From contig JANXBG010000002.1 of NCBI GenBank assembly GCA_025060715.1, positions 11,294 through 75,293 of the forward strand: 64,000 nt of DNA, written 5' to 3'. Every line of letters begins with the position of its first letter. The stretch's first letter is position 1. Shown one piece after another: positions 1 to 64,000 of the stretch. The notes beneath the pieces were generated by a model. The model had not been told where the DNA came from, did not search any database, and was given only the letters and a program-made list of their open reading frames with translations. The stretch is from a candidate division WOR-3 bacterium (GTDB lineage: Bacteria > Hydrothermota > Tepidihabitantia > Tepidihabitantales > DTDR01). A program made the translations under genes and the position numbers.

Positions 1-1
1 T

Positions 2-1042
2 GATGGAGTGTTACATCCCGTAGTAGCGCCGAAGAAGGCTTTACAATTAGCCGTTGTTTCCCGTATTAAAATTATGTCAAGAATGAATATTGCTGAAAAA
101 AGATTACCTCAAGACGGTCGTTACTCAGCAATCGTTGATGGTAGAGAAATTGACTTCCGGGTTTCTACCTTTCCTACTACTTATGGTGAAACAGTGGTAA
201 TGCGGATTTTAGATAGAGTAAGACTTTTATCTATGGATGAATTGGGACTTTTACCAGAGAAATTAAAGATTTTAAGAGAAATGATCAGAAAACCCCACGG
301 TGTTATTTTAGTTACTGGACCAACCGGTTCAGGAAAAACAACAACCTTATATGCTATTTTGCAAGAGATTCGTAGTGCAGAAAAAAATATAATCACCGTT
401 GAAGACCCAGTAGAGTATGATATCGATGGCCTTTGTCAATCCCAAGTAAACGAAAAAGCTGGTTTTACTTATCTTGTTGCTTTAAGACATATTTTACGGC
501 AGGATCCGGATGTTATTTTTATTGGTGAGATTCGTGATCGGGATACTGCCACAGTAGCTATTCGGGCTGCCTTAACGGGTCAATTAGTATTCTCAACAAT
601 TCACACCAATGATGCTCCCGGAACAATTACCCGTTTAATTGATATGGGAATCGAACCCTTTTTAGTTGCTTCGGCGATGGAAGGAGTTTTAGCACAAAGA
701 TTAGTAAGAAGAATTTGTCCAAAATGTAAAGAAGAATATAAACCTTCTCCCAAAATTTTAGAAGAATTAGAATTGCCTCCTGATACCATTTTATATCGGG
801 GAAGAGGTTGTGAACATTGTCGTTATACTGGTTATTATGGAAGAATTGGTATTTTTGAAGTTATGAAAGTGGATGAAAAAATGAGAGAATTAATTGTTAC
901 TCGGCCACCCACTAGTGCAATAAGAATGTTGGCAAAAGAAAATGGTATGGATACTTTGTGGGAAGACGGAATTAAAAAAGTCCTAATGGGGATCACCACT
1001 GTTGAAGAAGTGATGAGAGAGGCAGAAAAAATTGTAATTTAA
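2..1042 (+). CDS. pilB: Type IV pilus / type II secretion ATPase GspE/PilB, C-terminal part (5' end lies outside the window)
   Basis: Walker A GPTGSGKTTT, Walker B DPDVIFIGEIRD, His box VFSTIHTNDA, C-terminal tetracysteine CPKC...CEHC typical of GspE/PilB; frame open to window edge; followed by pilC. Confidence 0.85.
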   Translation, partial: DGVLHPVVAPKKALQLAVVSRIKIMSRMNIAEKRLPQDGRYSAIVDGREIDFRVSTFPTTYGETVVMRILDRVRLLSMDELGLLPEKLKILREMIRKPHGVILVTGPTGSGKTTTLYAILQEIRSAEKNIITVEDPVEYDIDGLCQSQVNEKAGFTYLVALRHILRQDPDVIFIGEIRDRDTATVAIRAALTGQLVFSTIHTNDAPGTITRLIDMGIEPFLVASAMEGVLAQRLVRRICPKCKEEYKPSPKILEELELPPDTILYRGRGCEHCRYTGYYGRIGIFEVMKVDEKMRELIVTRPPTSAIRMLAKENGMDTLWEDGIKKVLMGITTVEEVMREAEKIVI

Positions 1043-1060
1043 TTAAAAAGGAGGTTTTGA

Positions 1061-2293
1061 ATGCCTTTATTTTCTTATAAAGTAAGAGACCGGGAAGGAA
1101 AAGTATTAACTGGTACGGTAGAGGGAAGTGATTTGAATAGTGTGATTGAAAAATTGGATGCTTTAGGTTACATTCCCTTACAAGTAAAAGAGATAAAACA
1201 GCGATCTGGTGGTGGTTTTTCTTTTGAAAATCTTTTTGCTGGTAGAGTAAAGGCAATTGATTTAATAAATTTTACTCGTCAATTTGTTACCCTTCATAAA
1301 GCTGGTTTACCAATGCTTTCAGCTATTAGTGCTTTACAAGCCCAAACTCGTTCAGCAGCTTTAGCCAAAGCCCTTGATGGAATTAGAAAAGATTTGATGG
1401 GTGGTGCTTCTCTTTCTCAAGCAATGGCAAAATATCCAAAAATTTTTAATGAATTATATGTTAATTCTGTTTGGGCAGGAGAGACTGGTGGTGTTTTGGA
1501 TGAAATTTTATCTCGTTTGGCTGATTTGTTAGAACACGAAAGAAGATTAAGAAGCGAAGTTATGTCTGCTTTACGATATCCAATAATCTTAATGGTTGGT
1601 ATGGTCGTGGCTGTTGTTGTTCTTTCAACTTTTGTTTTACCAAAATTTATTATGCTTTTAACTGGTTTAGGAAGTAATATTCCTACTGCAACGAGAATCC
1701 TTATTAGTTTTGTTAATTTTATGAAAAATTATTGGTTAATCGGCTTCTTCTTCTTAGCGATGCTTGGAATTTTATTTTATACTTTTATTCGAACAAAACC
1801 TGGGAGATTATGGTGGGATAGAGTAAAACTTAAGATCCCAATTGCTGGTCCCTTAATTTATCAAATGGTTCTTGCCCGTTTTGCTCGGATGTTTGAAACC
1901 TTAGATAGAACCGGTTTGCCAATTTTGCGTAGTTTGGCATTGGTTTCAAAAACAGTTGGTAATGCTTTTATTTCTCAGCATATTGATGCAATTGCAGAAA
2001 GTGTGCGAAGAGGAAGAGGTATTGCGCCACCCATGAGAGAGAGTGGTGTTTTTCCTCCAATGGTTGTTCAAATGGTTGCTACGGGTGAAGAATCAGGTGC
2101 CTTAGATGATATGCTTAGGCAAGTGGCCGATTATTATGATACCGAAGTAGAAAGAATAGCAAAAAATTTAACTGGTTTGATTGAACCGGTATTAATTCTG
2201 ATAATGGGAATTGGTGTGGTATTCATTATTATTGCTGTAATTATGCCCTATATGAATATTCTCACTTCCTTTGGACAACAAGGAATGAGGTAA
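1061..2293 (+). CDS. pilC: Type IV pilus assembly platform protein PilC / GspF
   Basis: 410 aa with two GspF-like repeats and a polytopic membrane profile; N-terminus MPLFSYKVRDREGKVLTGTVEG typical of PilC; AGGAGG RBS 8 nt upstream; immediately downstream of the PilB-like ATPase. Confidence 0.85.
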   Translation: MPLFSYKVRDREGKVLTGTVEGSDLNSVIEKLDALGYIPLQVKEIKQRSGGGFSFENLFAGRVKAIDLINFTRQFVTLHKAGLPMLSAISALQAQTRSAALAKALDGIRKDLMGGASLSQAMAKYPKIFNELYVNSVWAGETGGVLDEILSRLADLLEHERRLRSEVMSALRYPIILMVGMVVAVVVLSTFVLPKFIMLLTGLGSNIPTATRILISFVNFMKNYWLIGFFFLAMLGILFYTFIRTKPGRLWWDRVKLKIPIAGPLIYQMVLARFARMFETLDRTGLPILRSLALVSKTVGNAFISQHIDAIAESVRRGRGIAPPMRESGVFPPMVVQMVATGEESGALDDMLRQVADYYDTEVERIAKNLTGLIEPVLILIMGIGVVFIIIAVIMPYMNILTSFGQQGMR

Positions 2294-5247
<2,954 letters not shown>

Positions 5248-5282
5248 TTATTATAATTAATTTTTTAAAAAAATCAATATTG

Positions 5283-6251
5283 TCAATGTTTTAATTTTTC
5301 TAAATGTTCCTTATAGGTTTTAGAAAAAATATGGGTAATACCATCTTTAGTAAAAAAATAATAATAATCAGTTTTTTTTGGATTTAAAACTGCTTCTAAA
5401 GACTTTTTAGAAGGATTACAAATCGGTGTTGGCGGTAATCCTTTATAAAGATAAGTATTATAGGGAGAATTGATTTTTAAATCTTCTTTACTTAACACTT
5501 TTTTCCTTTTTTCTAAAAGATATTCAATGGTAGCACAAGATTGTAAAGGCATATTTTTTTTCAAACGATTTAAAAAGACTGAAGCAATAATTGGTCTTTC
5601 ATTATCTACTTTCGCTTCTTCTTCAACGATTGATGCCAAAATAATAATTGTGGAATCAGAAAGATTGGTTTTATATTTTCTTTTTAAATCTAAATAAATC
5701 TGCCAAAATCGTTTACACATCTTATCAAAAACAACTTCTGGCAAAGAATTAGTAAAAAACTGATAGGAATCAGGAAACAAAAAACCTTCAGCACTTGGGA
5801 AAAAAATATTATACTTTCTTAAAACATCGGGCGAAGTAGCATATTTAATAAACTCTTCCTTAGGACATATTCCCTTTTTTTCTAAAATTTCCGCCACCTC
5901 TTTAAGCGTTAGCCCTTCGGGTATTGTTATAAAAACTGGAATATATTGTTTTCTTAATAACAATAAAAAAACTTTAAACTCTTTATGGTTTTTTGGAATT
6001 TGATAATAACCACATTTTATTAATTTTCTTTTTAAAAAAATCGTAGTATAAAGAAAAAATAACCATTTTCTCTTTATTACTCCTTTTTCTTTTAATAAAC
6101 CGCCGATCTCTTTTAAAGTTAAATTTTTGGGAATAAAAATTTTTATCTTTTCATTTACTTCTTCTTCAATAAAAAACTGGTGGAAAAAAATAAAAAGAAA
6201 AGCAAAAAGGATTAAAAAAATTTTTTCAAACTTCTTTATCCTTTCCTTCAC
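5283..6251 (-). CDS. mltG: Endolytic murein transglycosylase MltG (YceG family)
   Basis: N-terminal transmembrane helix and YceG-like domain with conserved LQSCATIEYLL and NTYLYKGLPPTPICNPS region. Confidence 0.75.
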   Translation of the reverse strand: MKERIKKFEKIFLILFAFLFIFFHQFFIEEEVNEKIKIFIPKNLTLKEIGGLLKEKGVIKRKWLFFLYTTIFLKRKLIKCGYYQIPKNHKEFKVFLLLLRKQYIPVFITIPEGLTLKEVAEILEKKGICPKEEFIKYATSPDVLRKYNIFFPSAEGFLFPDSYQFFTNSLPEVVFDKMCKRFWQIYLDLKRKYKTNLSDSTIIILASIVEEEAKVDNERPIIASVFLNRLKKNMPLQSCATIEYLLEKRKKVLSKEDLKINSPYNTYLYKGLPPTPICNPSKKSLEAVLNPKKTDYYYFFTKDGITHIFSKTYKEHLEKLKH

Positions 6252-6672
6252 CCTTCAAATAACTTTCTAAAAGCAAAATAGCTGATAAAAGGTTTATTTC
6301 TTTTTTTATACTTTCTTTCTTTTTCAATCCACTCTTTTTAAAATCTTTAGGAAAAATAATCCTTTTTGCCAAATCGGTTGTGTAACGTTCATCAAACAAA
6401 ATTATCTCTCTATCAATCAATTTCTCTAATTTTTCCTTAAATTTTTTTACCACTTTACCTCTTTCTGTCTCCTCGCCTTTTAAACCCTTTGGATAGCCAA
6501 TAATAATCTTAAAAATTTCTTTTTCTTTTACCACCTGAGAAATCTTTTTAACTAAATCATCAATATTATTAACTTCTATTGTTTTATAACCATAAATATA
6601 TTTCTTCTCTAAATCTCCTAAAGCTAAACCTACTCTTTTTAAACCAAAATCAATTGCTAAAAGATTCTTCAT
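6226..6672 (-). CDS. ruvX: Putative pre-16S rRNA nuclease / Holliday junction resolvase-like YqgF (RuvX)
   Basis: N-terminus LLAIDFGLKRVGLALGD typical of YqgF/RuvX RNase H-fold proteins; 148 aa. Confidence 0.75.
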   Translation of the reverse strand: MKNLLAIDFGLKRVGLALGDLEKKYIYGYKTIEVNNIDDLVKKISQVVKEKEIFKIIIGYPKGLKGEETERGKVVKKFKEKLEKLIDREIILFDERYTTDLAKRIIFPKDFKKSGLKKKESIKKEINLLSAILLLESYLKGEGKDKEV

Positions 6673-7154
6673 TAATTAAAACGAAAGATATTATGCCTCA
6701 CATTTGTTAAAAATGCCAAAAGTTCTTTAAAGAAACCAAAGAAAAGAATTTGAGAAACAAAAATTGACTTTTTATAAAGATAAATTAACTCGGGATTATT
6801 TCTGCTAAAAATTAAAATTGTTTTTAATACTGCGTGACATAAAGCCCAACCGAAGATAATTCCTAAAAAAAATCCAAAAAAATAAGTAAAAATTCCAAAA
6901 GAAAAAGAAAAGAGATTATTTAAAAAACGAGCAAGAAAAAAGACAAAAACTAAAATAATAACAAATGAAAAAAGATAAAAAAAGGGGTTATAAGAAAAAT
7001 TTTTAAAGATAAAATTGCTTAAATAACAAGCAAAAATAATCCCAATTGTCTCATAAAAAATAAGACTTAAATTATCTAAACTTCTTAAGAATTGAATACC
7101 CCCAAAAAAAGCAACAATCCCCAAAGAAAGCCAATCAATAATATTTAAAGTCAA
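6672..7154 (-). CDS. Small polytopic membrane protein, possibly CvpA (colicin V production) family
   Basis: 160 aa, about four predicted transmembrane helices, N-terminus NIIDWLSLGIVAFFGGIQF resembles CvpA; weak. Confidence 0.4.
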   Translation of the reverse strand: MTLNIIDWLSLGIVAFFGGIQFLRSLDNLSLIFYETIGIIFACYLSNFIFKNFSYNPFFYLFSFVIILVFVFFLARFLNNLFSFSFGIFTYFFGFFLGIIFGWALCHAVLKTILIFSRNNPELIYLYKKSIFVSQILFFGFFKELLAFLTNVRHNIFRFN

Positions 7155-7155
7155 A

Positions 7156-7407
7156 TTATAGTTTTTCCCTTTTGAAAATCAAAATTACTTTGGTAATCGT
7201 CCCTTGGCTATCGGAACCAGGAGCAGTACCAACCAACTCCCAACCTTCTTCACCAAGTTGATTGATATAATTTTCCACATTAGGAAATTCTTTAATTATC
7301 TTTTTATTATCATCTTCAATCTGCCACCTACCCAAAGCCAAAATTGGATGGGTATGGACTTCTAAAACTTTTATTTTATATTCCCACCTTTTTTTATTGG
7401 TACTCAT
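7156..7407 (-). CDS. Small hypothetical protein (DUF4177-like)
   Basis: About 83 aa starting [14 protein letters not shown]; WEYK motif and size resemble DUF4177; start chosen at an internal Met to limit overlap with hbd. Confidence 0.35.
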
Positions 7408-8242
7408 AAAAACCTCTTTTTGTCTTTCTTCCCAAAAATCCTGCATTTACCATTTTTCTCAATAAAGGACAGGGACGATATTTTGGATCTCCCAAATCTT
7501 TCTCCAAAACTTCTAAAATTGCTAAAACCACATCTAAACCAATCAAATCTGCCAACGCCAAAGGACCAATAGGATGGTTCATTCCTAATTTCATAATATC
7601 ATCAATCGCTTCTTTTGTCGCAATTCCTTCATAAAGACAATAAATCGCCTCATTAATCATCGGCATTAAAACCCGATTAGAAACAAAACCTGGTGAATCA
7701 TTAACAACCACTGGCACCTTATCAAGCTTTTTTGCCAAATCAACAACAATCTCCACAACTTTATCATCAGTTCTTAAACCTTTTATCACTTCTACCAAAG
7801 TCATCAAAGGAACCGGATTCATAAAATGCATACCAATAAATTTTTCTGGTCTATTTGTTACGCTTGCCAATTCAGTAATAGAAATTGTTGATGTGTTAGA
7901 AGCAAAAATTGTTTCGCTTTTACAGATTTTATCCAAATAAGAAAAAACTTTCTTTTTCTCCTCTTTATTCTCAATAATCGCCTCAATAATTATATCACAA
8001 TCTTTTAAATCATCCTTATTGGTGGAAGTTTTGATGTTCTGTAAGGTCCTTTCTTTTTCTTCACTGGTAATCTTACCTTTTTCCACAAACTTCTCTAAAC
8101 TCTTTTTGATATTATTAAGTCCTTTTTCCAAAATCTCATTTGTCAAATCTACCATCACCACCGGATAATTCTTTTGGGCAAAAACTTGACAAATACCACT
8201 ACCCATTACTCCTGCACCTAAAACCCCTACCTTATTTACCAT
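7394..8242 (-). CDS. hbd: 3-hydroxybutyryl-CoA / 3-hydroxyacyl-CoA dehydrogenase
   Basis: NAD-binding Rossmann motif [13 protein letters not shown] at the N-terminus and a 3HCDH C-terminal domain; 282 aa. Confidence 0.8.
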
Positions 8243-8636
8243 TTTTACCTCCCCTTTTAAAATAAATAAATTATAAAAGAAATATATAAAAAGTCAAAAT
8301 AAACCCTTATAGTAAATCAATGTTTATGGATTGGAAAAAAGTAATACTTTTAAACATAATTTTCCCTTTAACAAGTTTGTAACCAAAAACTTTTCCTTAA
8401 AGAGCCGGACTATAATTGGAAAAGATTTTTAAAATTACCTTTATTATATTAAGATGGAACATATAAAGTGACATAATATATAGCCCTTATTTGTAAGGTC
8501 AAATTAAATTAAGTCATTAAATATTATCCATCATCTTATAAAAGAGAGCAAAGAACTTTTAAAAGAGGCAAAGACCGAGGAGGATTTAAGGATTGGCTTT
8601 GAGAAAATTCTTGAGCCAATAAAGAATTCTTTAAAT

Positions 8637-9911
8637 TTGAAATATAGTTCAAGATATGAAAAATCTATTTATACTGGTCGGCCCGATGCGGTTCATGGGC
8701 AGTTAATTATTGAATATGAAAAACCTAATGTCTTTAAGAATAAAAGGGCAATTGATAATGCCTTTGAGCAGTTGGTAAGATATATTAAAGGGCTTTCTGA
8801 GGAGGAGAAAAAGGAACTTTTTATCTATGAAGCAAAATATATTGGTGTTGCTTTTGATGGTGATAAAATCTTTTTTGTCCGTTATAAAGGTAAGAAAGAA
8901 AAACCAAAAATTGAATTAGAAGATAAAGATTTCATTATTGAGGGACCTTATGATTTTAATATTGAAAGTGCCAAAACTTTTTTAATCCATTTAAGAGGTC
9001 TATCTCGCCTTCCTTTAACGGCTGATAATCTTTGTAAAAGATTTGGTGAAAAAGGGGTTGCCTCAAATGTTATCCCTGCTTTTGTTAATGCTTTAAAATA
9101 TTGGGGAAATCAAACTCAAATAAAAACATTCTTTGATGAATGGAAAAGATTATTTGGAATTGTTTATAGTGAGGGTTTTAATAGTAGCTATGGTAAAGGG
9201 ATAGATAAATTTTATCAGGTTTATAATGTAAAAAGAGAGGCTAATTTTCAAGAAATCCTATTTTCCATTCATACCTATTTTACCTTTTTAATGAAACTTT
9301 TAACTGCTGAAATATTAACTTTAAGAGAAACCTCTTTCTCTTCTTCCTTTATATCTTCTCTTATTCATTTTTCTGATGAGGAACTTAAAAGAAAATTGGA
9401 AGAGATTGAAGATGGTAGTATTTATGCTCAAAAGGGGATTACCAATTTTTTAGAGGGCGATTTCTTTCGTTGGTATCTTTCTGCCCTTGATTCTCCCGAA
9501 TTAAAAGATGCGATTAGAGAGATTGCTCGTGGTTTAGAAGAGTTTGAACCAGCAACAAATATCATTGAGCCAAATTTAACAAGAGATTTACTTAAAAAAT
9601 TATATCAATATTTAGTTCCCAAGGAAATTCGTCACAATCTTGGTGAATATTATACACCTGATTGGCTGGCAGAATTATTATTGAATGAAGTTGGTTATGA
9701 TGGTAATCTTAATAAAAGATTACTTGACCCGGCTTGTGGTTCAGGCACTTTCTTGGTTTTGGCAATCCAGAGAGCGATAAAATATGGTAAAGAGAAAGAA
9801 AAATTACCTGATATTGAGATTATTAAAAGAATATTAAAGAATATTTGGGGATTTGACCTAAACCCCTTAGCAGTAATCTCTGCCCGAACCAATTATTTAC
9901 TTTCCTTTTAG
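8637..9911 (+). CDS. N-terminal fragment of a Type IIG-like RM enzyme: PD-ExK nuclease motif plus N6-adenine methyltransferase motif I (frame-disrupted)
   Basis: GRPDAVHGQLIIEYEKP (PD...ExK-like) near the N-terminus and LLDPACGSGTFLV (SAM-binding motif I) near the C-terminus; frame stays open upstream to 8508 with no ATG (TTG/ATA starts only); ends at TAG 9909-9911 while frame +2 continues the protein. Confidence 0.6.
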   Translation: MKYSSRYEKSIYTGRPDAVHGQLIIEYEKPNVFKNKRAIDNAFEQLVRYIKGLSEEEKKELFIYEAKYIGVAFDGDKIFFVRYKGKKEKPKIELEDKDFIIEGPYDFNIESAKTFLIHLRGLSRLPLTADNLCKRFGEKGVASNVIPAFVNALKYWGNQTQIKTFFDEWKRLFGIVYSEGFNSSYGKGIDKFYQVYNVKREANFQEILFSIHTYFTFLMKLLTAEILTLRETSFSSSFISSLIHFSDEELKRKLEEIEDGSIYAQKGITNFLEGDFFRWYLSALDSPELKDAIREIARGLEEFEPATNIIEPNLTRDLLKKLYQYLVPKEIRHNLGEYYTPDWLAELLLNEVGYDGNLNKRLLDPACGSGTFLVLAIQRAIKYGKEKEKLPDIEIIKRILKNIWGFDLNPLAVISARTNYLLSF

Positions 9912-10015
9912 GTGATTTAGTAAATGAATATATTAATAAAGGTGGCAAGGTTGAAATACCTGTTTATCTTTGCGATTCAGTTTTAACTCCTAAATCTTTA
10001 AAAAACACCGGTAAT

Positions 10016-11713
10016 TTGCTTGATGAAGTGTATGAAATTTCTACCTCTGCTGGAAAGTTTCTAATTCCTATTGAATGGATAAAAGAGGGTCACATCCTGT
10101 TAGCAGCAACCCTGATTGAAGAGATGGTAAAAAACCGATATTCGCCAGACGAAGCATTAATAAGATTTAAAGAAGAGGGATTAGCCTTCACAACTAACCA
10201 AGATATAGTTAAAAATTTTTATTCCCAAATTTTAAATTTGGAAAAGGAGAATAAAAATGGTATTTGGGCAAGATTTTTAAAAAATGTTTTTGCACCAATG
10301 ATGGCAGGAAAATTTGACTTTGTTGTCGGCAATCCACCTTGGATAAGATGGGAGTATTTATCTAAGGAATATCGCGAGGCTACAAAAAATTTATGGGATT
10401 TGTATGGTTTATCAATAATAAAAGATTCTAAAGACACTCTTGGTAAAGGCAAAAAAGATTTCTCAATGCTTTTTACCTATGCTTCTTGCGATAATTATCT
10501 AAAGAAAGGTGGAAAATTAGGATTTTTAATCACCCAAGAAGTCTTTAAATCAAAAGGTGCGGGTGAAGGATTTAGAAGATTTCAAATTGGAGATAAAGAA
10601 TATTTAAAAGTATTAAAGGCGCACGATTTAGTTTCCATTAAACCTTTTGAAGGTGCGGCTAATAAAACTGCAATGATAATTATTAAAAAGGGAGAGAAAA
10701 CAGAATATCCTCTTCCCTATTTTGTTTGGAATAAAAAGAAAGGAACCGGCAAAATTCAAACTGATAATCTTTTAGAAGAAGTTCTGCCATTATTACAAAA
10801 GAAAAAATATATTGCTAAACCAATTGGCTTAAATGTTGGTGCTTGGCAAACTTTATTTATAGAATTAAAAGATTTATCTATGATTGAAGGTAAAAATTAT
10901 TATAAAGCTCAATCTGGCATAATTGATGACCCCTATGGAGTTTTTTGGATAGAAATAAAACAAATTCTTTCTGATGGAACTGTTATTATAAGTAATTTAC
11001 CTGAGAAAGGAAAAAGAGAAATTTCTAAAATAGAAATAAAAGTAGAACCGGATTTAATTTATCCCTCTTTACGAGGCTCTGATATCCAACGATGGCAGGC
11101 TAAATCTAAATTTTTTGTTTTCTTAACACAAAACCCTAAAAAAAGAGAGCCAATACCAGAGACAGATTTTAAAAAATATTTTCCAAAAACCTATAATTAT
11201 TTTATTAAATTTAAAGAAATTTTATTAAGTAGTAGCTCAAAAATGGTGAAAAGACTGCGTGAAGAAAAGGCCTTTTATGCAATGTTTGGTGTTAGTACTC
11301 ACACCATGAGTAAATATAAAGTTGTTTGGAAACAAATGTCCAATGATATTTATGGGGCAGTAATTTCTCAAATAAAAACTCCTATTGGATATAAAATTAT
11401 TATTCCACTCCATACTACTGCTTTTATATCCACCAATAATGAAGATGAAGCCCATTATCTTTGTGCGATTATCAATTCCAAACCAGTTAGGGAGTTTATT
11501 AAATCTTTCTCTTCTGCTGGTCGGGGTTTTGGCACACCTTCGGTAATGGAACATATTGGTATTCCCAAATTTGACCCAAATAATAAAATTCATAAAGAAC
11601 TTTCTTTGCTTTCCAAAGAGTGTCATAAACTAAAAGAAGAAGGAAAAGATAAAGAGATAGAAAGATTAGAAGATAAGATTGATTTATTAGTTAAAAAATT
11701 GTTTAATATTTAG
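10016..11713 (+). CDS. C-terminal fragment of the same RM enzyme: methyltransferase motif IV (NPPW) plus putative target-recognition domain
   Basis: FVVGNPPWIRWEY (N6-adenine MTase motif IV) followed by about 450 aa of putative target-recognition domain; this frame is open from 9857, overlapping the upstream fragment by about 55 nt, so a single frameshift joins them. Confidence 0.6.
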   Translation: MLDEVYEISTSAGKFLIPIEWIKEGHILLAATLIEEMVKNRYSPDEALIRFKEEGLAFTTNQDIVKNFYSQILNLEKENKNGIWARFLKNVFAPMMAGKFDFVVGNPPWIRWEYLSKEYREATKNLWDLYGLSIIKDSKDTLGKGKKDFSMLFTYASCDNYLKKGGKLGFLITQEVFKSKGAGEGFRRFQIGDKEYLKVLKAHDLVSIKPFEGAANKTAMIIIKKGEKTEYPLPYFVWNKKKGTGKIQTDNLLEEVLPLLQKKKYIAKPIGLNVGAWQTLFIELKDLSMIEGKNYYKAQSGIIDDPYGVFWIEIKQILSDGTVIISNLPEKGKREISKIEIKVEPDLIYPSLRGSDIQRWQAKSKFFVFLTQNPKKREPIPETDFKKYFPKTYNYFIKFKEILLSSSSKMVKRLREEKAFYAMFGVSTHTMSKYKVVWKQMSNDIYGAVISQIKTPIGYKIIIPLHTTAFISTNNEDEAHYLCAIINSKPVREFIKSFSSAGRGFGTPSVMEHIGIPKFDPNNKIHKELSLLSKECHKLKEEGKDKEIERLEDKIDLLVKKLFNI

Positions 11714-11714
11714 A

Positions 11715-14700
11715 TTACATTAAAATTACTTTTATCTTTTTCTCTTCTTTACCTTTTATCTTGATGATATAAATTCCTTTTGGTATTTTCTCTTTCTTGA
11801 AATTCCAATAGTAAACTCCTTCTTTGTTAATTTTGATATCTTTGATAACAGAACCAATTGAGTTATAAATTTTGATTTCCTTTATATCGCTTGCCTTATT
11901 TACTCTAAAATAAAGGACCTTTGTTGCCGGATTTGGATAAATCTTAACTCCAAAACCATCTTCTAATTTCTTTATTTCTTCTTCCATTATTGATTTATTT
12001 AATATTGGTGAATTTAACGCAAAAATAGTATCAAATTGAGTAGTATATGCCCAAAATTCATTAACATTACCACCTTTAAAAAGGTAAATAATTCCGTCGT
12101 CAGAACAAGTCATCGCTGCACCACTTTTTATCTTTCGGTTATAACGACCCCGAGGAACAGTATCTTTTACAGTCCAAGAATCACCAAAGACATCGTAGGA
12201 GACAAAATCTTGGGAATTACCACCTTTTACAAGATAGACTTTATTATTAAAATAAGTAATTGCTGCTCCTTTGGTTACTCTTTTACCAGTTGGTTTATAA
12301 GTCACTGAACGTAATTCTTTCCAAGAATCGGTAAGGGGATTATAGGAATAGAAATCATAAGTATTCTTACCTTTTACTAAATATATCTTCCCACCTCCAG
12401 CAGTCATTGCTGTACCAATACCACAAGTCTTCAAAGATGGAACCCTTGGGATTTCTGCCTTTCTTGTCCAGCGATTAGTTAAGGGATTATATGCCCAAAA
12501 TTCATTAGTATTGCCCCCTTTTGTCGCATAAACCATTTGGGTGGTTGGCTCATACACTAAAGCAGTTCCTTTATTAAAACCATAAACCCTTAAAGCGGGT
12601 GATAATTTAGGAATAGTACATAATTCAACCCATCTTCTGCTTATCAAATCAAAAGCATAAAATTCTTGACTATTTCCACCTTTTGTGGCATAAATTTTAT
12701 TATCCACCAATGAATATGTCAAGGCACAACCATATTTGGCTCTTCTCTTTTTACGAGTATATACTGAAGAATCGGGCAAAGAAGGCATAGTATCCCAAGT
12801 ATCTTTTTCTACATCATAATACCAAAATTCATTGGTGTTTGCACCTTTTAAGGCATAAACTCTTTTTTCACTTGGCACATAAACCAAAGCACCCCATTTT
12901 ACTCTTCGGTTATAACGACCCCTTGGTATTGGCGCCAATTCTATCCATTTATTAACCTCAAATCTTAATGTCAAAGTATCATTTTGCGAATAAATATCCT
13001 CCCTTGTCCACAAAGAGCAGACAATTGTATATCTACCATAAGAAAGATTAATTGGTGAGAAAATAAGATTGATTGAATCACCAACATTAAGATTAGTAAT
13101 TACTGAATCAAAATAAATAAGAGTATTATTCTTGTCAAAGATTTTTGCATATCCCTTTAATGTATCGGCTCTTAAAGTTCCTAAATTCTTCACAAGATAA
13201 TTTGGTCTTATTTCACCAATAAAACTTCCTTTTCTCGGTTTAATCAACTTTGTAATACCACAGTCTTTGAAATAGCGATAGAAAGAAATTACTAAACTAT
13301 CGGTCAATCTATTTCCCGGATAATTATGAGCGATTTTACCCTCACCATAAAGATATTCCAAACCAATATTACCTGTTGAATCTTCAATACCAACCGAAGC
13401 GCTTCTTCCATAATTAAACCTTCTATCACCACAATTCACATCCAAATACTGAACAATAACATTGCCATTTTCTTGTAAAATAATCTCAAAAGTAATTCCT
13501 GCTTTCGGAGATTGATAATCTGTTCCTTTTCTTCTCATATTTTGATAGATAATAACAACCTTTCTTTCGGGTCTTTCACCAATTACTTTATAAGAAATGC
13601 TTCCTCCTCCGAAATCTCTCCCACAAATTAAATCATCCCAATAAGCAAAAATCGCATTATTGGGACTTAAATGATAAGGAATTCGAGTATTATTTCCCGT
13701 ACCTTCTGGCCTTCTACCAAAAGCAGCAAAACCGTCTACCCCTATCCAGAGATAATTATAAGTAGTGTCATAAAATTTAAAGTTAAAAGGTAAATTAATT
13801 CCTACAACTGCATTGTCTCCTTCAGTAATTAATCTAAAGGCATTTGTTGTATCAATCCAATTAAATCGTGGACCGGTAATTGTATCAGAGTCAATCCAGA
13901 AATGGCGATAAATTCCGTGGTCAGGTCCACCGGTATAAAGGGGCGGCGCGATATAAATTATCTTAGTTGCTGTATCATTATAAAAATTATTATCCCCAGG
14001 TACATGGGTTCTAAATTTTACATAATATTTACCACCTCGTTGAGGGTGCCAATAAGTTAGAAAAGTATCAAAAAGTACTTCCTGAGGACGAAGTAAAGGA
14101 ACAGTACGATAAGAATTATAAACAACATTCATCAAAGAATCATAAATAGTGCAACTTATAGAAGCATTTGTGACTATCCAATTAGAAACATTTTGAATGA
14201 CAGCCATTGGTTTATATCTAATACCTTTTGGCCTTAATGATAGTTCACCTCTTGGTTTATAGACAAAATTAACCCGCCAATCAGGAAATGGTGGCGATAG
14301 GTAGTGCCGATAATCAATAACTACCCTAATCATCCAATCACCATTTGTTGTATCTTTTTTATAAAGAAGGGAATCTCCATCATCAACAAAATAATATCTA
14401 TGAAGAGCAGAGATAGAACGAGCCCGATCTCTTGCCAATTTTGGGGTATTATCCATATCATCAGTTTGAAGATAGAAAATATAAAAACCACCAGAATCAA
14501 TCGTTAATTTAATTGGTAATTGAAAACTATTCCAACCAGTAAAACCAGCGATCTCTGGACTTTCATAAAGTAAAGTTCCTGGTGAGGAATCTCTTCCATT
14601 ATCTTTTACAATTCTAATTCTAAAACGGTTAGCATATGTTATTGTATCAACATTCAAATATAAATGAACCTCTTTAAGTGTTGCTGGATACATTTCGGGA

Positions 14701-17700
14701 ATATATCTTACCCCCATTCCTTGGTCAAAGAGATAGAAAGCGGTATCCCGATAAACCACTCCGTCATCATAATAATAAAGTTTTTCCCAATTGACATAAC
14801 AAGAATAGATTATCGTATCATTAAAGGGATTATTATCCTCTCCAATTTTAGTAAAGAATTTTACTTGATAATGACCAGTATCAGCAATCCAATCATTGAA
14901 ATTAATAGTTAATGTCTCACCCCGATTGATAGGGGTAATTCTCATATCAGAATAGACTATATTACCAAAGGTATCTTTAATTGAAACTATTGTCGTGCAA
15001 GCAGGAATATTTTGAAGCCCAATATTAGCAATCTTGCAACTAACCGGAATTGGTTGGGGTAATTCAAAGTTTTTTGGCGAGATTGCTTGAAGGAGAGCAG
15101 CATCATAGTTATAAATCGTGTCACCATAAAGTCCAAAATCATCAAAACACCAGTAATAAATATCCTCTAAATTGCCTTCAAAAACAAAGGCAATCTGAAC
15201 TTCACTTTTGCCATCTGCCCAGGGTAATCTAAAGGTATCTATTGCCGGTCCAAAATTTTCAGTATATTCTTTAATTAAATACCAGGCATCAAAAAGATTA
15301 TCTCGGCCAACTATCTTAGCTTGATAATTACTCCCCCGTTTTCTAAAATTCATATTCACTTTAAGTAGAATATTTCTAAAAGCCTGACAATTTATTATTG
15401 GAGAAATTAAAGAATCAGGAGAATCAGAAGTATAACGATAGAAGATTGCTGGATAGGGTGTAAGATTTTGTGTCCAAGGCGTTTGGCCAGCTAATTTCCT
15501 ATGCCAATCATTTTCCGAAGTATCACCCGTAAAATAAACTCGCCAACCCGGCGGAGGGTTAATAGTATTCCAAATACTATTAAAATCTTGGAAATATATC
15601 GCCATTCTTGTTGCTGGTAAAACTTTTACTGAATCAATCATCACATCATTATGACGATACATATCATTTAATAAAGCAGTAGAACATTTTACGATATAAA
15701 AGCCTCGGGATGCTCGCCAACCAGGGCTAAAAGTAATTATTCTTTCACTATCAGGTAAAAGAGAAGAGAGATATGCCCGACGCAAAGTATCACCAATCGC
15801 AAAATAGATAGAACAAGAAACTGGTCGATTGCCAAAATTCTTTACCTTTGCTTTTGGTAAAATAATATTCCCTTCGTATAGATAACCCCTTGGTTCTAAA
15901 ATTTGGGTAACCCCAATATCATAGGCATAAACCAAAATATTTCTTTCTTGCTTATCGTTACTATTATTATCATCATATGCTAATTCTGTTGAACAAGAGA
16001 CTAAATAATTTCCTCTTACGGCAGTCCAGCTAGGAAAAGTAATTATTCTTTCCGAATCTGGTTCCAAAGAAAAGACTGTAACTACATTATTATAAAAATT
16101 ACCTATCTTAAAACGGACATAAAAGGACTCAGTTGAATTTCCATAATTTTTAACAATTGCCCGAGGATAAACGATAGTTGATTCAGCAACAGAGTCTCTT
16201 GGTGTAATAATTGATAAAACGCCAACATCATGAGCCAATACTTTAACAACTGTATCCACTTTATTATTATTAAGGTTTATATCGTTAACAAGCATTGTAG
16301 AACAAGAAACAACATAACTTCCAACGACTGCTGTCCAAGAAGGTAAAAAGCGAATAGTGGTATCCCTACCTGGCAATAGAGAATCAATTGTCAAATAAGA
16401 AAGATAAGCATTACCGATTCTAAACATTACCTGAAAATTCCTCTCTTTTTCTGTTCCATTATTCCTAATTCTTGCCCTTGGATTAACTACTGTGCCTGGT
16501 AAAATTCTGCCAGCCGGTTCTAAGATTTCTAATGTCATCAAGTCATGAGAAATCACATAGAGTAAAGAATCAACTCTGTTATTCGCATTATTCATATCTG
16601 TTGTTAATCGCGTAGAGCAGGAAACTATATAATTGCCCCGAATCGGGTTCCAACCTTGACTAAATGTATAATCCAATATCTGACCTGCCGAAAGCTCTAC
16701 CGTATCTATTACAATAAAAGCATTCCCACCACCAACCACATCTATCCGAAATACCACTGGAAACCTCTCCCTAACATTTCCAAAATTAATCAACCTCGCA
16801 CGCGGCATCACTAATTGACCCTCTAACACTGTATCAATAGGCTCAATTATATCCCCAACACCAACATCATGATAAATAACAAATAAGGAAGAATCCCTCC
16901 GATTATTATTTGGATATAAATCACCTGCTAATAATGTACTACAACTTACTACATAACTACCACGAACCACGTTCCAAGGATCAAAACTAACGGTAATTAC
17001 CGAATCCGGTAATAAATCAGTTACCGAAACAGTATCCGTATAAATATCCCCTATCCTAAATATAACATCAAAATCCTCTACTACATTACCATAATTCTTT
17101 ACCACTATTTGCGGCGTAATTAAAGTGCCTTCTAATATCGTATCCACCGGCTGTATGATATACTCCACTCCAACATCATGAGCAATCACAACTAATGTTG
17201 ACTCTTTTTTATTGTTATCTGAATATAAATCATTTATTAATAAAGTTGTGCAAGATACTGGATAAGTACCCCTAACTGCTACCCAGGACGGAAATACAGG
17301 TTTAACAATTGAATCTGGTTTGAGATTCAGAATATCTAAAGTCTCCTCGTAAACACCACCAATTTTAAATATTACCTTAAAATTTTCTGATACATTACCA
17401 AAATTCTTTATCTGTGCTGTCGGCATTAAAGTATTGTTTTCTAAAACCGTATCCACTGGCGCTATAATATATTCAACACCAACATCATGGGCAACAACAA
17501 ACAAAGATTTTTTAATATAATCGTTAGAAACGTCTTGGTCCGTTGATAACATTGTTGTGCAAATCACCACATAATTTCCTCTAATTGCTTCCCAACTTTG
17601 GCTGAAACGATGTTTTAATGTTTCATAAGGAGATAATGAAATAGTGTCTATAATATTAAATATTGGTGTCTGACTTCCGACATTTTCTATACGAAATTGA

Positions 17701-18521
17701 ATAGGAAATTTTTCACTTACATTTCCCAAATTTACTACTATTACTGTAGGTACAATCGTATCTCTTTCTGTTAGCGTGTCCGGAGGTATTGTTATTTCTA
17801 TTATTCCGACATCATGATAAACAACAAATAAAGAAGAATCTTGCCAATCATTATTATTATTGATATCGGTGGAAAGCATTGTTGAACATCTCACAATGTA
17901 GTTACCTCTTACCGCCTGCCAACTTTGACTAAATGTATAATCTAATTTCTCACCCGCTAATAACTCTACCGTATCTATTACAATAAAAACATTCCCACCA
18001 CCAACCACATCTATCCGAAATACCACTGGAAACCTCTCCCTAACATTTCCAAAATTAATCAACCTCGCACGCGGCATTATTAATTGACCCTCTAACACCG
18101 TATCTACCGGCTCAATTATATAACTAACACCAACATCATGATAACTAACAAATAAGGAAGAATCTTTTTTATCATTATTGGGATTCTCATCACCAAGTAA
18201 TAAAGTACTACAACTTACCACATAATTGCCACGCACTGCTGGCCAAAGAGCAAAACTGACCGTATCAACAGAATTAGGTAATAACCCAATAATTAATGCT
18301 GTATCTTCATAAATATTACCAATTTTAAATATTGCCCGAAAAGTAGCAGGAAAAGTTCCATAATTTTTTACTACTGCTTGAGGTATTATTAAATCCCTTT
18401 CTCTTACTGTATCAACCGGTGAAATTATATACTCTACTCCAACATCAATATCAAGAATTTGCGAAAAAGATAAGTTAAAAACAAATAAAGAAAATAAAAC
18501 TAAAAAATAATTTTTTCTCAT
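11715..18521 (-). CDS. Giant (2268 aa) secreted T9SS cargo protein: signal peptide, ten tandem CARDB-like Ig repeats, central unknown region, six-bladed Kelch-like propeller, C-terminal T9SS sorting domain
   Basis: N-terminal signal peptide; about 95-aa repeats with consensus HDVGV.YII.PVDTVLEG.L..P.A.IKNFGNV.E.F.V.FRI; repeats GGN..EFW.Y....D.W near the C-terminus; last ~80 aa KIYPNPA...IKIYNSIGSVIKDIK...GIYIIKIK match the Por/T9SS C-terminal domain. Confidence 0.8.
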   Translation of the reverse strand: MRKNYFLVLFSLFVFNLSFSQILDIDVGVEYIISPVDTVRERDLIIPQAVVKNYGTFPATFRAIFKIGNIYEDTALIIGLLPNSVDTVSFALWPAVRGNYVVSCSTLLLGDENPNNDKKDSSLFVSYHDVGVSYIIEPVDTVLEGQLIMPRARLINFGNVRERFPVVFRIDVVGGGNVFIVIDTVELLAGEKLDYTFSQSWQAVRGNYIVRCSTMLSTDINNNNDWQDSSLFVVYHDVGIIEITIPPDTLTERDTIVPTVIVVNLGNVSEKFPIQFRIENVGSQTPIFNIIDTISLSPYETLKHRFSQSWEAIRGNYVVICTTMLSTDQDVSNDYIKKSLFVVAHDVGVEYIIAPVDTVLENNTLMPTAQIKNFGNVSENFKVIFKIGGVYEETLDILNLKPDSIVKPVFPSWVAVRGTYPVSCTTLLINDLYSDNNKKESTLVVIAHDVGVEYIIQPVDTILEGTLITPQIVVKNYGNVVEDFDVIFRIGDIYTDTVSVTDLLPDSVITVSFDPWNVVRGSYVVSCSTLLAGDLYPNNNRRDSSLFVIYHDVGVGDIIEPIDTVLEGQLVMPRARLINFGNVRERFPVVFRIDVVGGGNAFIVIDTVELSAGQILDYTFSQGWNPIRGNYIVSCSTRLTTDMNNANNRVDSLLYVISHDLMTLEILEPAGRILPGTVVNPRARIRNNGTEKERNFQVMFRIGNAYLSYLTIDSLLPGRDTTIRFLPSWTAVVGSYVVSCSTMLVNDINLNNNKVDTVVKVLAHDVGVLSIITPRDSVAESTIVYPRAIVKNYGNSTESFYVRFKIGNFYNNVVTVFSLEPDSERIITFPSWTAVRGNYLVSCSTELAYDDNNSNDKQERNILVYAYDIGVTQILEPRGYLYEGNIILPKAKVKNFGNRPVSCSIYFAIGDTLRRAYLSSLLPDSERIITFSPGWRASRGFYIVKCSTALLNDMYRHNDVMIDSVKVLPATRMAIYFQDFNSIWNTINPPPGWRVYFTGDTSENDWHRKLAGQTPWTQNLTPYPAIFYRYTSDSPDSLISPIINCQAFRNILLKVNMNFRKRGSNYQAKIVGRDNLFDAWYLIKEYTENFGPAIDTFRLPWADGKSEVQIAFVFEGNLEDIYYWCFDDFGLYGDTIYNYDAALLQAISPKNFELPQPIPVSCKIANIGLQNIPACTTIVSIKDTFGNIVYSDMRITPINRGETLTINFNDWIADTGHYQVKFFTKIGEDNNPFNDTIIYSCYVNWEKLYYYDDGVVYRDTAFYLFDQGMGVRYIPEMYPATLKEVHLYLNVDTITYANRFRIRIVKDNGRDSSPGTLLYESPEIAGFTGWNSFQLPIKLTIDSGGFYIFYLQTDDMDNTPKLARDRARSISALHRYYFVDDGDSLLYKKDTTNGDWMIRVVIDYRHYLSPPFPDWRVNFVYKPRGELSLRPKGIRYKPMAVIQNVSNWIVTNASISCTIYDSLMNVVYNSYRTVPLLRPQEVLFDTFLTYWHPQRGGKYYVKFRTHVPGDNNFYNDTATKIIYIAPPLYTGGPDHGIYRHFWIDSDTITGPRFNWIDTTNAFRLITEGDNAVVGINLPFNFKFYDTTYNYLWIGVDGFAAFGRRPEGTGNNTRIPYHLSPNNAIFAYWDDLICGRDFGGGSISYKVIGERPERKVVIIYQNMRRKGTDYQSPKAGITFEIILQENGNVIVQYLDVNCGDRRFNYGRSASVGIEDSTGNIGLEYLYGEGKIAHNYPGNRLTDSLVISFYRYFKDCGITKLIKPRKGSFIGEIRPNYLVKNLGTLRADTLKGYAKIFDKNNTLIYFDSVITNLNVGDSINLIFSPINLSYGRYTIVCSLWTREDIYSQNDTLTLRFEVNKWIELAPIPRGRYNRRVKWGALVYVPSEKRVYALKGANTNEFWYYDVEKDTWDTMPSLPDSSVYTRKKRRAKYGCALTYSLVDNKIYATKGGNSQEFYAFDLISRRWVELCTIPKLSPALRVYGFNKGTALVYEPTTQMVYATKGGNTNEFWAYNPLTNRWTRKAEIPRVPSLKTCGIGTAMTAGGGKIYLVKGKNTYDFYSYNPLTDSWKELRSVTYKPTGKRVTKGAAITYFNNKVYLVKGGNSQDFVSYDVFGDSWTVKDTVPRGRYNRKIKSGAAMTCSDDGIIYLFKGGNVNEFWAYTTQFDTIFALNSPILNKSIMEEEIKKLEDGFGVKIYPNPATKVLYFRVNKASDIKEIKIYNSIGSVIKDIKINKEGVYYWNFKKEKIPKGIYIIKIKGKEEKKIKVILM
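16640..16880. repeat. Intragenic direct repeat copy A (about 90% identical to 17900-18140, with a roughly 90-nt identical core)
   Basis: Shared string cattcccaccaccaaccacatctatccgaaataccactggaaacctctccctaacatttccaaaattaatcaacctcgcacgcggcat occurs in both copies; encodes CARDB repeat 6 versus repeat 2 of the giant protein. Confidence 0.8.
17900..18140. repeat. Intragenic direct repeat copy B
   Basis: Same string as copy A, about 1.26 kb away. Confidence 0.8.
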
Positions 18522-18589
18522 TATACCTCCTTGATGTAAAGAAACATTTTTTATTATAAATTAAAAATATTTTTATGTCAACAATAAGG

Positions 18590-19669
18590 TTATTGTAAAA
18601 TTTTCACTAAAGAATCTCTAACTATTTGAAATTCTTTGATTTCTTCTTTGGTTAATACTTTATACCGAGCGGTCTTTATTTTTATTGGATTGATATGTCT
18701 GCCATCTTTTATCATTTCAAAATGGAGATGGGGACCTGTTGCTAATCCGGTTTGACCAACATAACCAATAATTTCACCTTGCTTTACTTTTTTCCCCTTT
18801 TTTATATTTTTCCCAAATCTTGATAAATGGCCATACCTTGTTTTATACCCATTGGGATGAGAAATTTCAACCAATTTTCCATAACCTCCCTTGTAACCAA
18901 CATAACTTATATAGCCATCTCCTATGGCAGAAACCGGTGTTCCCTTTGGTGCAACGTAATCAATTCCTAAATGGGGACGAACAATTTTTAAAATCGGATG
19001 AAAACGAGCAAAAGAAAAATGGGAAGAAATATAAGAATACCTTAAAGGAGAACGTAAAAAACTTCTTTTTAAAGATTGACCATTAAAATCATAAAAATAA
19101 CCCTTATAATAAAAACCATAAAAATTTCCAATCTTCCCTTTATACCGAACAGCAAAAATGTTGCCATAATCATAAGGAATTGTCTCGTTATTGATATTTA
19201 CTAAATAAGTCTTCTCTAAATAACAAAACCAAGAATCTCCCTTATAAGACTCGGTAAAAAAATCAATATCCCATTCTAAAATCTCTGCAAAATTACTTAC
19301 CAATTTGGGCTTTTCCTTTAAAGAAAGCATACTAAAATAAAGAGAATTTTCTATTTCTCCTTTCAGCAATTTTTTATTTTTTACAAAATAATAAAAGGGC
19401 ATTGCTAAATTAATATAACCATCTTTTATATAAAAACAATAGGTTTTCAAAATATCTTTTTTATAGATTACTAAAGTATCAGTAAAAAGAAAAGTATCAC
19501 CAGGATTAATATTTTTTGCTAAATTGAGTAACGAAAAAAATTTAAGAATCTTTTCTTTTAAGTTATTCTGGGTAATTCTTTTTTCTAATATATTGGCCGG
19601 GGTATCATTTTTTTTGACAACATAAATTTCATAGGTTAGAAAGAAAGATAATAAAAAAAATTTTATCAT
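18590..19669 (-). CDS. M23 family (LytM-domain) peptidoglycan metalloendopeptidase
   Basis: C-terminal HLGIDY...GQTGLATGPHLHFEM (HxxxD and HxH zinc-binding motifs of M23 peptidases); N-terminal signal/transmembrane segment. Confidence 0.8.
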   Translation of the reverse strand: MIKFFLLSFFLTYEIYVVKKNDTPANILEKRITQNNLKEKILKFFSLLNLAKNINPGDTFLFTDTLVIYKKDILKTYCFYIKDGYINLAMPFYYFVKNKKLLKGEIENSLYFSMLSLKEKPKLVSNFAEILEWDIDFFTESYKGDSWFCYLEKTYLVNINNETIPYDYGNIFAVRYKGKIGNFYGFYYKGYFYDFNGQSLKRSFLRSPLRYSYISSHFSFARFHPILKIVRPHLGIDYVAPKGTPVSAIGDGYISYVGYKGGYGKLVEISHPNGYKTRYGHLSRFGKNIKKGKKVKQGEIIGYVGQTGLATGPHLHFEMIKDGRHINPIKIKTARYKVLTKEEIKEFQIVRDSLVKILQ

Positions 19670-19689
19670 TCCAAATTATATTTATTAAA

Positions 19690-19789
19690 TTGAAAAAAAT
19701 CAATAAATAATAATTTGCCGAGGGCGAGACGGAGGGAGTGTAAGGTCAAGAGGGGAAGGAGGGATGAAAATCCCGCCCTCGGCAAATTA
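19690..19789 (-). terminator. Long-stem hairpin followed by a U-run downstream of clpB (intrinsic-terminator-like, unusually large loop)
   Basis: Perfect 16-bp inverted repeat taatttgccgagggcg (19711-19726) / cgccctcggcaaatta (19774-19789) overlapping the clpB stop codon; 47-nt loop; on the minus strand it is followed by AUUAUUUAUUGAUUUUUUUC. Confidence 0.5.
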
Positions 19790-22342
19790 CTCTTTTTTAA
19801 ACTTTATTTCTCCACCTTCCAAATAAGCCACTATTTTTTTCGGCTTCTCATCCAAAAGTAATTTTGCTAAAGGATTTTCTAAAAGCCTTTGAATAGTCCT
19901 TTTTAGAGGCCGAGCACCAAATTCCTTATCAAACCCCTCATCGGCAATCTTATCCTTTACCTTCTCTTCTACCTCTAAAACCACACCCATTTCTCTTAAT
20001 CTAATTTTAAGTAAATTTAATTGAATGTCAATAATCTTTTTTATATCTGAATAAGATAGAGGGTTAAAAACCACTATCTCGTCAATTCGATTAAGAAACT
20101 CGGGACGAAAATTCTTTTTTAATAATAGTAATAATTCTTGTTTACTTACCCTTCCTTCTCTGATAAGTTCAGTTCCTAAATTAGAAGTCATAATAATTAT
20201 AGTATTTTTAAAATCAACGGTCCTCCCGTGACCATCGGTAAGCCTTCCGTCATCCAAAATTTGTAAAAAGATATTAAAAACATCCGAATGGGCTTTTTCA
20301 ATCTCATCAAAGAGAATAACCGAATAAGGTCTTTTTCTCACTGCTTCGGTTAACTGACCACCTTCTTCATAACCAACATAACCCGGAGGCGCGCCAATCA
20401 ACCGGGAAACCGTATGCTTTTCCATATACTCTGACATATCAATCCTTATCATCGCATCTTCACTATCAAAAAGAACAGCAGCTAAACTTCTTGCTAATTC
20501 GGTCTTTCCCACACCCGTTGGACCTAAGAAAAGAAAAGAACCAATTGGCCTTTTCTCCTCTTTTAGACCAACTCTTGCTCTTCTTATCGCATCGCAAACC
20601 AACCTAACCGCCTCATTTTGATTAACTAACCTTTGATGAATATAATCTTCTAATTTCTTTAACTTTTCTTTTTCCGATTCTAAAAGTTTTGTCACCGGAA
20701 TACCTGTCCAAGAAGAAACCACTTCGGCAATATCTTCACTGTTAACCACTTCTCTTAATAACCTCTTCCCATCTTTATCAAGTTTTTCTATCTCTTCTTC
20801 TAAATTTCTTAACTCTTTTTCTAATTTTGTTAATCTTCCATATTTCAATTCTGCTGCTCGATTTAAATCATAAACCCTTTCTGCCTTCTCAATCTCCTTT
20901 TTAGTTTTTTCAATCTCTTCCTTTATCTTACTCACTTGGTTAATAATCTCGCGCTCCTTTTGCCATTTTTCTTCCAATTCTTGTTTCTCTTTCCTTAACT
21001 TTGTTAATTCCTCTTCAATTGCCTTTAACCTCTCTTTTGCTTCTTTATCCTCTTCTGATTGAAGAGAAATCCTTTCCATATCCAATTGCCAAATCTTTCG
21101 TTCAATCTCATCAATCTTTTTTGGCTTGGAAGTAATTTCCATTTTTAACTTCGCTGCTGCTTCATCTACTAAATCAATTGCTTTGTCAGGCAAAAATCTA
21201 TCCGAAATATATCTTTTTGATAAAACTGCTGCTGCCACTAATGCTGAGTCACTTATCTTCACTCCGTGATGAACTTCATATCTTTCTTTTAATCCTCTTA
21301 AAATTGAAATTGTCTCCTCTACCGAAGGTTCATTAACAAAAACAGGTTGAAATCTTCTTTCTAAAGCCTTATCTTTTTCAATATATTTCCGATATTCCTG
21401 AACAGTGGTAGCACCAATACATCTCAATTCTCCCCGCGCTAACATTGGTTTTAAAATGTTTGCTGCATCAATGGCTCCCTCTGCGGCACCAGCACCAACA
21501 ACCGTATGCACCTCATCAATAAAAAGAATAATCCTACCCTCTTCTTCCTTAATCTCTTTCAATACCGCCTTTAAACGGTTTTCAAACTCTCCCCGATATT
21601 TTGTACCGGCAATTAATGCTCCCATATCCAAAGCAAAAATTCTTGTATCCTTTAATTTTTCTGGCACATCCCCTTTCACAATCCTTTGAGCAAGCCCTTC
21701 CACAATTGCTGTTTTACCCACACCCGCTTCGCCAATCAAAACCGGATTATTCTTTGTCCTTCTTGATAATATCTGTATAACCCTTCTTATCTCCTCATCC
21801 CGACCAATCACCGGATCTAATTTCCCTTCCTTGGCCATTTCAGTTAAATCTCTACCAAATTTTGCTAAGGCTTCATAAGTCTCTTCAGCATCCGGTGAGG
21901 TAATCCGCTGATGACCCCTTATATCTTTTAAACCATTTAAAAATGACTCAATTGTTAAATTATAATTTCGAAATAAGTTTTTTAAAGAAGAAGTTTCCAG
22001 TAAGGCAAGAAAAAGATGCTCAGTTCCCGCATACTCATCTTTCATCTGTTTCGACCACTCTAACGCCTTATCTAAAACCCTTTTCGTCTCATAAGCAAGA
22101 TAAACATTTGTTGAATACTCTATTACTGGTTCCCTTGCCAAAAGATTTTCTACATCTTCTTTAAAGCTTTTTAAATTTATTCCAATTTTTTTAAGGATTT
22201 TAAAAACCACCCCTTCCTCTTCTGTTAACAACGAAAAAAGAATATGGATAGGTTTTATTTCTGGATTTTTCTTTTCTTCAGCAAGCTCCTTTGCTTTAAT
22301 TATTGCCTCTTGGGCTTTTTGAGTAAATTTCTCTAATAACAT
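19787..22342 (-). CDS. clpB: ATP-dependent chaperone ClpB (two AAA+ modules with coiled-coil middle domain)
   Basis: Clp N-domain, two Walker A sites ([16 protein letters not shown]), long coiled-coil M-domain between them; 851 aa. Confidence 0.9.
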
Positions 22343-22391
22343 TTAAACCTCCAATTTATTAGATACCCAAAAAAGAATTAAGATTTAAAAA

Positions 22392-24056
22392 TTATTCTAA
22401 ACTTTTTAATATTTGTATGCCTTCCTTTGCAACTTTTTTAACTTCGCCATCTTCTTTAGAAAAAGGCCAGGGTCGGGCAATTTTTTTTAAAAGAGGTAGG
22501 GCTTCTTTATCTTTTAATTTTATTAAAGAATTAATTACCTCAATTTTTACTATTGATTCTTCAGAATTTATTGCCTTTCTTAAAATATCAACAGCTCTTT
22601 TGCCCCCAATTTCGGAAATTGCCCAAATTGCCTTTCTTTTTACACTTGTCTCGGGATCTTCAAGCATTTTAATAATTTCTTCAAAAACTTCATCTGCCCT
22701 TAATATTCCTAAAACCTCTAAGGCAGTTGCACGAACAATTGCTAACTCATCTTTTAAAAGCTCTAACATTGTGTTTATAATCTCCTTTCTTTTTTCAATT
22801 GGCGGCAAAGCAACTATTTTGCTGATTGCCAAAGCAGAATGAAATCTAACCAAAGAATTCCGCTCTTTACAAATTTCTAACAAAACTTCAATACTTTCTT
22901 TATTCTTAATATCGCCAAGAATCTCAATAATTTTTATTCTTTTCTCCTCCTCTTTAATTTTTATCAATTCATTAAGCAAAATATTAACGCTTTTTTCACC
23001 CAATTTAGTTAAAGCCCTTTTTGCTAAATCAGCAATTGTTGAATTTGGCGAAGATAATAAATCAAGAAGATAGGAACAGGTTTTCTCACTTTTAATATTT
23101 GCTAAAGCATTTACCGCTGCTATTCGCACATTAATATCTCGGTCATTAAAAAGATTTGCTAAACCTTCAATTGCCCTTTCGTCACCAATTTTTCCTAAGA
23201 TTTCACAAATACAGGTTTTTAAGACAATACTGGGATTATTTAAAAGAGATAATAAAGGATATAAAACAATCTTGCCTTCTTTTATTAATATCTCCATTGC
23301 CTTTAATCTTTTATTTAAATCATCACTCATTAAGGCATTAAGATAAGGAGAAATAATAGCTTCACCAATCATTGTCAATGCTTTAATTGCTGCCTCGCGA
23401 ACAATTTCGGATTCATCATATAAAGAGATATAGGCAAGGGCTTCGCCAGCTTTCTTATCCCCAATCTTTCCTAAAGCTTCACAAGCGGAACTTCTTACCC
23501 AATGGCTTTCATCCTTTAATTTTTCTAAAAGATGAGGAAGGGCTTTCTCATCACCAATCTCACCTAAAGCTGCACAGGCACAGGCTCTTACCCAAAAGTT
23601 GAGATCATAAAGTAATGGAAAGATATTTTCTATTGCCTTTTTGCTTTTCAAAATCCCTAAAGCTTCACAAGCGGAAGTTTTTATTAAAGGGTCTTCATCT
23701 TTTAACAGTTCAATCAAAATATCTTCACTCTCCTTTGCCTCTAATCGGGCTAATAATTGACAAAATATTCTAATTACGGGCTTTTCTATTTTTTTACTTT
23801 CTAAACTTTTTACCTTTTCTCTTTCAATTTTTAACATCTCTAAGATATAAGGCACTACCCTTTTTCCTATTTTCAAAAGTTCTTCGTTGATCTTCTCTCT
23901 AATAATTGTGTTTGTCTCCCTTGCCAAAGTTTCTAGTAAAAGAAAAATTGCCGGTGCTGTTTTCAGAAAGGCCAATTCTTCTATCGCCTTTAATCTTTTA
24001 CTTATTTCTGGATGGAAAAGTTCCCTCTTCAGCCTCTCAATATCATCCATATCCAA
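22392..24056 (-). CDS. HEAT / PBS-lyase repeat protein
   Basis: Many tandem repeats of the form ...ALGEIGDEKALPHLLEKLKDESHWVRSSACEALGKIGD... typical of PBS-lyase HEAT-like repeats; 554 aa. Confidence 0.7.
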   Translation of the reverse strand: MDMDDIERLKRELFHPEISKRLKAIEELAFLKTAPAIFLLLETLARETNTIIREKINEELLKIGKRVVPYILEMLKIEREKVKSLESKKIEKPVIRIFCQLLARLEAKESEDILIELLKDEDPLIKTSACEALGILKSKKAIENIFPLLYDLNFWVRACACAALGEIGDEKALPHLLEKLKDESHWVRSSACEALGKIGDKKAGEALAYISLYDESEIVREAAIKALTMIGEAIISPYLNALMSDDLNKRLKAMEILIKEGKIVLYPLLSLLNNPSIVLKTCICEILGKIGDERAIEGLANLFNDRDINVRIAAVNALANIKSEKTCSYLLDLLSSPNSTIADLAKRALTKLGEKSVNILLNELIKIKEEEKRIKIIEILGDIKNKESIEVLLEICKERNSLVRFHSALAISKIVALPPIEKRKEIINTMLELLKDELAIVRATALEVLGILRADEVFEEIIKMLEDPETSVKRKAIWAISEIGGKRAVDILRKAINSEESIVKIEVINSLIKLKDKEALPLLKKIARPWPFSKEDGEVKKVAKEGIQILKSLE

Positions 24057-24130
24057 ATAATAACTTAAAAAAAAATTTTTGTCAAATAATAAGACAATTG
24101 AACTTTCCTGAGATTTTTATATATTTATAG

Positions 24131-24922
24131 ATGCAAAAAACCTTTTTATCAATAATTACCGTCACTTACAATTCGGAAGAGGTGATTAAAAATTATTTAA
24201 AAGAGGTAAAAAAGATAAAAGAAGCTGAAGTAATTATTGTTGACAATAATTCACAAGATAAAACGAAGAAGATTTTAGAAAAAGAAAAAGTAAAAAAAAT
24301 TTTTTTAAAAAGAAATTATGGCTATGCAAAGGCTAATAATATCGGTTTTAAATATTCGCAAGGGGAAGTTATCTTACTTTTAAATCCTGATGCCTTTCCC
24401 TATTCATTAGATTTAGAAGAGTTAAAGAGGTTAATAAAAGTTTATCCAATAATTGCTCCTTTAATTTTAAGGGATAAAAATAATATTGAAACTTCGGTAA
24501 GGGAGTTTCCTTCTTTATTAGGATTTATCTTTCCCTTTTTATGGAAAAAAAGGATTAATTATCAAAAAAGACAGTTTGTTTCTCAACCAATGTTTTCGGC
24601 AATATTTATAAAAAGAGAAGTCTTTGAAAAGTTAGGAGGTTTTGATGAGAGATTTTTTATCTATTTCACTGATGTGGAATTTATGGAGAGGGCAAGAAGA
24701 AAAAATATAAAACCAATCCTTGTTCCCGAAATTATCTTTTTTCACAATCCAGGAAAATCTTGTAAGAGAAATAAAAAGATAATGGCTTTAAGATATCTTG
24801 ACTGGGCAAGGGGTGCCTCTAAATATTTCTATTTTTATAAAAATCCAATTGAAAAATTTTTAACAATCCCTTTAATCTGGCTTTTTTCAATTTTTAGGTA
24901 TTTTTATATTCTTTTTATTTGA
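24131..24922 (+). CDS. Family 2 glycosyltransferase
   Basis: N-terminus LSIITVTYNSEEVI...VIIVDNNSQD (GT2 DXD-region signature). Confidence 0.7.
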   Translation: MQKTFLSIITVTYNSEEVIKNYLKEVKKIKEAEVIIVDNNSQDKTKKILEKEKVKKIFLKRNYGYAKANNIGFKYSQGEVILLLNPDAFPYSLDLEELKRLIKVYPIIAPLILRDKNNIETSVREFPSLLGFIFPFLWKKRINYQKRQFVSQPMFSAIFIKREVFEKLGGFDERFFIYFTDVEFMERARRKNIKPILVPEIIFFHNPGKSCKRNKKIMALRYLDWARGASKYFYFYKNPIEKFLTIPLIWLFSIFRYFYILFI

Positions 24923-24953
24923 TAAAAAATTTTTTTATTATTAAAATAATAAG

Positions 24954-26351
24954 ATGAAAAAACTTGCTTTAATCAGTGTCTATGATAAAGAAGGAATCGT
25001 TGAATTTGCTAAAGAGTTATCTTCTTTAAATTATCAAATTATTTCTACTTCTAAAACCTATGAAATTCTTAAAAAAGAAAATATAGAAGTAATTGAGATT
25101 AGTGAATATACTGGTTTTAAGGAAATCTTAAAAGGCAGGGTAAAAACTTTACATCCTTTAATCTTTGGTGGTATTTTATCTTTTGGTAAAGAGGAAGAAG
25201 GTATAAAACCAATATCAATGGTTGTCTGTAATCTCTATCCCTTTGAGAAAAATATTTTAAGTAATCTAAAAGAAGAAGAGATGATTGAGTTAATTGACAT
25301 TGGTGGCGTCTCTCTTTTAAGGGCAGGAGCAAAAAATTATCAATATGTAACAACAATCTTTGATAAGAAAGATTACCCAATAGTTATTTCCGAAATTAAA
25401 AAATATGGTGAAGTAAGTTTAGAGTTAAAGAAAAAACTTGCCTATAAGGCATTTAATTATGTAAGTTATTATGATAGTATTATTGCTGAATATTTTAGAA
25501 GATTAAATAAGGAAGAGGTATTTCAAGATTATTTAAGTTTGCCATTAAAAAGTAGTTTAAAATTGCGTTATGGTGAAAATCCCCATCAACTTGGCTTTTA
25601 TTATGAGAACCCTTTTATAAAGAATAATTTTACTTATCTTTGGGGAAAGGAGTTATCTTATAATAATCTTTTGGATATAAATTCAGTTTATAATATTATT
25701 TATGATTTTAATTTTTTAGAATTTAGAGATTATAAACTCTGTTGTATTATAAAGCATAATACCCCTTGTGGTGTTGCTTTGGGAAAAACTCCAAAAGAGG
25801 CATTTGAAAAAGCATTCCTTTCTGACCCAAAATCTGCCTTTGGTGGTATTGTTGGCTTTAATTGTGAAGTTGATAAGGAAACGGCTGAAAAGATTATTGA
25901 TACTCTCTTTTTAGAAGTTATTTCTGCTCCCTCTTTTAGTGAAGAGGCTTTAAATATCTTAAAAAGGAAAAAGAATTTAAGGATTATCAAATTAGAAAAG
26001 AATGAAGATAATTTTGAGATAAGAAATTGTTTAAGTGGTTATCTTTTACAAGAGAAGGATAAAAGAATAGTAAAGAGAGAGGATTTTAAACTGATGACTA
26101 AGAGAATACCAACAGAAAAAGAGTTAAGAGATGCTATCTTTGGTTATTTCTGTGTAAAATATGTGAAATCTAATGGTATTGTTATTGTTAAAGACTTGAT
26201 GACCGTTGGGATTGGCGGTGGTCAGACTTCAAGGGTTGATTCAGTAGAGATTGCGATAAAGAAAAGTGAAGGTAGATGTGAAGGTGGAGTTTTGGCATCA
26301 GATGGCTTTTTCCCTTTTAGAGATTCTATTGATATTGCTGCGAAAACATAA
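24954..26351 (+). CDS. purH: Bifunctional purine biosynthesis protein PurH (AICAR transformylase / IMP cyclohydrolase), main part; 3' end displaced by a frameshift
   Basis: MGS-like N-terminus [19 protein letters not shown] and AICARFT domain; ends prematurely at ...[17 protein letters not shown]. Confidence 0.85.
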
Positions 26352-26466
26352 CATCAAAGTGATTATAGAACCCGGTGGCTCATTAAGAGATGAAGAAGTT
26401 ATAAGAGCTTGCGAAGAAAATAATATCTCTCTCATCTTTACAAATATAAGACATTTCCGCCATTAA
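26266..26466 (+). CDS. purH: PurH C-terminal fragment in the +1 frame
   Basis: ...[39 protein letters not shown] matches the conserved PurH C-terminus (GGS.RD...FTg.RHFrH); joins the upstream frame if one A of the aaaa run at 26343-26346 is removed. Confidence 0.8.
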
Positions 26467-26580
26467 TTTAAGTTTCTAAAATATCTTATATACTATCTAC
26501 TATACTGCCCCTATTATAATAAAAAGAATATCCCTCTTGTTCTTAGAGAGTAGTTTTAAGAAGATATTTAAAGAAATTAT

Positions 26581-26898
26581 TTATTTATCTTTTAATAAAA
26601 GAAAATATAACTCCTTTAATACCTCTTCTTTCAGTTTATTTCTTAATATCTCTCTTTTAATTAAACTCTCAATCTCTGAAAGTCTCCTTTTCTTTATCAA
26701 TTTATAAACCCTTCTCAAAAAGTTTAGGTAGCCAGTATAGAAAGTCTCAGGGATAAAATAATCTTTTAGAATTTTCTTTAAATCTTCTTCATATTTTAGG
26801 AGTTTTTTCATTTGGTAATAATATTTATAGGTTGATTTTGGATATTCACAACCAAAAGAGAAGTAATATTTCTTAACCATTCTTTTTAGATTTCTCAT
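26581..26898 (-). CDS. Hypothetical basic protein (105 aa), second gene of the pair
   Basis: Lys/Arg/Tyr-rich ORF translationally coupled to the upstream ORF; no recognisable domain. Confidence 0.4.
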   Translation of the reverse strand: MRNLKRMVKKYYFSFGCEYPKSTYKYYYQMKKLLKYEEDLKKILKDYFIPETFYTGYLNFLRRVYKLIKKRRLSEIESLIKREILRNKLKEEVLKELYFLLLKDK

Positions 26899-27257
26899 AA
26901 GATAATGCCAAAAATATCAACCCTTAATTTCTCCATAATCTCTTTATTTAATCCTTTGGCTTCCCATTTAGCCTCGGTAATAGCAATAAGTTTTAATAAC
27001 ATAATGCCACTGTATTTATTAGTAAGTTTCCAAACTTCTCGGACATAAGAGAAATAAGAAATATATTGAACCGGTATCGTATTAGGATGGCTATCAATAA
27101 TCGCTTTTATCCTAGCATCTAAAGAAGCAAGTTCCTCATATTTTGGAATAACATTTTCAATCATTTGTTCTTTTAATTCCTCATACCTTTTTTTATTAAT
27201 CTCTGGGTCTAATTTTTTAATATATTTATTTATTCTTTGATAAGCATCTCTTATCAT
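26895..27257 (-). CDS. Hypothetical protein (120 aa), first gene of an overlapping small two-gene operon
   Basis: ORF with no recognisable motif; stop overlaps the start of the next ORF by 4 nt (ATGA). Confidence 0.45.
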   Translation of the reverse strand: MIRDAYQRINKYIKKLDPEINKKRYEELKEQMIENVIPKYEELASLDARIKAIIDSHPNTIPVQYISYFSYVREVWKLTNKYSGIMLLKLIAITEAKWEAKGLNKEIMEKLRVDIFGIIL

Positions 27258-27376
27258 AATCTCCTCCTTTTTAGTTTATATTTTCCTTTATATATATAAC
27301 GAAAAAACACCCCCTGAGGTTACACTTTTTTTAAAATATTAATTGATTTTTCTATTTTATAAGTTATTATTTCTAA

Positions 27377-28285
27377 ATGATTTTCTTTTTAATTTTTAAT
27401 CTCTTTTATGATGCGGGAAAAACGGGTGCCAATTTTTTAAAATTGAGTATTGGTGCCCGAGCAACCGCAATGGGCGCTACTTATACCGCAATCACTGATG
27501 ATTGTGATGCCATATTTTATAACCCAAGCACCACTGGCCTTTTTAACTCCTTTGATTTCTCTTTAATGTTTCTCAATCTTTATAATAAAATCAACTACTC
27601 TTCATTAAGCACCTCTTTACCTATTAATAATTTTAGTTTGGGAATTGGTGTCTCTTTGTTATCTTTTACCGATGAGAAATTAATTGGACCAGGTAAAATT
27701 GTTGGTAAATATAGTTGTAATGATATCTTATTTCTTTTAAATCTCTCTTTTAATTTATATAAGAAATTTGCCTTAGGAACAAATTTAAAATATGTTGCTT
27801 CTAAATATGATAATTATTATGCCTATTCTTTGGCAACCGATTTAGGAGTAATTTTCAAAATCTTTGATAATCTTAATCTTGGTGCTTCCCTTTTACATTT
27901 AGGAACAAAAAGAAGATTTATAAGTTATAAAGAGATGTTGCCATTAAATTTAAGAATTGGTATAAGTTATAAAATCTTTTTCACCAAAAAAATTATTACC
28001 ACTCTCGCCTCTGATTTATCAACCTATATTGACCAATTGCCCAGTTTTGGTGTCGGTGGTGAAGTGTTATTAAAAGGGATAAGAAAAGAAAAAGAACATT
28101 TTGCTTTGCGGATAGGTTATCGGACAAATGAAAAGATTGGCACTTTTAGTGGCTTTTCCTTAGGTTTTGGTTATATTTATCAATTTTTGGAAAATATCTT
28201 TTTATCAATTGATTTAACCTATTTAGATTATGGTTATCTTGGTTTTTCCGAAAGGGTTTCTTTAACTTTTAAATATTTATATTGA
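27377..28285 (+). CDS. PorV/PorQ-family T9SS-associated outer-membrane beta-barrel protein
   Basis: N-terminal motif GANFLKLSIGARATAMGATYTAITDDCDAIFYNPS matches the PorV/UPF0164-type signature (G.xFLKi..gARa.gMGgA.tA..dDa.A..wNPagl); ends in an aromatic residue. Confidence 0.6.
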   Translation: MIFFLIFNLFYDAGKTGANFLKLSIGARATAMGATYTAITDDCDAIFYNPSTTGLFNSFDFSLMFLNLYNKINYSSLSTSLPINNFSLGIGVSLLSFTDEKLIGPGKIVGKYSCNDILFLLNLSFNLYKKFALGTNLKYVASKYDNYYAYSLATDLGVIFKIFDNLNLGASLLHLGTKRRFISYKEMLPLNLRIGISYKIFFTKKIITTLASDLSTYIDQLPSFGVGGEVLLKGIRKEKEHFALRIGYRTNEKIGTFSGFSLGFGYIYQFLENIFLSIDLTYLDYGYLGFSERVSLTFKYLY

Positions 28286-28315
28286 AAATAGAAGTTCTTT
28301 AAATAAAATTAGAAA

Positions 28316-29053
28316 ATGAAAGGTGTTGTCCTTGCTGGTGGTTTAGGAACAAGGTTATATCCTTTAACAAAAGTAACTAATAAACATCTTCTACCGGTCT
28401 ATAACCAGCCGATGATTTTTTTTCCAATTAAAAAATTGGTATCTGCAGGGATTGAAGATATTTTGATTGTTACTGGTGGAAATAATGCCGGTGATTTTTT
28501 AAGATTATTAGGCAATGGAAAAGAATTTGGTTTAAAGAGATTACATTATACTTATCAAGAAGGAGAGACCGGCATTGCTGCTGCCTTAGCCTTGGCAGAA
28601 GATTTTGCGGATGGCGATAAACTGGTGGTTATCCTTGGTGATAATATCTTTGAAGAGGATATTAAAGAATATGTGGAAAAGTTTGAAAAGCAAGAAAAAG
28701 GAGCAAAGATTTTCTTAAAGGAGGTAAAAAATCCAGAAAGGTTTGGGGTGCCGGTTTTTGAGAATGGTAAAATAATAAGAATTGAAGAGAAGCCAGAAAT
28801 ACCAAAATCACCTTATGCCGTTACCGGAATTTATATGTATGATAATCAAGTATTTGATATAATAAAAACTTTAAAACCTTCCAAAAGAGGAGAATTGGAG
28901 ATTACCGATGTGAATAATAGATATTTAGAAAAGGGAGAACTTACTTATGAGATTTTAAAAGGTTGGTGGGCCGATGCTGGTACCTCCTTTGAAGCCTATT
29001 ATCGGGCAATAAGTTTAGTAAGAGAGATGTATTTAAAGGGAAAAAATGAATAG
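28316..29053 (+). CDS. Sugar-phosphate nucleotidyltransferase (glucose-1-phosphate thymidylyl/uridylyltransferase-like)
   Basis: N-terminus MKGVVLAGGLGTRLYPLTKVTNKHLLPVYNQPMIFFPI typical of RmlA-like NTP-transferases; 245 aa. Confidence 0.75.
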   Translation: MKGVVLAGGLGTRLYPLTKVTNKHLLPVYNQPMIFFPIKKLVSAGIEDILIVTGGNNAGDFLRLLGNGKEFGLKRLHYTYQEGETGIAAALALAEDFADGDKLVVILGDNIFEEDIKEYVEKFEKQEKGAKIFLKEVKNPERFGVPVFENGKIIRIEEKPEIPKSPYAVTGIYMYDNQVFDIIKTLKPSKRGELEITDVNNRYLEKGELTYEILKGWWADAGTSFEAYYRAISLVREMYLKGKNE

Positions 29054-31505
29054 AAAAGAAGAAGTCTATCTATTAGATGGCCATTCCTTAGTTTTTCGTT
29101 CTTATTATGCTTTTATTAGAAACCCCCTGAGAAATTCTCGGGGTGAAAATACTTCTGCCATTTTTGGTTTTGTTAATACTTTAAGAAAGATTTTAAAAGA
29201 AAGAAAGCCAAAATATCTTGCCTGTGTTTTTGATTCTAAGGCTCCAACCTTTCGGCATAAAATATATTTAGAATATAAAAAGATAAGACCCGAAGCACCC
29301 AGCGATTTAAGATACCAAATTCCAGTTATAAAAGAGATCTGTCAGGCTTACGGAATAAAGGTAATAGAAATTTCCGGTTATGAGGCGGATGATGTGCTTT
29401 GCACCTTAGCAAAAAGATTGAAAAATATGGGATATAAGGTTTATATTGTTGCTACTGATAAAGATTTATTTCCGATTGTTGATGAGGATATTATTGTTTA
29501 TGATACTTATAGAGAGATTTTTTTTGATCGGGAAAAGATAAAAGAAAAGTATGGTATTGAGCCGGAAAAGATAGGAGATTATCTTGCCTTAGTGGGTGAT
29601 AAGATTGATAATATTCCTGGAGTAAAAGGAATTGGTGAAAAAACAGCAATTGAGATTTTAAAAAGATACGGTAATTTAGAAAAAGCCTTAAAAGAAGATA
29701 TCAGATTGAAAGGAAAAGAGGAGGAGATTTTATTTTCTAAAAAATTGGTTAATCTAAGAGAAGATGTGCCAATTGAATTTTCTATAAAAGATTTGGAAAT
29801 AAAAAATAAAGATAATAAAAAACTTCTCGCAATCTTTAAAGAACTGGGATTTAAAACCTTTCTTAGCGATTTTGAAGAAGATAAGATTGATATTGAAAAG
29901 TCAATAAAAATAACTAATGATATATCCCAATTGGAAATAGAAGATAATTTTGCCTTTTTAATAACCGAAGAAAAGGTTTATATTGGTAATAAAAAAGGTA
30001 TCTATGAAGGAAGTTTAACAAATTTAAAAGAACTTTTTTTAAGCAATAAGGAGAAGATTACCTATGATTTAAAAGAGCAATATAAGTATTTAGAGGATTT
30101 AGAATTAAAAAATATTTTTGATATTAAAATTGCTGCTTATCTTTTAGAACCCGAAAGAAAAAGGTTTCTTTTAGAAGATTTAATTTTATCTTATCTAAAA
30201 ATCCTTAAAAAAAGCGTTTCACCTAAAGAAGGGGTTTATTATATTTATTTACTATACCAACAACTTTTACCCGAAATACTTATAAGGAATTTAAGTGATC
30301 TTTTTTATAATATTGAAATGCCTCTAATCGCTTGCCTTTATCGCATGGAAAAGAGAGGAATAAAAATTGATATAGAATTTTTTAGACAATTAGCAAAAGA
30401 ATTAGAAAGAGAAATTTTTTCTTTACAGAAAGAGATTTATAAATTAACGGGCTTAGTATTCAATCTTAATTCTCCAAAACAACTATCTGAGGTTTTATTT
30501 GACAAATTAAAATTACCAATTCCTAAAGGAAAAGGGAGGTCCACTGCTTCCGAAGTTTTGCTTGAACTTCTTCCCTATTCACCGGTGATTGAAAAGATTT
30601 TACGTTATCGAGAATTGAATAAAATTTTAACTACCTATTTAAAACCTTTTCCTGAGATGTGTGATAAAAACCATCGGCTCCATACCTATTTTGATCAAAC
30701 AAAAGCAGCTACTGGTAGATTAACCTCTCTTTCACCTAACTTACAAAATATTCCTATTCGTGGTGAATTGGGGCAGAAAATTAGAGAGGGCTTTATTTGT
30801 GAAGAAGGGTATAAATTGATTTCGGCTGATTATTCCCAAATTGAATTGAGAATTTTAGCCCATATTACGGAAGATAAAAACTTAATAGATATCTTTTTAG
30901 AAGATAAAGATATCCATACCGCAACAGCTGCTAAGATTTTTAGGGTAAAAGAAGAAGAGGTAAAAGAGGATATGAGAAGATTTGCAAAAATAGTAAATTA
31001 TGGTCTTATTTACGGAATGAGTGATTATGGTCTTGCAGAAAGTTTAAGATTAAAAAAAGAGGAAGCAAAGGAGTTTATGGAGAATTATTTGAATAATTTT
31101 CCCAGAGTAAAAGAATGGCAAAAAGAGGTTATAGAGAAAGCAAAAGAGGAAGGTTTTACCAAAACTATTTTAGGAAGGCCAAGGTATTTTCCTAATTTGT
31201 TAGCACCCAATAAAACTTTATATGAACAGGCCAAAAGACAAGCAATCAATGCTCCTATTCAAGGAAGCGCGGCAGATATAATTAAAAAGGCAATGATTGA
31301 GGTTGATAAAAAGCTAAGAGAAAATAACTTTAATATTGGTTTAATTTTAACTATCCACGATGAACTTTTATTTGAAATAGAAGAAGAGCGAATAGAAGAA
31401 GCAAAAGAGATTATTAAAAAGACAATGGAAAATGTTTATCCTTTAAAGGTGCCCTTAAAAGTAAATATTGGTATTGGTAAAAATTGGGCTTTAGCCCATC
31501 CTTAA
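29046..31505 (+). CDS. polA: DNA polymerase I (5'-3' exonuclease domain plus family A polymerase domain)
   Basis: N-terminal 5'-3' exonuclease/FEN motifs (LLDGHSLVFRSYYAF, HhH region) and family A polymerase motifs (DYSQIELRILAH, RRFAKIVNYGLIYG, HDELLFE); 819 aa; overlaps the upstream gene by 8 nt. Confidence 0.9.
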   Translation: MNRKEEVYLLDGHSLVFRSYYAFIRNPLRNSRGENTSAIFGFVNTLRKILKERKPKYLACVFDSKAPTFRHKIYLEYKKIRPEAPSDLRYQIPVIKEICQAYGIKVIEISGYEADDVLCTLAKRLKNMGYKVYIVATDKDLFPIVDEDIIVYDTYREIFFDREKIKEKYGIEPEKIGDYLALVGDKIDNIPGVKGIGEKTAIEILKRYGNLEKALKEDIRLKGKEEEILFSKKLVNLREDVPIEFSIKDLEIKNKDNKKLLAIFKELGFKTFLSDFEEDKIDIEKSIKITNDISQLEIEDNFAFLITEEKVYIGNKKGIYEGSLTNLKELFLSNKEKITYDLKEQYKYLEDLELKNIFDIKIAAYLLEPERKRFLLEDLILSYLKILKKSVSPKEGVYYIYLLYQQLLPEILIRNLSDLFYNIEMPLIACLYRMEKRGIKIDIEFFRQLAKELEREIFSLQKEIYKLTGLVFNLNSPKQLSEVLFDKLKLPIPKGKGRSTASEVLLELLPYSPVIEKILRYRELNKILTTYLKPFPEMCDKNHRLHTYFDQTKAATGRLTSLSPNLQNIPIRGELGQKIREGFICEEGYKLISADYSQIELRILAHITEDKNLIDIFLEDKDIHTATAAKIFRVKEEEVKEDMRRFAKIVNYGLIYGMSDYGLAESLRLKKEEAKEFMENYLNNFPRVKEWQKEVIEKAKEEGFTKTILGRPRYFPNLLAPNKTLYEQAKRQAINAPIQGSAADIIKKAMIEVDKKLRENNFNIGLILTIHDELLFEIEEERIEEAKEIIKKTMENVYPLKVPLKVNIGIGKNWALAHP

Positions 31506-33581
31506 TCAGATTTTAATTATTTTACCATTTACTTTATAACCCTTTTCATTTATCAAAAGAAAATAAATCCCCTTTTTAAAATTTGCCATCTCCTTTAAAA
31601 AAACCTTTTCCTTTTCAATTCTTTTTTTGTAAATTAAATTCCCTTTTAAGTCATAAACTTTTAAAAGAAAAGAGGAGTTCTTCGGCAAATCAAATATAAG
31701 GGTATTATTTTTTGAAAAAGGATTAGATAAAGAGATAATATGAGCATAATCCAAAACTTCAAAACTAAAAAATTCACTACCTAAACCTCTGTTGCCATAT
31801 TTATCAACGGGAATAATCAAAAGATAATATTTTCCTTTTTTTAAATGATAAAAAGTATAATTGGTATCGTTAAAAATCTTAAATTCCTTTAAGTTTTTAA
31901 AGCTAATAACCTTTATTTCATCAATAAAAACACCTAAGTAAGTAATTGAGGAATCGGTTTGATAGCGAAACCTTAAATAATAACTTCCCTGAGGTAAAAG
32001 GATTTTTATCTCTTCAAAATAATTACTCTTGCCGTAAAAGGAATCTAATTTTTGAAAATTAACCTTATCAAAAGAATATTCTAAATAAAATATATCCCTT
32101 TTAATTCTATTTAAATAACTCTCCTCAGTAGAATAGAGCAAATCAAAGACTAATAAACCACCTTCTTCTAAATTTATTTTCTCTTTGGTTATTAGACAAT
32201 TATTTAATAAAAGGCCTTCATTAGAATAAAAGGAATTACCCTTTTTAGCAAATTTTCTTGACAAAGAAAAACCGTAATTTTCCCAGAGAGCAAAATCTTC
32301 ACAGGAATCATAAAAAATTGTATCAAAAGAGTTAAAAAGATATAGATAATAATTAATTTCACTCAAATCAAAAGATTTAGAAAAATTTATAAAAATATTA
32401 TTTCTTTTTCTTTCTATTTTTATCTTTTTTACTATTTCAGGTCTTATATCATCTAAGGAATAATATTCGTTTAAAAATTCCAACCACTTTACTTCTCTTT
32501 GAAATTCTAATAAAGCGTATTCTTTTATATATTTTTTAAAGCCAAAATAATAATAGGGGAAAAATATTGCTAAACCTTCTCCCTTTTTATAAAACTCTGT
32601 TTTCTTTATACTGATTATTGAGGAAAATATTTTATTTTCAAAATTTAATTCTTTTAAAAGATGGAAAAAATCAATGTGAGAAGCAAAAGAATCTTCTATT
32701 TCAAAAAAGGGATAGGTCTGAATTTTATTTCTTATTAGAGAGAGAAGAGGCTTTTTTTCTTTTAAAAAAGAGAAAGCTTTTTTATATTCCTTTTTTAATA
32801 TGTTTAAATCAATGGCAGAAAAAACTCCTTCTTCTTTTCTTTCTTTTATATTTTTTAAATTATTTTCGGCCCAAATTTCAGAAAGTTCCTTTATTTTTAT
32901 ATCTGGATTTTCTTCAATTTTTTTTATTAAACTTTTGTAATCCCACGCTGAAATTGGTAAAATACTGGGAGAAGCAAAAAGATAATCACAATCATCAAAT
33001 ATTTCAAAACAGATTTCTACCATTCCCATTAAACAGACATCAAAACCAAGAATTTTTATTTTTCTTTTAAGAATTTCCTTGGCTTTTTTAACAAACTCCC
33101 TTAATCCACCACCGGCAACCGAGAGAGAACTACGATCTGTTTCATCATACAAAAATGCCCGATTTAAACTTTGATACCAGCCATTACCGTGGCTATAAAA
33201 TATTAAAAAGTAATTCTCGCTTTCGTAATTTTCTTTAATATACCTTAGAAAATCACTAAAAAAATTTATTTCCGCAATATTAACCTCCGGTAATTTTCTT
33301 TTTAATTCAATATTTCCATTATTTAATTCATAAATTTTGGGAAAAGGGGAAGTATCATAAAAGGCATTATCTATTAAAATTATTGTTCTTACTTTTTTGT
33401 TATATCCCAAATTGGTTAATTTTAAAATCTCTTGATAACCAGCATTAGATAAGTCATTATCGCAAGCAAAATATAAAATAATTGTCCATTTTGATTTTCC
33501 AAAAAGAAGAGATATAAAAATAAGAAAGAGAAATAATTTTTTCATAAAATAAAAATGGGGGTTGATTGGCTCAACCCCCAA
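31506..33581 (-). CDS. Secreted clostripain-like (peptidase C11) cysteine protease with T9SS C-terminal sorting domain
   Basis: Signal peptide; ILYFACDNDL, YSHGNGW (catalytic His region) and LGFDVCLMGMVE (catalytic Cys region) resemble family C11; C-terminus VYDLKGNLIYKK...GIYFLLINEKGYKVNGKIIKI matches the T9SS C-terminal domain. Confidence 0.6.
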   Translation of the reverse strand: MGVEPINPHFYFMKKLFLFLIFISLLFGKSKWTIILYFACDNDLSNAGYQEILKLTNLGYNKKVRTIILIDNAFYDTSPFPKIYELNNGNIELKRKLPEVNIAEINFFSDFLRYIKENYESENYFLIFYSHGNGWYQSLNRAFLYDETDRSSLSVAGGGLREFVKKAKEILKRKIKILGFDVCLMGMVEICFEIFDDCDYLFASPSILPISAWDYKSLIKKIEENPDIKIKELSEIWAENNLKNIKERKEEGVFSAIDLNILKKEYKKAFSFLKEKKPLLSLIRNKIQTYPFFEIEDSFASHIDFFHLLKELNFENKIFSSIISIKKTEFYKKGEGLAIFFPYYYFGFKKYIKEYALLEFQREVKWLEFLNEYYSLDDIRPEIVKKIKIERKRNNIFINFSKSFDLSEINYYLYLFNSFDTIFYDSCEDFALWENYGFSLSRKFAKKGNSFYSNEGLLLNNCLITKEKINLEEGGLLVFDLLYSTEESYLNRIKRDIFYLEYSFDKVNFQKLDSFYGKSNYFEEIKILLPQGSYYLRFRYQTDSSITYLGVFIDEIKVISFKNLKEFKIFNDTNYTFYHLKKGKYYLLIIPVDKYGNRGLGSEFFSFEVLDYAHIISLSNPFSKNNTLIFDLPKNSSFLLKVYDLKGNLIYKKRIEKEKVFLKEMANFKKGIYFLLINEKGYKVNGKIIKI

Positions 33582-33605
33582 AAGCCTTCCTTTTTTTATA
33601 TATTA

Positions 33606-34637
33606 TTAAAAGACAAAACTCACACTTACCCGGTGGGAGCCAAGGAGATAATGGTGATGACGATAACTATAGTCAATTTGAAATTCCATACCATTTATCA
33701 ATTTACTCTTAACTCCTAAACCACCTGAAAGACCTGTGGTCCAATGAATTTGATTACGATATTCACTATCGGTATTTAAAATATAACCTCCCCGAATAAA
33801 AAAGAGATTGCCAAGAAGATATTCAAAACCAATATTAAAGGTCTCATTAATATCATTATAATGGACTAAATCGGTGCAGAGAGTAAGGCGCGAATTAGCA
33901 GTAGAGATTAAATCGGCTGCAAGACCAAATCTAAAGGTTGTTGGTATTGGTACCGGTGTAGCAACATTAGAAATAGGTATCTCTTTTCCAGTTTTTTCAT
34001 CTCTTTCAATCCTTCTTAATCTACCACCAGTAAAAACAATTTCTGGTCCATAGTTATTAATTGCTACCCCAATTCTTAAGTTATGAAAACCGGTGTTGAA
34101 ATGGAATCCAACATCAAAAGCAAAAGTGCTTGCCGACATATCCCAAATTCTTTCTTGAATTCCCTTTACACCAATACCGATTGACAATTTTTCAGTAAAA
34201 TAACGGGCAAAACTCATTCCGACAGCCATTCCCGAAGCACTAAAACGTAAACCGGTGCCTTCGTCCTCTCTTTGATAAGTGTATAAAGAATCAATTTGTG
34301 TTTCCATCATACTTCCCATTGTTAAAGCGATTACTGAAAAGCCGAAATTACCAATCACACCGGCAGGAATAACAGCACTCAGGTATTCGTGAGAAACATC
34401 GGCAATCCAATCAATATGATTAAAGAAAACTACTCTTTTTGTCAAAAGAGATAAGCCACTAGGATTATAAAAAGTAGCAGTAGCGTCATCACAAAGGGCA
34501 ACAAAAGAAGAACCCATACCACTTGCCCGACCAACATCAATCTTTAACCAGGAAGCACCCGTAGTCCCTCTCTTATCAAAAGCACCAAAAACAAAGGTTA
34601 TTATTAAAATAGTTATTAATAGTAATTTAACTCTCAT
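33606..34637 (-). CDS. PorV/PorQ-family T9SS-associated outer-membrane beta-barrel protein (paralog of 27377..28285)
   Basis: GASWLKIDVGRASGMGSSFVALCDDATATFYNPSGLS motif; signal peptide; ends with F. Confidence 0.6.
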   Translation of the reverse strand: MRVKLLLITILIITFVFGAFDKRGTTGASWLKIDVGRASGMGSSFVALCDDATATFYNPSGLSLLTKRVVFFNHIDWIADVSHEYLSAVIPAGVIGNFGFSVIALTMGSMMETQIDSLYTYQREDEGTGLRFSASGMAVGMSFARYFTEKLSIGIGVKGIQERIWDMSASTFAFDVGFHFNTGFHNLRIGVAINNYGPEIVFTGGRLRRIERDEKTGKEIPISNVATPVPIPTTFRFGLAADLISTANSRLTLCTDLVHYNDINETFNIGFEYLLGNLFFIRGGYILNTDSEYRNQIHWTTGLSGGLGVKSKLINGMEFQIDYSYRHHHYLLGSHRVSVSFVF

Positions 34638-34647
34638 CTTATCCTCC

Positions 34648-37596
34648 TTACATTATGATGGCAAATTTACCAATCTGTTTACCGTATTTAGAATCCACAT
34701 GAAAGATATAGACACCGCTAGCAACCTTCTGATTGTGCTGATTTAACAGATTCCATTCAGCTGTACCGCCAAATTTATTATTTTTAGTTCCCTTTTCCGA
34801 AGACTTATGTTCAATTATCTTCACTAAATCACCAGCCAAATTGAAAATTCTAATAACGCATTCATCAGGTAAATTCACAAATTGTAATCTTCTTGCCAAA
34901 GTTGTCTTTTCCCACTTATTAGTAATAATATAAGGATTAGGCACCACTTTCACATTCAATTTTTGACCTGCCATATCAGTAAATCTCATTGCGGTGGTAG
35001 TTATTATAAATTTGTTATAAGAAGGAGCTGTACCATAAGTTTTATTAGAATAGATATACCAAGTATCGCCAGGCTGTATCATCTGTTTAATTTGAGGATT
35101 TATCGGTCCACCTTTTCTAATTTGGATATAACCACCAGGTATATAAATATAAAATTCATTATTTCTTAAGGTATCGGATGCACGAGTGGTGATAGCAGTT
35201 CCGTTTAGAAAAGCCCAACAATTACCATATCCAACTCGCCACATATTAAAGAGAGAATCATATTTTACTTCTACTTTATTAGTCAAATCATAAACCTCTT
35301 TTAATGTTAATCCGCCTTCTGGTTTTCTTCCCCAAACAAGCCGATAATCAGAACCGCGAAATGCCCAAGCAACTTTTAAAAAAGGTTGTCTATCTAATGT
35401 CAATAATTTCAACGATTCAGCTGGATAATTTCCATTAACATTCTTAATCTCCACATTAACAAAAGGTTCAGGTTTTGCAGAATCTAATTCCATTGTAAAT
35501 ACTAAGTTTGTTCCATCAAAGGAAGGAAAATAGAATTTCTCTTTTTTACCCAAGGTATAAGGTATTTGGCAAGTTACCAATGTTTCGCTGTAATCTAATT
35601 TAGTAATTATCGCTTGATAAATTGGTTGAGTATCTATTAAATTACATATCGGATCAAGGAAGGTTAAAAGATATTGAGTATCTTTTGTTAAATAAGGAGC
35701 GGTAAAGATAACATCAAATTTAAACTTATTATTGAGGCTATCTCCGATAAGCATTTTTATTTCTGAAGAGGGTTTTTGATAATTAGCTACCTCTTTTCTT
35801 GGTGTCACTTCAATTGCTTGGATTCCGCTTTCTAATATTAAAGTTTTTCCCCAAGTTTTATTATAATCAAAAGAAGTTACTGCATAATAATAAGTATATC
35901 CATTAATCACACTGTCATCCACATAATAGTAGAAAGTTCCTTTATCGTTTGCCCAGACAAAAATACTTTCTGAATAGACAGTATCTCCTCTGATAATCTC
36001 CGTTTTCTTAAAAGTATCGGCATATTTAATACCGTTTTTCAAATCGCAAATGGCTTTGAGTTCCCATTCAACTCCGTCAAGGGATTTATAAATTTTATAA
36101 CCTTCAAAATCATATTCCCGATAAGTTGTATCACCAGCTAATTGAGCAATTCTGTAATAGGGGTCAGGAATTTTCTCCATTCTATTATCCCAAGATAAAA
36201 TTACCCGATTATCTTGGGGCATAGCGGTTACAACCGGTGGGAAGGGAGGAGCAGGTAATAACCAGTTTTTATCATAACATCTTTGAGCTTCAGCACTTAC
36301 TCTTGCTAAATCCCAAGTATCTCTTTGATTAAAGGGTTGTCCCTCTTCTCCGTATTTTGCTGCAATCACAGCAACCACCAAGGTCGCTATTGAATCGGGT
36401 GGTAAATCAAAAGGACCTGTAGATTGTAAAAACCTTTTATCTCCGGGTGTTTCGTCAATATTATCATACGGCTTATATTCTCGGGTAGCAATCTGATAGC
36501 CAGCCAACGTCAAATATTTTTCAACATCTGTTTTTGGGTCTTGCTCAAGAGTAAACATCTTACAACTGGTCATTCCTAATTGTTCAATTTCAGAAAAGTC
36601 TCGCCAAGCAGGAATGTTATCATTATCACTATCTCTTAATAGTGTGTCAGGAAGACCACAAATGTAGGCACTATCAATTTCTTGTAAATCAATTAAACCA
36701 TCTTCATCGTTATCTTTATTATCTTTTAAGGCATAAGGACTTTGTAAAAAGTCATAAGCAACTGCTCCAGGAACTCCTCTTTCCCAAAGCGTGCCGGGTG
36801 ATTCACGATTATCACTATCATAAATCCAAGCAAGATTATCCACAAAAATAGAATCGTTACCTTTTTTAATATATTTTCTTGGCGTTCTTCTCTCGTCAAG
36901 AACCATTGCCATCATATCATCCCGATAATACCCCACATCTCCATCCAAAACTACTCCGAGATACATATTTTTCAAAGTATCTCCTGAAACATTTTTTATT
37001 TCGTATTTCAAAAAGAAAATATCCCGATTAGAAGGTAAGTTCCAATGATAACCAGTTAAATAAACATCCACACCAATTGGTTTTGTGTCACCTGGTTTAT
37101 GGGCTGGTAAGTGGGCATCGGAAAAACAACACCAAACATCCATACCCGAAACAGTATCTTGGGGTGCCATTGGAAACTTATCTTTTGGGGGTGGCCATTT
37201 ATCAGGAAAATAATAGATACAATCATCGGCAGTTCCCGTAGAGCCATCATATCTTGAATGGATTACTGGCCACAATTCACTGGCACCAGAATTGGGATCA
37301 TATCCACAGGAAACTAATGTCTCACCTTGGGGAGAAATTGCGCCAATCCAAATTCCGGCACCAAAGATATAGAAATTTCTTAAAGGTCTTGGCCAAGAAC
37401 CACCAGCTGCACCCGTTCCACCTCCTCCGGTAGCATCAAATCCAAATCTACCATCATTGTGAAGAGGATAACGCCAGCGGTTGTATTCAATCCATTTTTG
37501 CTCAAAGACTTTTTTTCCTGAATTAGAGGTAAATGTCTTTGCAAAAAGAAGAGTGATGGAAAAGAGTATTAAAATAGCTATTAATTTCTTATACAT
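34648..37596 (-). CDS. Large (982 aa) secreted protein of unknown function with T9SS C-terminal sorting domain
   Basis: Signal peptide; C-terminus KVVPNPYIITNKWEK...IRIFNLAGDLVKIIEH...SGVYIFHVDSKYGKQIGKFAIIM matches the T9SS C-terminal domain pattern. Confidence 0.65.
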   Translation of the reverse strand: MYKKLIAILILFSITLLFAKTFTSNSGKKVFEQKWIEYNRWRYPLHNDGRFGFDATGGGGTGAAGGSWPRPLRNFYIFGAGIWIGAISPQGETLVSCGYDPNSGASELWPVIHSRYDGSTGTADDCIYYFPDKWPPPKDKFPMAPQDTVSGMDVWCCFSDAHLPAHKPGDTKPIGVDVYLTGYHWNLPSNRDIFFLKYEIKNVSGDTLKNMYLGVVLDGDVGYYRDDMMAMVLDERRTPRKYIKKGNDSIFVDNLAWIYDSDNRESPGTLWERGVPGAVAYDFLQSPYALKDNKDNDEDGLIDLQEIDSAYICGLPDTLLRDSDNDNIPAWRDFSEIEQLGMTSCKMFTLEQDPKTDVEKYLTLAGYQIATREYKPYDNIDETPGDKRFLQSTGPFDLPPDSIATLVVAVIAAKYGEEGQPFNQRDTWDLARVSAEAQRCYDKNWLLPAPPFPPVVTAMPQDNRVILSWDNRMEKIPDPYYRIAQLAGDTTYREYDFEGYKIYKSLDGVEWELKAICDLKNGIKYADTFKKTEIIRGDTVYSESIFVWANDKGTFYYYVDDSVINGYTYYYAVTSFDYNKTWGKTLILESGIQAIEVTPRKEVANYQKPSSEIKMLIGDSLNNKFKFDVIFTAPYLTKDTQYLLTFLDPICNLIDTQPIYQAIITKLDYSETLVTCQIPYTLGKKEKFYFPSFDGTNLVFTMELDSAKPEPFVNVEIKNVNGNYPAESLKLLTLDRQPFLKVAWAFRGSDYRLVWGRKPEGGLTLKEVYDLTNKVEVKYDSLFNMWRVGYGNCWAFLNGTAITTRASDTLRNNEFYIYIPGGYIQIRKGGPINPQIKQMIQPGDTWYIYSNKTYGTAPSYNKFIITTTAMRFTDMAGQKLNVKVVPNPYIITNKWEKTTLARRLQFVNLPDECVIRIFNLAGDLVKIIEHKSSEKGTKNNKFGGTAEWNLLNQHNQKVASGVYIFHVDSKYGKQIGKFAIIM

Positions 37597-37607
37597 TTTT
37601 CCTCCCT

Positions 37608-40343
37608 TTAAAATCCCAAACCAATACCAATTCTTACCCTTCTTGGGGGTCCAAAATTGGCTGGGTTATTTATCAAATCATTCCTTGCTGCTATATAAGA
37701 CTCAAACCTTTCTTTTTGAGAAATCCAACCATCATGATTAAAATCTCTTGCTGGATGATAACCTGCGTCACCAGGAATTTGACCAAAACTAAATTGACCA
37801 ATATAAAATTGTTGTCCATCCCAATCTGGAGCACCGGTTGCTGAATACACATTTGTAACATTTAAACGATTAGTAACATTTAAAATATCACAGAAAAGGG
37901 ATAATTTCAAACCACCAATATTAATATCCTTTGATAATCGGGCATCAATATTCCAAGTTGCTGGCATTCTTGCTGAATTTAAATCACCAATTCTTGTTCC
38001 TCGGATATCCGTCGGTGTATATGGGAAACCACTACCAAAATTGAAAATAATGCCGATATCAAAGTTTCTTAAAGGCAAAAAGACAAAATCGCTTGGAAAA
38101 GAAAGACCTAAATCTAAATTAACTACATGTCTTTGGTCATAATCCAAGTAATAATCAATTTGGGTAAAAGGAATACCTTGGTAGTTATAAGTATACCATT
38201 GCCAAGCCTCAGCAGCAGTTCCTTTGGCAATTTGGAAAGTATAAGCAAGTTTTCCATTCCAATAATTGGAAAGCCTTTTTTGTAAACCAACCTCAAAACC
38301 AAAAACCCTTCCGTATTCCACATTAACAACCTTTGTATAACCCATTGGTAAAGCAGGAACTCCTCTTGTGCCTACTAAGTCATAGATATCTTTATAGAAT
38401 AAAGTCAAATCAGCACCCCAGAAATCATTTATTTGCCATTCTAAACCACTTTCGTAAGCAACCGTTTTTTGAGCATTTAAATCAGGATTTCCAACAATTA
38501 TATTTCCTCTTTGAATAATATCGGCAAATAGACTTTCATAAAGATGGGTAAAAGTTGGTGATTGGAAGAAATGACCATAAGAAAATCTAAACTTCATCCT
38601 TTCGGTAACTGGGAAACTAATTCCTATTCTTGGTGAAATCTTATATTTTGGTTTTGCTTCAGTAGTTGTCGTATCTAACACATTAGTGCCATCTTCACCA
38701 TATTTACGATATCTTGATTTTGGATGCAACATATCAAACCGCAAACCTGCTCTAACAACTAAATCACCAAAATCGGCACGGTCTTGAATATAATAAGCAA
38801 GAGAATAAGGATATTTCTTATAGGCATCCCAGAAAGGATTGGATGACCAAGGTAAAGAGTTTTCTAATAGCCATAATGAATAGAATTTTGCTTCAAAACC
38901 TGTCTTAATCTCATGGATTTTTCTATAAACATATGTGAAATCTCCTTTGAAATTATAGGTTTTTGATTGACGATAATGCCAAAGTCGATAGTCACCATAA
39001 CAGTAAAATAGACCATTTACTCCCCAAGGGTTGTTGTCCGAATAATTATATTCTGTCCATTTAGCTACAGTATCTTTCCATAATAAAAGGATAGCCTTCT
39101 CTGGATTGGTATCTTTAAGTACAAAATCTTCCGATTTAAAGCGATATAAATCCCATAACCCAAGTTTTTCTAAAATATGAGATTTATCCCGTTTCTGGTA
39201 TTCTTTATCTCTTACGGTTTGTAAGCGGTCATAATAATGATATCCCGCTTTTAAGTCTAAAATCATATTATCTTTTAACATTGTATTAAAATTAATCGCT
39301 AACTGATCGCCAAAACTTCTAACCGCTCCAAAACGGTCAAGCCAATATTTCCAACTATTTGACCAAAATTGCCATTGATAACAAGCGGTATAATAAGAGA
39401 TAGAAAATTTAGACTTGGGTAATTTATAAGATATCTTAATATCACCAGTATACTCTTCTCTTGGCTTCTGAAGTTTATATTTTGTTGGGCTGGCATCTTC
39501 TGTTCGCATTAATTCACCAGAAATAGCATAACGCAATCTTTTAGTAAAAAGAGGACCGCTTAAAGAAAATTGATAAAAATTATAACCAAAATCTAATGCT
39601 TTTGAAGGCAAATAATCATCTGAAGTATATCTTAAAACTCCCGAATGTTTTTCTCCGCCTTCTTTTTTAATAATCTGGACAACACCCGACATTGCTTCAC
39701 CATACTCAGCATCAAAACCACCAGTAATAATTGAAACTTCGGAAACAGCTGCGGAAGGAGGTCGGTGATAGGCAATTTGATAAAAGGGATCAACAGCTGA
39801 GATTCCATCAACTAAAGTTAATACTTCATCATACCTACCACCACGCACATGAGCAAATCCACCCCGAGTAACCACTCCTGCTTGAAGATTGACCAATTGA
39901 GTCACAATGGTTAATGGCAATCTCTTTAATTCCTCTTCACCCGCAATTCTTGTTGTTTGAACTGCAGTTTTAATAACCATTGGTCTTTCGGCAGTAACCT
40001 CTACCGGTTTTTCAATTTCAATCACTGTTGGTTTTAATTGAAAATCAACATAAGTAGTCTGGTCCACAATCACCTTCACACCTTTAACCCTTACCGGTTC
40101 ATAACCAACATAAGAGGCAGTAACGTCATAAGTACCAACCGGAACATTAATAATTAAATAATGTCCAGTAGCATCAGTAGCCGCTCCTAATTCAGTCCCC
40201 TCAACAATTACATTTACACCTACTAAAGGCTCTTTCGTATTAGCATCAATAACCCTTCCAGCAATTTTTCCTGTTTCACCAGCATAGGCGGTATAAGAAA
40301 AAAATACCGCCAGTATTAAAATAATTTTTAAAAGGCTTCGCAT
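37608..40343 (-). CDS. TonB-dependent outer-membrane receptor-like protein with N-terminal carboxypeptidase-regulatory-like domain (SusC/RagA-like architecture)
   Basis: Signal peptide; CarbopepD_reg-like GKIAGRVIDANTKEPLVGVNVIVEGTELGAATDATGHYLIINVPVGTYDV; plug region; 911 aa beta-barrel ending ...GIGLGF. Confidence 0.65.
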   Translation of the reverse strand: MRSLLKIILILAVFFSYTAYAGETGKIAGRVIDANTKEPLVGVNVIVEGTELGAATDATGHYLIINVPVGTYDVTASYVGYEPVRVKGVKVIVDQTTYVDFQLKPTVIEIEKPVEVTAERPMVIKTAVQTTRIAGEEELKRLPLTIVTQLVNLQAGVVTRGGFAHVRGGRYDEVLTLVDGISAVDPFYQIAYHRPPSAAVSEVSIITGGFDAEYGEAMSGVVQIIKKEGGEKHSGVLRYTSDDYLPSKALDFGYNFYQFSLSGPLFTKRLRYAISGELMRTEDASPTKYKLQKPREEYTGDIKISYKLPKSKFSISYYTACYQWQFWSNSWKYWLDRFGAVRSFGDQLAINFNTMLKDNMILDLKAGYHYYDRLQTVRDKEYQKRDKSHILEKLGLWDLYRFKSEDFVLKDTNPEKAILLLWKDTVAKWTEYNYSDNNPWGVNGLFYCYGDYRLWHYRQSKTYNFKGDFTYVYRKIHEIKTGFEAKFYSLWLLENSLPWSSNPFWDAYKKYPYSLAYYIQDRADFGDLVVRAGLRFDMLHPKSRYRKYGEDGTNVLDTTTTEAKPKYKISPRIGISFPVTERMKFRFSYGHFFQSPTFTHLYESLFADIIQRGNIIVGNPDLNAQKTVAYESGLEWQINDFWGADLTLFYKDIYDLVGTRGVPALPMGYTKVVNVEYGRVFGFEVGLQKRLSNYWNGKLAYTFQIAKGTAAEAWQWYTYNYQGIPFTQIDYYLDYDQRHVVNLDLGLSFPSDFVFLPLRNFDIGIIFNFGSGFPYTPTDIRGTRIGDLNSARMPATWNIDARLSKDINIGGLKLSLFCDILNVTNRLNVTNVYSATGAPDWDGQQFYIGQFSFGQIPGDAGYHPARDFNHDGWISQKERFESYIAARNDLINNPANFGPPRRVRIGIGLGF

Positions 40344-40355
40344 CTTTCCCTCCTT

Positions 40356-41390
40356 TTATTTAACTCTTGTTGCAATTCCCCAAATAATTGCCCTCGGTTC
40401 TTTTTTAATATGAGTTAAAGCTTCATAAGTAATACCTTCAACATAAAACCGATTAAAACCTTCAGGCAGAACAAATTTTTTAGAAGACAAAATTCTTTGC
40501 CATTTTTTAGTTTCTTTATCTTTATAATAAACAAAAGTATAAACCGAATCAGCAGGATCTAGCCAATAAGGACAACTAACCTGTAAAGAATCTGTTGGTA
40601 AATATAAAAGAGAATCCTTTTTCTCGCAACTTACCTCTTCAACATAGAAAAGTCTTCTATTAGAAAATTTTAAAGAACAGGATAAATCCCGACTTCTCTG
40701 ATATTCTAATTGAAAAACAGTGCAAGTTTTTGTAGGTGAAGAGATAACCACCCCAAAGAAGCCGCCAGCTTGGTCAAAAAATATCGGTGCCTTCTCAGCA
40801 TCTGGTGAAGAAATTATTTGACAACCAGAGATCTTTTTTAACTTCCACACTCTTGGCTCGGTATCTTTTTTTATTGGTTCAAAAAAGGCTACTTGCCAAG
40901 AAATACCATTAAAGGGTTTTACAATAAGGGTCTCCTTTGCCACAAAATAACTAGCATAATAACCACTATCGGGCAAATAGGGGGTTACAGAATCGGTAAG
41001 GATGTATAAAGAATCTCTAAACTCTCTAATTAAATAAACATGACAAGTAGTATCTTTAATGAAAATAATATTAAAAGAATCCCTTTGATTTATCTTCTTT
41101 CTCCCAAAGGCTTTAGGAAAGAATTTCATAAAAGGTCTGTCCATCTTTAAAAGGGTGTCTAAATATCTACCTTTTTTAAGCTCTACCCCTACTAAAAAAT
41201 TCCCCCTACCAAACATTGTGTCTTCAAAAAGCGGAAGCGCTAATACTTCGTTTGTAAGAAGTTCCTTAATTGCTGCTGAGTCTTTTCCGTCACCCGCAAA
41301 GAAAGGCGGTGGTGGTTCATTTCCACAGGATAGAAAAAGTAATAAAATAATTCCAATTATTCCACTAAAAACTGTTAGCTTTGCTTTCAT
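40356..41390 (-). CDS. Hypothetical lipoprotein
   Basis: Signal peptide ending in a lipobox-like LSCG; no recognisable domain; 12 nt upstream of the TonB-dependent-receptor-like gene. Confidence 0.5.
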   Translation of the reverse strand: MKAKLTVFSGIIGIILLLFLSCGNEPPPPFFAGDGKDSAAIKELLTNEVLALPLFEDTMFGRGNFLVGVELKKGRYLDTLLKMDRPFMKFFPKAFGRKKINQRDSFNIIFIKDTTCHVYLIREFRDSLYILTDSVTPYLPDSGYYASYFVAKETLIVKPFNGISWQVAFFEPIKKDTEPRVWKLKKISGCQIISSPDAEKAPIFFDQAGGFFGVVISSPTKTCTVFQLEYQRSRDLSCSLKFSNRRLFYVEEVSCEKKDSLLYLPTDSLQVSCPYWLDPADSVYTFVYYKDKETKKWQRILSSKKFVLPEGFNRFYVEGITYEALTHIKKEPRAIIWGIATRVK

Positions 41391-41462
41391 AACTAAATCC
41401 TCCTTTTTGTATAATTAATGTTGTTTTTTTTATTAATCCCATATCTATTTTTCTTATTTTAA

Positions 41463-41852
41463 TTATTCCATTTTAAAAGTCAATAATATAGTTTTAAATT
41501 TTTGTGATGACAGAACTTTAAATCCTTTCTTTTGAGCATAACTACTTATTTTCCTATCCGAAGAAATTACTGTATAACGGGTAATATCTTTTGTGTTTTC
41601 TAAAATATTGATAATTGCTAAATCAGCATCTTTAACATAAGAAACTTTTAAATAATCACTCTTAAATCTAATAGGTAGCAACGAAACCAAAGGAACATTT
41701 TTCACATCAAAAAAGATTTGGGCTTTCTTTTTCTTTGTCTCACAATAATCTTTTATAAGAAAAATTATCTCCTCCCGATAATAACTTATTTTATTCCCAT
41801 CAATATTTTTATAAAATTGATACAAAAGATTATAACCATCAATAAGATACAT
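41463..41852 (-). CDS. NYN/PIN-like domain protein (YacP-like)
   Basis: N-terminus MYLIDGYNLLYQF typical of YacP/NYN-domain proteins; 129 aa. Confidence 0.55.
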   Translation of the reverse strand: MYLIDGYNLLYQFYKNIDGNKISYYREEIIFLIKDYCETKKKKAQIFFDVKNVPLVSLLPIRFKSDYLKVSYVKDADLAIINILENTKDITRYTVISSDRKISSYAQKKGFKVLSSQKFKTILLTFKME

Positions 41853-42742
41853 TAGCCAATTATTCCTAATTTTAAAAAACTGGTATAACTCTCTTTATCT
41901 TTACCAATAATAATATGGTCTAAAACTTTTATTCCACAAATACTACATGCTTGGATAATTTTTTTGGTTAAAGAAATATCTTCTTTAGAAGGCTCAGTTT
42001 CGCCTGATGGATGATTGTGAACCAAAATAATACTACTTGCTAATCTTTTTGCTGCTTCCGAAATTATCTCTTTTATATCAACGATACTAGCATTATTACT
42101 TCCTTTACTTAATTCTAAGGTATCAATCACTTTGTTTTTAATATCTAAAAAGATAACAGAAAAAAACTCTTTTTTAGAATTAAAAAGATAAGGACCGATT
42201 TTTTCACTTACATAATCAATCACATCTTGAGGTGATTTTAACTTCTTACGACCTTCGGCCTTTTCTTCTAATAATCTTTTACCCAATTCTAAAGCTGCCT
42301 TTAAAGAACAAGCCTTTGCTAAACCAATTCCTGGTATTTCACTAAGCTCATTAATTGTAGCATTATCAATTGCCGAAAGACTGCCAAAATGGTTTAATAA
42401 CTTCTTTGCCAAATCTTCGGCACTCTCACCTTTTCTACCGGTTCGTAAAATAATTGCTAATAATTTAGCAAGAGATAAAAATTTCTCGCCCTTTCTTATT
42501 AATAACTCTCTTGGCCTCTCCTCTTTTACCCAATTTTTAATAGGCAAAAAATTATTATTTTCTTTAATTTTAGCAATTATTTTTTTTCTTAAATTTAAAA
42601 AATCTTCTTTTGTAATAATCAACTTACTTAATTTTTGAAAAAGACTATCTTTCTCTTCTTTATTTAAATCTTTTAATCCTTCACCTTTAAAAAATATTTT
42701 GCCCTTTTTAGAAAAAAAAAGGCAATATTCTCTTTTCAGCAA
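41852..42742 (-). CDS. radC: RadC-family JAB/MPN domain protein (UPF0758) with extended N-terminus
   Basis: C-terminal JAMM-like signature LVHNHPSGETEPSKEDISLTKKI and a helix-hairpin-helix-like region ELSEIPGIGLAKA; 296 aa, longer than typical RadC. Confidence 0.75.
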   Translation of the reverse strand: MLKREYCLFFSKKGKIFFKGEGLKDLNKEEKDSLFQKLSKLIITKEDFLNLRKKIIAKIKENNNFLPIKNWVKEERPRELLIRKGEKFLSLAKLLAIILRTGRKGESAEDLAKKLLNHFGSLSAIDNATINELSEIPGIGLAKACSLKAALELGKRLLEEKAEGRKKLKSPQDVIDYVSEKIGPYLFNSKKEFFSVIFLDIKNKVIDTLELSKGSNNASIVDIKEIISEAAKRLASSIILVHNHPSGETEPSKEDISLTKKIIQACSICGIKVLDHIIIGKDKESYTSFLKLGIIG

Positions 42743-42839
42743 AAAAATTAATCAAATCTTCCATTCTTGATAATTATAAAAAATCAAACCTTTTTGTCAA
42801 TTAAAATTGACTTTTTAAATCTAAATATTATAATAAACT

Positions 42840-43445
42840 ATGCTTATTCCCCTAAATGCTACAAGACAAGAATTATTAAGATTAAAAAAAAGAGAAATAA
42901 TTGCCGTAAGAGGTCATAAACTATTAAAAGATAGACAGGAACAGTTATTAAGAATTTTACTTTCTTATATTGAAGAGATTAAAAAATTGAGAAAAGAGGT
43001 TTATGAAGAGACAAAGGAAGTTTTAAAATATTTAAGCTCTTCTTTTCTTTTAGAAAAGGAAATATTTTATGAAAATATCTTTATTAATCAAAATTATGAA
43101 CTTTCTATAAAAGAAAGTATCATCCCCCTTTTAAATATCAAAACAACCCTTTATGATTTTAGCATCTTAGAAAAAGAGAAACTTTTCCCTTTTTATCAAA
43201 CCTCTTCCTTATTTGATATTGCCTTAGAAAAACTCAATTCCTTAATTAAAAAATTAGGAAGATTATCAGCCCTTTTAAAAATTGTGGCAATTCTTTCTTA
43301 TGAGATTGAAAAAACCCGAAGAAGAGTAAATGCCCTAGAATATCATTTAATCCCTAAAATAAGGAGCGCTATTCGTTATATATCTTTTCGCCTTTCCGAA
43401 TACGAAAGAGAAAATTTAATAAGAATAATGAGAATAAGAAAGTAA
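42840..43445 (+). CDS. ntpD: V/A-type ATP synthase subunit D
   Basis: LNATRQELLRLKKR...AVRGHKLLKDRQEQL at the N-terminus and EIEKTRRRVNALEY near the C-terminus, the latter identical to the conserved V-ATPase D block. Confidence 0.75.
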   Translation: MLIPLNATRQELLRLKKREIIAVRGHKLLKDRQEQLLRILLSYIEEIKKLRKEVYEETKEVLKYLSSSFLLEKEIFYENIFINQNYELSIKESIIPLLNIKTTLYDFSILEKEKLFPFYQTSSLFDIALEKLNSLIKKLGRLSALLKIVAILSYEIEKTRRRVNALEYHLIPKIRSAIRYISFRLSEYERENLIRIMRIRK

Positions 43446-43446
43446 A

Positions 43447-44703
43447 ATGTTTCCCAAAAGATTAAAGGGAATGCTTGATATTCTACCTAGAGAAAGTGAG
43501 CTTATTAACTTTATTATTACTAATTTTGAAAAAATTGTAAAACTTTATGGATTTTCTTTAATAAGAACACCAATTTTAGAACATGCTGAACTTTTTTATC
43601 GCTCAACCGGATTAACCTCAGACATTGTTAATAAAGAGATGTATACTTTTTATGATAAAAAAGAGAGATTATTGGCTTTAAGGCCCGAAGGCACACCTGG
43701 GGTAATAAGGGCAATAATTGAAGGTCAATTATCTCTTCCTCAAAGAGTTTATTATCTTGGACCAATGTTCAGATATGAAAGGCCCCAGAAAGGAAGGTTA
43801 AGAGAACATTATCAATTAGGATTAGAAATTGTTGGTGAAAAAAGTCCCTATAGCGATTTTGAACTAATAAAAATTGGCAATCATTTCTTTTCCGAAATTA
43901 ATTTAACAGATACTTTAACCTTAGTAAATTCTATTGGTTGTGAAAAATGCCGTCCGAAATTTAGAGAAGTCTTTTTAACATATTTAAAAGATAAAGAAAA
44001 CCTTTTATGTCTTGATTGTCAGGAAAGGAAAGAGAAAAATCCTTTAAGGATATTTGATTGTAAACAGGAAAAATGTCAGAGGATGATAAAAGAAAGCCCA
44101 AAGGTAAAAGATTTTTTATGTGCTGATTGCCAAAACCATTTTAATAAATTTCTCTCTTATTTAGAAAATTCAAACATAAAATATAAAATTGATGAAAATC
44201 TGGTAAGAGGTTTAGATTATTATACAAAAACAACTTTTGAATTTATTTCTGAAAGTTTGGGAGAAAAGATTAGTATTGGTGGCGGTGGCAGATACGATAA
44301 TCTAATGAAAGAACTTGGTGGCAGGGATGCTCCTTGCGTGGGTTTTGCTTTAGGGTTAGAAAGGATTTATTATGCTTTAAGAGAAAATAAGAATTTAAAT
44401 TATTTAAAAGAAAATAGAAAACTGATGATAATTTATGATTGTGAAGAAAGTTTTTCTGAAGCCGAAAATCTAGCAGACCTTTTAAGAAAAGAAAATATTC
44501 CTTGTTATCTAAACCCTGATTTAGAAAACCTAAAAAGACAACTAAAAATTGCTGACAAATTAGATATAAAATATGTAATAATTGTTGGTGAAAAGGAAAG
44601 AGAAAAAGGAGTTTATTTATTAAGAGATATGATAAGCGGAGAACAAATAGAAATAAAAAAAGATGAAATAATAAATAAATTAAAAAAAATAACAAATGTA
44701 TGA
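43447..44703 (+). CDS. hisS: Histidine--tRNA ligase
   Basis: Class II aaRS motifs (GMLDILPRE N-terminus, FRYERPQKGRLREHYQLG motif 2, GGGRYDNL motif 3) and anticodon-binding C-terminal domain; 418 aa. Confidence 0.9.
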   Translation: MFPKRLKGMLDILPRESELINFIITNFEKIVKLYGFSLIRTPILEHAELFYRSTGLTSDIVNKEMYTFYDKKERLLALRPEGTPGVIRAIIEGQLSLPQRVYYLGPMFRYERPQKGRLREHYQLGLEIVGEKSPYSDFELIKIGNHFFSEINLTDTLTLVNSIGCEKCRPKFREVFLTYLKDKENLLCLDCQERKEKNPLRIFDCKQEKCQRMIKESPKVKDFLCADCQNHFNKFLSYLENSNIKYKIDENLVRGLDYYTKTTFEFISESLGEKISIGGGGRYDNLMKELGGRDAPCVGFALGLERIYYALRENKNLNYLKENRKLMIIYDCEESFSEAENLADLLRKENIPCYLNPDLENLKRQLKIADKLDIKYVIIVGEKEREKGVYLLRDMISGEQIEIKKDEIINKLKKITNV

Positions 44704-45898
44704 AACTAATATCATCATTTATTATCATAAAGATAATCGTTATAGTTTCCATCCTTTAATCCCTTTATTAGAAAACTATTTTAATATTTATTTTGCAAGA
44801 AATGAGGAAGAATTGTTGAGTTTAATAGAAGGAATAAAAGGCGAAAAAATCCTACTTTTTTCTTTTTTTACTACTCAGATTTTGGAAATAAAAAATTTGA
44901 TAGAGAAAATAAGAAGTTTAAAAATAAATAATTTAACCTTAATCGCTGGTGGCGCTCACCCCACCGGAAGGCCAAAGGAGATTTTAGATTTGGGCTTTGA
45001 TTATGTTGTCTGTGGTGAAGGTGAATATGTGATTTTAGATTTAATAAAAGAGAGAAAGGAGAATAAAATAATTTATGGCAAACAGGTTTTAAATCTTGAC
45101 CAATTTTTACCTTTTAGTGAAAAATATAAAAAATTTGGACCGATTGAAATCTCTCGTGGCTGTCCTTTTGGTTGTTATTTCTGTCAAACTCCTTTTCTTT
45201 TTGGTAAAAATATGAGACATCGCTCAATAGATAATATTTTAAAACTTATTGATATTCTAATAAAAAATAATAAAAAGGATATAAGATTTATTACTCCTAA
45301 TGCTTTGGCTTATGGCTCGTTTGATGGCAAAAGTATTAACTATTTTTTATTAGAAGAACTTTTAAAAAGTATAAGAGAAAAAATAAAAAATAAAGGAAGA
45401 ATATTTTTTGGCACCTTTCCATCCGAAATTAGGCCCGAATTTGTTAATGAAGAAACTATTTCATTAATAAAAAAATATTGTGATAATGATAATTTAGTAA
45501 TTGGCTGTCAATCAGGAAGTGAAAGGATATTGAAATTAATAAATCGGGGGCACAAGATAGCAGATATCTATAAAGCAACTGAAATAATAATTAAAAATAA
45601 TTTAAAGGCAAATTTAGATTTCATCTTTGGATTTCCTAATGAAGAAGAAGAAGATATAAAAGAGACAATAAAAGTAATCAAAGATCTAACAAAAATGGGC
45701 GCTAGGATTCATCTTCATACTTTTATACCCTTATCTCAAACACCTCTTTTTGAAATTGGCTTAAAAGATTTTTCTTATAATAAAGAAATCAAAAAACTGA
45801 TTAAAGAACTCCTTCCCAAAGGAAAAATCTATGGCAATTGGGAAAGACAACTAATAATAAGAAAAAGATTGATTGAGTTTTATAAAAATTGGAATTAA
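44696..45898 (+). CDS. Radical SAM protein with N-terminal B12-binding-like domain
   Basis: CPFGCYFC (CxxxCxxC) radical SAM cluster motif preceded by a Rossmann-like B12-binding-type N-domain; overlaps the hisS stop by 8 nt. Confidence 0.65.
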   Translation: MYETNIIIYYHKDNRYSFHPLIPLLENYFNIYFARNEEELLSLIEGIKGEKILLFSFFTTQILEIKNLIEKIRSLKINNLTLIAGGAHPTGRPKEILDLGFDYVVCGEGEYVILDLIKERKENKIIYGKQVLNLDQFLPFSEKYKKFGPIEISRGCPFGCYFCQTPFLFGKNMRHRSIDNILKLIDILIKNNKKDIRFITPNALAYGSFDGKSINYFLLEELLKSIREKIKNKGRIFFGTFPSEIRPEFVNEETISLIKKYCDNDNLVIGCQSGSERILKLINRGHKIADIYKATEIIIKNNLKANLDFIFGFPNEEEEDIKETIKVIKDLTKMGARIHLHTFIPLSQTPLFEIGLKDFSYNKEIKKLIKELLPKGKIYGNWERQLIIRKRLIEFYKNWN

Positions 45899-46693
45899 AC
45901 ATTACTTCTCAATCTCTAATTTCTCTTTCTTATATTCTTTTGGTATTTCAAAACTGAGGGATTAAAACTTTCTTTTTTATCTCTTTCAATTCCAAATTAA
46001 ATATCTTTTTGCCTTTATCATAACAATTGTTCTTATTGGAAAAAACCAAAAATTTGTATCCTTCTTTTTCTGTTTCTATTTTGTAAAAAGAAACTTTCTT
46101 TGCTATCTCTGAAAAGAATTCCCCCTTTTCTTACATAATTTTTAAATCTTCTGGTTTTAAGTTTAGAAAAATCAGTTGCCTAATTTCTCCCTCTCTATGC
46201 TTAGACTCCTAATTCTCACACTCATTTACTATCTGCACCCATCATTAAAAATAAAATTAAAATTTATGTTTTTAAACTAAAACAAAAATGATTAAAAAAA
46301 TTCAAAATTTTTAGAAACATTTTATTAAAGAACTATCAATAAAATATATAATCCACCAAAAAAAGTCCAAAGAAAATTTAATAAAATAATAAGAGAATGA
46401 ACTTTTATTCACTTCTTTTAATAACGACGAAGTTAAAATGTTGAGAAGAATAGGATAAAGAAAGTATTTTGATAAAATTAACAAAAAGTTGGGAAAAGAG
46501 TTTGATGGCAATAATTCTCATCTATTAAGACTCCTTAATAAAAAACTGTTTCTATTTTTAAAAGAAGTGGAAAAATGGCAATTATAATACTTAAAGACCA
46601 CATTTTAGTTATGGAATAAATAATCTCAAGTCTTAAAAAAATTATTGTTACCTTACAGTTCGTAATGGCATCTTACTCAATTTATATTTTAAA

Positions 46694-46716
46694 GGGCAGG
46701 GCTTTTTGCCCTGCCC
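46694..46716 (+). other. Perfect GC hairpin (9-bp stem gggcagggc / gccctgccc, TTTTT loop) followed by GGAGG-rich tract and a 10-codon mini-ORF
   Basis: Seen directly in sequence at 46694-46716; downstream caaggaggcgatagagaggaggaggggaaaATGaagggtatttataattatatactaaaaTAA (mini-ORF 46747-46779); 50 nt upstream of the SdpI-like gene. Confidence 0.4.
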
Positions 46717-46826
46717 CAAGGAGGCGATAGAGAGGAGGAGGGGAAAATGAAGGGTATTTATAATTATATACTAAAATAAATAAGAAGTCAACTTGATTTA
46801 TTAAAAACAAATTATTATAATTCTTT

Positions 46827-47462
46827 ATGAGAAAAATATCTATTATTATTTTAATTTTAACTATTTTTTCTTTTCTTATAAGTATTTATTTTTATCCCAA
46901 AATGCCCGAAAGAATGGCAAGCCATTGGAATCAATATGGTGAAGTTGACGGATACTCAAAAAAAATCTGGGGAACTTTTCTTGTCCCTTTTATTCTTTTC
47001 TTAACAATACTTTTATATTTCCTTATTCCTAAAATTGACCCATTAAAAAATAATATTTTAAAATTTATTAATTATTATGACGCTTTCTTTTTAATTTTAT
47101 GTATCTTTTTTATTGCTCTTCATCTTTTCCTTCTTTTATGGAATATAAATATCAGAATAAATCCTAACCGATTTTTCCCAATAGGTTTAGGAGTTCTTTT
47201 CATATATGTTGGCATTTTACTTAAACATGCTAAAAGAAACTGGTTTGTCGGAATAAGAACTCCTTGGACATTGAGTAATGATAACGTCTGGCAAAAAACC
47301 CATTTATTAGGAAGCAAACTTTTTATAATTGCTGGAATAATTAGTTTTTTGGGATTTTTCTTTTTAAAATATTCTTATCTTTTTGTTTTAATTCCAGTTA
47401 TTAGTTTTTCCTTTTTTTTAATCATTTATTCTTATTTCCTTTATCAAAAAGAAATAAAATGA
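46827..47462 (+). CDS. SdpI/YhfL-family membrane protein (DUF1648 plus SdpI domain)
   Basis: PERMASHWNQYGEVDGYSKK (DUF1648-like) and NWFVGIRTPWTLSNDNVWQKTH (SdpI/YhfL signature); multiple transmembrane helices. Confidence 0.65.
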   Translation: MRKISIIILILTIFSFLISIYFYPKMPERMASHWNQYGEVDGYSKKIWGTFLVPFILFLTILLYFLIPKIDPLKNNILKFINYYDAFFLILCIFFIALHLFLLLWNINIRINPNRFFPIGLGVLFIYVGILLKHAKRNWFVGIRTPWTLSNDNVWQKTHLLGSKLFIIAGIISFLGFFFLKYSYLFVLIPVISFSFFLIIYSYFLYQKEIK

Positions 47463-48208
47463 AGGTTATTGGTATTGATATAGGCGCTGCTAACACTAAG
47501 GGAGTTTTATTTGATAAAGAGAAAAAAGAAATTATTGATTATCAAATTTTACCTACGGAATTCCAACCACAAAAGGTTAGCCAAATAATTATTGAGAAAT
47601 TAAATAAAAATAATTATCCCATTATTACTACCGGTGTTGGTAGAAATTTGATTGAAAACAAAGCATCAATCACTGAAATTACTGCTATCGCCAAAGGAAT
47701 AAACTTCTTATTGCCCGAGGTAAGAACAATTATTGATATTGGTGGTGAGGATATTAAGATTATTAAAATTGACAACAAAGGAAAGGTTATTGATTTTGTT
47801 ATGAATGACCGCTGTGCCTCGGGGACAGGTCGTTTCTTTTCTAACCTTACCAAATCCTTAGGAATTAGTTTTGAGGAATTTAATAAAAAAGTATTAGAGT
47901 ATAAAAACCCTTCTCTAATCTCTCATCTCTGTGTAGTTATGGTTGAGTCTGAGGTGCTTTCTAAAATTTATCAAGGAGAAAATCTGAGTGATGTACTCTT
48001 TGGCGTTTGTTTAGCAGTAGCTAAAAGAATTGTTAGTTTAGCCCAAGGGATAAAGATTGAAAAGAATATTGCTTTAACTGGGGGCGGTGCCAAAAATTTA
48101 GGATTAAAAAGAGCATTAGAAATCCTTTTAGGTGAAAAATTAAACATTCCAAAAGAACCATTGATTGTTGCTGCCTTGGGAGCCGCTTTGTTTTATCAAA
48201 ATGGATAA
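47459..48208 (+). CDS. BadF/BadG/BcrA/BcrD-type ATPase (CoA-substrate-specific enzyme activase, HgdC-like)
   Basis: MKVIGIDIGAANTKGVLF, IDIGGEDIKIIKI, MNDRCASGTGRFF, CVVMVESEV and LTGGGAKN match the conserved blocks of HgdC-type activases; 249 aa; start overlaps the upstream stop by 4 nt. Confidence 0.75.
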   Translation: MKVIGIDIGAANTKGVLFDKEKKEIIDYQILPTEFQPQKVSQIIIEKLNKNNYPIITTGVGRNLIENKASITEITAIAKGINFLLPEVRTIIDIGGEDIKIIKIDNKGKVIDFVMNDRCASGTGRFFSNLTKSLGISFEEFNKKVLEYKNPSLISHLCVVMVESEVLSKIYQGENLSDVLFGVCLAVAKRIVSLAQGIKIEKNIALTGGGAKNLGLKRALEILLGEKLNIPKEPLIVAALGAALFYQNG

Positions 48209-49724
48209 AATATTAATTTTAGATTTTGGTGGACAATATACTCACTTGATTAGTAGGAGAATTAGAGAACTTGGTGTGTATACCGAAATTTTACCCGGTA
48301 ATATCCCTTTTTCCGAAATAAATCTTTCTAGTGTCAAAGGTATTATCTTGTCGGGCGGTCCTTCTTCGGTTTATGAAAAGAATTCACCAAAATGTGATAA
48401 AAGATTTTTGGAAAGCAAAATACCCATTTTAGGTATCTGCTACGGCCATCAATTACTTGTCTATATTCTTGGTGGCAAAATTGAAAAAGGCGTTGCTGGT
48501 GAATATGGCTTAACCGAGTTAGAGATTATTAAAAATAGCCCATTATTTTTTAAATTATCAAAAAAAGAGATAGTTTGGATGAATCACCAAGATGTGGTAA
48601 AATCTCTCCCGAAGGATTTTGAAATTATCGCCAAAACAAATTATTCCGAAATTGCTGCCTATCAAAATTTGAAAAAGAAAATCTTTGGAGTCCAATTTCA
48701 CCCAGAAGTTTCTCATACTAAGAAGGGGGTAGAAATATTAAAAAATTTTGTATTTAAAATCTGCCAAGCAAAAAAAGAATGGCAAACAAAAAAAATGGTT
48801 GAAATAATAAAAGATGAAATAAAAAGAGAAATTGGTAATGAAAAAGCTCTCCTTGCTCTTTCTGGTGGCATAGATTCTTTTGTAGCAGCAATTTTAGTAA
48901 ATAGCGTGAGTAAAGATAATCTTCTTTGTATCTATATTGATACTGGTTTAATGAGAGAAGAAGATAAAAAAATGATTAAAAAACTTTCTGAGAAATACAA
49001 ATTTAAACTAAAAATAATCAATGCCCAAAAAGAGTTTTTTAAAAATTTAAAAGGAGTAATACATCCTGAAGAAAAAAGAAAGATAATCGGAAAAATTTTT
49101 ATTAAAATTTTTGAAAGAATAGCAAAAAGAGAGAAATATAATATTTTAATTCAAGGAACTATTTATTCGGATAGAATTGAAAGTGGTCAAACAAAATATT
49201 CTTCCAAAATAAAATCCCATCACAATGTTGGCGGTTTACCAAAAAGAAGTTTTTTAAAAATTTATGAACCTTTGAGAAATTTATATAAAGACGAGGTTAG
49301 AAGAATTGCTAAAGATTTAAAAATATCAAAAGAAATAATTAAAAGACATATCTTCCCCGGTCCTGGTTTTGCGATAAGAATTATCGGCGAAGTAACTCCT
49401 AAAAAGGTAGCAATTGTTAGAAAAGCAACCAAAATTATTGAAGAGGAATTAAAAAAAGCAAATTATTATTATAAAGTTTGGATGGCTTTCCCGGTACTAT
49501 TATCAATAAAATCGGTGGGCATTCAGGGTGATAAAAGAAGTTATAAATATCCAATTGTTTTAAGAATAGTTGAATCTGAAGATGCGATGACCGCTAATTT
49601 CACAAAAATCCCTTATTCTCTTTTAGAAAAAATTTCCCAACGTTTAACAAATGAAATTAAGGAAATTAACCGAGTTGTTTATGATATAACTAACAAGCCA
49701 CCGGCAACAATGGAATGGGAATAA
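48201..49724 (+). CDS. guaA: GMP synthase (glutamine-hydrolysing)
   Basis: GATase-1 domain (ILILDFGGQYTHLISRRIRELGV, GICYGHQL), ATP pyrophosphatase PP-loop SGGIDS, conserved C-terminus ...PPATMEWE; start overlaps the upstream stop by 8 nt. Confidence 0.9.
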   Translation: MDKILILDFGGQYTHLISRRIRELGVYTEILPGNIPFSEINLSSVKGIILSGGPSSVYEKNSPKCDKRFLESKIPILGICYGHQLLVYILGGKIEKGVAGEYGLTELEIIKNSPLFFKLSKKEIVWMNHQDVVKSLPKDFEIIAKTNYSEIAAYQNLKKKIFGVQFHPEVSHTKKGVEILKNFVFKICQAKKEWQTKKMVEIIKDEIKREIGNEKALLALSGGIDSFVAAILVNSVSKDNLLCIYIDTGLMREEDKKMIKKLSEKYKFKLKIINAQKEFFKNLKGVIHPEEKRKIIGKIFIKIFERIAKREKYNILIQGTIYSDRIESGQTKYSSKIKSHHNVGGLPKRSFLKIYEPLRNLYKDEVRRIAKDLKISKEIIKRHIFPGPGFAIRIIGEVTPKKVAIVRKATKIIEEELKKANYYYKVWMAFPVLLSIKSVGIQGDKRSYKYPIVLRIVESEDAMTANFTKIPYSLLEKISQRLTNEIKEINRVVYDITNKPPATMEWE

Positions 49725-49725
49725 C

Positions 49726-50121
49726 TTATTCCAAAAGAAAAGAACGAACAAAATTTAAGGCTTCATCCAAATTAGTAAAAACGTAGATTTCTTCTTCCTT
49801 TATCTTCTCTTCTTTTTCTTTTATAATCCTTCCTTTATCAAAACTGGCTTCAATAATTCGGTCAATTTCTCTCATCATCTCTTCAAAATCTTCCTCACTT
49901 TCTTCTTTCCAAGGTTCTAATTCTTCATCAATACCTTTTGCTTGTTCTTGAGCAGAAATTCTACTTAATAAAGCCAAAATTCTACTCATTACTTTTAACT
50001 GTTGTTTCTGAGATTCAGCAGAAGGCACAGGAGGTAATTTTGGATAACGAAGCCTGACAATCCAGCCATTCTCAACTTTTTCAATTTCACATATTTTGTT
50101 ATAATTGAATAATCTAAACAT
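49726..50121 (-). CDS. Hypothetical acidic protein (131 aa)
   Basis: ORF convergent with guaA; Glu-rich C-terminal half; no recognisable domain. Confidence 0.4.
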   Translation of the reverse strand: MFRLFNYNKICEIEKVENGWIVRLRYPKLPPVPSAESQKQQLKVMSRILALLSRISAQEQAKGIDEELEPWKEESEEDFEEMMREIDRIIEASFDKGRIIKEKEEKIKEEEIYVFTNLDEALNFVRSFLLE

Positions 50122-50207
50122 TATAAATTATAACCTAATTAATTAAATTATCAATAATATTTTTAGTGATTTGACTTTTAAGCCTAACTAATTATAATTT
50201 TTGGAAT

Positions 50208-51002
50208 ATGAAAAAATTTCTTTCCTCTTGGGGACCGGTAATTGCAATTGTTTTATTTCTCCGCGCTTTCTTTTTGGAAGCCTTTATGGTACCAACTGGC
50301 TCAATGGAAGATACTATTTTCGTTGGTGATTTTATGCTTGTTACTAAATTTAATTATGGAATTAAGCTCCCTTTCTCTAATAAAGTGATTATTAAAACGG
50401 GAAAACCAAAAAGAGGAGATATTGTTGTCTTTCGTTACCCTGTTGACCCGGATATGCCTCAACCGGAAGAAAAACATGTAAGACTTTTCCCAAAATGGTT
50501 TCCTCTATTACCTTTTTACTGGTCAAAAGAAAAAAATTTTTTTGTCTATTATGCGCCAAGAAATTTTATTAAAAGATGTGTTGCCTTAAGTGGTGACACG
50601 GTAGAAATTAGAAATAAAAGGCTTTACGTAAACGGCATCTTGCAACCCGATACTTATGCAGTTCATAAAGATTATTATATAACACCGGGAATAGACACTA
50701 AAAGCATTGAAGAATTTACCAAAATGTGGCTTGATTTAAATTTTATTAAAGATAGAAATTATGGAATATTAGTAAGAGATAATTTTGGACCGGTAGTTGT
50801 TCCGGAGAGTTGTATTTTTGTGTTGGGAGATAACCGAGATAACTCCGAAGATTCAAGGTTTTGGGGACCTTTACATATTAAATATTTAAAGGGAAAACCT
50901 TTGATTATTTATTTCTCTTCAGATGCCGGCCCAAATTTATTAAGAATTATTTTTTCTCCTTTCAAAATTCGTTGGGAGCGAATTGGCCGGATATTAAAAT
51001 AA
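50208..51002 (+). CDS. lepB: Signal peptidase I (S26)
   Basis: N-terminal transmembrane segment, catalytic Ser region VPTGSMEDTIFVGDFMLVTKFNYG and Lys box region GDNRDNSEDSRFWG. Confidence 0.85.
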   Translation: MKKFLSSWGPVIAIVLFLRAFFLEAFMVPTGSMEDTIFVGDFMLVTKFNYGIKLPFSNKVIIKTGKPKRGDIVVFRYPVDPDMPQPEEKHVRLFPKWFPLLPFYWSKEKNFFVYYAPRNFIKRCVALSGDTVEIRNKRLYVNGILQPDTYAVHKDYYITPGIDTKSIEEFTKMWLDLNFIKDRNYGILVRDNFGPVVVPESCIFVLGDNRDNSEDSRFWGPLHIKYLKGKPLIIYFSSDAGPNLLRIIFSPFKIRWERIGRILK

Positions 51003-51571
51003 TGAATTTTTTTGAAGTTATCAATTCCCGCCATTCAGTAAGAAATTTCTCTGAAAAAGATGTGGAAGAGGAAAAGATAAAAAAAATCTTAGAAGCTGCC
51101 CAAAAAGCACCTTCCTGGCAAAATCGCCAACCCTGGTATTTTATTGTTGTTAAAGATAAAGAGTTAATTAAGAAGATTTCTGAATTCCGTCCTTTAACAT
51201 TAAATATTAATATCTTTTTAAAAAAGGCACCAGTTATTATTATTTTAGTTTCAAAAAGGGAATTATCCGGAAGTCGGGCTGGGCTTGATTATTTTTTAGT
51301 AGATTGTGCCATTGCCATGGAGCATTTGATATTAGCTGCTACTGCTTTAGGTTTAGGAACCTGTTGGATTGGTGCTTTTGATGAAGAATATTTAAAAGAG
51401 ATTTTAAAAATACCAAAGGATTTTCGAATTATTGCTCTAACACCTCTTGGCTACCCAAAAAAAGAAAATCTTTTAGGAAAGGCAATAAAAACCTTTGCCC
51501 AAAGTAAAAAAAGAAAAGAATTAAAAGATTTTGTCTTCTTAAATGAGTGGGGAAAGAAATGGGAACTTTAA
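51002..51571 (+). CDS. Nitroreductase-family protein
   Basis: MNFFEVINSRHSVRNF...APSWQNRQPWYFIVV typical of the nitroreductase fold N-terminus; start overlaps lepB stop (TAATG). Confidence 0.75.
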   Translation: MNFFEVINSRHSVRNFSEKDVEEEKIKKILEAAQKAPSWQNRQPWYFIVVKDKELIKKISEFRPLTLNINIFLKKAPVIIILVSKRELSGSRAGLDYFLVDCAIAMEHLILAATALGLGTCWIGAFDEEYLKEILKIPKDFRIIALTPLGYPKKENLLGKAIKTFAQSKKRKELKDFVFLNEWGKKWEL

Positions 51572-53178
51572 TAATTTTTTTAATATTTAATACTAAAATA
51601 ATGGATTTAGATAGCCTAAAACCAAAGATGAAAGGTTATGGACTTTCTACTTTTTCTGGTATTTTACCTGATACTTTTGAATGTGAAATTATTGATATTA
51701 TAAGAAATGTTGAACCAAAAAGAAATTTAATTATTGCTAAATTGGCAAAACAAAATTTGGAAAAAAGTGGAGTTGTTGCTGGTATGTCTGGAAGCCCAGT
51801 ATTCATTAATAATAAATTAATTGGAGCAGTTGCGTATTCTTGGGAATTTCAGAAAGAGCCAATCTGTGGAATTACCCCAATTTATGAAATGCTTTATCCC
51901 GAAAGTTTTCCTAAAGGAGGAAATTTACCAGTAAGGAATTTTACTTTACCAATTGCTTTAAGTGGCAATTTGGATGAAAAAGCAACAACCCTTTTTAAAC
52001 AATTATTTCCCAAAAATATTACCCTCTTATTTTTACCAATGGGAGGAAGTGAAAAAAAGGAAAAAGAAATTTTACCTTCCTTTGGCTATGCAGTAGGCGT
52101 TAATATTATTGACGGCGATTTAAAAGCAGCAGCTATTGGTACATTAACTTATATAAATAAAGATACTATATACGCTTTTGGCCATCCTTTATTTAATTTT
52201 GGCGAAGTAGAACTACCATTAACTTTAGGAAAAATCCATTGTGTAATGCCGGCCTATGACCTTTCTTTTAAACTCTTTTCACCTATAAAGGAAATTGGCA
52301 TTATTAATTACGATTACCAAACAGCAATTAAAGGTCTTTTAAATAAAAAAGCAAAAAAAATTCCAGTAAGAATAAAAATTAAGGATAATAATAAAAAAGA
52401 AATTTATACCTACGAAGTTTGTAACCATTATAAATTAATCCCTTTCCTATTGCCGATTTGTTATTCTTTCTCCTATTACTCTTTTGCTTTGGGGAGACCT
52501 CTCAATTATACCATTAAAAATAAAATAAAATTAAGGCTCTCTTCAAAAGATAAAAAAGAAGAATTTGTTTATGAAAAAATAACTATATCCGATGAACCAA
52601 AAAGTTGGGAAATTTACGATTTCTATAATGAATTAAAAACTATCTTAGAAAACCCTTTAGAAAAAGTAGAAATAGAAAATTGTGAAATAGAAAGCGAATT
52701 TTTGCAAGAAAAAAGGGCAGCAAAAATTTTAAATATAAGTTTAAATAAAACCACCTTTCAACCAAAGGATGAAATGAAAATAAATATAACTTTACAAGAT
52801 TTTGAAGGGAAAATTTTTGATAAAGAGATAATTTTAAAAATTGATTTATCCCCTTCCCAATACTTTCTTTTTATTGGCAACCCTGATGAGTTATTTTCTA
52901 TTTTTCCATTAAGAGAAGAAAGGTCTTTTTTAAAATTATTAGAAAATATTAAAAAAGGGAAAAAAGGGAATTTATTAAAATTGGCAATCTATTCTCAAAC
53001 AAAAGGAATAATTTTAAAAGACTTAGGATATTCTCTGCCTTTATCGTTAAGAAGATTAAAAGAAAAAAGTCTTTCCGAAATTTCTTCTTTTACTATTTAT
53101 TATGAAAAAGAAGAATTATCCGATTATTTTATCACTAACTCCAAAACTCTCATTTTTGAAGTTAAGGAGGAAAAATGA
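51547..53178 (+). CDS. SpoIVB-like peptidase S55 domain protein
   Basis: MKGYGLSTFSGILPDTFECEIIDII and VAGMSGSPVFINNKLIGAVAYSW (GxSGSP serine-protease box as in SpoIVB/S55); about 400 aa C-terminal extension of unknown function. Confidence 0.6.
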   Translation: MGKEMGTLIIFLIFNTKIMDLDSLKPKMKGYGLSTFSGILPDTFECEIIDIIRNVEPKRNLIIAKLAKQNLEKSGVVAGMSGSPVFINNKLIGAVAYSWEFQKEPICGITPIYEMLYPESFPKGGNLPVRNFTLPIALSGNLDEKATTLFKQLFPKNITLLFLPMGGSEKKEKEILPSFGYAVGVNIIDGDLKAAAIGTLTYINKDTIYAFGHPLFNFGEVELPLTLGKIHCVMPAYDLSFKLFSPIKEIGIINYDYQTAIKGLLNKKAKKIPVRIKIKDNNKKEIYTYEVCNHYKLIPFLLPICYSFSYYSFALGRPLNYTIKNKIKLRLSSKDKKEEFVYEKITISDEPKSWEIYDFYNELKTILENPLEKVEIENCEIESEFLQEKRAAKILNISLNKTTFQPKDEMKINITLQDFEGKIFDKEIILKIDLSPSQYFLFIGNPDELFSIFPLREERSFLKLLENIKKGKKGNLLKLAIYSQTKGIILKDLGYSLPLSLRRLKEKSLSEISSFTIYYEKEELSDYFITNSKTLIFEVKEEK

Positions 53179-54962
53179 AGATTTTAATTTTTTTATTGTT
53201 TTTTTTAAATACTAAAAAAAGTTTCCAAGTAATGCTTGATAAGGATTCTTTAATTTATTTATCACCAAAAATTGAAGAAATTTTAAAAGTCGAGGGAACT
53301 TTTATCTATGATTTCACTGTCTCTAAAAAGGGAATTTTTTTAAGCACCGGTGATAAAATTTACCATAATGATAAAGTTATTTACGAAGAAAAAGAAAATA
53401 ACCTTTTTGCTTTAACTATCAATAAAGAGAATCTCTATTTTGGTGTATCACCCGAAAGTGTAGTTTATGAATGGAAGGATAACAAAATAATAAGAAAATA
53501 TAAAATTCCAGCCAGCAATATTTTAAGAATGGTTCCTTCAGAAAAAAATATCTTACTCGGCACTTCTTATCCGGCTTTAATTTATCAAATTGGTAAAGAA
53601 GAAAAAATTCTACAAAAAATTCCTGATGAAAACATCTCGACTTTAACTTTAAAAAAAGAGACTTTATATATTGGGACTTCACCAAAAGGTTATCTCTATC
53701 AACTGGCAATCAATAATCCAAAAGATTTAAAACTCCTTTTAGATTGCGAAGAGGAAGAAATTAAAGATATTGCAATAAAGGATAATTTAATATATTTTAT
53801 CACCAATTCTGATAAGAAAATGCCTTCTTTATATTCCTTTGATAAAATAAAAAAGGAAATAAAAGAAATCTTTTCTTTTTCTTGTTCTACCCTTTTTTCT
53901 TTAACCATAAAAGGGGAAACCTTATTTGTTTGCGGAAGTGATAATATTTTATATAGAATTATTCCAGAAAAAAATTATTATTTAATTTATGGGTTCAATT
54001 GTGAGGCATTAACAAAAATCTTTCTTTACGAAAATGAAATCTATTTAGCAAGTGGTTATCCACCCAAGATATATAAACTAAAAAAGGAATTGGCAAAAGA
54101 AGGAAGTTATTTATCCCCAATAATTGATTTAAAATTTATCTCCAAATTTGGTAAAATGGAAATAGAGAGTTATTTACCTTTATTATCTTCTTACGAAATT
54201 TGGACAAGAAGCGGCAGTAATAATATTATTGACGAAAGCTGGTCAGAATTCGAAAGATTAAAAGATAATAAAATAAAAAGCCCAGAAAATCGTTATTTCC
54301 AATATTTAATAAAATTAAAGAGAGAAAAAGGTGAAGAAAGTCCAATTATAAAAAAGGTTAGATATTTTTATAAAAATATTAACCAGCCACCAAAAATAAA
54401 AACTATTAAAATAAGTTCGGATTCAGAAAATCCAAGAATAAAAATAATAAGATATGAAGCCTTTGACCCTAATAATGATTCTTTAATTCATAATTTATAT
54501 TACCAAATAAAAGACGATGAAAATTGGTTTTTATTGGTAAAAGATATTAAAGAAAATGAATATAAACTGGACGGAAGGATTTTACCCGATGGTTTTTATA
54601 AAATAAAATTGATAACCAGTGATGAAGTAACCCAAATAAAAAGTGAAGCCTTAAAAGATTCGATTATCTCTGATGAATTTCTTATTGATAACACTCCACC
54701 CCAATTAATCTCCTTTGATAAAGAAAAGAAAGGGGAAAAATATCACTTTAAAATAAAAATAGCTGATTCTCTCTCAACCATTAAAGGCTTTTATTATTCC
54801 ATTGATAACGAAAAAGAAGAAAAACTTTTATCGGCTGATGGAATTTTTGATGATAAAGAAGAGGAATTTATTTTAGAAATAAAAAAAGAAAGCTTTCTTT
54901 TAAATATCAGATTTTTTGATGAATATTTAAATGAAAAAAGATTGAATTGGTTAATTAAATAA
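53175..54962 (+). CDS. Secreted hypothetical protein, possibly beta-propeller repeats (595 aa)
   Basis: Signal peptide; recurring LY.GTSP.G.LYQ-like repeats; start overlaps the S55 gene stop by 4 nt (ATGA). Confidence 0.45.
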   Translation: MKILIFLLFFLNTKKSFQVMLDKDSLIYLSPKIEEILKVEGTFIYDFTVSKKGIFLSTGDKIYHNDKVIYEEKENNLFALTINKENLYFGVSPESVVYEWKDNKIIRKYKIPASNILRMVPSEKNILLGTSYPALIYQIGKEEKILQKIPDENISTLTLKKETLYIGTSPKGYLYQLAINNPKDLKLLLDCEEEEIKDIAIKDNLIYFITNSDKKMPSLYSFDKIKKEIKEIFSFSCSTLFSLTIKGETLFVCGSDNILYRIIPEKNYYLIYGFNCEALTKIFLYENEIYLASGYPPKIYKLKKELAKEGSYLSPIIDLKFISKFGKMEIESYLPLLSSYEIWTRSGSNNIIDESWSEFERLKDNKIKSPENRYFQYLIKLKREKGEESPIIKKVRYFYKNINQPPKIKTIKISSDSENPRIKIIRYEAFDPNNDSLIHNLYYQIKDDENWFLLVKDIKENEYKLDGRILPDGFYKIKLITSDEVTQIKSEALKDSIISDEFLIDNTPPQLISFDKEKKGEKYHFKIKIADSLSTIKGFYYSIDNEKEEKLLSADGIFDDKEEEFILEIKKESFLLNIRFFDEYLNEKRLNWLIK

Positions 54963-55178
54963 TTAAATTTATTTATGGACAAAAATTAGTCAGCAATATT
55001 CTCTTAAAGGCTTATGGGTTGATAACGAAATTACTCAATAAGTTTCTGATTTTCTACTATTACTTCCTTTGCTCTTATATCGGAGGCACATAAGATAAGT
55101 GGTCAAAATAATACACTAAATACTAACAATCATTAAGAATCAAATTGATTGTAATAAATTTTTTATTAAAATATTAAC

Positions 55179-57248
55179 ATGAAAAGAATTTTTATTTTTT
55201 TAGTTTTATTTAATTTTTTAGTAATTAAAGGAAAAGAGATTGATAAACCGATGGGTGATTGGTGTTATACAATTCCGCTATTAGTAGAATTTCAAGAAGG
55301 AAAAAGATTGCAAAGGCCAAATTTATCAGGCCCGGTTGAATATATTGAGAGAGAAAGATTTCGGGTGCATTATACGAGAGTGGGTAGAGATGCGGTAACC
55401 CAAGCCTATGCTGAGTCAGTTGCTTCTTATATTAGTTATTCCTGGGCAAAACAGATTGACAGCCTAAATTGGCCTGAACCGCCTCCCGATTACGGTCTGG
55501 GAGGAGATAATAGATTTGATATTTATATTCGGGCAATGCCTCAAGGTATTGCTGGTTATTGTGCTGCAGAATATGAATATCCCTATCCTTATCCCAATGG
55601 TGCCACTTCTTATATTGCTGTGGGTAATAATTTAAGTATTGGTGGTTTTCTTAAAATTGTCTGTGCTCATGAGTTTAACCATGCTCTGCAATTCCGTTTT
55701 TCTTCTCGCGAAGATGGATTTTGGTATGAAAATACCGCCACTTGGATGGAAGATGTTTGTTTTGAAGAGATAAATAGTTATATTAGTTATCTCCCAACTT
55801 CTCCAGGGCCCTTAACTACACCTTATTATCCAATCACTACTTTTATTCAAGGAGGTCTTTTTCAATATGCTGGTGGTATTTGGGCAATGTTTTTAGAAGA
55901 TAAATATGATAAAGAATGTTTAAGAAAAATTTGGGAGCGACAGGGACAGGTATCGGGTAATAATACCTTAGAAGCCTTTGATTATGTTTTGAGAATTTTT
56001 TATAATAGCAGCTTTAATGAGGCCTTAAAAGAATATGGGATTTGGCGATATTTTACCGGTAATAGAGCTGATACAATAAGATTTTTTAAAGAAGGCCATC
56101 TCTGGCCCAGTGTTTCCTTTATGAGAACTCACAATTCTTACCCAGCTTCCGGAAATTCTATTTCTTACGAACCGGTTGTTCCTGGTGGTTGTGATTATAT
56201 TCAATTTACTGAGGGTGGTGGCAAATTATTTCTCTCTTTTGATGGTGACGATGGTTTTAATTGGAAAGCAGTGGTTATTGGCTATCAGAGCGAAGAGCCA
56301 AGAATTTATGAAATAAATTTAAACAATCAAGCACACGGACAAGATTCTTTTAATTGGCGCTTAGAAGATAACTTTACTTTAATATCAATTATTGCCCATT
56401 GGGAGTATGGCATCGGTTATCAATTAAATTTTAATTACCAAGCAAATATAAGAATTTTACACGATATTGGTATTGAAAGACTCTCTGGTTTTTCCTCTAT
56501 CAGCGATTCGAATTCAATTTTATATCCTAATGCTTTAATAAAAAATTATGGCCAATTTAACGAGAATTTTCAGATAAAATTAACCTGCGGTGATTTTTAT
56601 ACTGATATAAAAACAGTCAGTTTAACTCCTAATAGCACTCAAATAATATATTTCAATCCTTGCACCTTAAAGAAAAGAAATTATCAAAATTACAAATGTA
56701 CAGTGTTACTTACTACTGATGAAAGACCTTCCAACAATTCTAAAGAAGGAAGAGTATTTGTTAGAGTTAGAGATGTTGGGGTATTAAAAATAATTGAACC
56801 CAGCGGCTATGTCGGACAAGGAAGTTATATCCAACCAAAAGCAAAGATAAAAAATTTTGGTAATATAAGAGAAGAGTTTGATATTATCTTCACCATCAAT
56901 AATTGGCAGGCAATAAAAAGAATATCATTAGCTGCCAACAGTGAGATAGAGGTTACCTTTGACTCCTTATGGTATGCTTCCGACACCGGCCAATATGTTT
57001 GTAAATGTTCAACAAGATTAACAAACGATATGAACCCAATTAATGATAAAATAGAAGAAATATTCTATGTGACTTTACCAGCAATTAGTGAAGAAAATTA
57101 CTTTAATAACCTCCTTAAAAATCACAGAAACATTGAAATCTTTGATATCAACGGAAGAAATGTCAATAATAAAAAACTCAAAAGAGGCATCTACTACCTA
57201 CTCATAAAAGAGAAAGGTATTTTTAGAAAGTTTATAATATTAAAGTAG
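55179..57248 (+). CDS. Secreted HEXXH zinc metalloprotease-like protein with two CARDB-like domains and T9SS C-terminal sorting domain
   Basis: Signal peptide; VCAHEFNHALQF (HExxH); C-terminal CARDB-like repeats (ALIKNYGQFNENFQIKL..., KAKIKNFGNIREEFDIIFTI...) homologous to those of the 2268-aa protein; last ~60 aa IEIFDINGRNV...GIYYLLIKEKGIFRKFIILK match the T9SS C-terminal domain. Confidence 0.65.
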   Translation: MKRIFIFLVLFNFLVIKGKEIDKPMGDWCYTIPLLVEFQEGKRLQRPNLSGPVEYIERERFRVHYTRVGRDAVTQAYAESVASYISYSWAKQIDSLNWPEPPPDYGLGGDNRFDIYIRAMPQGIAGYCAAEYEYPYPYPNGATSYIAVGNNLSIGGFLKIVCAHEFNHALQFRFSSREDGFWYENTATWMEDVCFEEINSYISYLPTSPGPLTTPYYPITTFIQGGLFQYAGGIWAMFLEDKYDKECLRKIWERQGQVSGNNTLEAFDYVLRIFYNSSFNEALKEYGIWRYFTGNRADTIRFFKEGHLWPSVSFMRTHNSYPASGNSISYEPVVPGGCDYIQFTEGGGKLFLSFDGDDGFNWKAVVIGYQSEEPRIYEINLNNQAHGQDSFNWRLEDNFTLISIIAHWEYGIGYQLNFNYQANIRILHDIGIERLSGFSSISDSNSILYPNALIKNYGQFNENFQIKLTCGDFYTDIKTVSLTPNSTQIIYFNPCTLKKRNYQNYKCTVLLTTDERPSNNSKEGRVFVRVRDVGVLKIIEPSGYVGQGSYIQPKAKIKNFGNIREEFDIIFTINNWQAIKRISLAANSEIEVTFDSLWYASDTGQYVCKCSTRLTNDMNPINDKIEEIFYVTLPAISEENYFNNLLKNHRNIEIFDINGRNVNNKKLKRGIYYLLIKEKGIFRKFIILK

Positions 57249-57513
57249 TAGGAAATCTCAATGGGAAAAGTAAATTAGTTAATCCTTAAATTTCTATATA
57301 AAGTGTATATTTATTAGTCTTTACCAAAATTCTAATTTACCAATAAAAACTTAAAAAGAAAATCTAAAAGATATTCGTGATGAAACAAATTAATAAAATT
57401 ATGAAAAATCTTGGTTTAACTTCTTTCATAACAATGTCTTAGCTAATTAGATTTTAACAAAAAAGTAGTGACCTTTAGGGCCTTTTTTCGTTATATATAT
57501 AAAAGGAGAGTTT

Positions 57514-57624
57514 ATGGATAATAAGATTAAAAAAATATTCCCTTATTGTGAATTGGAATTACAAAAAGTTGGTATTCCGAAGATATTAGATTTTGAGATA
57601 GGATTAAGAAAAAGGAGGTATTAA
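57514..57624 (+). CDS. Possible small protein (36 aa) in a long intergenic region
   Basis: ATG preceded by AAAGGAGAG with 4-nt spacing; MDNKIKKIFPYCELELQKVGIPKILDFEIGLRKRRY; no homology evidence. Confidence 0.2.
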   Translation: MDNKIKKIFPYCELELQKVGIPKILDFEIGLRKRRY

Positions 57625-57894
57625 GAAGTAAATAATTAATTCTCTTAAATATCTTTTTAGCCTTACTTTTATAAAACAAGGGAATTTTGCGTTCTATAAA
57701 GAAGGGGGCTGTATAGTATATGGTATAGTATCTTAATGAAAAAAAGAAAAAGTCTTAATAAAACCTACTTCAATACTCCCTTATTCTGCCGAATTTAAAC
57801 TTTATTATTGTCATTATTTTAATTAAAAATCTTCTCTCTAACTTCCCTATTGTAACCAATTTGATTTTAAGGAATTTTTTATTAAATTTTAATT

Positions 57895-58374
57895 ATGGAA
57901 AATCTTTTTGCTCCCTGGCGGATGGAGTATATTGAAAAAGGAAAAAAAGAAAATTGTATCTTTTGCGAAGTTCTTCAAGAAAATAATGATGAAAAAAATC
58001 TTATCCTTCTTCGTCAAACTCACTCCTTTTTAATAATGAATAAATACCCTTACAATAATGGCCATTTAATGGTTGTTGCTAATCTCCACAAGAAAGGTAT
58101 TGAAGATTTTAATAACGAAGAAGTTTTAGATATTTTCTCTCTCTTATCAAAGGCAATTCAAGTATTAAAAAAAGTTTTATCTCCGCAAGGATTTAATATT
58201 GGTATAAATTTAGGTGAGGTTGCTGGTGCGGGTGTTAAAGACCATTTTCATATTCATATCGTTCCCCGCTGGCTAGGAGACACCAATTTTATGCCTATTC
58301 TTTCAGAAACAAAGGTTATTTCTGAACATTTAAAGATTACTTACCAAAAACTTCTCCCCCATTTTAAAAAATGA
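57895..58374 (+). CDS. HIT-family hydrolase
   Basis: Histidine triad HFHIHIVPRW and N-terminal CIFCEV motif; 159 aa. Confidence 0.8.
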   Translation: MENLFAPWRMEYIEKGKKENCIFCEVLQENNDEKNLILLRQTHSFLIMNKYPYNNGHLMVVANLHKKGIEDFNNEEVLDIFSLLSKAIQVLKKVLSPQGFNIGINLGEVAGAGVKDHFHIHIVPRWLGDTNFMPILSETKVISEHLKITYQKLLPHFKK

Positions 58375-59057
58375 TTAAGGGAGTGATTTTTGATTTAGAT
58401 AATACATTAATTGATTTTGTTAAAATGAAAGATTTAGCGATTGAAGCGGCGATTAATTATATGATTGATGCGGGCCTTAATATGGATAAAGAGGAAATTA
58501 AAAAAGAGATTTATAAAATTTATGAAGAAAAAGGGATTGAATATCAAGAGGTCTTTCAAGATTTTCTTTTAAAAAAGTTTGGCGAGATTGATTATAAAAT
58601 TTTAGCCGCTGGGATCGTTGGTTATCGTCGAGCAAAAGATTTTAGTTTGGTCCCTTATCCCCATACTGAATATACCCTTTTGGAGTTAATCAAAAGGGGG
58701 TTAAAATTGGCAGTTATTTCTGATGCGCCAAAACTGCAAGCCTATTTAAGATTGTGTTATTTGGGATTTTTAAACTATTTTGATTGTGTAGTTGCCTATG
58801 AAGATACCAAAAAGAAAAAACCCGACCCAGAACCCTTTTTATTAGTGTTAAAAAAGTTAAACTTAGAACCAAAAGAAGTAATAATGGTTGGTGATTGGCG
58901 AGAAAGGGATATCATTGGTGCCAAATTAGTTGGCATAAAGACCGCCTTTGCTCGCTATGGTGATACCTTTAATACAAAAGAGAGCAACGCCGATTATGAA
59001 TTAAATGATATTATTGAAATTATTAAAATTGTTGATGAATTAAATAAAAAAAGATGA
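58371..59057 (+). CDS. HAD-superfamily hydrolase (subfamily IA-like)
   Basis: N-terminal motif I VIFDLDNTLIDF and C-terminal VGDWRERDIIGAKLVG (motif IV region); overlaps the HIT gene by 4 nt. Confidence 0.75.
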   Translation: MIKGVIFDLDNTLIDFVKMKDLAIEAAINYMIDAGLNMDKEEIKKEIYKIYEEKGIEYQEVFQDFLLKKFGEIDYKILAAGIVGYRRAKDFSLVPYPHTEYTLLELIKRGLKLAVISDAPKLQAYLRLCYLGFLNYFDCVVAYEDTKKKKPDPEPFLLVLKKLNLEPKEVIMVGDWRERDIIGAKLVGIKTAFARYGDTFNTKESNADYELNDIIEIIKIVDELNKKR

Positions 59058-59425
59058 TTTACGGAATTGGTATAGATATTGTAGATGTAAAAAGAATTGA
59101 GAGAATGATAAAAAATAAAAAGAAAAAAAGTTTAACGAAAGTTTTTTCTTTAAAAGAGATTGAGTATTGTGAAAAATATAAAGAAAAAAGATATCTCCAT
59201 TATGCAGGTAGGTTTGCTTTAAAAGAGAGTTTTATTAAAGCAGCAAACAGAGCTTTTCCTTTGCGAGATATTGAAGTAAGAAATATAAATAATGTCCCAA
59301 AAATTTTTGGCAAAAAAGCAGTGAAAAAATTCCTAAAAGACAAAGAAGTTTTTTCTTCCATCTCTCATATTGAAGATTATGCAGTTGCTTTTTGTTTAAT
59401 ATGTCAAAAAAATTCCCAACAATAA
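59054..59425 (+). CDS. acpS: Holo-[acyl-carrier-protein] synthase
   Basis: N-terminus MIYGIGIDIVDVKRIERMI and conserved ...FALKESFIKA... of AcpS-type phosphopantetheinyl transferases; 123 aa. Confidence 0.85.
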   Translation: MIYGIGIDIVDVKRIERMIKNKKKKSLTKVFSLKEIEYCEKYKEKRYLHYAGRFALKESFIKAANRAFPLRDIEVRNINNVPKIFGKKAVKKFLKDKEVFSSISHIEDYAVAFCLICQKNSQQ

Positions 59426-60330
59426 CAGTAATTAGCATTCTCTTTGCCCTTTTTCTTTGGTCTCTAGCAATTTTAGAAAAGGAGCATACTTTAAAAATAA
59501 AGATGAAAATAAAAATAGAAAAACTTCCTTCAGAGCTTTTTTTGTTAAGACAGTCACCCAAAGAAATTGTTTGTGAAATAAGGGGAAAAGGAAGGGATTT
59601 TTTAAATCATCAAAAATATTTAAAAGAATATAAATTAGATTTTAGTGAAATCTCAAAAACACCTATTGAAAAGTTTCCTTTTCGCCTCCGTTTTTATATT
59701 GATTTAGAAGAGATAAAAAATATTAAAGAAATTCGTTTACTTTCTTATTCTCCCCATTATTTAGAAATAGAGATAGATAAAATTGCCGAAAAAGAAATAA
59801 AGATAAAACCAGTTTTTAAAGAGGAACATGAAGATTATTTTTTAGTAGAAACTTCAGAAAAGAAGATAAAGATTCGGGGGCCGAAAAGTGAATTAGATTT
59901 CTTAAAAGAAATTTATACCGAATCTTTAGATTTAAAAAAATTAAAAATTTCCTTTGATTCTGTAAAAAGAAGATATTATGCCGAAACCTTTGTTTCTCTT
60001 ATAAATCCTAACAGAAATTATTTCCAATTAGAAAAAGAAAAAATTAAATTAGAATTTTCTTTTGTAAAAATTATTGAAAAAGAGTTTAAAAATATACCAA
60101 TAAATCTTTTTACCAATTTAAAGACAAAAATCACACCAAAAACTTGTCAAATTATTGTAAAAGGCCCTGAGCACATTTTAGATACCTTACAAAGCAAGAA
60201 TATTAGAGTGATAATTAATGCCTTTAATTTAAAAAAAGGAAAATATAAATTACCAGCAGAAATTATCTTACCAAAACAGATTTCTTTTAAAAAATGTTTG
60301 CCTGAAAAGTTTGAATTGGAGGTTTTTTAA
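59401..60330 (+). CDS. YbbR-like domain membrane-anchored protein (CdaR-like)
   Basis: N-terminal transmembrane helix ITVISILFALFLWSLAI followed by repeated beta-rich modules of about 80 aa, as in YbbR-family proteins; assignment is moderate. Confidence 0.45.
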   Translation: MSKKFPTITVISILFALFLWSLAILEKEHTLKIKMKIKIEKLPSELFLLRQSPKEIVCEIRGKGRDFLNHQKYLKEYKLDFSEISKTPIEKFPFRLRFYIDLEEIKNIKEIRLLSYSPHYLEIEIDKIAEKEIKIKPVFKEEHEDYFLVETSEKKIKIRGPKSELDFLKEIYTESLDLKKLKISFDSVKRRYYAETFVSLINPNRNYFQLEKEKIKLEFSFVKIIEKEFKNIPINLFTNLKTKITPKTCQIIVKGPEHILDTLQSKNIRVIINAFNLKKGKYKLPAEIILPKQISFKKCLPEKFELEVF

Positions 60331-60331
60331 A

Positions 60332-61300
60332 ATGTTAGTGTTAGGAATTGATACCAGTTGTGATGAAACAGCAGTAAGCGTAGTAAGAGATGGTCAAGAA
60401 ATTTTAAGTAATATTGTTGCCTCCCAGGTGATTCATTCAAAATATGGTGGGGTAATTCCTGAGGCAGCAGCAAGAGCCCATATCCAAGCTATTTTACCAA
60501 TTACTGAGATCGCCTTAAAAGTAGCCAATATCTCCTTAAGAGATATCAACTTAATTGGAGTAACTAATGGACCGGGACTTATTGGCTCTTTACTCTGTGG
60601 ACTTTCTTTTGCCAAAGCCTTATCTTTTTCTCTAAATGTTCCTTTCTGTGCAGTAAACCATTTAGTAGGTCATATCTATTCTTTAATTTTAGAATACAAA
60701 AATCCACCTTTACCGATGATTGTCTTATTAATCTCTGGAGGTCATACTGAGTTATACCTTTTAAAGGAAAATTTAGAATACGAACTTTTGGGCCAAACAA
60801 TGGATGATGCTTGTGGTGAAGCTTTTGATAAAGTTGCCAAGATGCTTAATAAACCTTATCCTGGCGGTCCCTATATTGAAAAATTAGCAAAAAAGGGCAA
60901 AAGAAATATCAATTTTCCCATCCCTGTTTTAAAAAATTATAATTTTTCCTTCTCCGGATTAAAAACAGCTGTTCTATATTACCTGAAAGAAAATCCCAGT
61001 TATAATGAATATGATGTTGCCCATTCTTTCCAAGAGACAGTGATTGATTATCTAATATTAGCCCTTAACAAAGCCTCTGAGGAGTTTAATATCAAAAATA
61101 TCGGTGTTGTAGGTGGAGTAGCAGTGAATGAAAGACTAAAAGAAAGACTAAATCTTTTAGCACAAGATAAAAATTATCGAATTTTTATACCGAGAAAGGA
61201 ATTATGCTTAGACAACGGCGCAATGATTGCTTGCGCTTCTTATTATCAGTATCAAAAAGAAGGTCCTTCGGATTTTAGTGTGGAAGCCTTTGCCAATTAA
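60332..61300 (+). CDS. tsaD: tRNA N6-adenosine threonylcarbamoyltransferase TsaD (Kae1/Gcp family)
   Basis: MLVLGIDTSCDETAVSVV N-terminus, HSKYGGVIPEAAARAH and GVTNGPGLIGSLLCG motifs; GGAGG RBS 9 nt upstream. Confidence 0.85.
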   Translation: MLVLGIDTSCDETAVSVVRDGQEILSNIVASQVIHSKYGGVIPEAAARAHIQAILPITEIALKVANISLRDINLIGVTNGPGLIGSLLCGLSFAKALSFSLNVPFCAVNHLVGHIYSLILEYKNPPLPMIVLLISGGHTELYLLKENLEYELLGQTMDDACGEAFDKVAKMLNKPYPGGPYIEKLAKKGKRNINFPIPVLKNYNFSFSGLKTAVLYYLKENPSYNEYDVAHSFQETVIDYLILALNKASEEFNIKNIGVVGGVAVNERLKERLNLLAQDKNYRIFIPRKELCLDNGAMIACASYYQYQKEGPSDFSVEAFAN

Positions 61301-61303
61301 AAG

Positions 61304-62416
61304 ATGATCGCCCAAAAAATAACTGTAATAAGTATTTTTTTAAATATCATCTTATCTTTTTTAAAAATCTTTTTAGGAATTTTAGGAAAAAGTCAAGCAA
61401 TTATTGCCGACGGAATTCATTCTCTTTCTGACTTGATTACTGATTTGGGCGTTTTATTTTCTCTTTCTCTCTCCCAAAAAGAGAAGGATATTACTCACCC
61501 TTATGGCCATTATCGGGTGGAAAATCTTTCGGCATTAATTCTTGCCATCGTTTTAATTGGCACTTCTTTTTATTTAGGTTTCTATTCTTTTATTACCTTT
61601 TTAAACATCTTAAATAAAAAAGTTACAAAAGAAATTTCTTCTTATGTATTAATTGGTTCAATCTTAACAATTTTATTAAAAGAAATCCTTTTTAGGGTAA
61701 CAAAAAAGATTGGTGAAAGATTAAATAACTCCCTTTTAGTTGCTAATGCTTATCATCATCGTTCGGATGTCTTTTCTTCTATTGCAACAACTATTGGAGT
61801 TTCCTTAGCAATCTTTTTTGGAAAAGAATATCTTATATTAGACCCGATTATTAGTTTTATTTTAATAGTAATTATTGTAATAACCGGTATAAAAATCTTC
61901 ATTAAAGAAGGCAAAATTTTAATTGATACCCAAATTGAAGAAAAAGAGAGAGAAAAAATTGAAAAGATTATTAAAGAAAGTGAAGGAGGTAAATATGCCC
62001 ACGATATTAGAACGAGAAGGAGCGGTGGGAAGATTTTTATTGACTTCCATTTAAGTTTAGATAAAGAGCACAATCTATTTTCTGCCCATCAACTTACTGA
62101 AAATTTAGAAAAGGAAATTAAAGGAAAAATAGAAAACGTGGAAGAGGTTTTTATCCACTTAGAGCCAAAAGAGGAGCCGATAGAAAAAGAAGAATTAGAA
62201 AAGGTTATTTATCAAAATTTAAAAAATTTAAAAGAAATAAAAGAGATAAAAAAGATAAAAATCTTTCCCTTTTATGAAGCCTATCAAATAGATTTAGAAA
62301 TAAGAATTAGAAAAAATTATTCTTTAACAAAAATCCATGAGATAATCCATAAAATTGAAGAAGAATTAATGAAATTAGATTTTATAAAAAAAGTAAATAT
62401 TCATATTGAGCCATAA
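61304..62416 (+). CDS. Cation diffusion facilitator (CDF) family metal efflux transporter with extended cytoplasmic C-terminal domain
   Basis: Six-transmembrane core with HSLSDLITD (transmembrane helix 2) and AYHHRSDVFSSIAT (transmembrane helix 5) metal-binding signatures; 370 aa. Confidence 0.8.
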   Translation: MIAQKITVISIFLNIILSFLKIFLGILGKSQAIIADGIHSLSDLITDLGVLFSLSLSQKEKDITHPYGHYRVENLSALILAIVLIGTSFYLGFYSFITFLNILNKKVTKEISSYVLIGSILTILLKEILFRVTKKIGERLNNSLLVANAYHHRSDVFSSIATTIGVSLAIFFGKEYLILDPIISFILIVIIVITGIKIFIKEGKILIDTQIEEKEREKIEKIIKESEGGKYAHDIRTRRSGGKIFIDFHLSLDKEHNLFSAHQLTENLEKEIKGKIENVEEVFIHLEPKEEPIEKEELEKVIYQNLKNLKEIKEIKKIKIFPFYEAYQIDLEIRIRKNYSLTKIHEIIHKIEEELMKLDFIKKVNIHIEP

Positions 62417-62462
62417 ATTGAAATAAATTGAAAAATAAATAATAATCTCTATAATTTTAAAT

Positions 62463-63392
62463 ATGAAAAAAGATTTAATTTCATTAAGAGACTTAAATAA
62501 AAAGGAGATTATCTTTTTATTTAAAAAAACAAAGGAATTAAAAAAGCTTTTTCAAAAGAAGAAAGTCATAAATTTATTAAAAGGAAGGATAGGTGCTCTC
62601 TTATTTGAAAAGCCCTCCTTGAGAACAAGAGTGACTTTTGAAACTGCTTTGAAACAATTAGGTGGTGATTCTATTTATCTCAGTCCCCAAGATGTTCAAA
62701 TGGGAAAAAGAGAAAGTGTAAAAGATATTGCCCAAAACCTTTCCAGATGGGTTGATTTAATTATTGTAAGAACTTTCTCCCATAATATTACTAAAGAATT
62801 AAAAGAATATAGCACAATTCCGGTAATTAATGCCTTGGATGATTATGAACATCCCTGTCAAGCTCTGGCCGATTACTATACTATTTGGGAAAGAGAAAAA
62901 AATATAGAAAAAATAAAATTGGGATTTATTGGTGACGGAAATAATGTCTGTCATTCTTTAATGATTGGTGCCAAAATATTAGAAATTGATATGATGGTTG
63001 CTACTCCTAATGGTTATGAACCTGATAAAGAAATAATTGAATTTTCAAAAGGTAGGGTTTATATAACTAACGATCCAAAAGAAGTAGTAAAAGAATGTGA
63101 TTATATTTATACCGATGTTTGGGTTTCAATGGGACAGGAAAGTGAAAAAGAAAAAAGAATTAGAGATTTCCAAGGATTTCAAATTAATTCGGAATTATTA
63201 AAATTGGCAAAAAGGGATTATAAGATTATGCATTGTTTACCTGCCCATCGGGGTGAAGAAATAACTGATGAGGTATTGGACGGCAAAAATTCTATTGTTT
63301 TAGATCAAGCAGAAAATCGGTTACACATTCAAAGGAGTTTAATTCTATATTTATTAAATCTCATAAAACTCCCTTCTTCTATCAAGAAATAG
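62463..63392 (+). CDS. argF: Ornithine carbamoyltransferase
   Basis: SLRTRVTFE (STRTR carbamoyl-phosphate motif), HPCQALAD (HPxQ) and HCLPAHRGEE (HCLP, ornithine-specific) motifs; 309 aa. Confidence 0.85.
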   Translation: MKKDLISLRDLNKKEIIFLFKKTKELKKLFQKKKVINLLKGRIGALLFEKPSLRTRVTFETALKQLGGDSIYLSPQDVQMGKRESVKDIAQNLSRWVDLIIVRTFSHNITKELKEYSTIPVINALDDYEHPCQALADYYTIWEREKNIEKIKLGFIGDGNNVCHSLMIGAKILEIDMMVATPNGYEPDKEIIEFSKGRVYITNDPKEVVKECDYIYTDVWVSMGQESEKEKRIRDFQGFQINSELLKLAKRDYKIMHCLPAHRGEEITDEVLDGKNSIVLDQAENRLHIQRSLILYLLNLIKLPSSIKK

Positions 63393-64000
63393 ATCGTTTT
63401 TATCGGTCACTTTTTTATTATTAGCCTCTTCAGTATTAATTTTTACAACTTTTAATACTTCTTCATCTTCGGCTTTCATTAAGATTTCACCTTTTGGGGA
63501 AACTATCTGACTTTTTCCTAAAAATTTCAATTCCTTATCTCCTCTTTTTTCTACACCTATTCTATTTGCTAATATCCAAAATATATGATTTTCCAATGCC
63601 CTTACTTGGGTTATCAAAGGAGCATAAGGCAAAACCAAATTGGAGGGGTGACAAATAATCTGTGCTCCTTTTATCGCTAATGTCCTTGCTGCCTCTGGAA
63701 AAAAATAATCAAAACAGATTAAAATTCCAATTTTTAAATTGTTATAATTAAAAATATTCAATTTTAAATTACCTTTTTCAAAAATGTCCTTCTCATCTTT
63801 AAAAAGATGAATTTTTCTATATAATAAATAATCGCCTTCAGGCGCAACAATTAAAGCAGAATTATAAAAGTTGTTATTATCCCTTTCTAAAAACCCACCT
63901 GCAACGATTGAATTATAATTTTTTGCCAAATGCCTTAAAAAATAATAAGTCTCTCCCTCCACTTTCTCCGCAAATTTAGAAACCTCTTTTTCATCTAAAA
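63354..64000 (-). CDS. Carbon-nitrogen hydrolase family protein (nitrilase/amidase-like), 5' end beyond the window
   Basis: ...YNSALIVAPEGDYLLYRKIHLF and ILICFDYFFPEAAR (catalytic Cys region C-F-D) typical of the CN-hydrolase fold; frame open to the window edge; 3' end overlaps argF convergently. Confidence 0.7.
   Translation of the reverse strand, partial: LDEKEVSKFAEKVEGETYYFLRHLAKNYNSIVAGGFLERDNNNFYNSALIVAPEGDYLLYRKIHLFKDEKDIFEKGNLKLNIFNYNNLKIGILICFDYFFPEAARTLAIKGAQIICHPSNLVLPYAPLITQVRALENHIFWILANRIGVEKRGDKELKFLGKSQIVSPKGEILMKAEDEEVLKVVKINTEEANNKKVTDKNDLFLDRRREFYEI

Follow-up and report, generated by a model that had tools for sequence, protein, structure and literature searches.

The window analysed here, a stretch of 64,000 nucleotides from a candidate division WOR-3 bacterium (contig JANXBG010000002.1), carries a restriction-modification (RM) gene between hbd and a T9SS cargo gene. 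The coding sequence is distributed over two reading frames (Table 1). Frame 0 is open from 8508, directly after a TAA, to the TAG at 9909–9911, and frame 2 is open over 9857–11713 with a closing TAA at 11711–11713. When frames 0 and 2 are joined, a protein of 1068 residues is obtained. The gene has 31% GC, and in its non-coding stretches each frame shows 52–107 stops per 1068 codons; against that background the two stop-free coding pieces, of 467 and 601 codons, extend far beyond chance. No further stops occur across 3.2 kb and the GC content of the gene, 0.308, is that of the window. In public assemblies the two ORFs are called as genes of 424 and 561 amino acids, currently named ‘N-6 DNA methylase’ and Eco57I-domain protein. 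A sequence-only reading of this DNA had proposed the two-frame layout with an overlap at 9857–9911, and the layout, the overlap and the motif sequences that it quoted were all recovered. Its placement of the gene between hbd and the T9SS cargo gene was borne out by the neighbourhood, as was the absence of partner genes such as BREX or DISARM components, none being found at the locus or at the orthologous locus. Across about 75 loci of the family no conserved partner was detected and no neighbour family recurred in more than four; no methyltransferase neighbour was present here or at the orthologous locus, and small downstream genes at two family loci were unrelated to each other.

The 5' end of the gene is degenerate. 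That the N-terminal frame lacks an ATG had been claimed before and was found to be correct. In frame 0 no ATG, GTG or TTG codon precedes the TTG at 8637; before it only ATT (8508 and 8523), ATC (8526) and ATA (8538) are available. The intact orthologue starts with ATG AAA GAG where the window has the ATT at 8508 following TAA, and the near-invariant ‘LAD’ of the family's N-terminus is absent from the window protein. As a counterpoint to inactivation, this ATT, 9 nt after AAGG, could start translation weakly, and both halves are otherwise perfectly intact, as in a gene that is still expressed. A promoter scan of this AT-rich DNA returned 33 consensus matches against 16 expected from shuffles and none could be singled out. 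In frame 2 the first canonical start is the TTG at 10016, downstream of motif III.

Table 1. Features of the RM locus, in positions of the window and residues of the repaired protein.
Feature	Position	Strand	Details
Degenerate 5' end	8494–8510	+	AAGG Shine-Dalgarno-like box 8495–8498; in-frame TAA 8505–8507; ATT 8508
Upstream piece, frame 0, residues 1–467	8508–9911	+	Nuclease-like domain, helical connector, MTase motifs X, I and II
PD-(D/E)XK-type motif GRPDAVHGQLIIEYEKP	8676–8726	+	D60 8685–8687; E69 8712–8714; E71 8718–8720
MTase motif X, LGEYYTPDW	9639–9665	+	Residues 378–386
MTase motif I, LLDPACGSGTFLV	9720–9758	+	Residues 405–417
MTase motif II, WGFDLNP	9846–9866	+	
Frameshift site, TCC TT/TTA G	9903–9911	+	2 extra nt at 9906–9907, leading to TAG at 9909
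Downstream piece, frame 2, residues 468–1068	9908–11713	+	Motifs III and IV, remainder of MTase, TaqI_C-like domain
MTase motif III, YLCDSVL	9965–9985	+	
Breakpoint zone, similarity to syntenic orthologue lost	9986–10204	+	Downstream modules resemble other genomes' alleles
MTase motif IV, VVGNPPWIRWEY	10322–10357	+	NPPW is residues 609–612
TaqI_C-like recognition domain	about 10750–11580	+	Spans residues 853–1006

The repaired protein consists of an N-terminal PD-(D/E)XK-like domain, a helical connector, a gamma-class N6-adenine methyltransferase (MTase) with motifs X, I and IV (NPPW) and a C-terminal TaqI_C-like recognition domain, and its motif order agrees with that of the gamma class (PMC2582602). 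An AF2 model built on a 105-sequence alignment reached a pLDDT of 91.4 and a pTM of 0.91; a run with 16 close homologues gave an unusable pLDDT of 47. In the model D60, E69 and E71 are placed on a beta-hairpin that forms part of an alpha-beta-beta-beta-alpha-beta unit. Members of the PD-(D/E)XK superfamily are recognised by an acidic/Lys triad that is conserved on the beta2-beta3 hairpin, and such a triad is seen in the putative N-terminal nuclease domain. In the family alignment D60 is invariant (105/105) and E69 nearly so (102/105), while position 71 is Lys in 59 and Glu in 45 of the 105 members, with E71 in the window protein and its clade. An E-x-E variant of the nuclease site is also present in BamHI. 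The Lys of the ExK motif in the sequence-only reading corresponds to K72, which the family does not conserve, unlike D60, E69 and position 71 (Lys or Glu).

A single PADLOC profile (REase_MTase_IIG PDLC03630) was matched over residues 9–1067 at E = 6e-288, covering profile positions 10–1082 of 1100. The 120 homologues listed were all single proteins of 968–1234 aa with none of half length. Both results uphold the earlier view that the two ORFs are one gene. The family is large, with ~2000 clusters at 50% identity below E = 1e-30 and thousands of homologues of ~1070 aa that are not split. Under the Type IIG definition used (PMC4081073) the repaired protein is a Type IIG enzyme, based on the full-length PADLOC match, the confident single-chain model and the unsplit homologues, and it has both the gamma-class motif order and the C-terminal recognition module. 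The uninterrupted translatable gene that is also called for is lacking in the three assemblies (+2 frameshift at 9906–9907, no canonical start before 8637). Cleavage that is stimulated by AdoMet and falls at a fixed distance, together with methylation of the same site, is a further hallmark of the type.

The earlier assignment was right as to Type IIG architecture, which the HMM check on the repaired protein supported over the full length of the profile, but membership of the MmeI family (Type IIL) did not hold up against the MmeI-family models. MmeI_Mtase scored 23 bits, under its cutoff of 27, and MmeI_N, MmeI_hel, MmeI_TRD and MmeI_C were unmatched. A separate scan of N-terminal domains gave weak matches to MmeI_N in 2 of 36 family members (best E = 0.008). 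Pfam Eco57I (PF07669) was matched at 60.9 bits over residues 444–699, against a cutoff of 25.3. Membership of BREX, DISARM and MADS was rejected on scores far under the cutoffs; for BREX PglX the NCBIfam scores were 15–50 bits against cutoffs of 400–900 (best 50 against 400) and no BREX genes are nearby. Single-sequence and profile searches of PDB sequences returned matches to Type I M subunits only, with none for the N-terminal domain, and did not reach MmeI (5HR4), DrdV (7LO5) or BpuSI. In structure comparison the fold of the repaired protein agreed with M.TaqI, CamA and MmeI.

The frameshift was evaluated against an intact orthologue of 1070 aa at the same hbd/T9SS-cargo locus in the related WOR-3 genome GCA_039801885.1. 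At the junction the intact orthologue reads TCT TTA GGT, aligned as CTTTC--TTTAGG to CTTTCCTTTTAGG in the window, a net gain of 2 nt that was judged against the syntenic orthologue and 15 aligned homologues. The single indel that had been proposed to join the frames is thus short, as suggested, but not a simple one of 1 nt, although one added T would also restore the frame with one extra Phe. Two further MAG assemblies of this species, GCA_033580715.1 and GCA_026417775.1, share exactly this frameshift and align over it with zero gaps, while they differ from the window at 6 and 8 SNP sites, and as an exact look-up of the upstream ORF of the gene in the window found no record, the window represents a third haplotype. 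The absent start codon and the remodelled 5' end are common to all three assemblies. A scan of JGI metagenome contigs with a variable gap yielded no further junction alleles. Split frames were found at 7 other full-length family loci, two of these being N-gaps and a third falling in a T9 run, at positions unrelated to that of the window.

Selection on the gene was evaluated from the comparison with the orthologue. The dN/dS over residues 1–466 was 0.11 (dS 0.82), similar to that of neighbouring housekeeping genes, which spanned 0.02–0.16 (hbd 0.06, DUF4177 0.02, orf160 0.16 and ruvX 0.12). Together with a GC content equal to that of the window, this indicates that the RM gene has been long resident and constrained. 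The match between the N-terminal dN/dS and that of the neighbours also indicates that inactivation was recent, as does the absence of other stops from the 3.2 kb. The haplotypes differ, among other changes, by L365V, which affects a Leu shared by at least 90% of the family, by L401I and by K666N, and the flanks differ by 4 synonymous changes and 1 replacement. The contrast in polymorphism between gene and flanks is suggestive but, with about 5 events per side, not significant and too small as a test.

Based on these results the locus is probably a pseudogene, only recently inactivated, that once encoded a stand-alone single-chain Type IIG RM enzyme and has been resident in this WOR-3 lineage from a time before a sister species split off. 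Its decay, of an ordinary kind, would rest on the insertion of 2 bases and the loss of the start codon. Among the three fates that the sequence-only reading had offered (inactivated, phase-variable or hidden by a consensus error), inactivation is favoured by the three haplotypes, the lack of a repeat tract and the missing start. Judging from the architecture of the family, the TaqI_C-like domain of the intact form would read a short asymmetric site, the gamma-class MTase (NPPW) would methylate an adenine of that site using AdoMet, and the PD-(D/E)XK domain would cleave DNA that lacks the modification, at a fixed distance and probably once two enzyme molecules have paired; a companion methyltransferase would be unnecessary. 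With the first lesion the 5' end is without its ATG and without the dozen conserved residues that open the protein. The second, the net +2 nt at 9906–9907 between motifs II and III, would halt translation at 9909. Possible products would be a nuclease-connector-half-MTase fragment devoid of the recognition domain and a fragment from TTG 10016 or later devoid of motifs X and I–III, both presumably inactive. As cutting and methylating reside on one chain with one recognition domain, a single frameshift would remove both activities and the loss would be non-lethal.

The gene is mosaic. Nucleotide identity to the orthologue is 84% up to 9985, no alignment is obtained over 9986–10204 and identity is 75–78% thereafter. 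In blocks of 60 residues, residues 1–480 track the syntenic orthologue at 80–95%, whereas residues 481–660 and 781–960 are only 43–60% identical to it and track alleles of other genomes, P0027 (92% in one block) and P0003/P0004 (70–88%). The frameshift may be a scar left when recombination with another family allele swapped specificity modules imprecisely or failed to complete the swap, homology to the orthologue ending 75 nt past it. Those 75 nt are still orthologue-like, however, which means that the indel is not at the breakpoint itself, and we consider such a scar rather unlikely. It would in any case be an account of origin that is compatible with the pseudogene verdict and no rival to it.

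A frameshift introduced by assembly or consensus error, be it a systematic one common to all three sequences, with the gene intact in the cell, is improbable. All sequences are from metagenome-assembled genomes (MAGs), the three haplotypes included, each of which is a consensus sequence; the site is a short C2/T4 run in which a single T would repair the frame, and the seven split loci, with their N-gaps and T9 run, indicate that MAG copies of this family are error-prone. Against this, three consensus sequences distinct in their SNPs are exactly alike at the site, the difference from the orthologue and the 15 homologues is +2 nt and not 1, and a second independent defect, the missing start with the remodelled N-terminus, is common to all three.

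Still less probable is a deliberate switch or attenuation, through phase variation by repeat slippage or through programmed −1 frameshifting at CC-UUU-UAG and weak initiation at ATT, leaving little full-length enzyme. Slippage can be favoured when a stop codon occupies the A site behind UUU, and at this site a stop directly follows UUU; an AAGG box precedes the ATT at 8508 and both halves are undamaged. In the RM gene, however, no repeat tract able to drive phase variation was found, the site being only T4 and the A7 at 11138 the sole tract of at least 7 bases. Perfect re-pairing of tRNA-Phe is possible only at +1, the wrong frame, the required −1 slip landing on CUU, and the 90 nt downstream show no folding beyond that of shuffled sequences (z = −0.81); no stimulating RNA structure was detected. 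Homologues are unsplit and the other splits are at unrelated positions. Since a repeat tract, a slippery site and a downstream RNA structure are all missing, neither phase variation nor recoding is supported. The conjecture that the ATT start and the stop-adjacent −1 slip site form a built-in attenuator for traces of a full-length, potentially self-toxic enzyme, the halves staying open as the gene is still used, is highly doubtful. In a milder version, the indel could be a swap scar in a hyper-mobile, module-shuffling Type IIG clade so far found only in uncultured bacteria and archaea. Least probable of all is a two-subunit enzyme: both ORFs are long and called as genes, and split DNA methyltransferases such as M.AquI and M.EcoHK31I exist, but the catalytic domain, a Rossmann fold, would be divided between motifs II and III, a start at TTG 10016, past motif III (YLCDS), would leave that invariant segment untranslated in the second piece, and none of the homologues listed has the same split.

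If the gene is dead, as the pseudogene reading holds, the sole restriction-type gene of the window has been lost, and the matching m6A motif should be missing from the organism, as should this barrier against foreign DNA. The finding matters little for the genome, and the two ORFs are to be annotated as a single pseudogene. Its intact relatives, a large family for which no characterisation was found, have exchangeable recognition modules and carry either Lys or Glu at the third catalytic position; they could supply new specificities for enzyme discovery.

Among known systems, Eco57I-type Type IIG enzymes, with R~gammaM~TRD in one chain (PMC3874165), share size (about 1000–1070 aa) and domain order with the repaired protein. 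Eco57I requires a separate companion methyltransferase (PMC3874165), whereas no such gene adjoins here or in the homologous loci examined. A lone gene free of a separate methyltransferase is a feature of the MmeI family and is seen here; MmeI and DrdV are lone single-chain RM enzymes of Type IIL (PMC2582602; PDB 5HR4, 7LO5), to which the protein does not belong at the level of family sequence. It differs from them in its nuclease motif, D-X8-E-X-(K/E), and from MmeI in the spacing of motifs I and IV (~200 aa compared to ~120 aa), and their structural score was no better than that of CamA, PglX or Type I M subunits. The MmeI family is also marked by cleavage 20/18 nt from the site and by modification of a single strand. 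PglX is not known to carry a nuclease motif. CamA, M.BseCI and M.TaqI are stand-alone gamma-class enzymes with a TaqI-like C-terminal domain that have neither the ~375-residue N-terminal nuclease-like domain nor the helical connector. Plasmid-borne relatives in cultured bacteria are only ~30% identical, and no biochemically characterised member of the PDLC03630 clade was found. The nearest intact member of this putative Type IIG clade, P0001, comes from a candidate division WOR-3 MAG, where it is annotated ‘N-6 DNA methylase’; it lies at the same locus and is 74% identical to the window protein. The window copy differs from the intact members in being frameshifted, in having no start codon and in carrying C-terminal modules from other alleles.

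The two open frames of the sequence-only reading, the lack of an early ATG and the quoted motifs were all borne out by the ORF list, three-frame translation and motif positions, the earliest ATG, GTG or TTG in frame 0 being TTG 8637. Uninterrupted runs of 467 and 601 codons in the two coding pieces are not due to chance, since the frames of this gene (31% GC) hold 52–107 stops per 1068 codons in their non-coding stretches. Joining 8508–9908 to 9908–11710 gave a repaired protein of 1068 aa that matched the PADLOC profile PDLC03630 (REase_MTase_IIG) end to end (residues 9–1067 on profile positions 10–1082 of 1100, E = 6e-288), as well as two further related full-length PADLOC profiles. One Type IIG profile thus spans both ORFs. 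A word-indexed protein search returned 6325 matches, the best 120 of which were single proteins of 968–1234 aa at 60–74% identity, none of them half-length, and the proposal that the two ORFs form one gene is upheld on both counts. The source names in this set of 120 included WOR-3, Kapaibacteria, Patescibacteria, Omnitrophota, Marinimicrobia, Caldisericota, Victivallales and a clostridial family. In an exhaustive profile search, E < 1e-3 was reached by 8933 clusters (50% identity) and E < 1e-30 by 2006. Species-representative genomes yielded 80 loci, archaea among them, every one from a MAG; plasmid-borne relatives in cultured bacteria, annotated "N-6 DNA methylase", share only about 30% identity. 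In Pfam, Eco57I (PF07669) and N6_Mtase (PF02384) scored above their cutoffs and TaqI_C below, and residues 1–350 had no match; NCBIfam gave only sub-threshold matches to the methyltransferase core (e.g. BREX-2 PglX, 50 bits with the cutoff at 400).

Positions of the gene's open frames and motifs and of other window ORFs matched in PADLOC
Feature	Position	Strand	Remark	Source
Frame 0 open run	8508 to TAG 9909–9911	+	directly after TAA 8505–8507	ORF list, three-frame translation
Frame 2 open run	9857 to TAA 11711–11713	+		ORF list, three-frame translation
Motifs quoted in the sequence-only reading	8676–8726, 9720–9758, 10322–10357			located in sequence
851-aa ORF	19787–22342	-	PDC-M37B/DolB, more weakly AAA+ protein TRIP13	PADLOC
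554-aa ORF	22392–24056	-	HEAT-repeat models	PADLOC
819-aa ORF	29046–31505	+	PolA-like model RTasPolA	PADLOC

Public contigs from MAGs GCA_033580715.1 and GCA_026417775.1 were found via the neighbouring Hbd protein. The upstream ORF (424 aa) is the same in both, and the second (561 aa) is present on the one contig long enough for it. Alignment to the window extended over 16,789 nt with 6 mismatches and 10,074 nt with 8, with zero gaps in both, and the frameshift junction was identical in all three assemblies. As exact look-up of the window ORF1 protein returned no database record, the window represents a third haplotype. A random assembly error is unlikely given a gap-free, identical junction in three haplotypes that carry mismatches elsewhere; only a systematic error shared by all three assemblies is conceivable. 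At the sequence level, inactivation is evident in the three haplotypes. Within the gene the haplotypes differ by three replacements, L365V (at a Leu that at least 90% of the family share), L401I and K666N, and by two silent changes, against four silent changes and one replacement in 13 kb of flanks, which is suggestive of relaxed constraint on the gene in numbers too small to test. The 3.2-kb gene holds seven of the 12 sites that vary across the shared 10–17 kb; differences from the public loci at 9599–9602 (AT.A to GG.T) and 9708–9710 (C.T to A.A) are clustered multi-nucleotide changes.

The closest homologue, P0001 (1070 aa, 74% identity), occupies the same locus of another WOR-3 MAG, with hbd on one side and the T9SS cargo gene on the other, and its DNA is 83–85% identical to the window in the flanks and in the gene at 8550–9985. 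The orthologue junction reads AAT TAT CTT CTT TCT TTA GGT (NYLLSLG) and that of the window ...CTT TCC TTT TAG G; the net difference is +2 nt in the window. A single 1-nt indel had been proposed, but this disagrees with the 2-nt difference and with 15 of 15 aligned homologues, none of which has the additional residue that would result from a 1-nt repair. The gene start is ATG AAA GAG in the orthologue versus TAA ATT AAG in the window, where a near-invariant "LAD" segment is missing from the N-terminus; the DNA here is AT-rich and leaves the 5' indel history ambiguous, as an in-frame 6-nt gap fits about as well as the 14-nt gap placed by MAFFT. Weak initiation at ATT is conceivable, given an AAGG box 9 nt 5' of it. 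In the sister genome an extra gene for a 494-aa beta-propeller (FG-GAP/PQQ-like) lies between the restriction and T9SS cargo genes (L003 13226–14710); in the window these two abut (11713 and 11715).

Phase variation by repeat slippage would find little to act on, as the frameshift site is C2T4 and the sole homopolymer of at least 7 bases in the gene is A7 at 11138. A homologue in a Saccharibacteria MAG (L030 6195–6210) is frameshifted within a T9 homopolymer, which may reflect a sequencing error or true phase variation in that genome. Programmed ribosomal frameshifting at the junction would need a -1 shift, onto CUU, but perfect tRNA-Phe re-pairing occurs at +1, in the wrong frame. Moreover, the 90 nt downstream fold like shuffles (z = -0.81), homologues are unsplit, and where real frame breaks do occur (five others in about 60 full-length loci) their positions are unrelated, one being in a T9 run. 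A two-subunit enzyme is countered by the position of the break between methyltransferase motifs II and III and by the first canonical downstream start, TTG 10016, which comes after motif III (9965–9985).

Inactivation must be recent, as the frameshift TAG is the sole internal stop across 3.2 kb. Between window and orthologue, dN/dS (Nei-Gojobori) was 0.11 for residues 1–466 (dS 0.82), climbing to 0.23 and 0.27 further downstream, and spanned 0.02–0.16 in four neighbouring genes (hbd 0.06, DUF4177 0.02, orf160 0.16, ruvX 0.12). With dN/dS like that of its neighbours and GC content equal to that of the window, the gene has long been resident and under constraint, and did not arrive recently. Nucleotide homology to the orthologue ends at 9985, 75 nt past the frameshift. 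The gene is mosaic: residues 1–480 track the orthologue (80–95% per 60-residue block), residues 481–660 other alleles, among them P0027 at 92% in one block, and residues 781–960 the homologues P0003/P0004 (70–88%, against 43–60% to the orthologue). The locus thus reads as a vertically inherited gene, pseudogenised not long ago, from a Type IIG family that is large, mobile and mosaic. The finding is an ordinary one, another member of an already known enzyme kind.

Many MAG contigs stop inside family genes, typically near residues 390–650 (L002, at window 10074; L062–L065, L070, L072, L076–L079, L083, L084), probably because assemblies break where N-terminal DNA, which is conserved, gives way to modules that vary between strains. 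Two MAGs hold two family copies each (L063/L064; L030/L078). At L074 6001–7560 and L075 2698–4215 the match is restricted to residues ~5–521 though the contig runs on for kilobases; each is either an N-terminal remnant or a copy whose C-terminal half is too different to be recognised.

Among 105 family members D60 is invariant and E69, E24 and E51 are found in 102, 102 and 95, respectively. The third catalytic position, 71 (window 8718–8720; family alignment A4), is dimorphic (Lys in 59 members, Glu in 45), so that with D60 and E69 conserved the consensus of the family is a classical D-X8-E-x-K. The window belongs to a high-identity clade with E-x-E, in which all have Glu at 71 except for P0037 (Lys). 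An E-x-E site can be active, as in BamHI. The Lys assigned to ExK from sequence alone was K72, which is not conserved (P, H, S, N, L or R in relatives). An AF2 model of the repaired protein based on the 105-sequence alignment (pLDDT 91.4, pTM 0.91; 16 close homologues as input gave pLDDT 47) places the motif residues on a hairpin of strands 61–63 and 66–70, within a unit that runs helix-strand-strand-strand-helix-strand, as would be expected for a PD-(D/E)XK core. Whole-chain fold match lists were saturated by methyltransferases. A Pfam scan of 36 N-terminal domains gave few matches, all weak, with nucleases as three of the top five families (MmeI_N, PDDEXK_9, PDDEXK_1). The N-terminal domain is likely a nuclease.

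No neighbouring family recurred in more than four of about 75 loci searched for a conserved partner gene, in keeping with the claim that none accompanies the gene, and small downstream genes at two loci were unrelated to each other. A solitary gene is the norm for this family. The claim that it is the only defence-type gene in the window stands within the ORFs sampled: ten other large ORFs gave only PolA-like, AAA+ and HEAT-repeat matches in PADLOC, and the three tabulated we take to carry housekeeping domains. In three unrelated genomes a two-gene cassette directly follows the homologue (L004 13269–15865; L014 3863–6457; L073 5071–7676), encoding a 149-aa protein with a weak Mrr_cat match and a 712–717-aa protein without a Pfam domain. 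Elsewhere a 69-aa HTH_3 protein, similar to restriction-modification controller (C) proteins and absent from the window, stops 8 nt 5' of the homologue start (L005/L006 9784–9993; L007 229–438).

How the intact enzyme works is inferred from its architecture, and the general Type IIG/IIL build (PMC4081073) put forward from sequence alone is supported. The specific kinship with MmeI proposed alongside it is not: Pfam MmeI_Mtase stayed under its cutoff (23 bits against 27), PDB searches with the single sequence and with profiles matched Type I M subunits only, and no single known enzyme stood out in structural comparison. MmeI is likewise encoded by a solitary gene (PMC2582602), as is the norm in this family, whereas Eco57I needs a companion methyltransferase (PMC3874165).

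Follow-up and report, generated by a model that had tools for sequence, protein, structure and literature searches.

A candidate surface-displayed binding protein of 2268 residues with T9SS export signals in a candidate division WOR-3 bacterium

Background

The 64,000-nucleotide stretch of contig JANXBG010000002.1 analysed here (the window) carries, at 11715..18521 on its minus strand, one continuous open reading frame whose translation runs for 2268 aa from an ATG start without an internal stop. The locus raises the question of what such a protein might do for an uncultivated candidate division WOR-3 bacterium, and whether so long a frame is a real gene. An initial annotation had described it as T9SS cargo with CARDB-like repeats, a centre without an obvious family and a Kelch-like propeller, and had inferred that it is probably a major cell-surface adhesin or an S-layer-like component. 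Because bacteria of the FCB group commonly have large modular T9SS cargo, a gene of this kind is no surprise in itself and does not overturn current understanding. We present a corrected domain map that accounts for the whole sequence and may be of use for annotating uncultivated FCB lineages and for choosing domains for binding or structure studies. All coordinates for features of this gene refer to the minus strand.

Results

The initial annotation had raised the concern that the 6.8-kb ORF might be an assembly chimera of several genes; a mis-assembled repeat array and a pseudogene were weighed together with it. In favour of such a reading, the sole public contig of the same population (L066, 99.95% identical) stops inside the sixth repeat of the array, R6, at exactly the point where a 140-nt stretch matches R2 at 93% identity. 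No other record carries the full 2268-aa product, P0002 being an identical but truncated GenBank entry, and nine repeats are found here compared to eight in the orthologues. Against it, orthologues of 2158–2162 aa with the same domain order were identified in at least three other assemblies, where they have the same neighbours (HEAT protein, ClpB, M23 peptidase). R2–R9 correspond in order to the eight repeats of the orthologues, and R1, the additional copy, is just 64% identical to its nearest counterpart. Between DNA copies within the array, identity over 300 nt does not exceed 78%, with no near-identical DNA repeats. Wherever dS could be estimated for a domain, dN/dS was 0.05–0.19, well below 1. 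The conserved synteny of the eight-repeat orthologues in independent assemblies argues against a chimera, which was rejected as the main reading. The concern is largely answered, with the contig end inside the array as the part that stands. We consider an artefact or pseudogene highly improbable, and the sequence comparisons indicate that the ORF is a real gene, all of whose domains evolve under purifying selection. We also rejected a functional link to the M23 peptidase and ClpB genes upstream, as the synteny is limited to close orthologues and absent in distant family members.

Beyond the end of the M23 peptidase gene, a 68-nt gap contains a promoter-like element, TTGACA-17 nt-TATAAT (18553..18581), with a 12/12 match, which is kept in the orthologous loci, exactly in L001 and as TTGACT/TATAAT in L002. 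This element may function as a promoter of the sigma-70 type. A Shine-Dalgarno sequence, AAGGAGG (18526..18532), was read 4 nt before the ATG at 18521 and is also kept in L001 and L002. Together, the perfect, conserved promoter-like element and the strong Shine-Dalgarno are the sole hint of high expression, their strength being judged from the motifs.

Signals for export were observed at both ends of the protein. The predicted signal peptide, aa 1–21 (MRKNYFLVLFSLFVFNLSFS, cleaved before Q; 18459..18521), was assigned together with its cleavage site by inspection of the translation. It has no lipobox cysteine, and its ...FSQ end recurs in the orthologues P0001 and P0003. At the other end, a linker and a T9SS type A C-terminal sorting domain (CTD) occupy 11718..11996, followed by the stop codon at 11715-11717. 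The sorting domain, aa 2194–2266 of 2268, matched both Por_Secre_tail PF18962 (34.9 bits, cut-off 27) and TIGR04183 (34 bits, cut-off 23). We assigned T9SS type A cargo by a CTD at the extreme C-terminus scoring above these cut-offs together with a Sec signal peptide, and the 2268-aa protein has both, in agreement with the initial annotation. No T9SS machinery gene (SprA/Sov, PorK/L/M/N, PorU/V) was found among the window ORFs scanned, and a weak PorV match beside the orthologue in L002 was the sole machinery sign. The window does encode two further T9SS-tail proteins, a C11 peptidase (31506-33581) and a HEXXH/CARDB protein (55179-57248).

Directly after the signal peptide, aa 22–964 (15630..18458) form nine tandem CARDB-like Ig-fold repeats, each matched by a repeat HMM at E 1e-40 to 1e-48. 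The repeats R1–R9 start at aa 22, 128, 236, 345, 448, 551, 659, 764, and 867, are 98–109 aa long, and are mutually homologous at 33–78% identity (R2 vs R6 78%, R1 vs R5 64%). Pfam CARDB (PF07705) scored 89.3 bits over the whole protein (E 2e-25, cut-off 22.7), with its best stretch at aa 667–754, which supports the family named initially. The count had been ten repeats of ~95 aa; the repeat HMM instead resolves the nine tandem copies and three divergent ones further along, for a total of 12. Two of these act as spacers in the central region, namely domain 10 at aa 1151–1245 (14787..15071; Pfam CARDB 27.9 bits, E 2.8e-6, cut-off 22.7; repeat HMM aa 1162–1237) and domain 11 at aa 1436–1528 (13938..14216; repeat HMM aa 1438–1524, E 1e-7). 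Domain 12, aa 1753–1852 (12966..13265; repeat HMM aa 1753–1849), lies directly before the propeller, and its homologue ends at most 40 aa before a Kelch propeller in 27 retrieved proteins. The proposed CARDB paralogy with the HEXXH protein at 55179-57248 was also confirmed, as that ORF has HEFNH and two repeats that match the repeat HMM (E 2e-16 and 2e-29) and are 26–39% identical to those of the 2268-aa protein.

The stretch that separates the array from the propeller had been taken for ~700 aa without an obvious family. It spans 888 aa (965–1852) and resolves into three domains with CARDB spacers, conserved together as a block: a choice-of-anchor-J-like (A), a lectin-like (B), and a NIDO-like one (C). 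Direct Pfam and NCBIfam scans of the three domains gave nothing at E<=10 except choice-of-anchor R at 0.095, and profile searches of the PDB with the central block and with domain B gave no meaningful match. Secondary-structure prediction was all-beta throughout the block. With 13 sequences as input, AlphaFold2 modelled the whole 788-aa block poorly (pLDDT 55), and the Foldseek matches of this model (complement C5, beta-galactosidase, TM<=0.17) were discarded because they show no more than a string of beta-sandwiches.

Domain A, aa 965–1150 (15072..15629), was recognised by hhalign as a divergent choice-of-anchor-J/MAM-like jelly-roll and carries the motif F.DFN..W....PP.GW...FTGDT..NDWHRK ... 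PDSLISP. Its family profile aligned with NF038128-passing segments over 161 columns (probability 98.3%, E 1e-14), while no direct match to choice-of-anchor J NF038128 (cut-off 30 bits) was obtained even at E<=10. We describe it as choice-of-anchor-J-like by an indirect, remote relation and do not count it as an NF038128 member. Domain B, aa 1246–1435 (14217..14786), appears to be a beta-jelly-roll of the lectin/CBM/PHR type that belongs to no sequence family; its best compact structural match was the lectin-like domain of Cwp84 (PDB 4ci7), an S-layer-associated protein.

Domain C, aa 1529–1752 (13266..13937), shows the strongest conservation within the protein, with the invariant motifs IDSDT..GP..W.D, WDDL, ENG, and GRSA.VG. 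No direct HMM match to NIDO PF06119 (cut-off 25 bits) was found, and its relation to NIDO runs through intermediates (P0015, P0174, P0192, P0199, P0239). Domain C aligns with P0015 aa 469–679 (35% identity, E 8e-41), in which Pfam NIDO is above threshold at aa 528–621, and the domain-C HMM spans the Pfam NIDO stretches of the other four at E 1e-22 to 1e-59. The domain is therefore called NIDO-like by this transitive, indirect homology, and not a direct NIDO member. It is very widespread in bacteria, with >900 representative proteins at E<=1e-30 that are mostly missed by the Pfam model. To our knowledge, no function has been assigned to a NIDO-type domain in any organism, and our literature search on bacterial NIDO domains found nothing relevant.

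The six-bladed Kelch-like propeller of the initial annotation is well supported at aa 1853–2175 (11997..12965). Several Kelch models scored above their cut-offs, among them Kelch_6 (48.3 bits, cut-off 25.3), Kelch_KLHDC2_KLHL20_DRC7 (58.7, cut-off 50), and Kelch_1 (30.1, cut-off 20.1). Six G[GAK]N..[ED]F blade motifs occur at aa 1893, 1948, 2002, 2051, 2100, and 2150, with a spacing of 49–55 aa, and solved propellers in the PDB were matched (designed SAKe, 6.5e-15; KEAP1, 2e-6). A similarity to NanM/mutarotase was weak and sub-threshold (PF24996, 25.5 bits against a cut-off of 45; TIGR03548, 29 against 243). The Kelch-plus-CTD tail is common to 62/101 retrieved proteins, a count in which the CTD was inferred from a C-terminal remainder of ~100 aa, and its heads include C25, M6, C1, and S8 peptidases. 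WOR-3 T9SS cargo very often ends in this cassette, irrespective of the head domain.

Selection was not uniform along the protein. Domains A, B, and C had dN/dS of 0.05–0.09 (A 0.07–0.08, C 0.05–0.06), compared to 0.15–0.19 for most CARDB domains (0.18 for the array, 0.09 for CARDB domain 12), which corresponds to purifying selection 2–3.5 times stronger on the former three. The contrast would fit a division of labour in which A, B, and C are the working domains and the CARDB domains serve as spacers or extension.

P0090-P0099 conserve the 788-aa central block over its full length (33–39% identity, 98–100% coverage), and in them it begins right after the signal peptide. An exhaustive search placed the full block in ~17 clusters (50% identity), nearly all of them belonging to candidate division WOR-3, and most of these clusters share the order signal peptide, A, CARDB, B, CARDB, C, CARDB, Kelch, and CTD where the tail was detectable. 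A word-indexed profile search added one weak new protein only, P0101. By these comparisons, the C-terminal ~1300 aa are a conserved, nearly WOR-3-specific architecture. The N-terminal array of 8–9 repeats was observed only in the 2268-aa protein and its close orthologues P0001, P0003, and P0004, with none in other members, which marks it in sequence terms as a recent, clade-specific distal add-on. The WOR-3 T9SS proteins of ~1300 aa (P0090-P0099, P0104-P0116) share the domain order and differ in having no array between the signal peptide and the block. NCBI names these entries only as 'T9SS type A sorting domain-containing protein' or 'CARDB domain-containing protein', and a literature search on WOR-3 with T9SS or CARDB found nothing relevant.

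Discussion

We propose, with a probability of roughly 0.55, that the 2268-aa protein is a non-enzymatic, T9SS-exported, surface-displayed binding protein of this WOR-3 bacterium. All residues between the signal peptide and the CTD were assigned to all-beta modules of a binding type: 9 + 3 CARDB Ig-like domains, a choice-of-anchor-J/MAM-like jelly-roll, a lectin/CBM-like jelly-roll, a NIDO-like domain, and a six-bladed Kelch propeller. In Bacteroidota, the CTD of T9SS cargo guides the folded protein across the outer-membrane translocon after Sec export and is then cleaved, with the new C-terminus attached to the cell surface (PMC5445135, PMC4804311). Cleavage and anchoring are established for Bacteroidota only, and we extrapolate them to WOR-3. 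After Sec export, the CTD here would likewise guide the folded protein through the translocon and then be cleaved, and the new C-terminus would be fixed to the surface, thereby placing the Kelch propeller beside the membrane. The conserved block above it (choice-of-anchor-J-like, CARDB, lectin-like, CARDB, NIDO-like) would be the ligand-recognition core, and the nine CARDB repeats would project farthest from the cell, over some tens of nm. The likeliest role would be multivalent binding to a polymer or surface outside the cell, probably a glycan or protein. The protein may thus be an 'adhesin-only' counterpart of the paralogues that carry the same accessory modules behind C25, M6, C1, and S8 peptidase heads.

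A different role on the surface would be that of an abundant, T9SS-anchored coat or S-layer-like component that tiles or shields the cell, with the fast-evolving distal CARDB array as its variable outer face. The expression signals would suit this, as would the very large size and Ig-like array, the fastest evolution of the CARDB repeats with a copy number of 8 vs 9 between close relatives, and the resemblance of domain B to S-layer-associated Cwp84. We nevertheless think it unlikely: Pfam and NCBIfam gave neither SLH nor a known S-layer family, the array is absent altogether from most family members, the strongest constraint falls on the lectin-like and NIDO-like domains, a pattern more typical of ligand recognition, and the promoter strength is inferred only. 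The protein might also not stay on the cell, as in Flavobacterium, where part of the type A CTD cargo is released into the medium. The CTD would in that case direct secretion, and the mature protein would be shed as a soluble binding or scavenging protein. A CTD indicates export only, anchoring relies on machinery of the PorU/PorZ/A-LPS type, and the window carries no T9SS attachment genes, yet the elongated multi-Ig form and the conserved propeller beside the CTD in most cargo of the lineage are more easily explained by a surface pedestal. We give release little credence.

Much the same slight weight goes to a cryptic enzyme, in which the NIDO-like domain, with its invariant DSD/WDD/E-N-G, or the propeller would be catalytic and the rest would serve substrate targeting. 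Catalytic Kelch propellers do exist, such as galactose oxidase and the NanM mutarotase, the weak similarity of the propeller being to the latter. The NIDO-like domain is both very widespread and the most constrained (dN/dS 0.05), and it might have a catalytic or metal-dependent role because its invariant motifs are acidic, among many invariant acidic and polar positions. However, no catalytic family was matched in Pfam, NCBIfam, or PDB sequences, the NanM-type scores fall far below cut-off, and no peptidase family was found in Pfam/NCBIfam at E<=0.1 except that the CTD region matches the tail of a T9SS M36 model; an enzymatic head was rejected for want of a catalytic-family signal. The Kelch-plus-CTD tail is generic behind many unrelated heads, which argues against a specific catalytic role, and the NIDO-like domain of the paralogues is an accessory beside true peptidase domains. 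As a long shot, the conserved block with CARDB, Kelch, and CTD could be an undescribed surface recognition apparatus largely confined to WOR-3, with the NIDO-like domain as its active element, acting as a catalyst or as a receptor specific for a polymer. If true, this family would be the first handle on the function of NIDO-type domains.

The binding protein that we favour can be placed beside several known systems. Among WOR-3 T9SS peptidases, the M6/immune-inhibitor-A-like proteins P0015, P0023, and P0045 share the NIDO-like domain (35–38% identity, E about 1e-40), with CARDB, Kelch, and CTD further downstream, but they have an N-terminal Peptidase_M6, whereas the 2268-aa protein has no peptidase domain or HEXXH motif. 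Domain B resembles the Cwp84 lectin-like domain of Clostridioides difficile, PHR, and CBM35/36/32 in fold only, at 6–16% identity, with no sequence-level relationship found. A six-bladed Kelch propeller is shared with eukaryotic and bacterial proteins (KEAP1, KLHL20, and the NanM mutarotase); unlike theirs, the propeller here is predicted to be extracellular and lies immediately before a T9SS CTD. The relation of the 2268-aa protein to its peptidase paralogues is one that we take to be comparable to that of HagA to the gingipains RgpA/Kgp in Porphyromonas gingivalis. This likeness carries no implied haemagglutinin function, and unlike HagA, the protein has no Cleaved_Adhesin PF07675, carries a set of CARDB, choice-of-anchor J, NIDO-like, and Kelch modules, and comes from another phylum. 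Both are large T9SS type A CTD cargo made up of non-catalytic beta-sandwich modules only, and in both lineages, paralogues with a peptidase head carry these modules behind it as accessory domains.

Domain architecture of the 2268-aa protein

The ORF at 11715–18521 on the reverse strand is a single uninterrupted frame of 2268 aa with an ATG start. By inspection, a signal peptide typical of Sec export, MRKNYFLVLFSLFVFNLSFS↓Q, opens the protein and is kept in orthologues, and a domain search placed the protein in the CARDB, Kelch, and T9SS type A C-terminal sorting domain (CTD) families, as the initial annotation had proposed for all four features. Pfam scored the protein at 89 bits for CARDB (E 2e-25), above the cut-offs of several Kelch models, and at 34.9 bits for Por_Secre_tail (aa 2194–2264; cut-off 27); in NCBIfam, TIGR04183 (T9SS type A sorting domain) reached 34 bits, over its cut-off of 23. 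Six copies of the blade motif G[GAK]N..[ED]F lie at aa 1893–2150, spaced by 49–55 aa, in a region that aligns with solved Kelch propellers. Pfam and NCBIfam scans of the protein found no peptidase or S-layer signature, and no catalytic family was found across its full length.

In the assembled sequence, an HMM built from the repeats identified nine tandem CARDB-like copies (R1–R9, aa 22–964; E 1e-40 to 1e-48) of 98–109 aa each, so that the tandem array described initially stands, with nine copies in place of ten and a greater length than the ~95 aa first estimated. Three weaker copies were observed at aa 1162–1237, 1438–1524, and 1753–1849. Cleavage at the predicted signal-peptidase site would leave Gln at the N-terminus (SFS↓Q; codon 22, window 18456–18458), and an A↓Q context occurs in several family members (database proteins P0111, P0112, and P0114–P0116). 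This recalls the Bacteroidetes 'Q-rule', which is reported not to be general to the FCB group (PMC5837995); other secreted proteins of the window, such as the ORF at 55179, are without the pattern.

Gene integrity and locus

A chimera of several genes, the concern raised in the initial annotation, is unlikely given four observations. In other assemblies, orthologues 2158 aa long (82% identical) and 2162 aa long (74%) have an identical domain order and share with the window the upstream genes for a HEAT-repeat protein, ClpB, and an M23 peptidase. Their eight repeats are collinear with R2–R9, which leaves R1 as the extra repeat, and R1 shares only 64% identity with R5, the copy closest to it. 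At the DNA level, no repeats in the ORF exceed 78% identity over 300 nt, and dN/dS against the two orthologues is 0.05–0.19 in each domain with estimable dS. The ORF is a gene under selection, and we give very little weight to its being an artefact.

A truncated copy is already in GenBank under a generic name. The closest database protein, P0002 ('CARDB domain-containing protein [candidate division WOR-3 bacterium]'), is a 1680-aa fragment that is 100% identical and covers aa 589–2268 only. Its contig, JAVQUG010000017.1 (L066), is a public GenBank contig from the same population, 99.95% identical to window 16789→8715, and its terminus falls inside R6, exactly at 140 nt that are 93% identical to R2 (L066:1–140; window 16789–18058). 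The public assembly thus broke in the array, which is why the deposited protein is a fragment and the full product is not on record.

Upstream of the ORF, a promoter-like TTGACA-17-TATAAT element (18553–18581, reverse strand; 12/12 match to the sigma-70 consensus) and a Shine-Dalgarno sequence, AAGGAGG (18526–18532, reverse strand), both fall in the 68 nt that separate the ORF from the M23 peptidase gene and have been conserved at orthologous loci. These consensus elements suggest strong expression of the ORF and the use of canonical sigma-70-type promoters in WOR-3. The M23/ClpB synteny is confined to close relatives and therefore implies no operon partner. Downstream, a split Eco57I / type IIG-like restriction-modification gene (8637–9911, N6_Mtase, and 10016–11713, Eco57I and TaqI_C; forward strand) is convergent with the ORF, and a single base separates their stop codons. 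Loci L066 and L004 have this gene but the orthologous locus L001/L003 lacks it, a pattern that suggests an insertion.

The central region

The stretch between array and propeller, first described as ~700 aa with no obvious family, is in fact 888 aa (aa 965–1852), in which the three divergent CARDB copies split off three other domains: A (aa 965–1150), B (lectin/CBM/PHR-like jelly-roll, aa 1246–1435), and C (aa 1529–1752). Domain A had no direct Pfam or NCBIfam family match. Its family profile aligned by hhalign (98.3% probability, E 1e-14, 161 columns) with segments of the relatives P0081 and P0084. These segments score over threshold with the NCBIfam model for choice-of-anchor J (NF038128) and also weakly match InhA-like MAM, MAM, and Reelin-B models. 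Domain C shares 35% identity (E 8e-41) with aa 469–679 of the M6 peptidase P0015, within which aa 528–621 match NIDO over the Pfam threshold, and in four further relatives the Pfam NIDO stretches sit within domain-C HMM matches. Since the 2268-aa protein did not pass the choice-of-anchor J and NIDO HMMs directly, A and C are named '-like' only.

Structure prediction for the 788-aa A-CARDB-B-CARDB-C block gave an all-beta model of poor quality (pLDDT 55), whose fold matches were uninformative. Values of dN/dS were 0.05–0.09 in A, B, and C, compared with 0.15–0.19 in most CARDB domains (0.09 in CARDB12, directly before the propeller), meaning that nonsynonymous change is 2–3.5x slower in A/B/C than in most CARDB domains. 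This contrast fits conserved working domains that would be spaced and lengthened by faster-evolving Ig-like spacers.

Distribution of the block and of the Kelch-CTD tail

The block (window 13266–15629) is kept end to end, at 33–39% identity and 98–100% coverage, in proteins of 918–1362 aa, where the signal peptide leads straight into it. When 1.84 billion representatives were searched exhaustively with HMMER, the full block turned up in ~17 clusters at 50% identity, most of them ~1315–1362 aa long with the order signal peptide, A, CARDB, B, CARDB, C, CARDB, Kelch, and with a CTD wherever BLAST could detect one. In a one-genome-per-species collection, full-length matches came from WOR-3 or 'uncultured bacterium' MAGs, with weak exceptions in Ignavibacteria and Zixibacteria. 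The N-terminal array of 8–9 CARDB repeats is limited to the clade of the window's protein. Our literature searches found no description of the ~1300-aa architecture, which is thus undescribed as far as searched, yet assembled from known module types.

More broadly, the block profile matched 8605 representatives at E<=1e-10, and the NIDO-like domain alone matched >900 at E<=1e-30, often in tandem with up to three copies per protein. Only some of its carriers are seen by the Pfam NIDO model; by these profile matches, it occurs very widely among bacteria. Of the 101 retrieved proteins, 62, mostly from WOR-3, have a homologous six-bladed Kelch propeller ahead of the predicted CTD, with a median of 103 aa between the end of the propeller and the C-terminus, and behind heads that include C25, M6, C1, and S8 peptidases and FG-GAP/VCBS repeats. 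With such varied heads, Kelch plus CTD looks like a generic, lineage-wide cassette of cargo, not one specific to the 2268-aa protein.

Other proteins of the window

Two more proteins of the window have T9SS-type tails. The 689-aa ORF at 55179–57248 (forward strand) carries HEFNH, a short CTD-like tail, and two repeats that match the repeat HMM (2e-16 and 2e-29) and are 26–39% identical to those of the 2268-aa protein, in agreement with the related HEXXH protein noted initially. It had no Pfam match at E<=0.01, including over its N-terminal ~420 aa with HEFNH, which may represent an uncharacterised metallopeptidase family. The C11 (clostripain-family) peptidase at 31506–33581 (reverse strand) has a weak, sub-threshold C-terminal Por_Secre_tail match (24.4 bits; cut-off 27) and is probably further T9SS cargo. 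On the same strand, a TonB-dependent receptor with a CarboxypepD_reg N-terminal domain (37608–40343) directly precedes a 982-aa ORF with no Pfam match (34648–37596); the two may form an uptake pair, SusC/SusD-like or of another kind.

Proposed function

Judged by its recognisable domains, the 2268-aa protein consists of a signal peptide, a type A CTD, and otherwise exclusively binding-type beta modules. In Bacteroidota, T9SS cargo is exported by Sec and guided across the outer membrane by its CTD, which is then removed, and the new C-terminus is attached covalently to the surface (PMC5445135, PMC4804311). By analogy, the 2268-aa protein would pass through all of these steps. The Kelch propeller would then sit nearest the membrane, the choice-of-anchor-J-like, lectin-like, and NIDO-like block in the middle, and the nine CARDB repeats at the distal tip; with this topology, the array would be an outward extension rather than a stalk beneath a head.

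The function that we judge most likely, at a probability of roughly 55%, is that of a non-enzymatic surface protein with multivalent binding. A structural coat we regard as unlikely; the scans detected no S-layer signature. Somewhat less likely still is a cryptic enzyme within the NIDO-like or Kelch domain, given the lack of any catalytic family match, and a shed soluble protein, as opposed to one attached by its C-terminus, is just as improbable. We are also doubtful that the NIDO-like core serves as a specific receptor or catalyst, a role that, if real, would explain NIDO-type domains in general. As a multivalent binding protein, the 2268-aa product would be to the peptidase-bearing cargo of its lineage what HagA is to the gingipains, an adhesin-only counterpart.

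Follow-up and report, generated by a model that had tools for sequence, protein, structure and literature searches.

The closest described counterparts of the locus analyzed here are the polysaccharide-utilization loci (PULs) of Bacteroidota, such as the Sus operon with its SusC/SusD core and SusE/F/G. There, as in our locus, surface binding proteins and extracellular hydrolases are encoded beside a TonB-dependent outer-membrane transporter whose N-terminal domain is carboxypeptidase-regulatory-like. In P. gingivalis, gingipains, clan CD proteases exported by a type IX secretion system (T9SS), reportedly make peptides, which are imported by a TonB transporter and its surface partner (RagAB). 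The T9SS offers another parallel. PorZ and PorU are T9SS proteins that keep their C-terminal domain (CTD) and bind PorQ and PorV, and these pairs, together with type B cargo and PorP/SprF, follow the principle of an uncleaved-CTD surface protein held by a PorV-like 14-strand barrel (PMC10202324). For Melioribacter roseus, a Sus-like role was proposed for the outer-membrane genes of a "sus operon" (Mros0759-0763), which were named SusC, SusD, and SusE (Kadnikov et al., 2013; PMC3534657). Finally, Myxococcus xanthus Oar, a TonB-dependent transporter whose N-terminal domain is likewise of the carboxypeptidase-regulatory-like type, has been tied to secretion of the protease PopC (PMC6434023), and our locus likewise combines a TonB-dependent receptor (TBDR) with a protease.

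The window (the whole stretch of DNA analyzed, 64,000 nucleotides) originates from a MAG of candidate division WOR-3. We confirmed five ORFs on its minus strand, and the gene content originally proposed (lipoprotein, TBDR, 982-aa protein, PorV-like barrel, C11 protease) holds for both ORFs and domain calls. Gene 1 (40356-41390) encodes a 344-aa lipoprotein, gene 2 (37608-40343) a 911-aa TBDR, gene 3 (34648-37596) a secreted protein of 982 aa from an unnamed family, gene 4 (33606-34637) a 343-aa outer-membrane barrel of the PorV/PorQ family (FadL-like), and gene 5 (31506-33545) a 679-aa clostripain-family (C11) cysteine protease. The gaps across genes 1-4 amount to 12, 11, and 10 nt, and each of these genes carries a canonical Shine-Dalgarno sequence (AAGGAGG/GGGAGG) 5-7 nt ahead of its ATG. 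We propose a four-gene operon encoding an outer-membrane core (lipoprotein, TBDR, CTD protein, PorV/PorQ-type barrel). A consensus scan detected a promoter-like site (TTGACT-16 nt-TAAAAT; 41456-41483, minus strand), which matches the consensus at 10 of 12 positions and ends upstream of gene 1 at a distance of about 66 nt. Because the promoter types of WOR-3 may differ from this consensus, the site is not evidence of function.

The original prediction had all five genes reading in one direction with gaps of 10-24 nt. The direction was correct and so were the short distances among genes 1-4 (10-12 nt), but the 24 nt before the protease were not. This value implies a TTG start at 33581, which we rejected since translation from there would run through a terminator hairpin. 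The most likely start of the protease, judged from the sequence, is the ATG at 33545. A normal signal peptide (MKKLFLFLIFISLLFG) begins there, and the gap to gene 4 would therefore be about 60 nt. No Shine-Dalgarno sequence was found ahead of this ATG. Between gene 4 and the ATG lies an intrinsic-terminator-like hairpin with a T-run (33546-33580, minus strand). Downstream of the gene 4 stop codon, it reads GGGGGTTGA-GCCAA-TCAACCCCC, then ATTTTTATTTT (33580-33546), and is followed directly by the ATG at 33545. The hairpin is strong and terminator-like, with a 10-bp stem that involves 6 GC pairs, and a GC-rich hairpin plus T-run of other sequence occupies the same position in three relatives (L086, L087, and L003 at 78%, 54%, and 38% identity). 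Thus, co-transcription of the protease with the core is not assured.

Gene 1 had been called an uncharacterized lipoprotein, and this description stands. Its lipobox reads LSC (LSC|GNEPP), a conserved CGNEPPxxF motif is present at aa 22-30, and neither Pfam nor NCBIfam models matched the protein. Homologues, which are restricted to WOR-3, are encoded directly 5' of the TBDR in 22 loci, and nearly all of them carry the lipobox motif. AF2 gave no reliable model of this 344-aa protein (pLDDT 34). Gene 2 matches the Pfam models PF13715 (CarbopepD_reg, 71 bits), PF07715 (Plug, 27 bits), and PF00593 (TonB_dep_Rec barrel, 92 bits), and involves a TonB-box-like motif (VEVTAE, aa 114-119; 39987-40004) and a C-terminal Phe. 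The SusC-like N-terminal carboxypeptidase-regulatory domain originally noted is present (PF13715), but membership in the SusC/RagA family was rejected, since gene 2 scored 42 bits with TIGR04056 versus a cut-off of 368 and the match was confined to the N-terminal domain. As predicted, none of the five window proteins involves a SusD-like domain. In 67 of the 71 judgeable loci, gene 2 orthologues (290-880 bits) immediately precede gene 3 on the upstream side.

The 982-aa gene 3 protein carries a signal peptide. Its N-terminal part (about aa 30-450) is a galactose-mutarotase-like supersandwich, which is a carbohydrate-binding-type fold, and this is followed by beta domains of Ig/FN3-like type and by a type-A-like T9SS CTD (aa 884-982; 34651-34947; motif VVPNPY...SGVYIFHV...GKFAIIM). 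No recognizable catalytic domain was detected. A supersandwich is likewise found in the periplasmic domain of YidC. The CTD stays below Pfam and TIGRFAM thresholds. A T9SS-type CTD in gene 3 is supported by weak NCBIfam matches, which are confined to PorZ and PorU at their C-termini, by its sequence motifs, by an ad hoc CTD profile, which recovered it at E = 6e-8, and by AF2, which folded residues 904-980 into a beta-sandwich. No Pfam or NCBIfam model describes this family, despite 1,881 matching cluster representatives at E <= 1e-30. This protein had been regarded as huge secreted T9SS cargo. Our data correct this view: it is a conserved core component with a supersandwich fold and its own PorV/Q barrel.

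Gene 4 scored 175.7 bits with the PorV/PorQ family model NF033709 (cut-off 90) and below the cut-offs of the equivalog models (PorQ 76, PorV2 60, and PorV 48 bits). It directly follows gene 3 on the 3' side in 68 of the 72 judgeable loci. Assignment of gene 5 as C11 protease was confirmed by PF03415 (103.6 bits), and both catalytic residues are intact, the His in SHGNGW (aa 118-123) and the Cys in FDVCLMG (aa 168-174). Alignment with the C11 zymogen 6mzo and clostripain 9cip indicated that the HG and DxC motifs are kept. Behind Ig-like middle domains, the protease carries a T9SS type A CTD (aa 608-678; 31509-31724), which exceeded the TIGR04183 cut-off (27.5 bits vs. 23). T9SS routing of both secreted proteins, as originally proposed, is thus backed by an above-threshold match for the protease and by a sub-threshold but otherwise supported CTD for gene 3.

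A search for the five-gene arrangement in related genomes recovered a smaller unit. The trio of TBDR, ~1000-aa CTD protein, and PorV/Q barrel is kept in the same order and on the same strand in 56 of the 60 loci that could be judged. It was confirmed at 591 loci in GTDB species representatives, and its carriers (WOR-3, KSB1, Ignavibacteriota, Calditrichota, Marinimicrobia, Rhodothermales, and others) comprise at least eight FCB-group lineages. The conserved unit is this trio (a quartet with gene 1 in WOR-3), not the five genes, and the C11 protease is a clade-specific accessory behind a conserved terminator. In the neighbor-joining tree of gene 3, the WOR-3 sequences fall into three clades, and every clade is accompanied by a cargo type of its own. 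In the window's clade, which is deep (10 loci, gene 3 identity 35-78%), a C11 protease is located immediately downstream of the trio in 10/10 loci, and the gene in fifth position is a different one in other WOR-3 clades. One MAG carries two trios from different gene 3 clades, a PUL-like multiplicity, and several paralogous trios with differing enzyme sets occur per genome.

CTD genes are concentrated around the trio (2.66 per 10 kb within 2 kb, 0.5-0.8 per 10 kb farther away), and 41 of 68 complete trios have one within 300 nt. When we tallied the Pfam domains of 63 CTD neighbors, CBMs and GHs were the commonest functional domains after the CTD and FlgD_ig. In Ignavibacteriota, CTD-bearing neighbors include amylases, GH16, GH10, and CBMs, and regulators, a symporter, and a CTD-less GH3 are also present. 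Locus L034 (Ignavibacteriaceae) encodes a histidine kinase, a sigma54 regulator, an SSF symporter, CBM9+CTD, the trio, GH16+malectin+CTD, GH3 without CTD, and GH5+CBM6+CTD. Locus L049 (Melioribacter) combines GH31, GH13, a PPIase, the trio, CBM20/48+CTD, and GH13+CTD, and in L066 GH10+CTD is found near the trio. By their gene content, the Ignavibacteriota loci are full polysaccharide-utilization loci, in which a SusD-like gene was not found. These data support the conclusion that the trio takes the place of SusC/SusD in starch, beta-glucan, and xylan loci of Ignavibacteriota and other FCB phyla.

On balance, and with moderate confidence, we read the window's locus as a T9SS-coupled, TonB-dependent nutrient-acquisition locus, a functional PUL counterpart assembled from other parts. 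The 982-aa protein would cross the outer membrane through the T9SS and would be held at the surface because its CTD stays bound to the dedicated PorV/Q-like barrel encoded just downstream, as PorZ is retained by PorQ and PorU by PorV. There, it may work with the TBDR as its surface partner and take the part of SusD or of a surface glycan-binding protein; by analogy with these systems, gene 3 may interact with both gene 4 and the TBDR. The genes adjoining the core would provide substrate-specific T9SS-secreted enzymes, in the window's clade the C11 protease, which may be expressed because the terminator is leaky or from a start of its own. Extracellular protein would be cleaved by this protease, and the TBDR, energized by ExbBD-TonB, would import the peptides. 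In line with an importer, the TBDR possesses plug, barrel, and TonB-box-like motif, related WOR-3 loci encode ExbB-ExbD-ExbD-TonB immediately upstream of the cassette, and the co-occurrence of a CTD-less GH3 with an inner-membrane symporter in one locus argues for oligomer import. The sugar-binding-type supersandwich of gene 3 fits a peptide substrate awkwardly, and no genes for T9SS machinery, a peptide/oligopeptide permease, or a regulator were found within the 64-kb window. The idea of a protein-degradation and peptide-uptake module retains its T9SS surface proteins and its TonB importer, and the identity of the protease is the one observation that points to peptides. The broader idea of non-canonical PUL logic is largely supported, since the trio recurs with CTD enzymes in SusD-less loci and the C11 protease is fixed in the window's clade, but it does not apply to a five-gene unit.

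The trio beside T9SS cargo would be equally expected if it served secretion or attachment of this cargo. It might then be a cargo-specific T9SS accessory module that displays enzymes and does not import their products, in which the PorV/Q-like barrel shuttles or anchors the neighboring CTD enzymes, gene 3 is a PorU/PorZ-like factor for processing or attachment, and the TBDR is structural or PorF-like. The strong enrichment of CTD genes, the family of gene 4, the PorZ/PorU matches of the gene 3 CTD, the T9SS theme of CTD proteins paired with PorV-like barrels (PMC10202324), and a SurA-like PPIase encoded upstream of the trio in 16 loci are all consistent with such a module. However, gene 3 involves neither a C25 peptidase domain nor PorZ-type beta-propellers (PorZ equivalog 28.7 bits, cut-off 260), the TBDR retains its plug and TonB-box-like motif, paralogous trios come with differing enzyme sets, and CTD-less periplasmic-type GH3/GH13/GH31 enzymes next to an inner-membrane symporter are sensible only with oligomer import. 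We consider this module, including the roles assigned to its parts, possible but rather unlikely.

The same PPIase, the fold shared with YidC, and the report that a FadL-like barrel (BamG) plus a surface protein forms an essential part of the Bacteroidota BAM (PMC12578637) would also suit an outer-membrane biogenesis or envelope-maintenance complex (BAM-associated or LPS/glycan-handling), with enzymes clustering incidentally near envelope genes. Multiple divergent copies and clade-specific pairing with hydrolases are unexpected for a housekeeping machine, model scores place gene 4 in the PorV/PorQ family and not in FadL/Toluene_X, and trio loci include regulators and sugar transporters, which makes this function improbable. 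We find it highly improbable that the TBDR works outward and exports the C11 protease and/or the 982-aa protein, with the PorV/Q-like barrel as receiving shuttle, a minimal SprA-independent route for WOR-3 CTD proteins. A transporter with the same type of N-terminal domain is required for protease secretion in Myxococcus (PMC6434023), some WOR-3 loci have the ExbBD-TonB genes just upstream of the cassette, T9SS core genes were not found in the window, and the literature searched shows no link of WOR-3 to T9SS. However, this absence concerns 64 kb and not the whole genome, and Ignavibacteriota, Rhodothermales, and other phyla for which T9SS genes are reported (PMC11285876) carry the trio as well, in loci of uptake-locus architecture. 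That the five genes are merely adjacent, with a protease functionally unlinked to the outer-membrane genes, is likewise highly improbable. The separating terminator and the different fifth gene of other WOR-3 clades speak for it, and the invariant C11 linkage in the window's clade and a separate cargo type for each gene 3 clade speak against it.

Compared with the Bacteroidota PULs, the nutrient-acquisition locus proposed here thus shows the same logic with other components. Ignavibacteriota trio loci resemble PULs in uniting GHs of periplasmic type with an inner-membrane symporter and a regulator. Trio loci also share with PULs their occurrence as several paralogous loci per genome with different enzyme sets. 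In contrast to PULs, no SusD/RagB-like gene was found among the gene 3 proteins or the scanned neighbors of trio loci, the TBDR fails the SusC/RagA model, its partner is a ~1000-aa all-beta CTD protein plus PorV/Q barrel instead of a TPR lipoprotein lid, and T9SS CTDs replace lipoprotein anchors on the accessory enzymes and binding proteins. With gingipains and RagAB the proposed system would share a T9SS-exported cysteine protease and TonB-dependent uptake. However, RagAB is a genuine SusC/SusD-family pair that is not known to be encoded beside the gingipains, whereas the window holds everything in one locus, the proteases belong to different families (C11 vs. C25), and the partner sets of the transporters differ. 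With PorZ-PorQ and PorU-PorV, the locus would share a large surface protein held by a cognate barrel; gene 4 adjoins gene 3 in almost all loci, and the CTD of gene 3 is similar to the CTDs of PorZ and PorU, but gene 3 lacks their peptidase and propeller domains, gene 4 is not assigned to PorV, PorQ, or PorV2, and the pair is preceded by a TBDR and present in several copies per genome. Oar, unlike the window's TBDR, is not known to have a link to PorV-like barrels or to CTD proteins, and transport by the window's TBDR is more likely inward. The Melioribacter locus L049 can be likened to the "sus operon" by its enzyme content (GH31, GH13, TonB-dependent transporter, starch-binding protein, secreted amylase), but the L049 proteins in the corresponding stretch are homologous to neither SusD nor SusE; one of them is unclassified and another belongs to the PorV/PorQ family. 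Since the trio recurs across many related phyla beside secreted digestive enzymes, it appears to represent an alternative to the SusC/SusD uptake machinery that is widespread and undescribed.

The ORF listing shows five consecutive ORFs on the minus strand, as the original prediction had stated. They encode a lipoprotein (gene 1, 40356-41390, 344 aa), a TonB-dependent receptor (TBDR; gene 2, 37608-40343, 911 aa), a protein with a putative T9SS-type C-terminal domain (CTD; gene 3, 34648-37596, 982 aa), a barrel (gene 4, 33606-34637, 343 aa) and a protease (gene 5, 31506-33581, or 31506-33545 and 679 aa when read from an ATG). Genes 1-4 are separated by only 12, 11 and 10 nt, each of their ATGs is preceded at 5-7 nt by a canonical Shine-Dalgarno (SD) sequence, and upstream of gene 1 there is a promoter-like TTGACT-16-TAAAAT, the end of which is about 66 nt away from the gene. 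The 24-nt gap that had been read before the protease gene proved to be an artefact of a TTG start, the first 12 codons of which are a translated hairpin. Downstream of the gene 4 stop we found GGGGGTTGA-GCCAA-TCAACCCCC, followed by ATTTTTATTTT and then by the ATG of a normal signal peptide. Since the TTG start translates this hairpin, the gap is most likely 60 nt long and carries an intrinsic-terminator-like element. At the same position, relatives with gene 3 proteins of 78%, 54% and 38% identity have a GC-rich hairpin and a T-run of unrelated sequence. Judged from these sequences, the terminator-like hairpin is a conserved feature and thus, genes 1-4 appear to form the transcription unit; expression of the protease would depend on read-through or be independent. 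An SD-like GGAAGG (AAGGAGAG in L087, one of the homologous loci from related genomes, which carry the handles L001-L087) is located just upstream of the hairpin, and the protease ATG follows the T-run without an SD of its own (window 33546-33590, minus; L086 6040-6088; L087 14030-14087). Because folding of the hairpin would put the SD about 14 nt from the protease ATG, one might speculate that the element doubles as a split ribosome-binding site.

The five genes are flanked by housekeeping genes, with polA converging from the downstream side and a YacP-like gene, radC, the V-ATPase D subunit gene and hisS on the upstream side. Genes for T9SS machinery, including the SprA/Sov and PorK/L/M/N translocon and motor, were not found in the 64-kb window, and the same was true for exbBD/tonB, tRNA and Rfam elements. 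The minus-strand cluster at 11715-24056 was considered as a paralogous module and rejected, since it encodes a HEAT-repeat protein, ClpB, an M23 peptidase and a CARDB/Kelch CTD protein. The latter (11715-18521, minus, 2268 aa) combines CARDB, a Kelch beta-propeller and a T9SS type A CTD and is the third CTD protein of the window; its gene is followed by those of the M23 peptidase, ClpB and the 554-aa HEAT-repeat protein. Two adjacent plus-strand ORFs with an N6_Mtase domain (8637-9911) and an Eco57I-type methylase domain (10016-11713) seem to make up a type IIG/IIL restriction-modification enzyme, either split or in two parts. At the edge of the window (8-2293, plus), there are genes for a GspE/PilB-type ATPase and a GspF/PilC-type platform protein, as in type II secretion or type IV pili. 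An M42 aminopeptidase (2294-3340, minus), a protein with an S55 (SpoIVB-like) domain (51547-53178, plus) and an MXAN_6640-family HExxH putative metalloprotease (55179-57248, plus) are consistent with a proteolytic lifestyle.

Gene 2 consists of a CarbopepD_reg domain, a plug and a TonB_dep_Rec barrel, and it belongs to the TonB-dependent receptor superfamily (PF07715 27.0 bits, cut-off 23.9; PF00593 92.4 bits, cut-off 27). Between the N-terminal domain and the plug there is a VEVTAE motif, which resembles a TonB box in sequence. In related WOR-3 loci (L004, L005), exbBD/tonB genes are located directly upstream of the cassette formed by the lipoprotein gene and genes 2-4. The original prediction had noted a SusC-like N-terminal domain; the match to TIGR04056 (SusC/RagA) was limited to model positions 2-112 and scored 42.3 bits against a cut-off of 368.25. 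Thus, gene 2 is a TBDR outside the SusC family. PDB sequence searches with the proteins of genes 2, 3 and 4 returned nothing close.

Gene 3 contains no Pfam domain, and its matches in NCBIfam were weak and limited to the C-terminal ends of PorZ (28.7 bits vs. a cut-off of 260) and PorU (17.3 vs. 420). We therefore rejected both assignments; for PorU, there was also no Peptidase_C25 hit, and the AF2 fold is predicted as a supersandwich with Ig-like domains. The remainder of the AF2 model comprises FN3/Ig-like beta domains and a C-terminal beta-sandwich (residues 904-980), within which the type A CTD motifs VVPNPY, SGVYIFHV and GKFAIIM are found. Foldseek searches with this model also retrieved PorU and PorZ, through the FN3/Ig-like and C-terminal sandwich parts. 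TIGR04183 and PF18962 gave no hit to gene 3 at E <= 0.01, and residues 907-980 were matched with E = 6e-8 by an ad hoc profile made from the CTDs of 18 neighbours. Full-length homologues of gene 3 number more than 300, almost exclusively from WOR-3, and are labelled 'hypothetical' throughout. One database copy is 100% identical and belongs to a candidate division WOR-3 MAG. When 1.84 billion cluster representatives (50% identity clusters) were searched with a gene 3 profile, 1,881 matched at E <= 1e-30 and 6,153 at E <= 1e-10. Homologues from other phyla had neither a Pfam/NCBIfam family nor a SusD/RagB domain. Gene 3 represents a large family without a Pfam/NCBIfam model, on which we found no literature.

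Gene 4 is a member of the PorV/PorQ family (NF033709, 175.7 bits, cut-off 90, model positions 1-326 of 326), and the scores for PorQ (76.4 vs. 220), PorV2 (60.4 vs. 325) and PorV (47.8 vs. 250) spoke against each of these equivalogs. Gene 5 had been described as a C11 protease with a T9SS C-terminal domain, and both parts were confirmed: Peptidase_C11 (clostripain, PF03415) scored 103.6 bits (cut-off 25.8) and the T9SS type A sorting domain (TIGR04183) 27.5 bits (cut-off 23), with PF18962 slightly under its cut-off (24.4 vs. 27). In the alignment, the catalytic His (SHGNGW) and Cys (FDVCLMG) match the HG and DAC motifs of 6mzo and of clostripain 9cip. Gene 1 carries the lipobox LSC|GNEPP and has no Pfam/NCBIfam family. 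A word-indexed search yielded 7 homologues and a profile search 14, and the structure predicted from these 14 sequences, with a pLDDT of 34, was too poor to be used. Among the 87 loci compared, gene 1 was confined to WOR-3 (22 loci), with a CG(N/T)EPP lipobox motif in nearly all of them.

Among GTDB species representatives, 591 gene 3 loci were confirmed, and synteny was measured in 87 loci by phmmer with the proteins of the window. Here, we found that order and strand of genes 2-4 (the trio) are kept almost everywhere. Where the upstream sequence sufficed, the TBDR was present in 67 of 71 loci; where the downstream sequence sufficed, the PorV/Q barrel was present in 68 of 72; and of the 60 loci judgeable on both sides, 56 had the complete trio. 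The exceptions (L015 9716-12769, L024 9833-12169, L032 9929-11287 and L028) are one orphan full-length gene 3 copy, which lacks a TBDR or PorV-like neighbour, and three partial relatives, which are shorter and stand in other contexts, two of them in complete WOR-3 chromosomes. Among complete WOR-3 genomes, CP070834.1 and CP070680.1 showed partial gene 3 relatives only. The trio is carried by WOR-3, Stahlbacteria, KSB1, Latescibacterota, Edwardsbacteria, Ignavibacteriota (including Melioribacter), Calditrichota, Marinimicrobia and Rhodothermales. Second copies of a gene 2-type TBDR occur within 10 kb of a trio in L027 (18707-22713, minus), L074 (17401-20451) and L079 (8237-11110); that of L027 is partnered by a second PorV/Q-like barrel, and no gene 3 homologue accompanies the pair. 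Such arrangements suggest that modules are in tandem or degenerate.

In a neighbour-joining tree, the WOR-3 gene 3 proteins form three clades with one cargo type each. In the first, which includes the window, the C11 protease is encoded downstream (10/10 loci); in the second, Peptidase_C39_2-like + LVIVD + CTD proteins follow downstream; in the third, 570-620-aa FlgD_ig/CTD proteins are found upstream. Trios of two clades coexist in a single MAG (L009 and L016). Since the cargo differs by clade, the five-gene synteny that the original prediction asked to look for does occur in relatives, but it is limited to one WOR-3 clade; the ancient part of the locus is the trio. One WOR-3 clade (L001, L004, e.g. 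1-5856, L010, L013, L014, L017, L019, L023 and L025) has, ahead of the cassette, a conserved block of some eight short genes without annotation (DUF6754, PatA_N and others lacking an NCBIfam hit). ExbB-ExbD-ExbD-TonB come next and immediately precede the lipoprotein gene.

CTD-protein genes are concentrated around the trio, with 2.66 per 10 kb within 2 kb vs. 0.5-0.8 per 10 kb farther out, and 41 of 68 complete trios have one at a distance of 300 nt or less. Outside WOR-3, these neighbours carry carbohydrate-binding modules and glycoside hydrolases, and the whole loci read like polysaccharide-utilisation loci (PULs). In an Ignavibacteriaceae locus (L034), a histidine kinase, a sigma54 regulator, a sodium:solute symporter and a CBM9+CTD protein precede the trio, and GH16+malectin+CTD, GH3 (no CTD) and GH5+CBM6+CTD follow it. 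In Melioribacter (L049), GH31, GH13 (no CTD) and a SurA-like PPIase come before the trio and CBM20/48/53+CTD and GH13+CTD after it; L066 has GH10+CTD. An adjacent susC/susD pair as defined by PULDB is absent, with no SusD/RagB domain in the five proteins, nor was such a domain found in those neighbours of L034 and L049 that were scanned. The original comparison with PUL logic is largely supported, with the trio plus its CTD neighbours as the parts of the locus. The M. roseus genome paper describes a matching 'sus operon' with outer-membrane genes named SusC, SusD and SusE (PMC3534657). The proteins of the corresponding L049 stretch show no SusD or SusE homology, and with six ORFs there vs. four by the numbering of the paper, the match between Mros0759-0761 and the trio applies at the locus level, not gene by gene.

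The best-supported reading is a TonB-dependent uptake locus, the cell surface of which is populated by T9SS rather than by lipoprotein export. In PorZ-PorQ and PorU-PorV, an uncleaved CTD is held by the cognate PorV-like barrel (PMC10202324). By analogy, gene 3 may be tethered by gene 4 beside the TBDR and would act in the role of SusD or of a surface glycan-binding protein, and the variable CTD neighbours would supply substrate specificity. Since the CTD neighbour in the clade of the window is a clostripain-like protease, peptides are the likely cargo of this TBDR, and the gingipains and RagAB of P. gingivalis are the closest parallel in function. We infer the physical complex, the retention of the gene 3 CTD, the substrate and the presence of a T9SS translocon in this MAG. 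That the trio is instead a cargo-specific secretion or attachment module would explain the CTD enrichment equally well, but we consider it rather improbable, since it is harder to reconcile with an intact plug and a TonB-box-like motif in the TBDR, with periplasmic enzymes and with multiple copies per genome. Inward transport, as the uptake reading has it, is also argued for by the CTD-less GH3/GH13/GH31 enzymes and the symporter of the Ignavibacteriota loci.

In 16 loci of Ignavibacteriota, Rhodothermales and Calditrichia (L037 3481-5616, L049 4184-5893, L035 4155-5816 and 13 further loci), the gene immediately before that of the TBDR encodes a SurA-like chaperone with two PPIase (rotamase) domains, which hints at a dedicated periplasmic chaperone as a member of the module in these phyla. 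Together with the FadL-like BamG precedent (PMC12578637), this neighbour suggests a BAM-like envelope role for the trio, an unlikely role that is at odds with the clade-specific hydrolase pairing. An Oar-like export role of the TBDR in WOR-3 (Oar: PMC6434023) is unlikely, since the trio is found in phyla reported to carry T9SS genes (PMC11285876).

In the library of papers searched on WOR-3/T9SS, PorV-TBDR, Ignavibacteria T9SS PULs and PorV-like barrels, we found the trio described nowhere beyond the 2013 M. roseus 'SusCDE' labelling. PUL recognition rests on SusC/SusD pairs, as in PULDB, and so trio-based loci are invisible to current PUL prediction; the trio locus would represent a widespread TBDT-centred nutrient utilisation locus that SusC/SusD-based prediction has missed. 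In Ignavibacteriota, Calditrichota, Marinimicrobia and KSB1, such loci appear to serve the use of starch, beta-glucan and xylan, and in WOR-3 that of protein; the lineages bearing them are abundant in sediments, hot springs and digesters. If the uptake mechanism is true, type IX secretion and TonB-dependent import would be directly connected, PorV-like barrels would gain a new role, and a simple three-gene marker would be at hand for nutrient-uptake loci of uncultured FCB bacteria. The idea is testable, since Melioribacter roseus is cultivable and carries the system.

Taken together, we tentatively propose, as a possibility somewhat short of probable, that the TBDR, the supersandwich/CTD protein and the PorV/Q barrel form one stable machine of the outer membrane, an ancestral or alternative solution of the FCB superphylum to the task of SusC/SusD. 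In place of a lipoprotein lid, the partner that captures the substrate would be a protein delivered by T9SS and bound non-covalently to a PorV-like barrel dedicated to it, and the CTD enzymes encoded nearby may dock on this barrel as well (a 'T9SS utilisome'). In WOR-3, a swap to cysteine-protease cargo would have adapted the machine to proteins instead of glycans.
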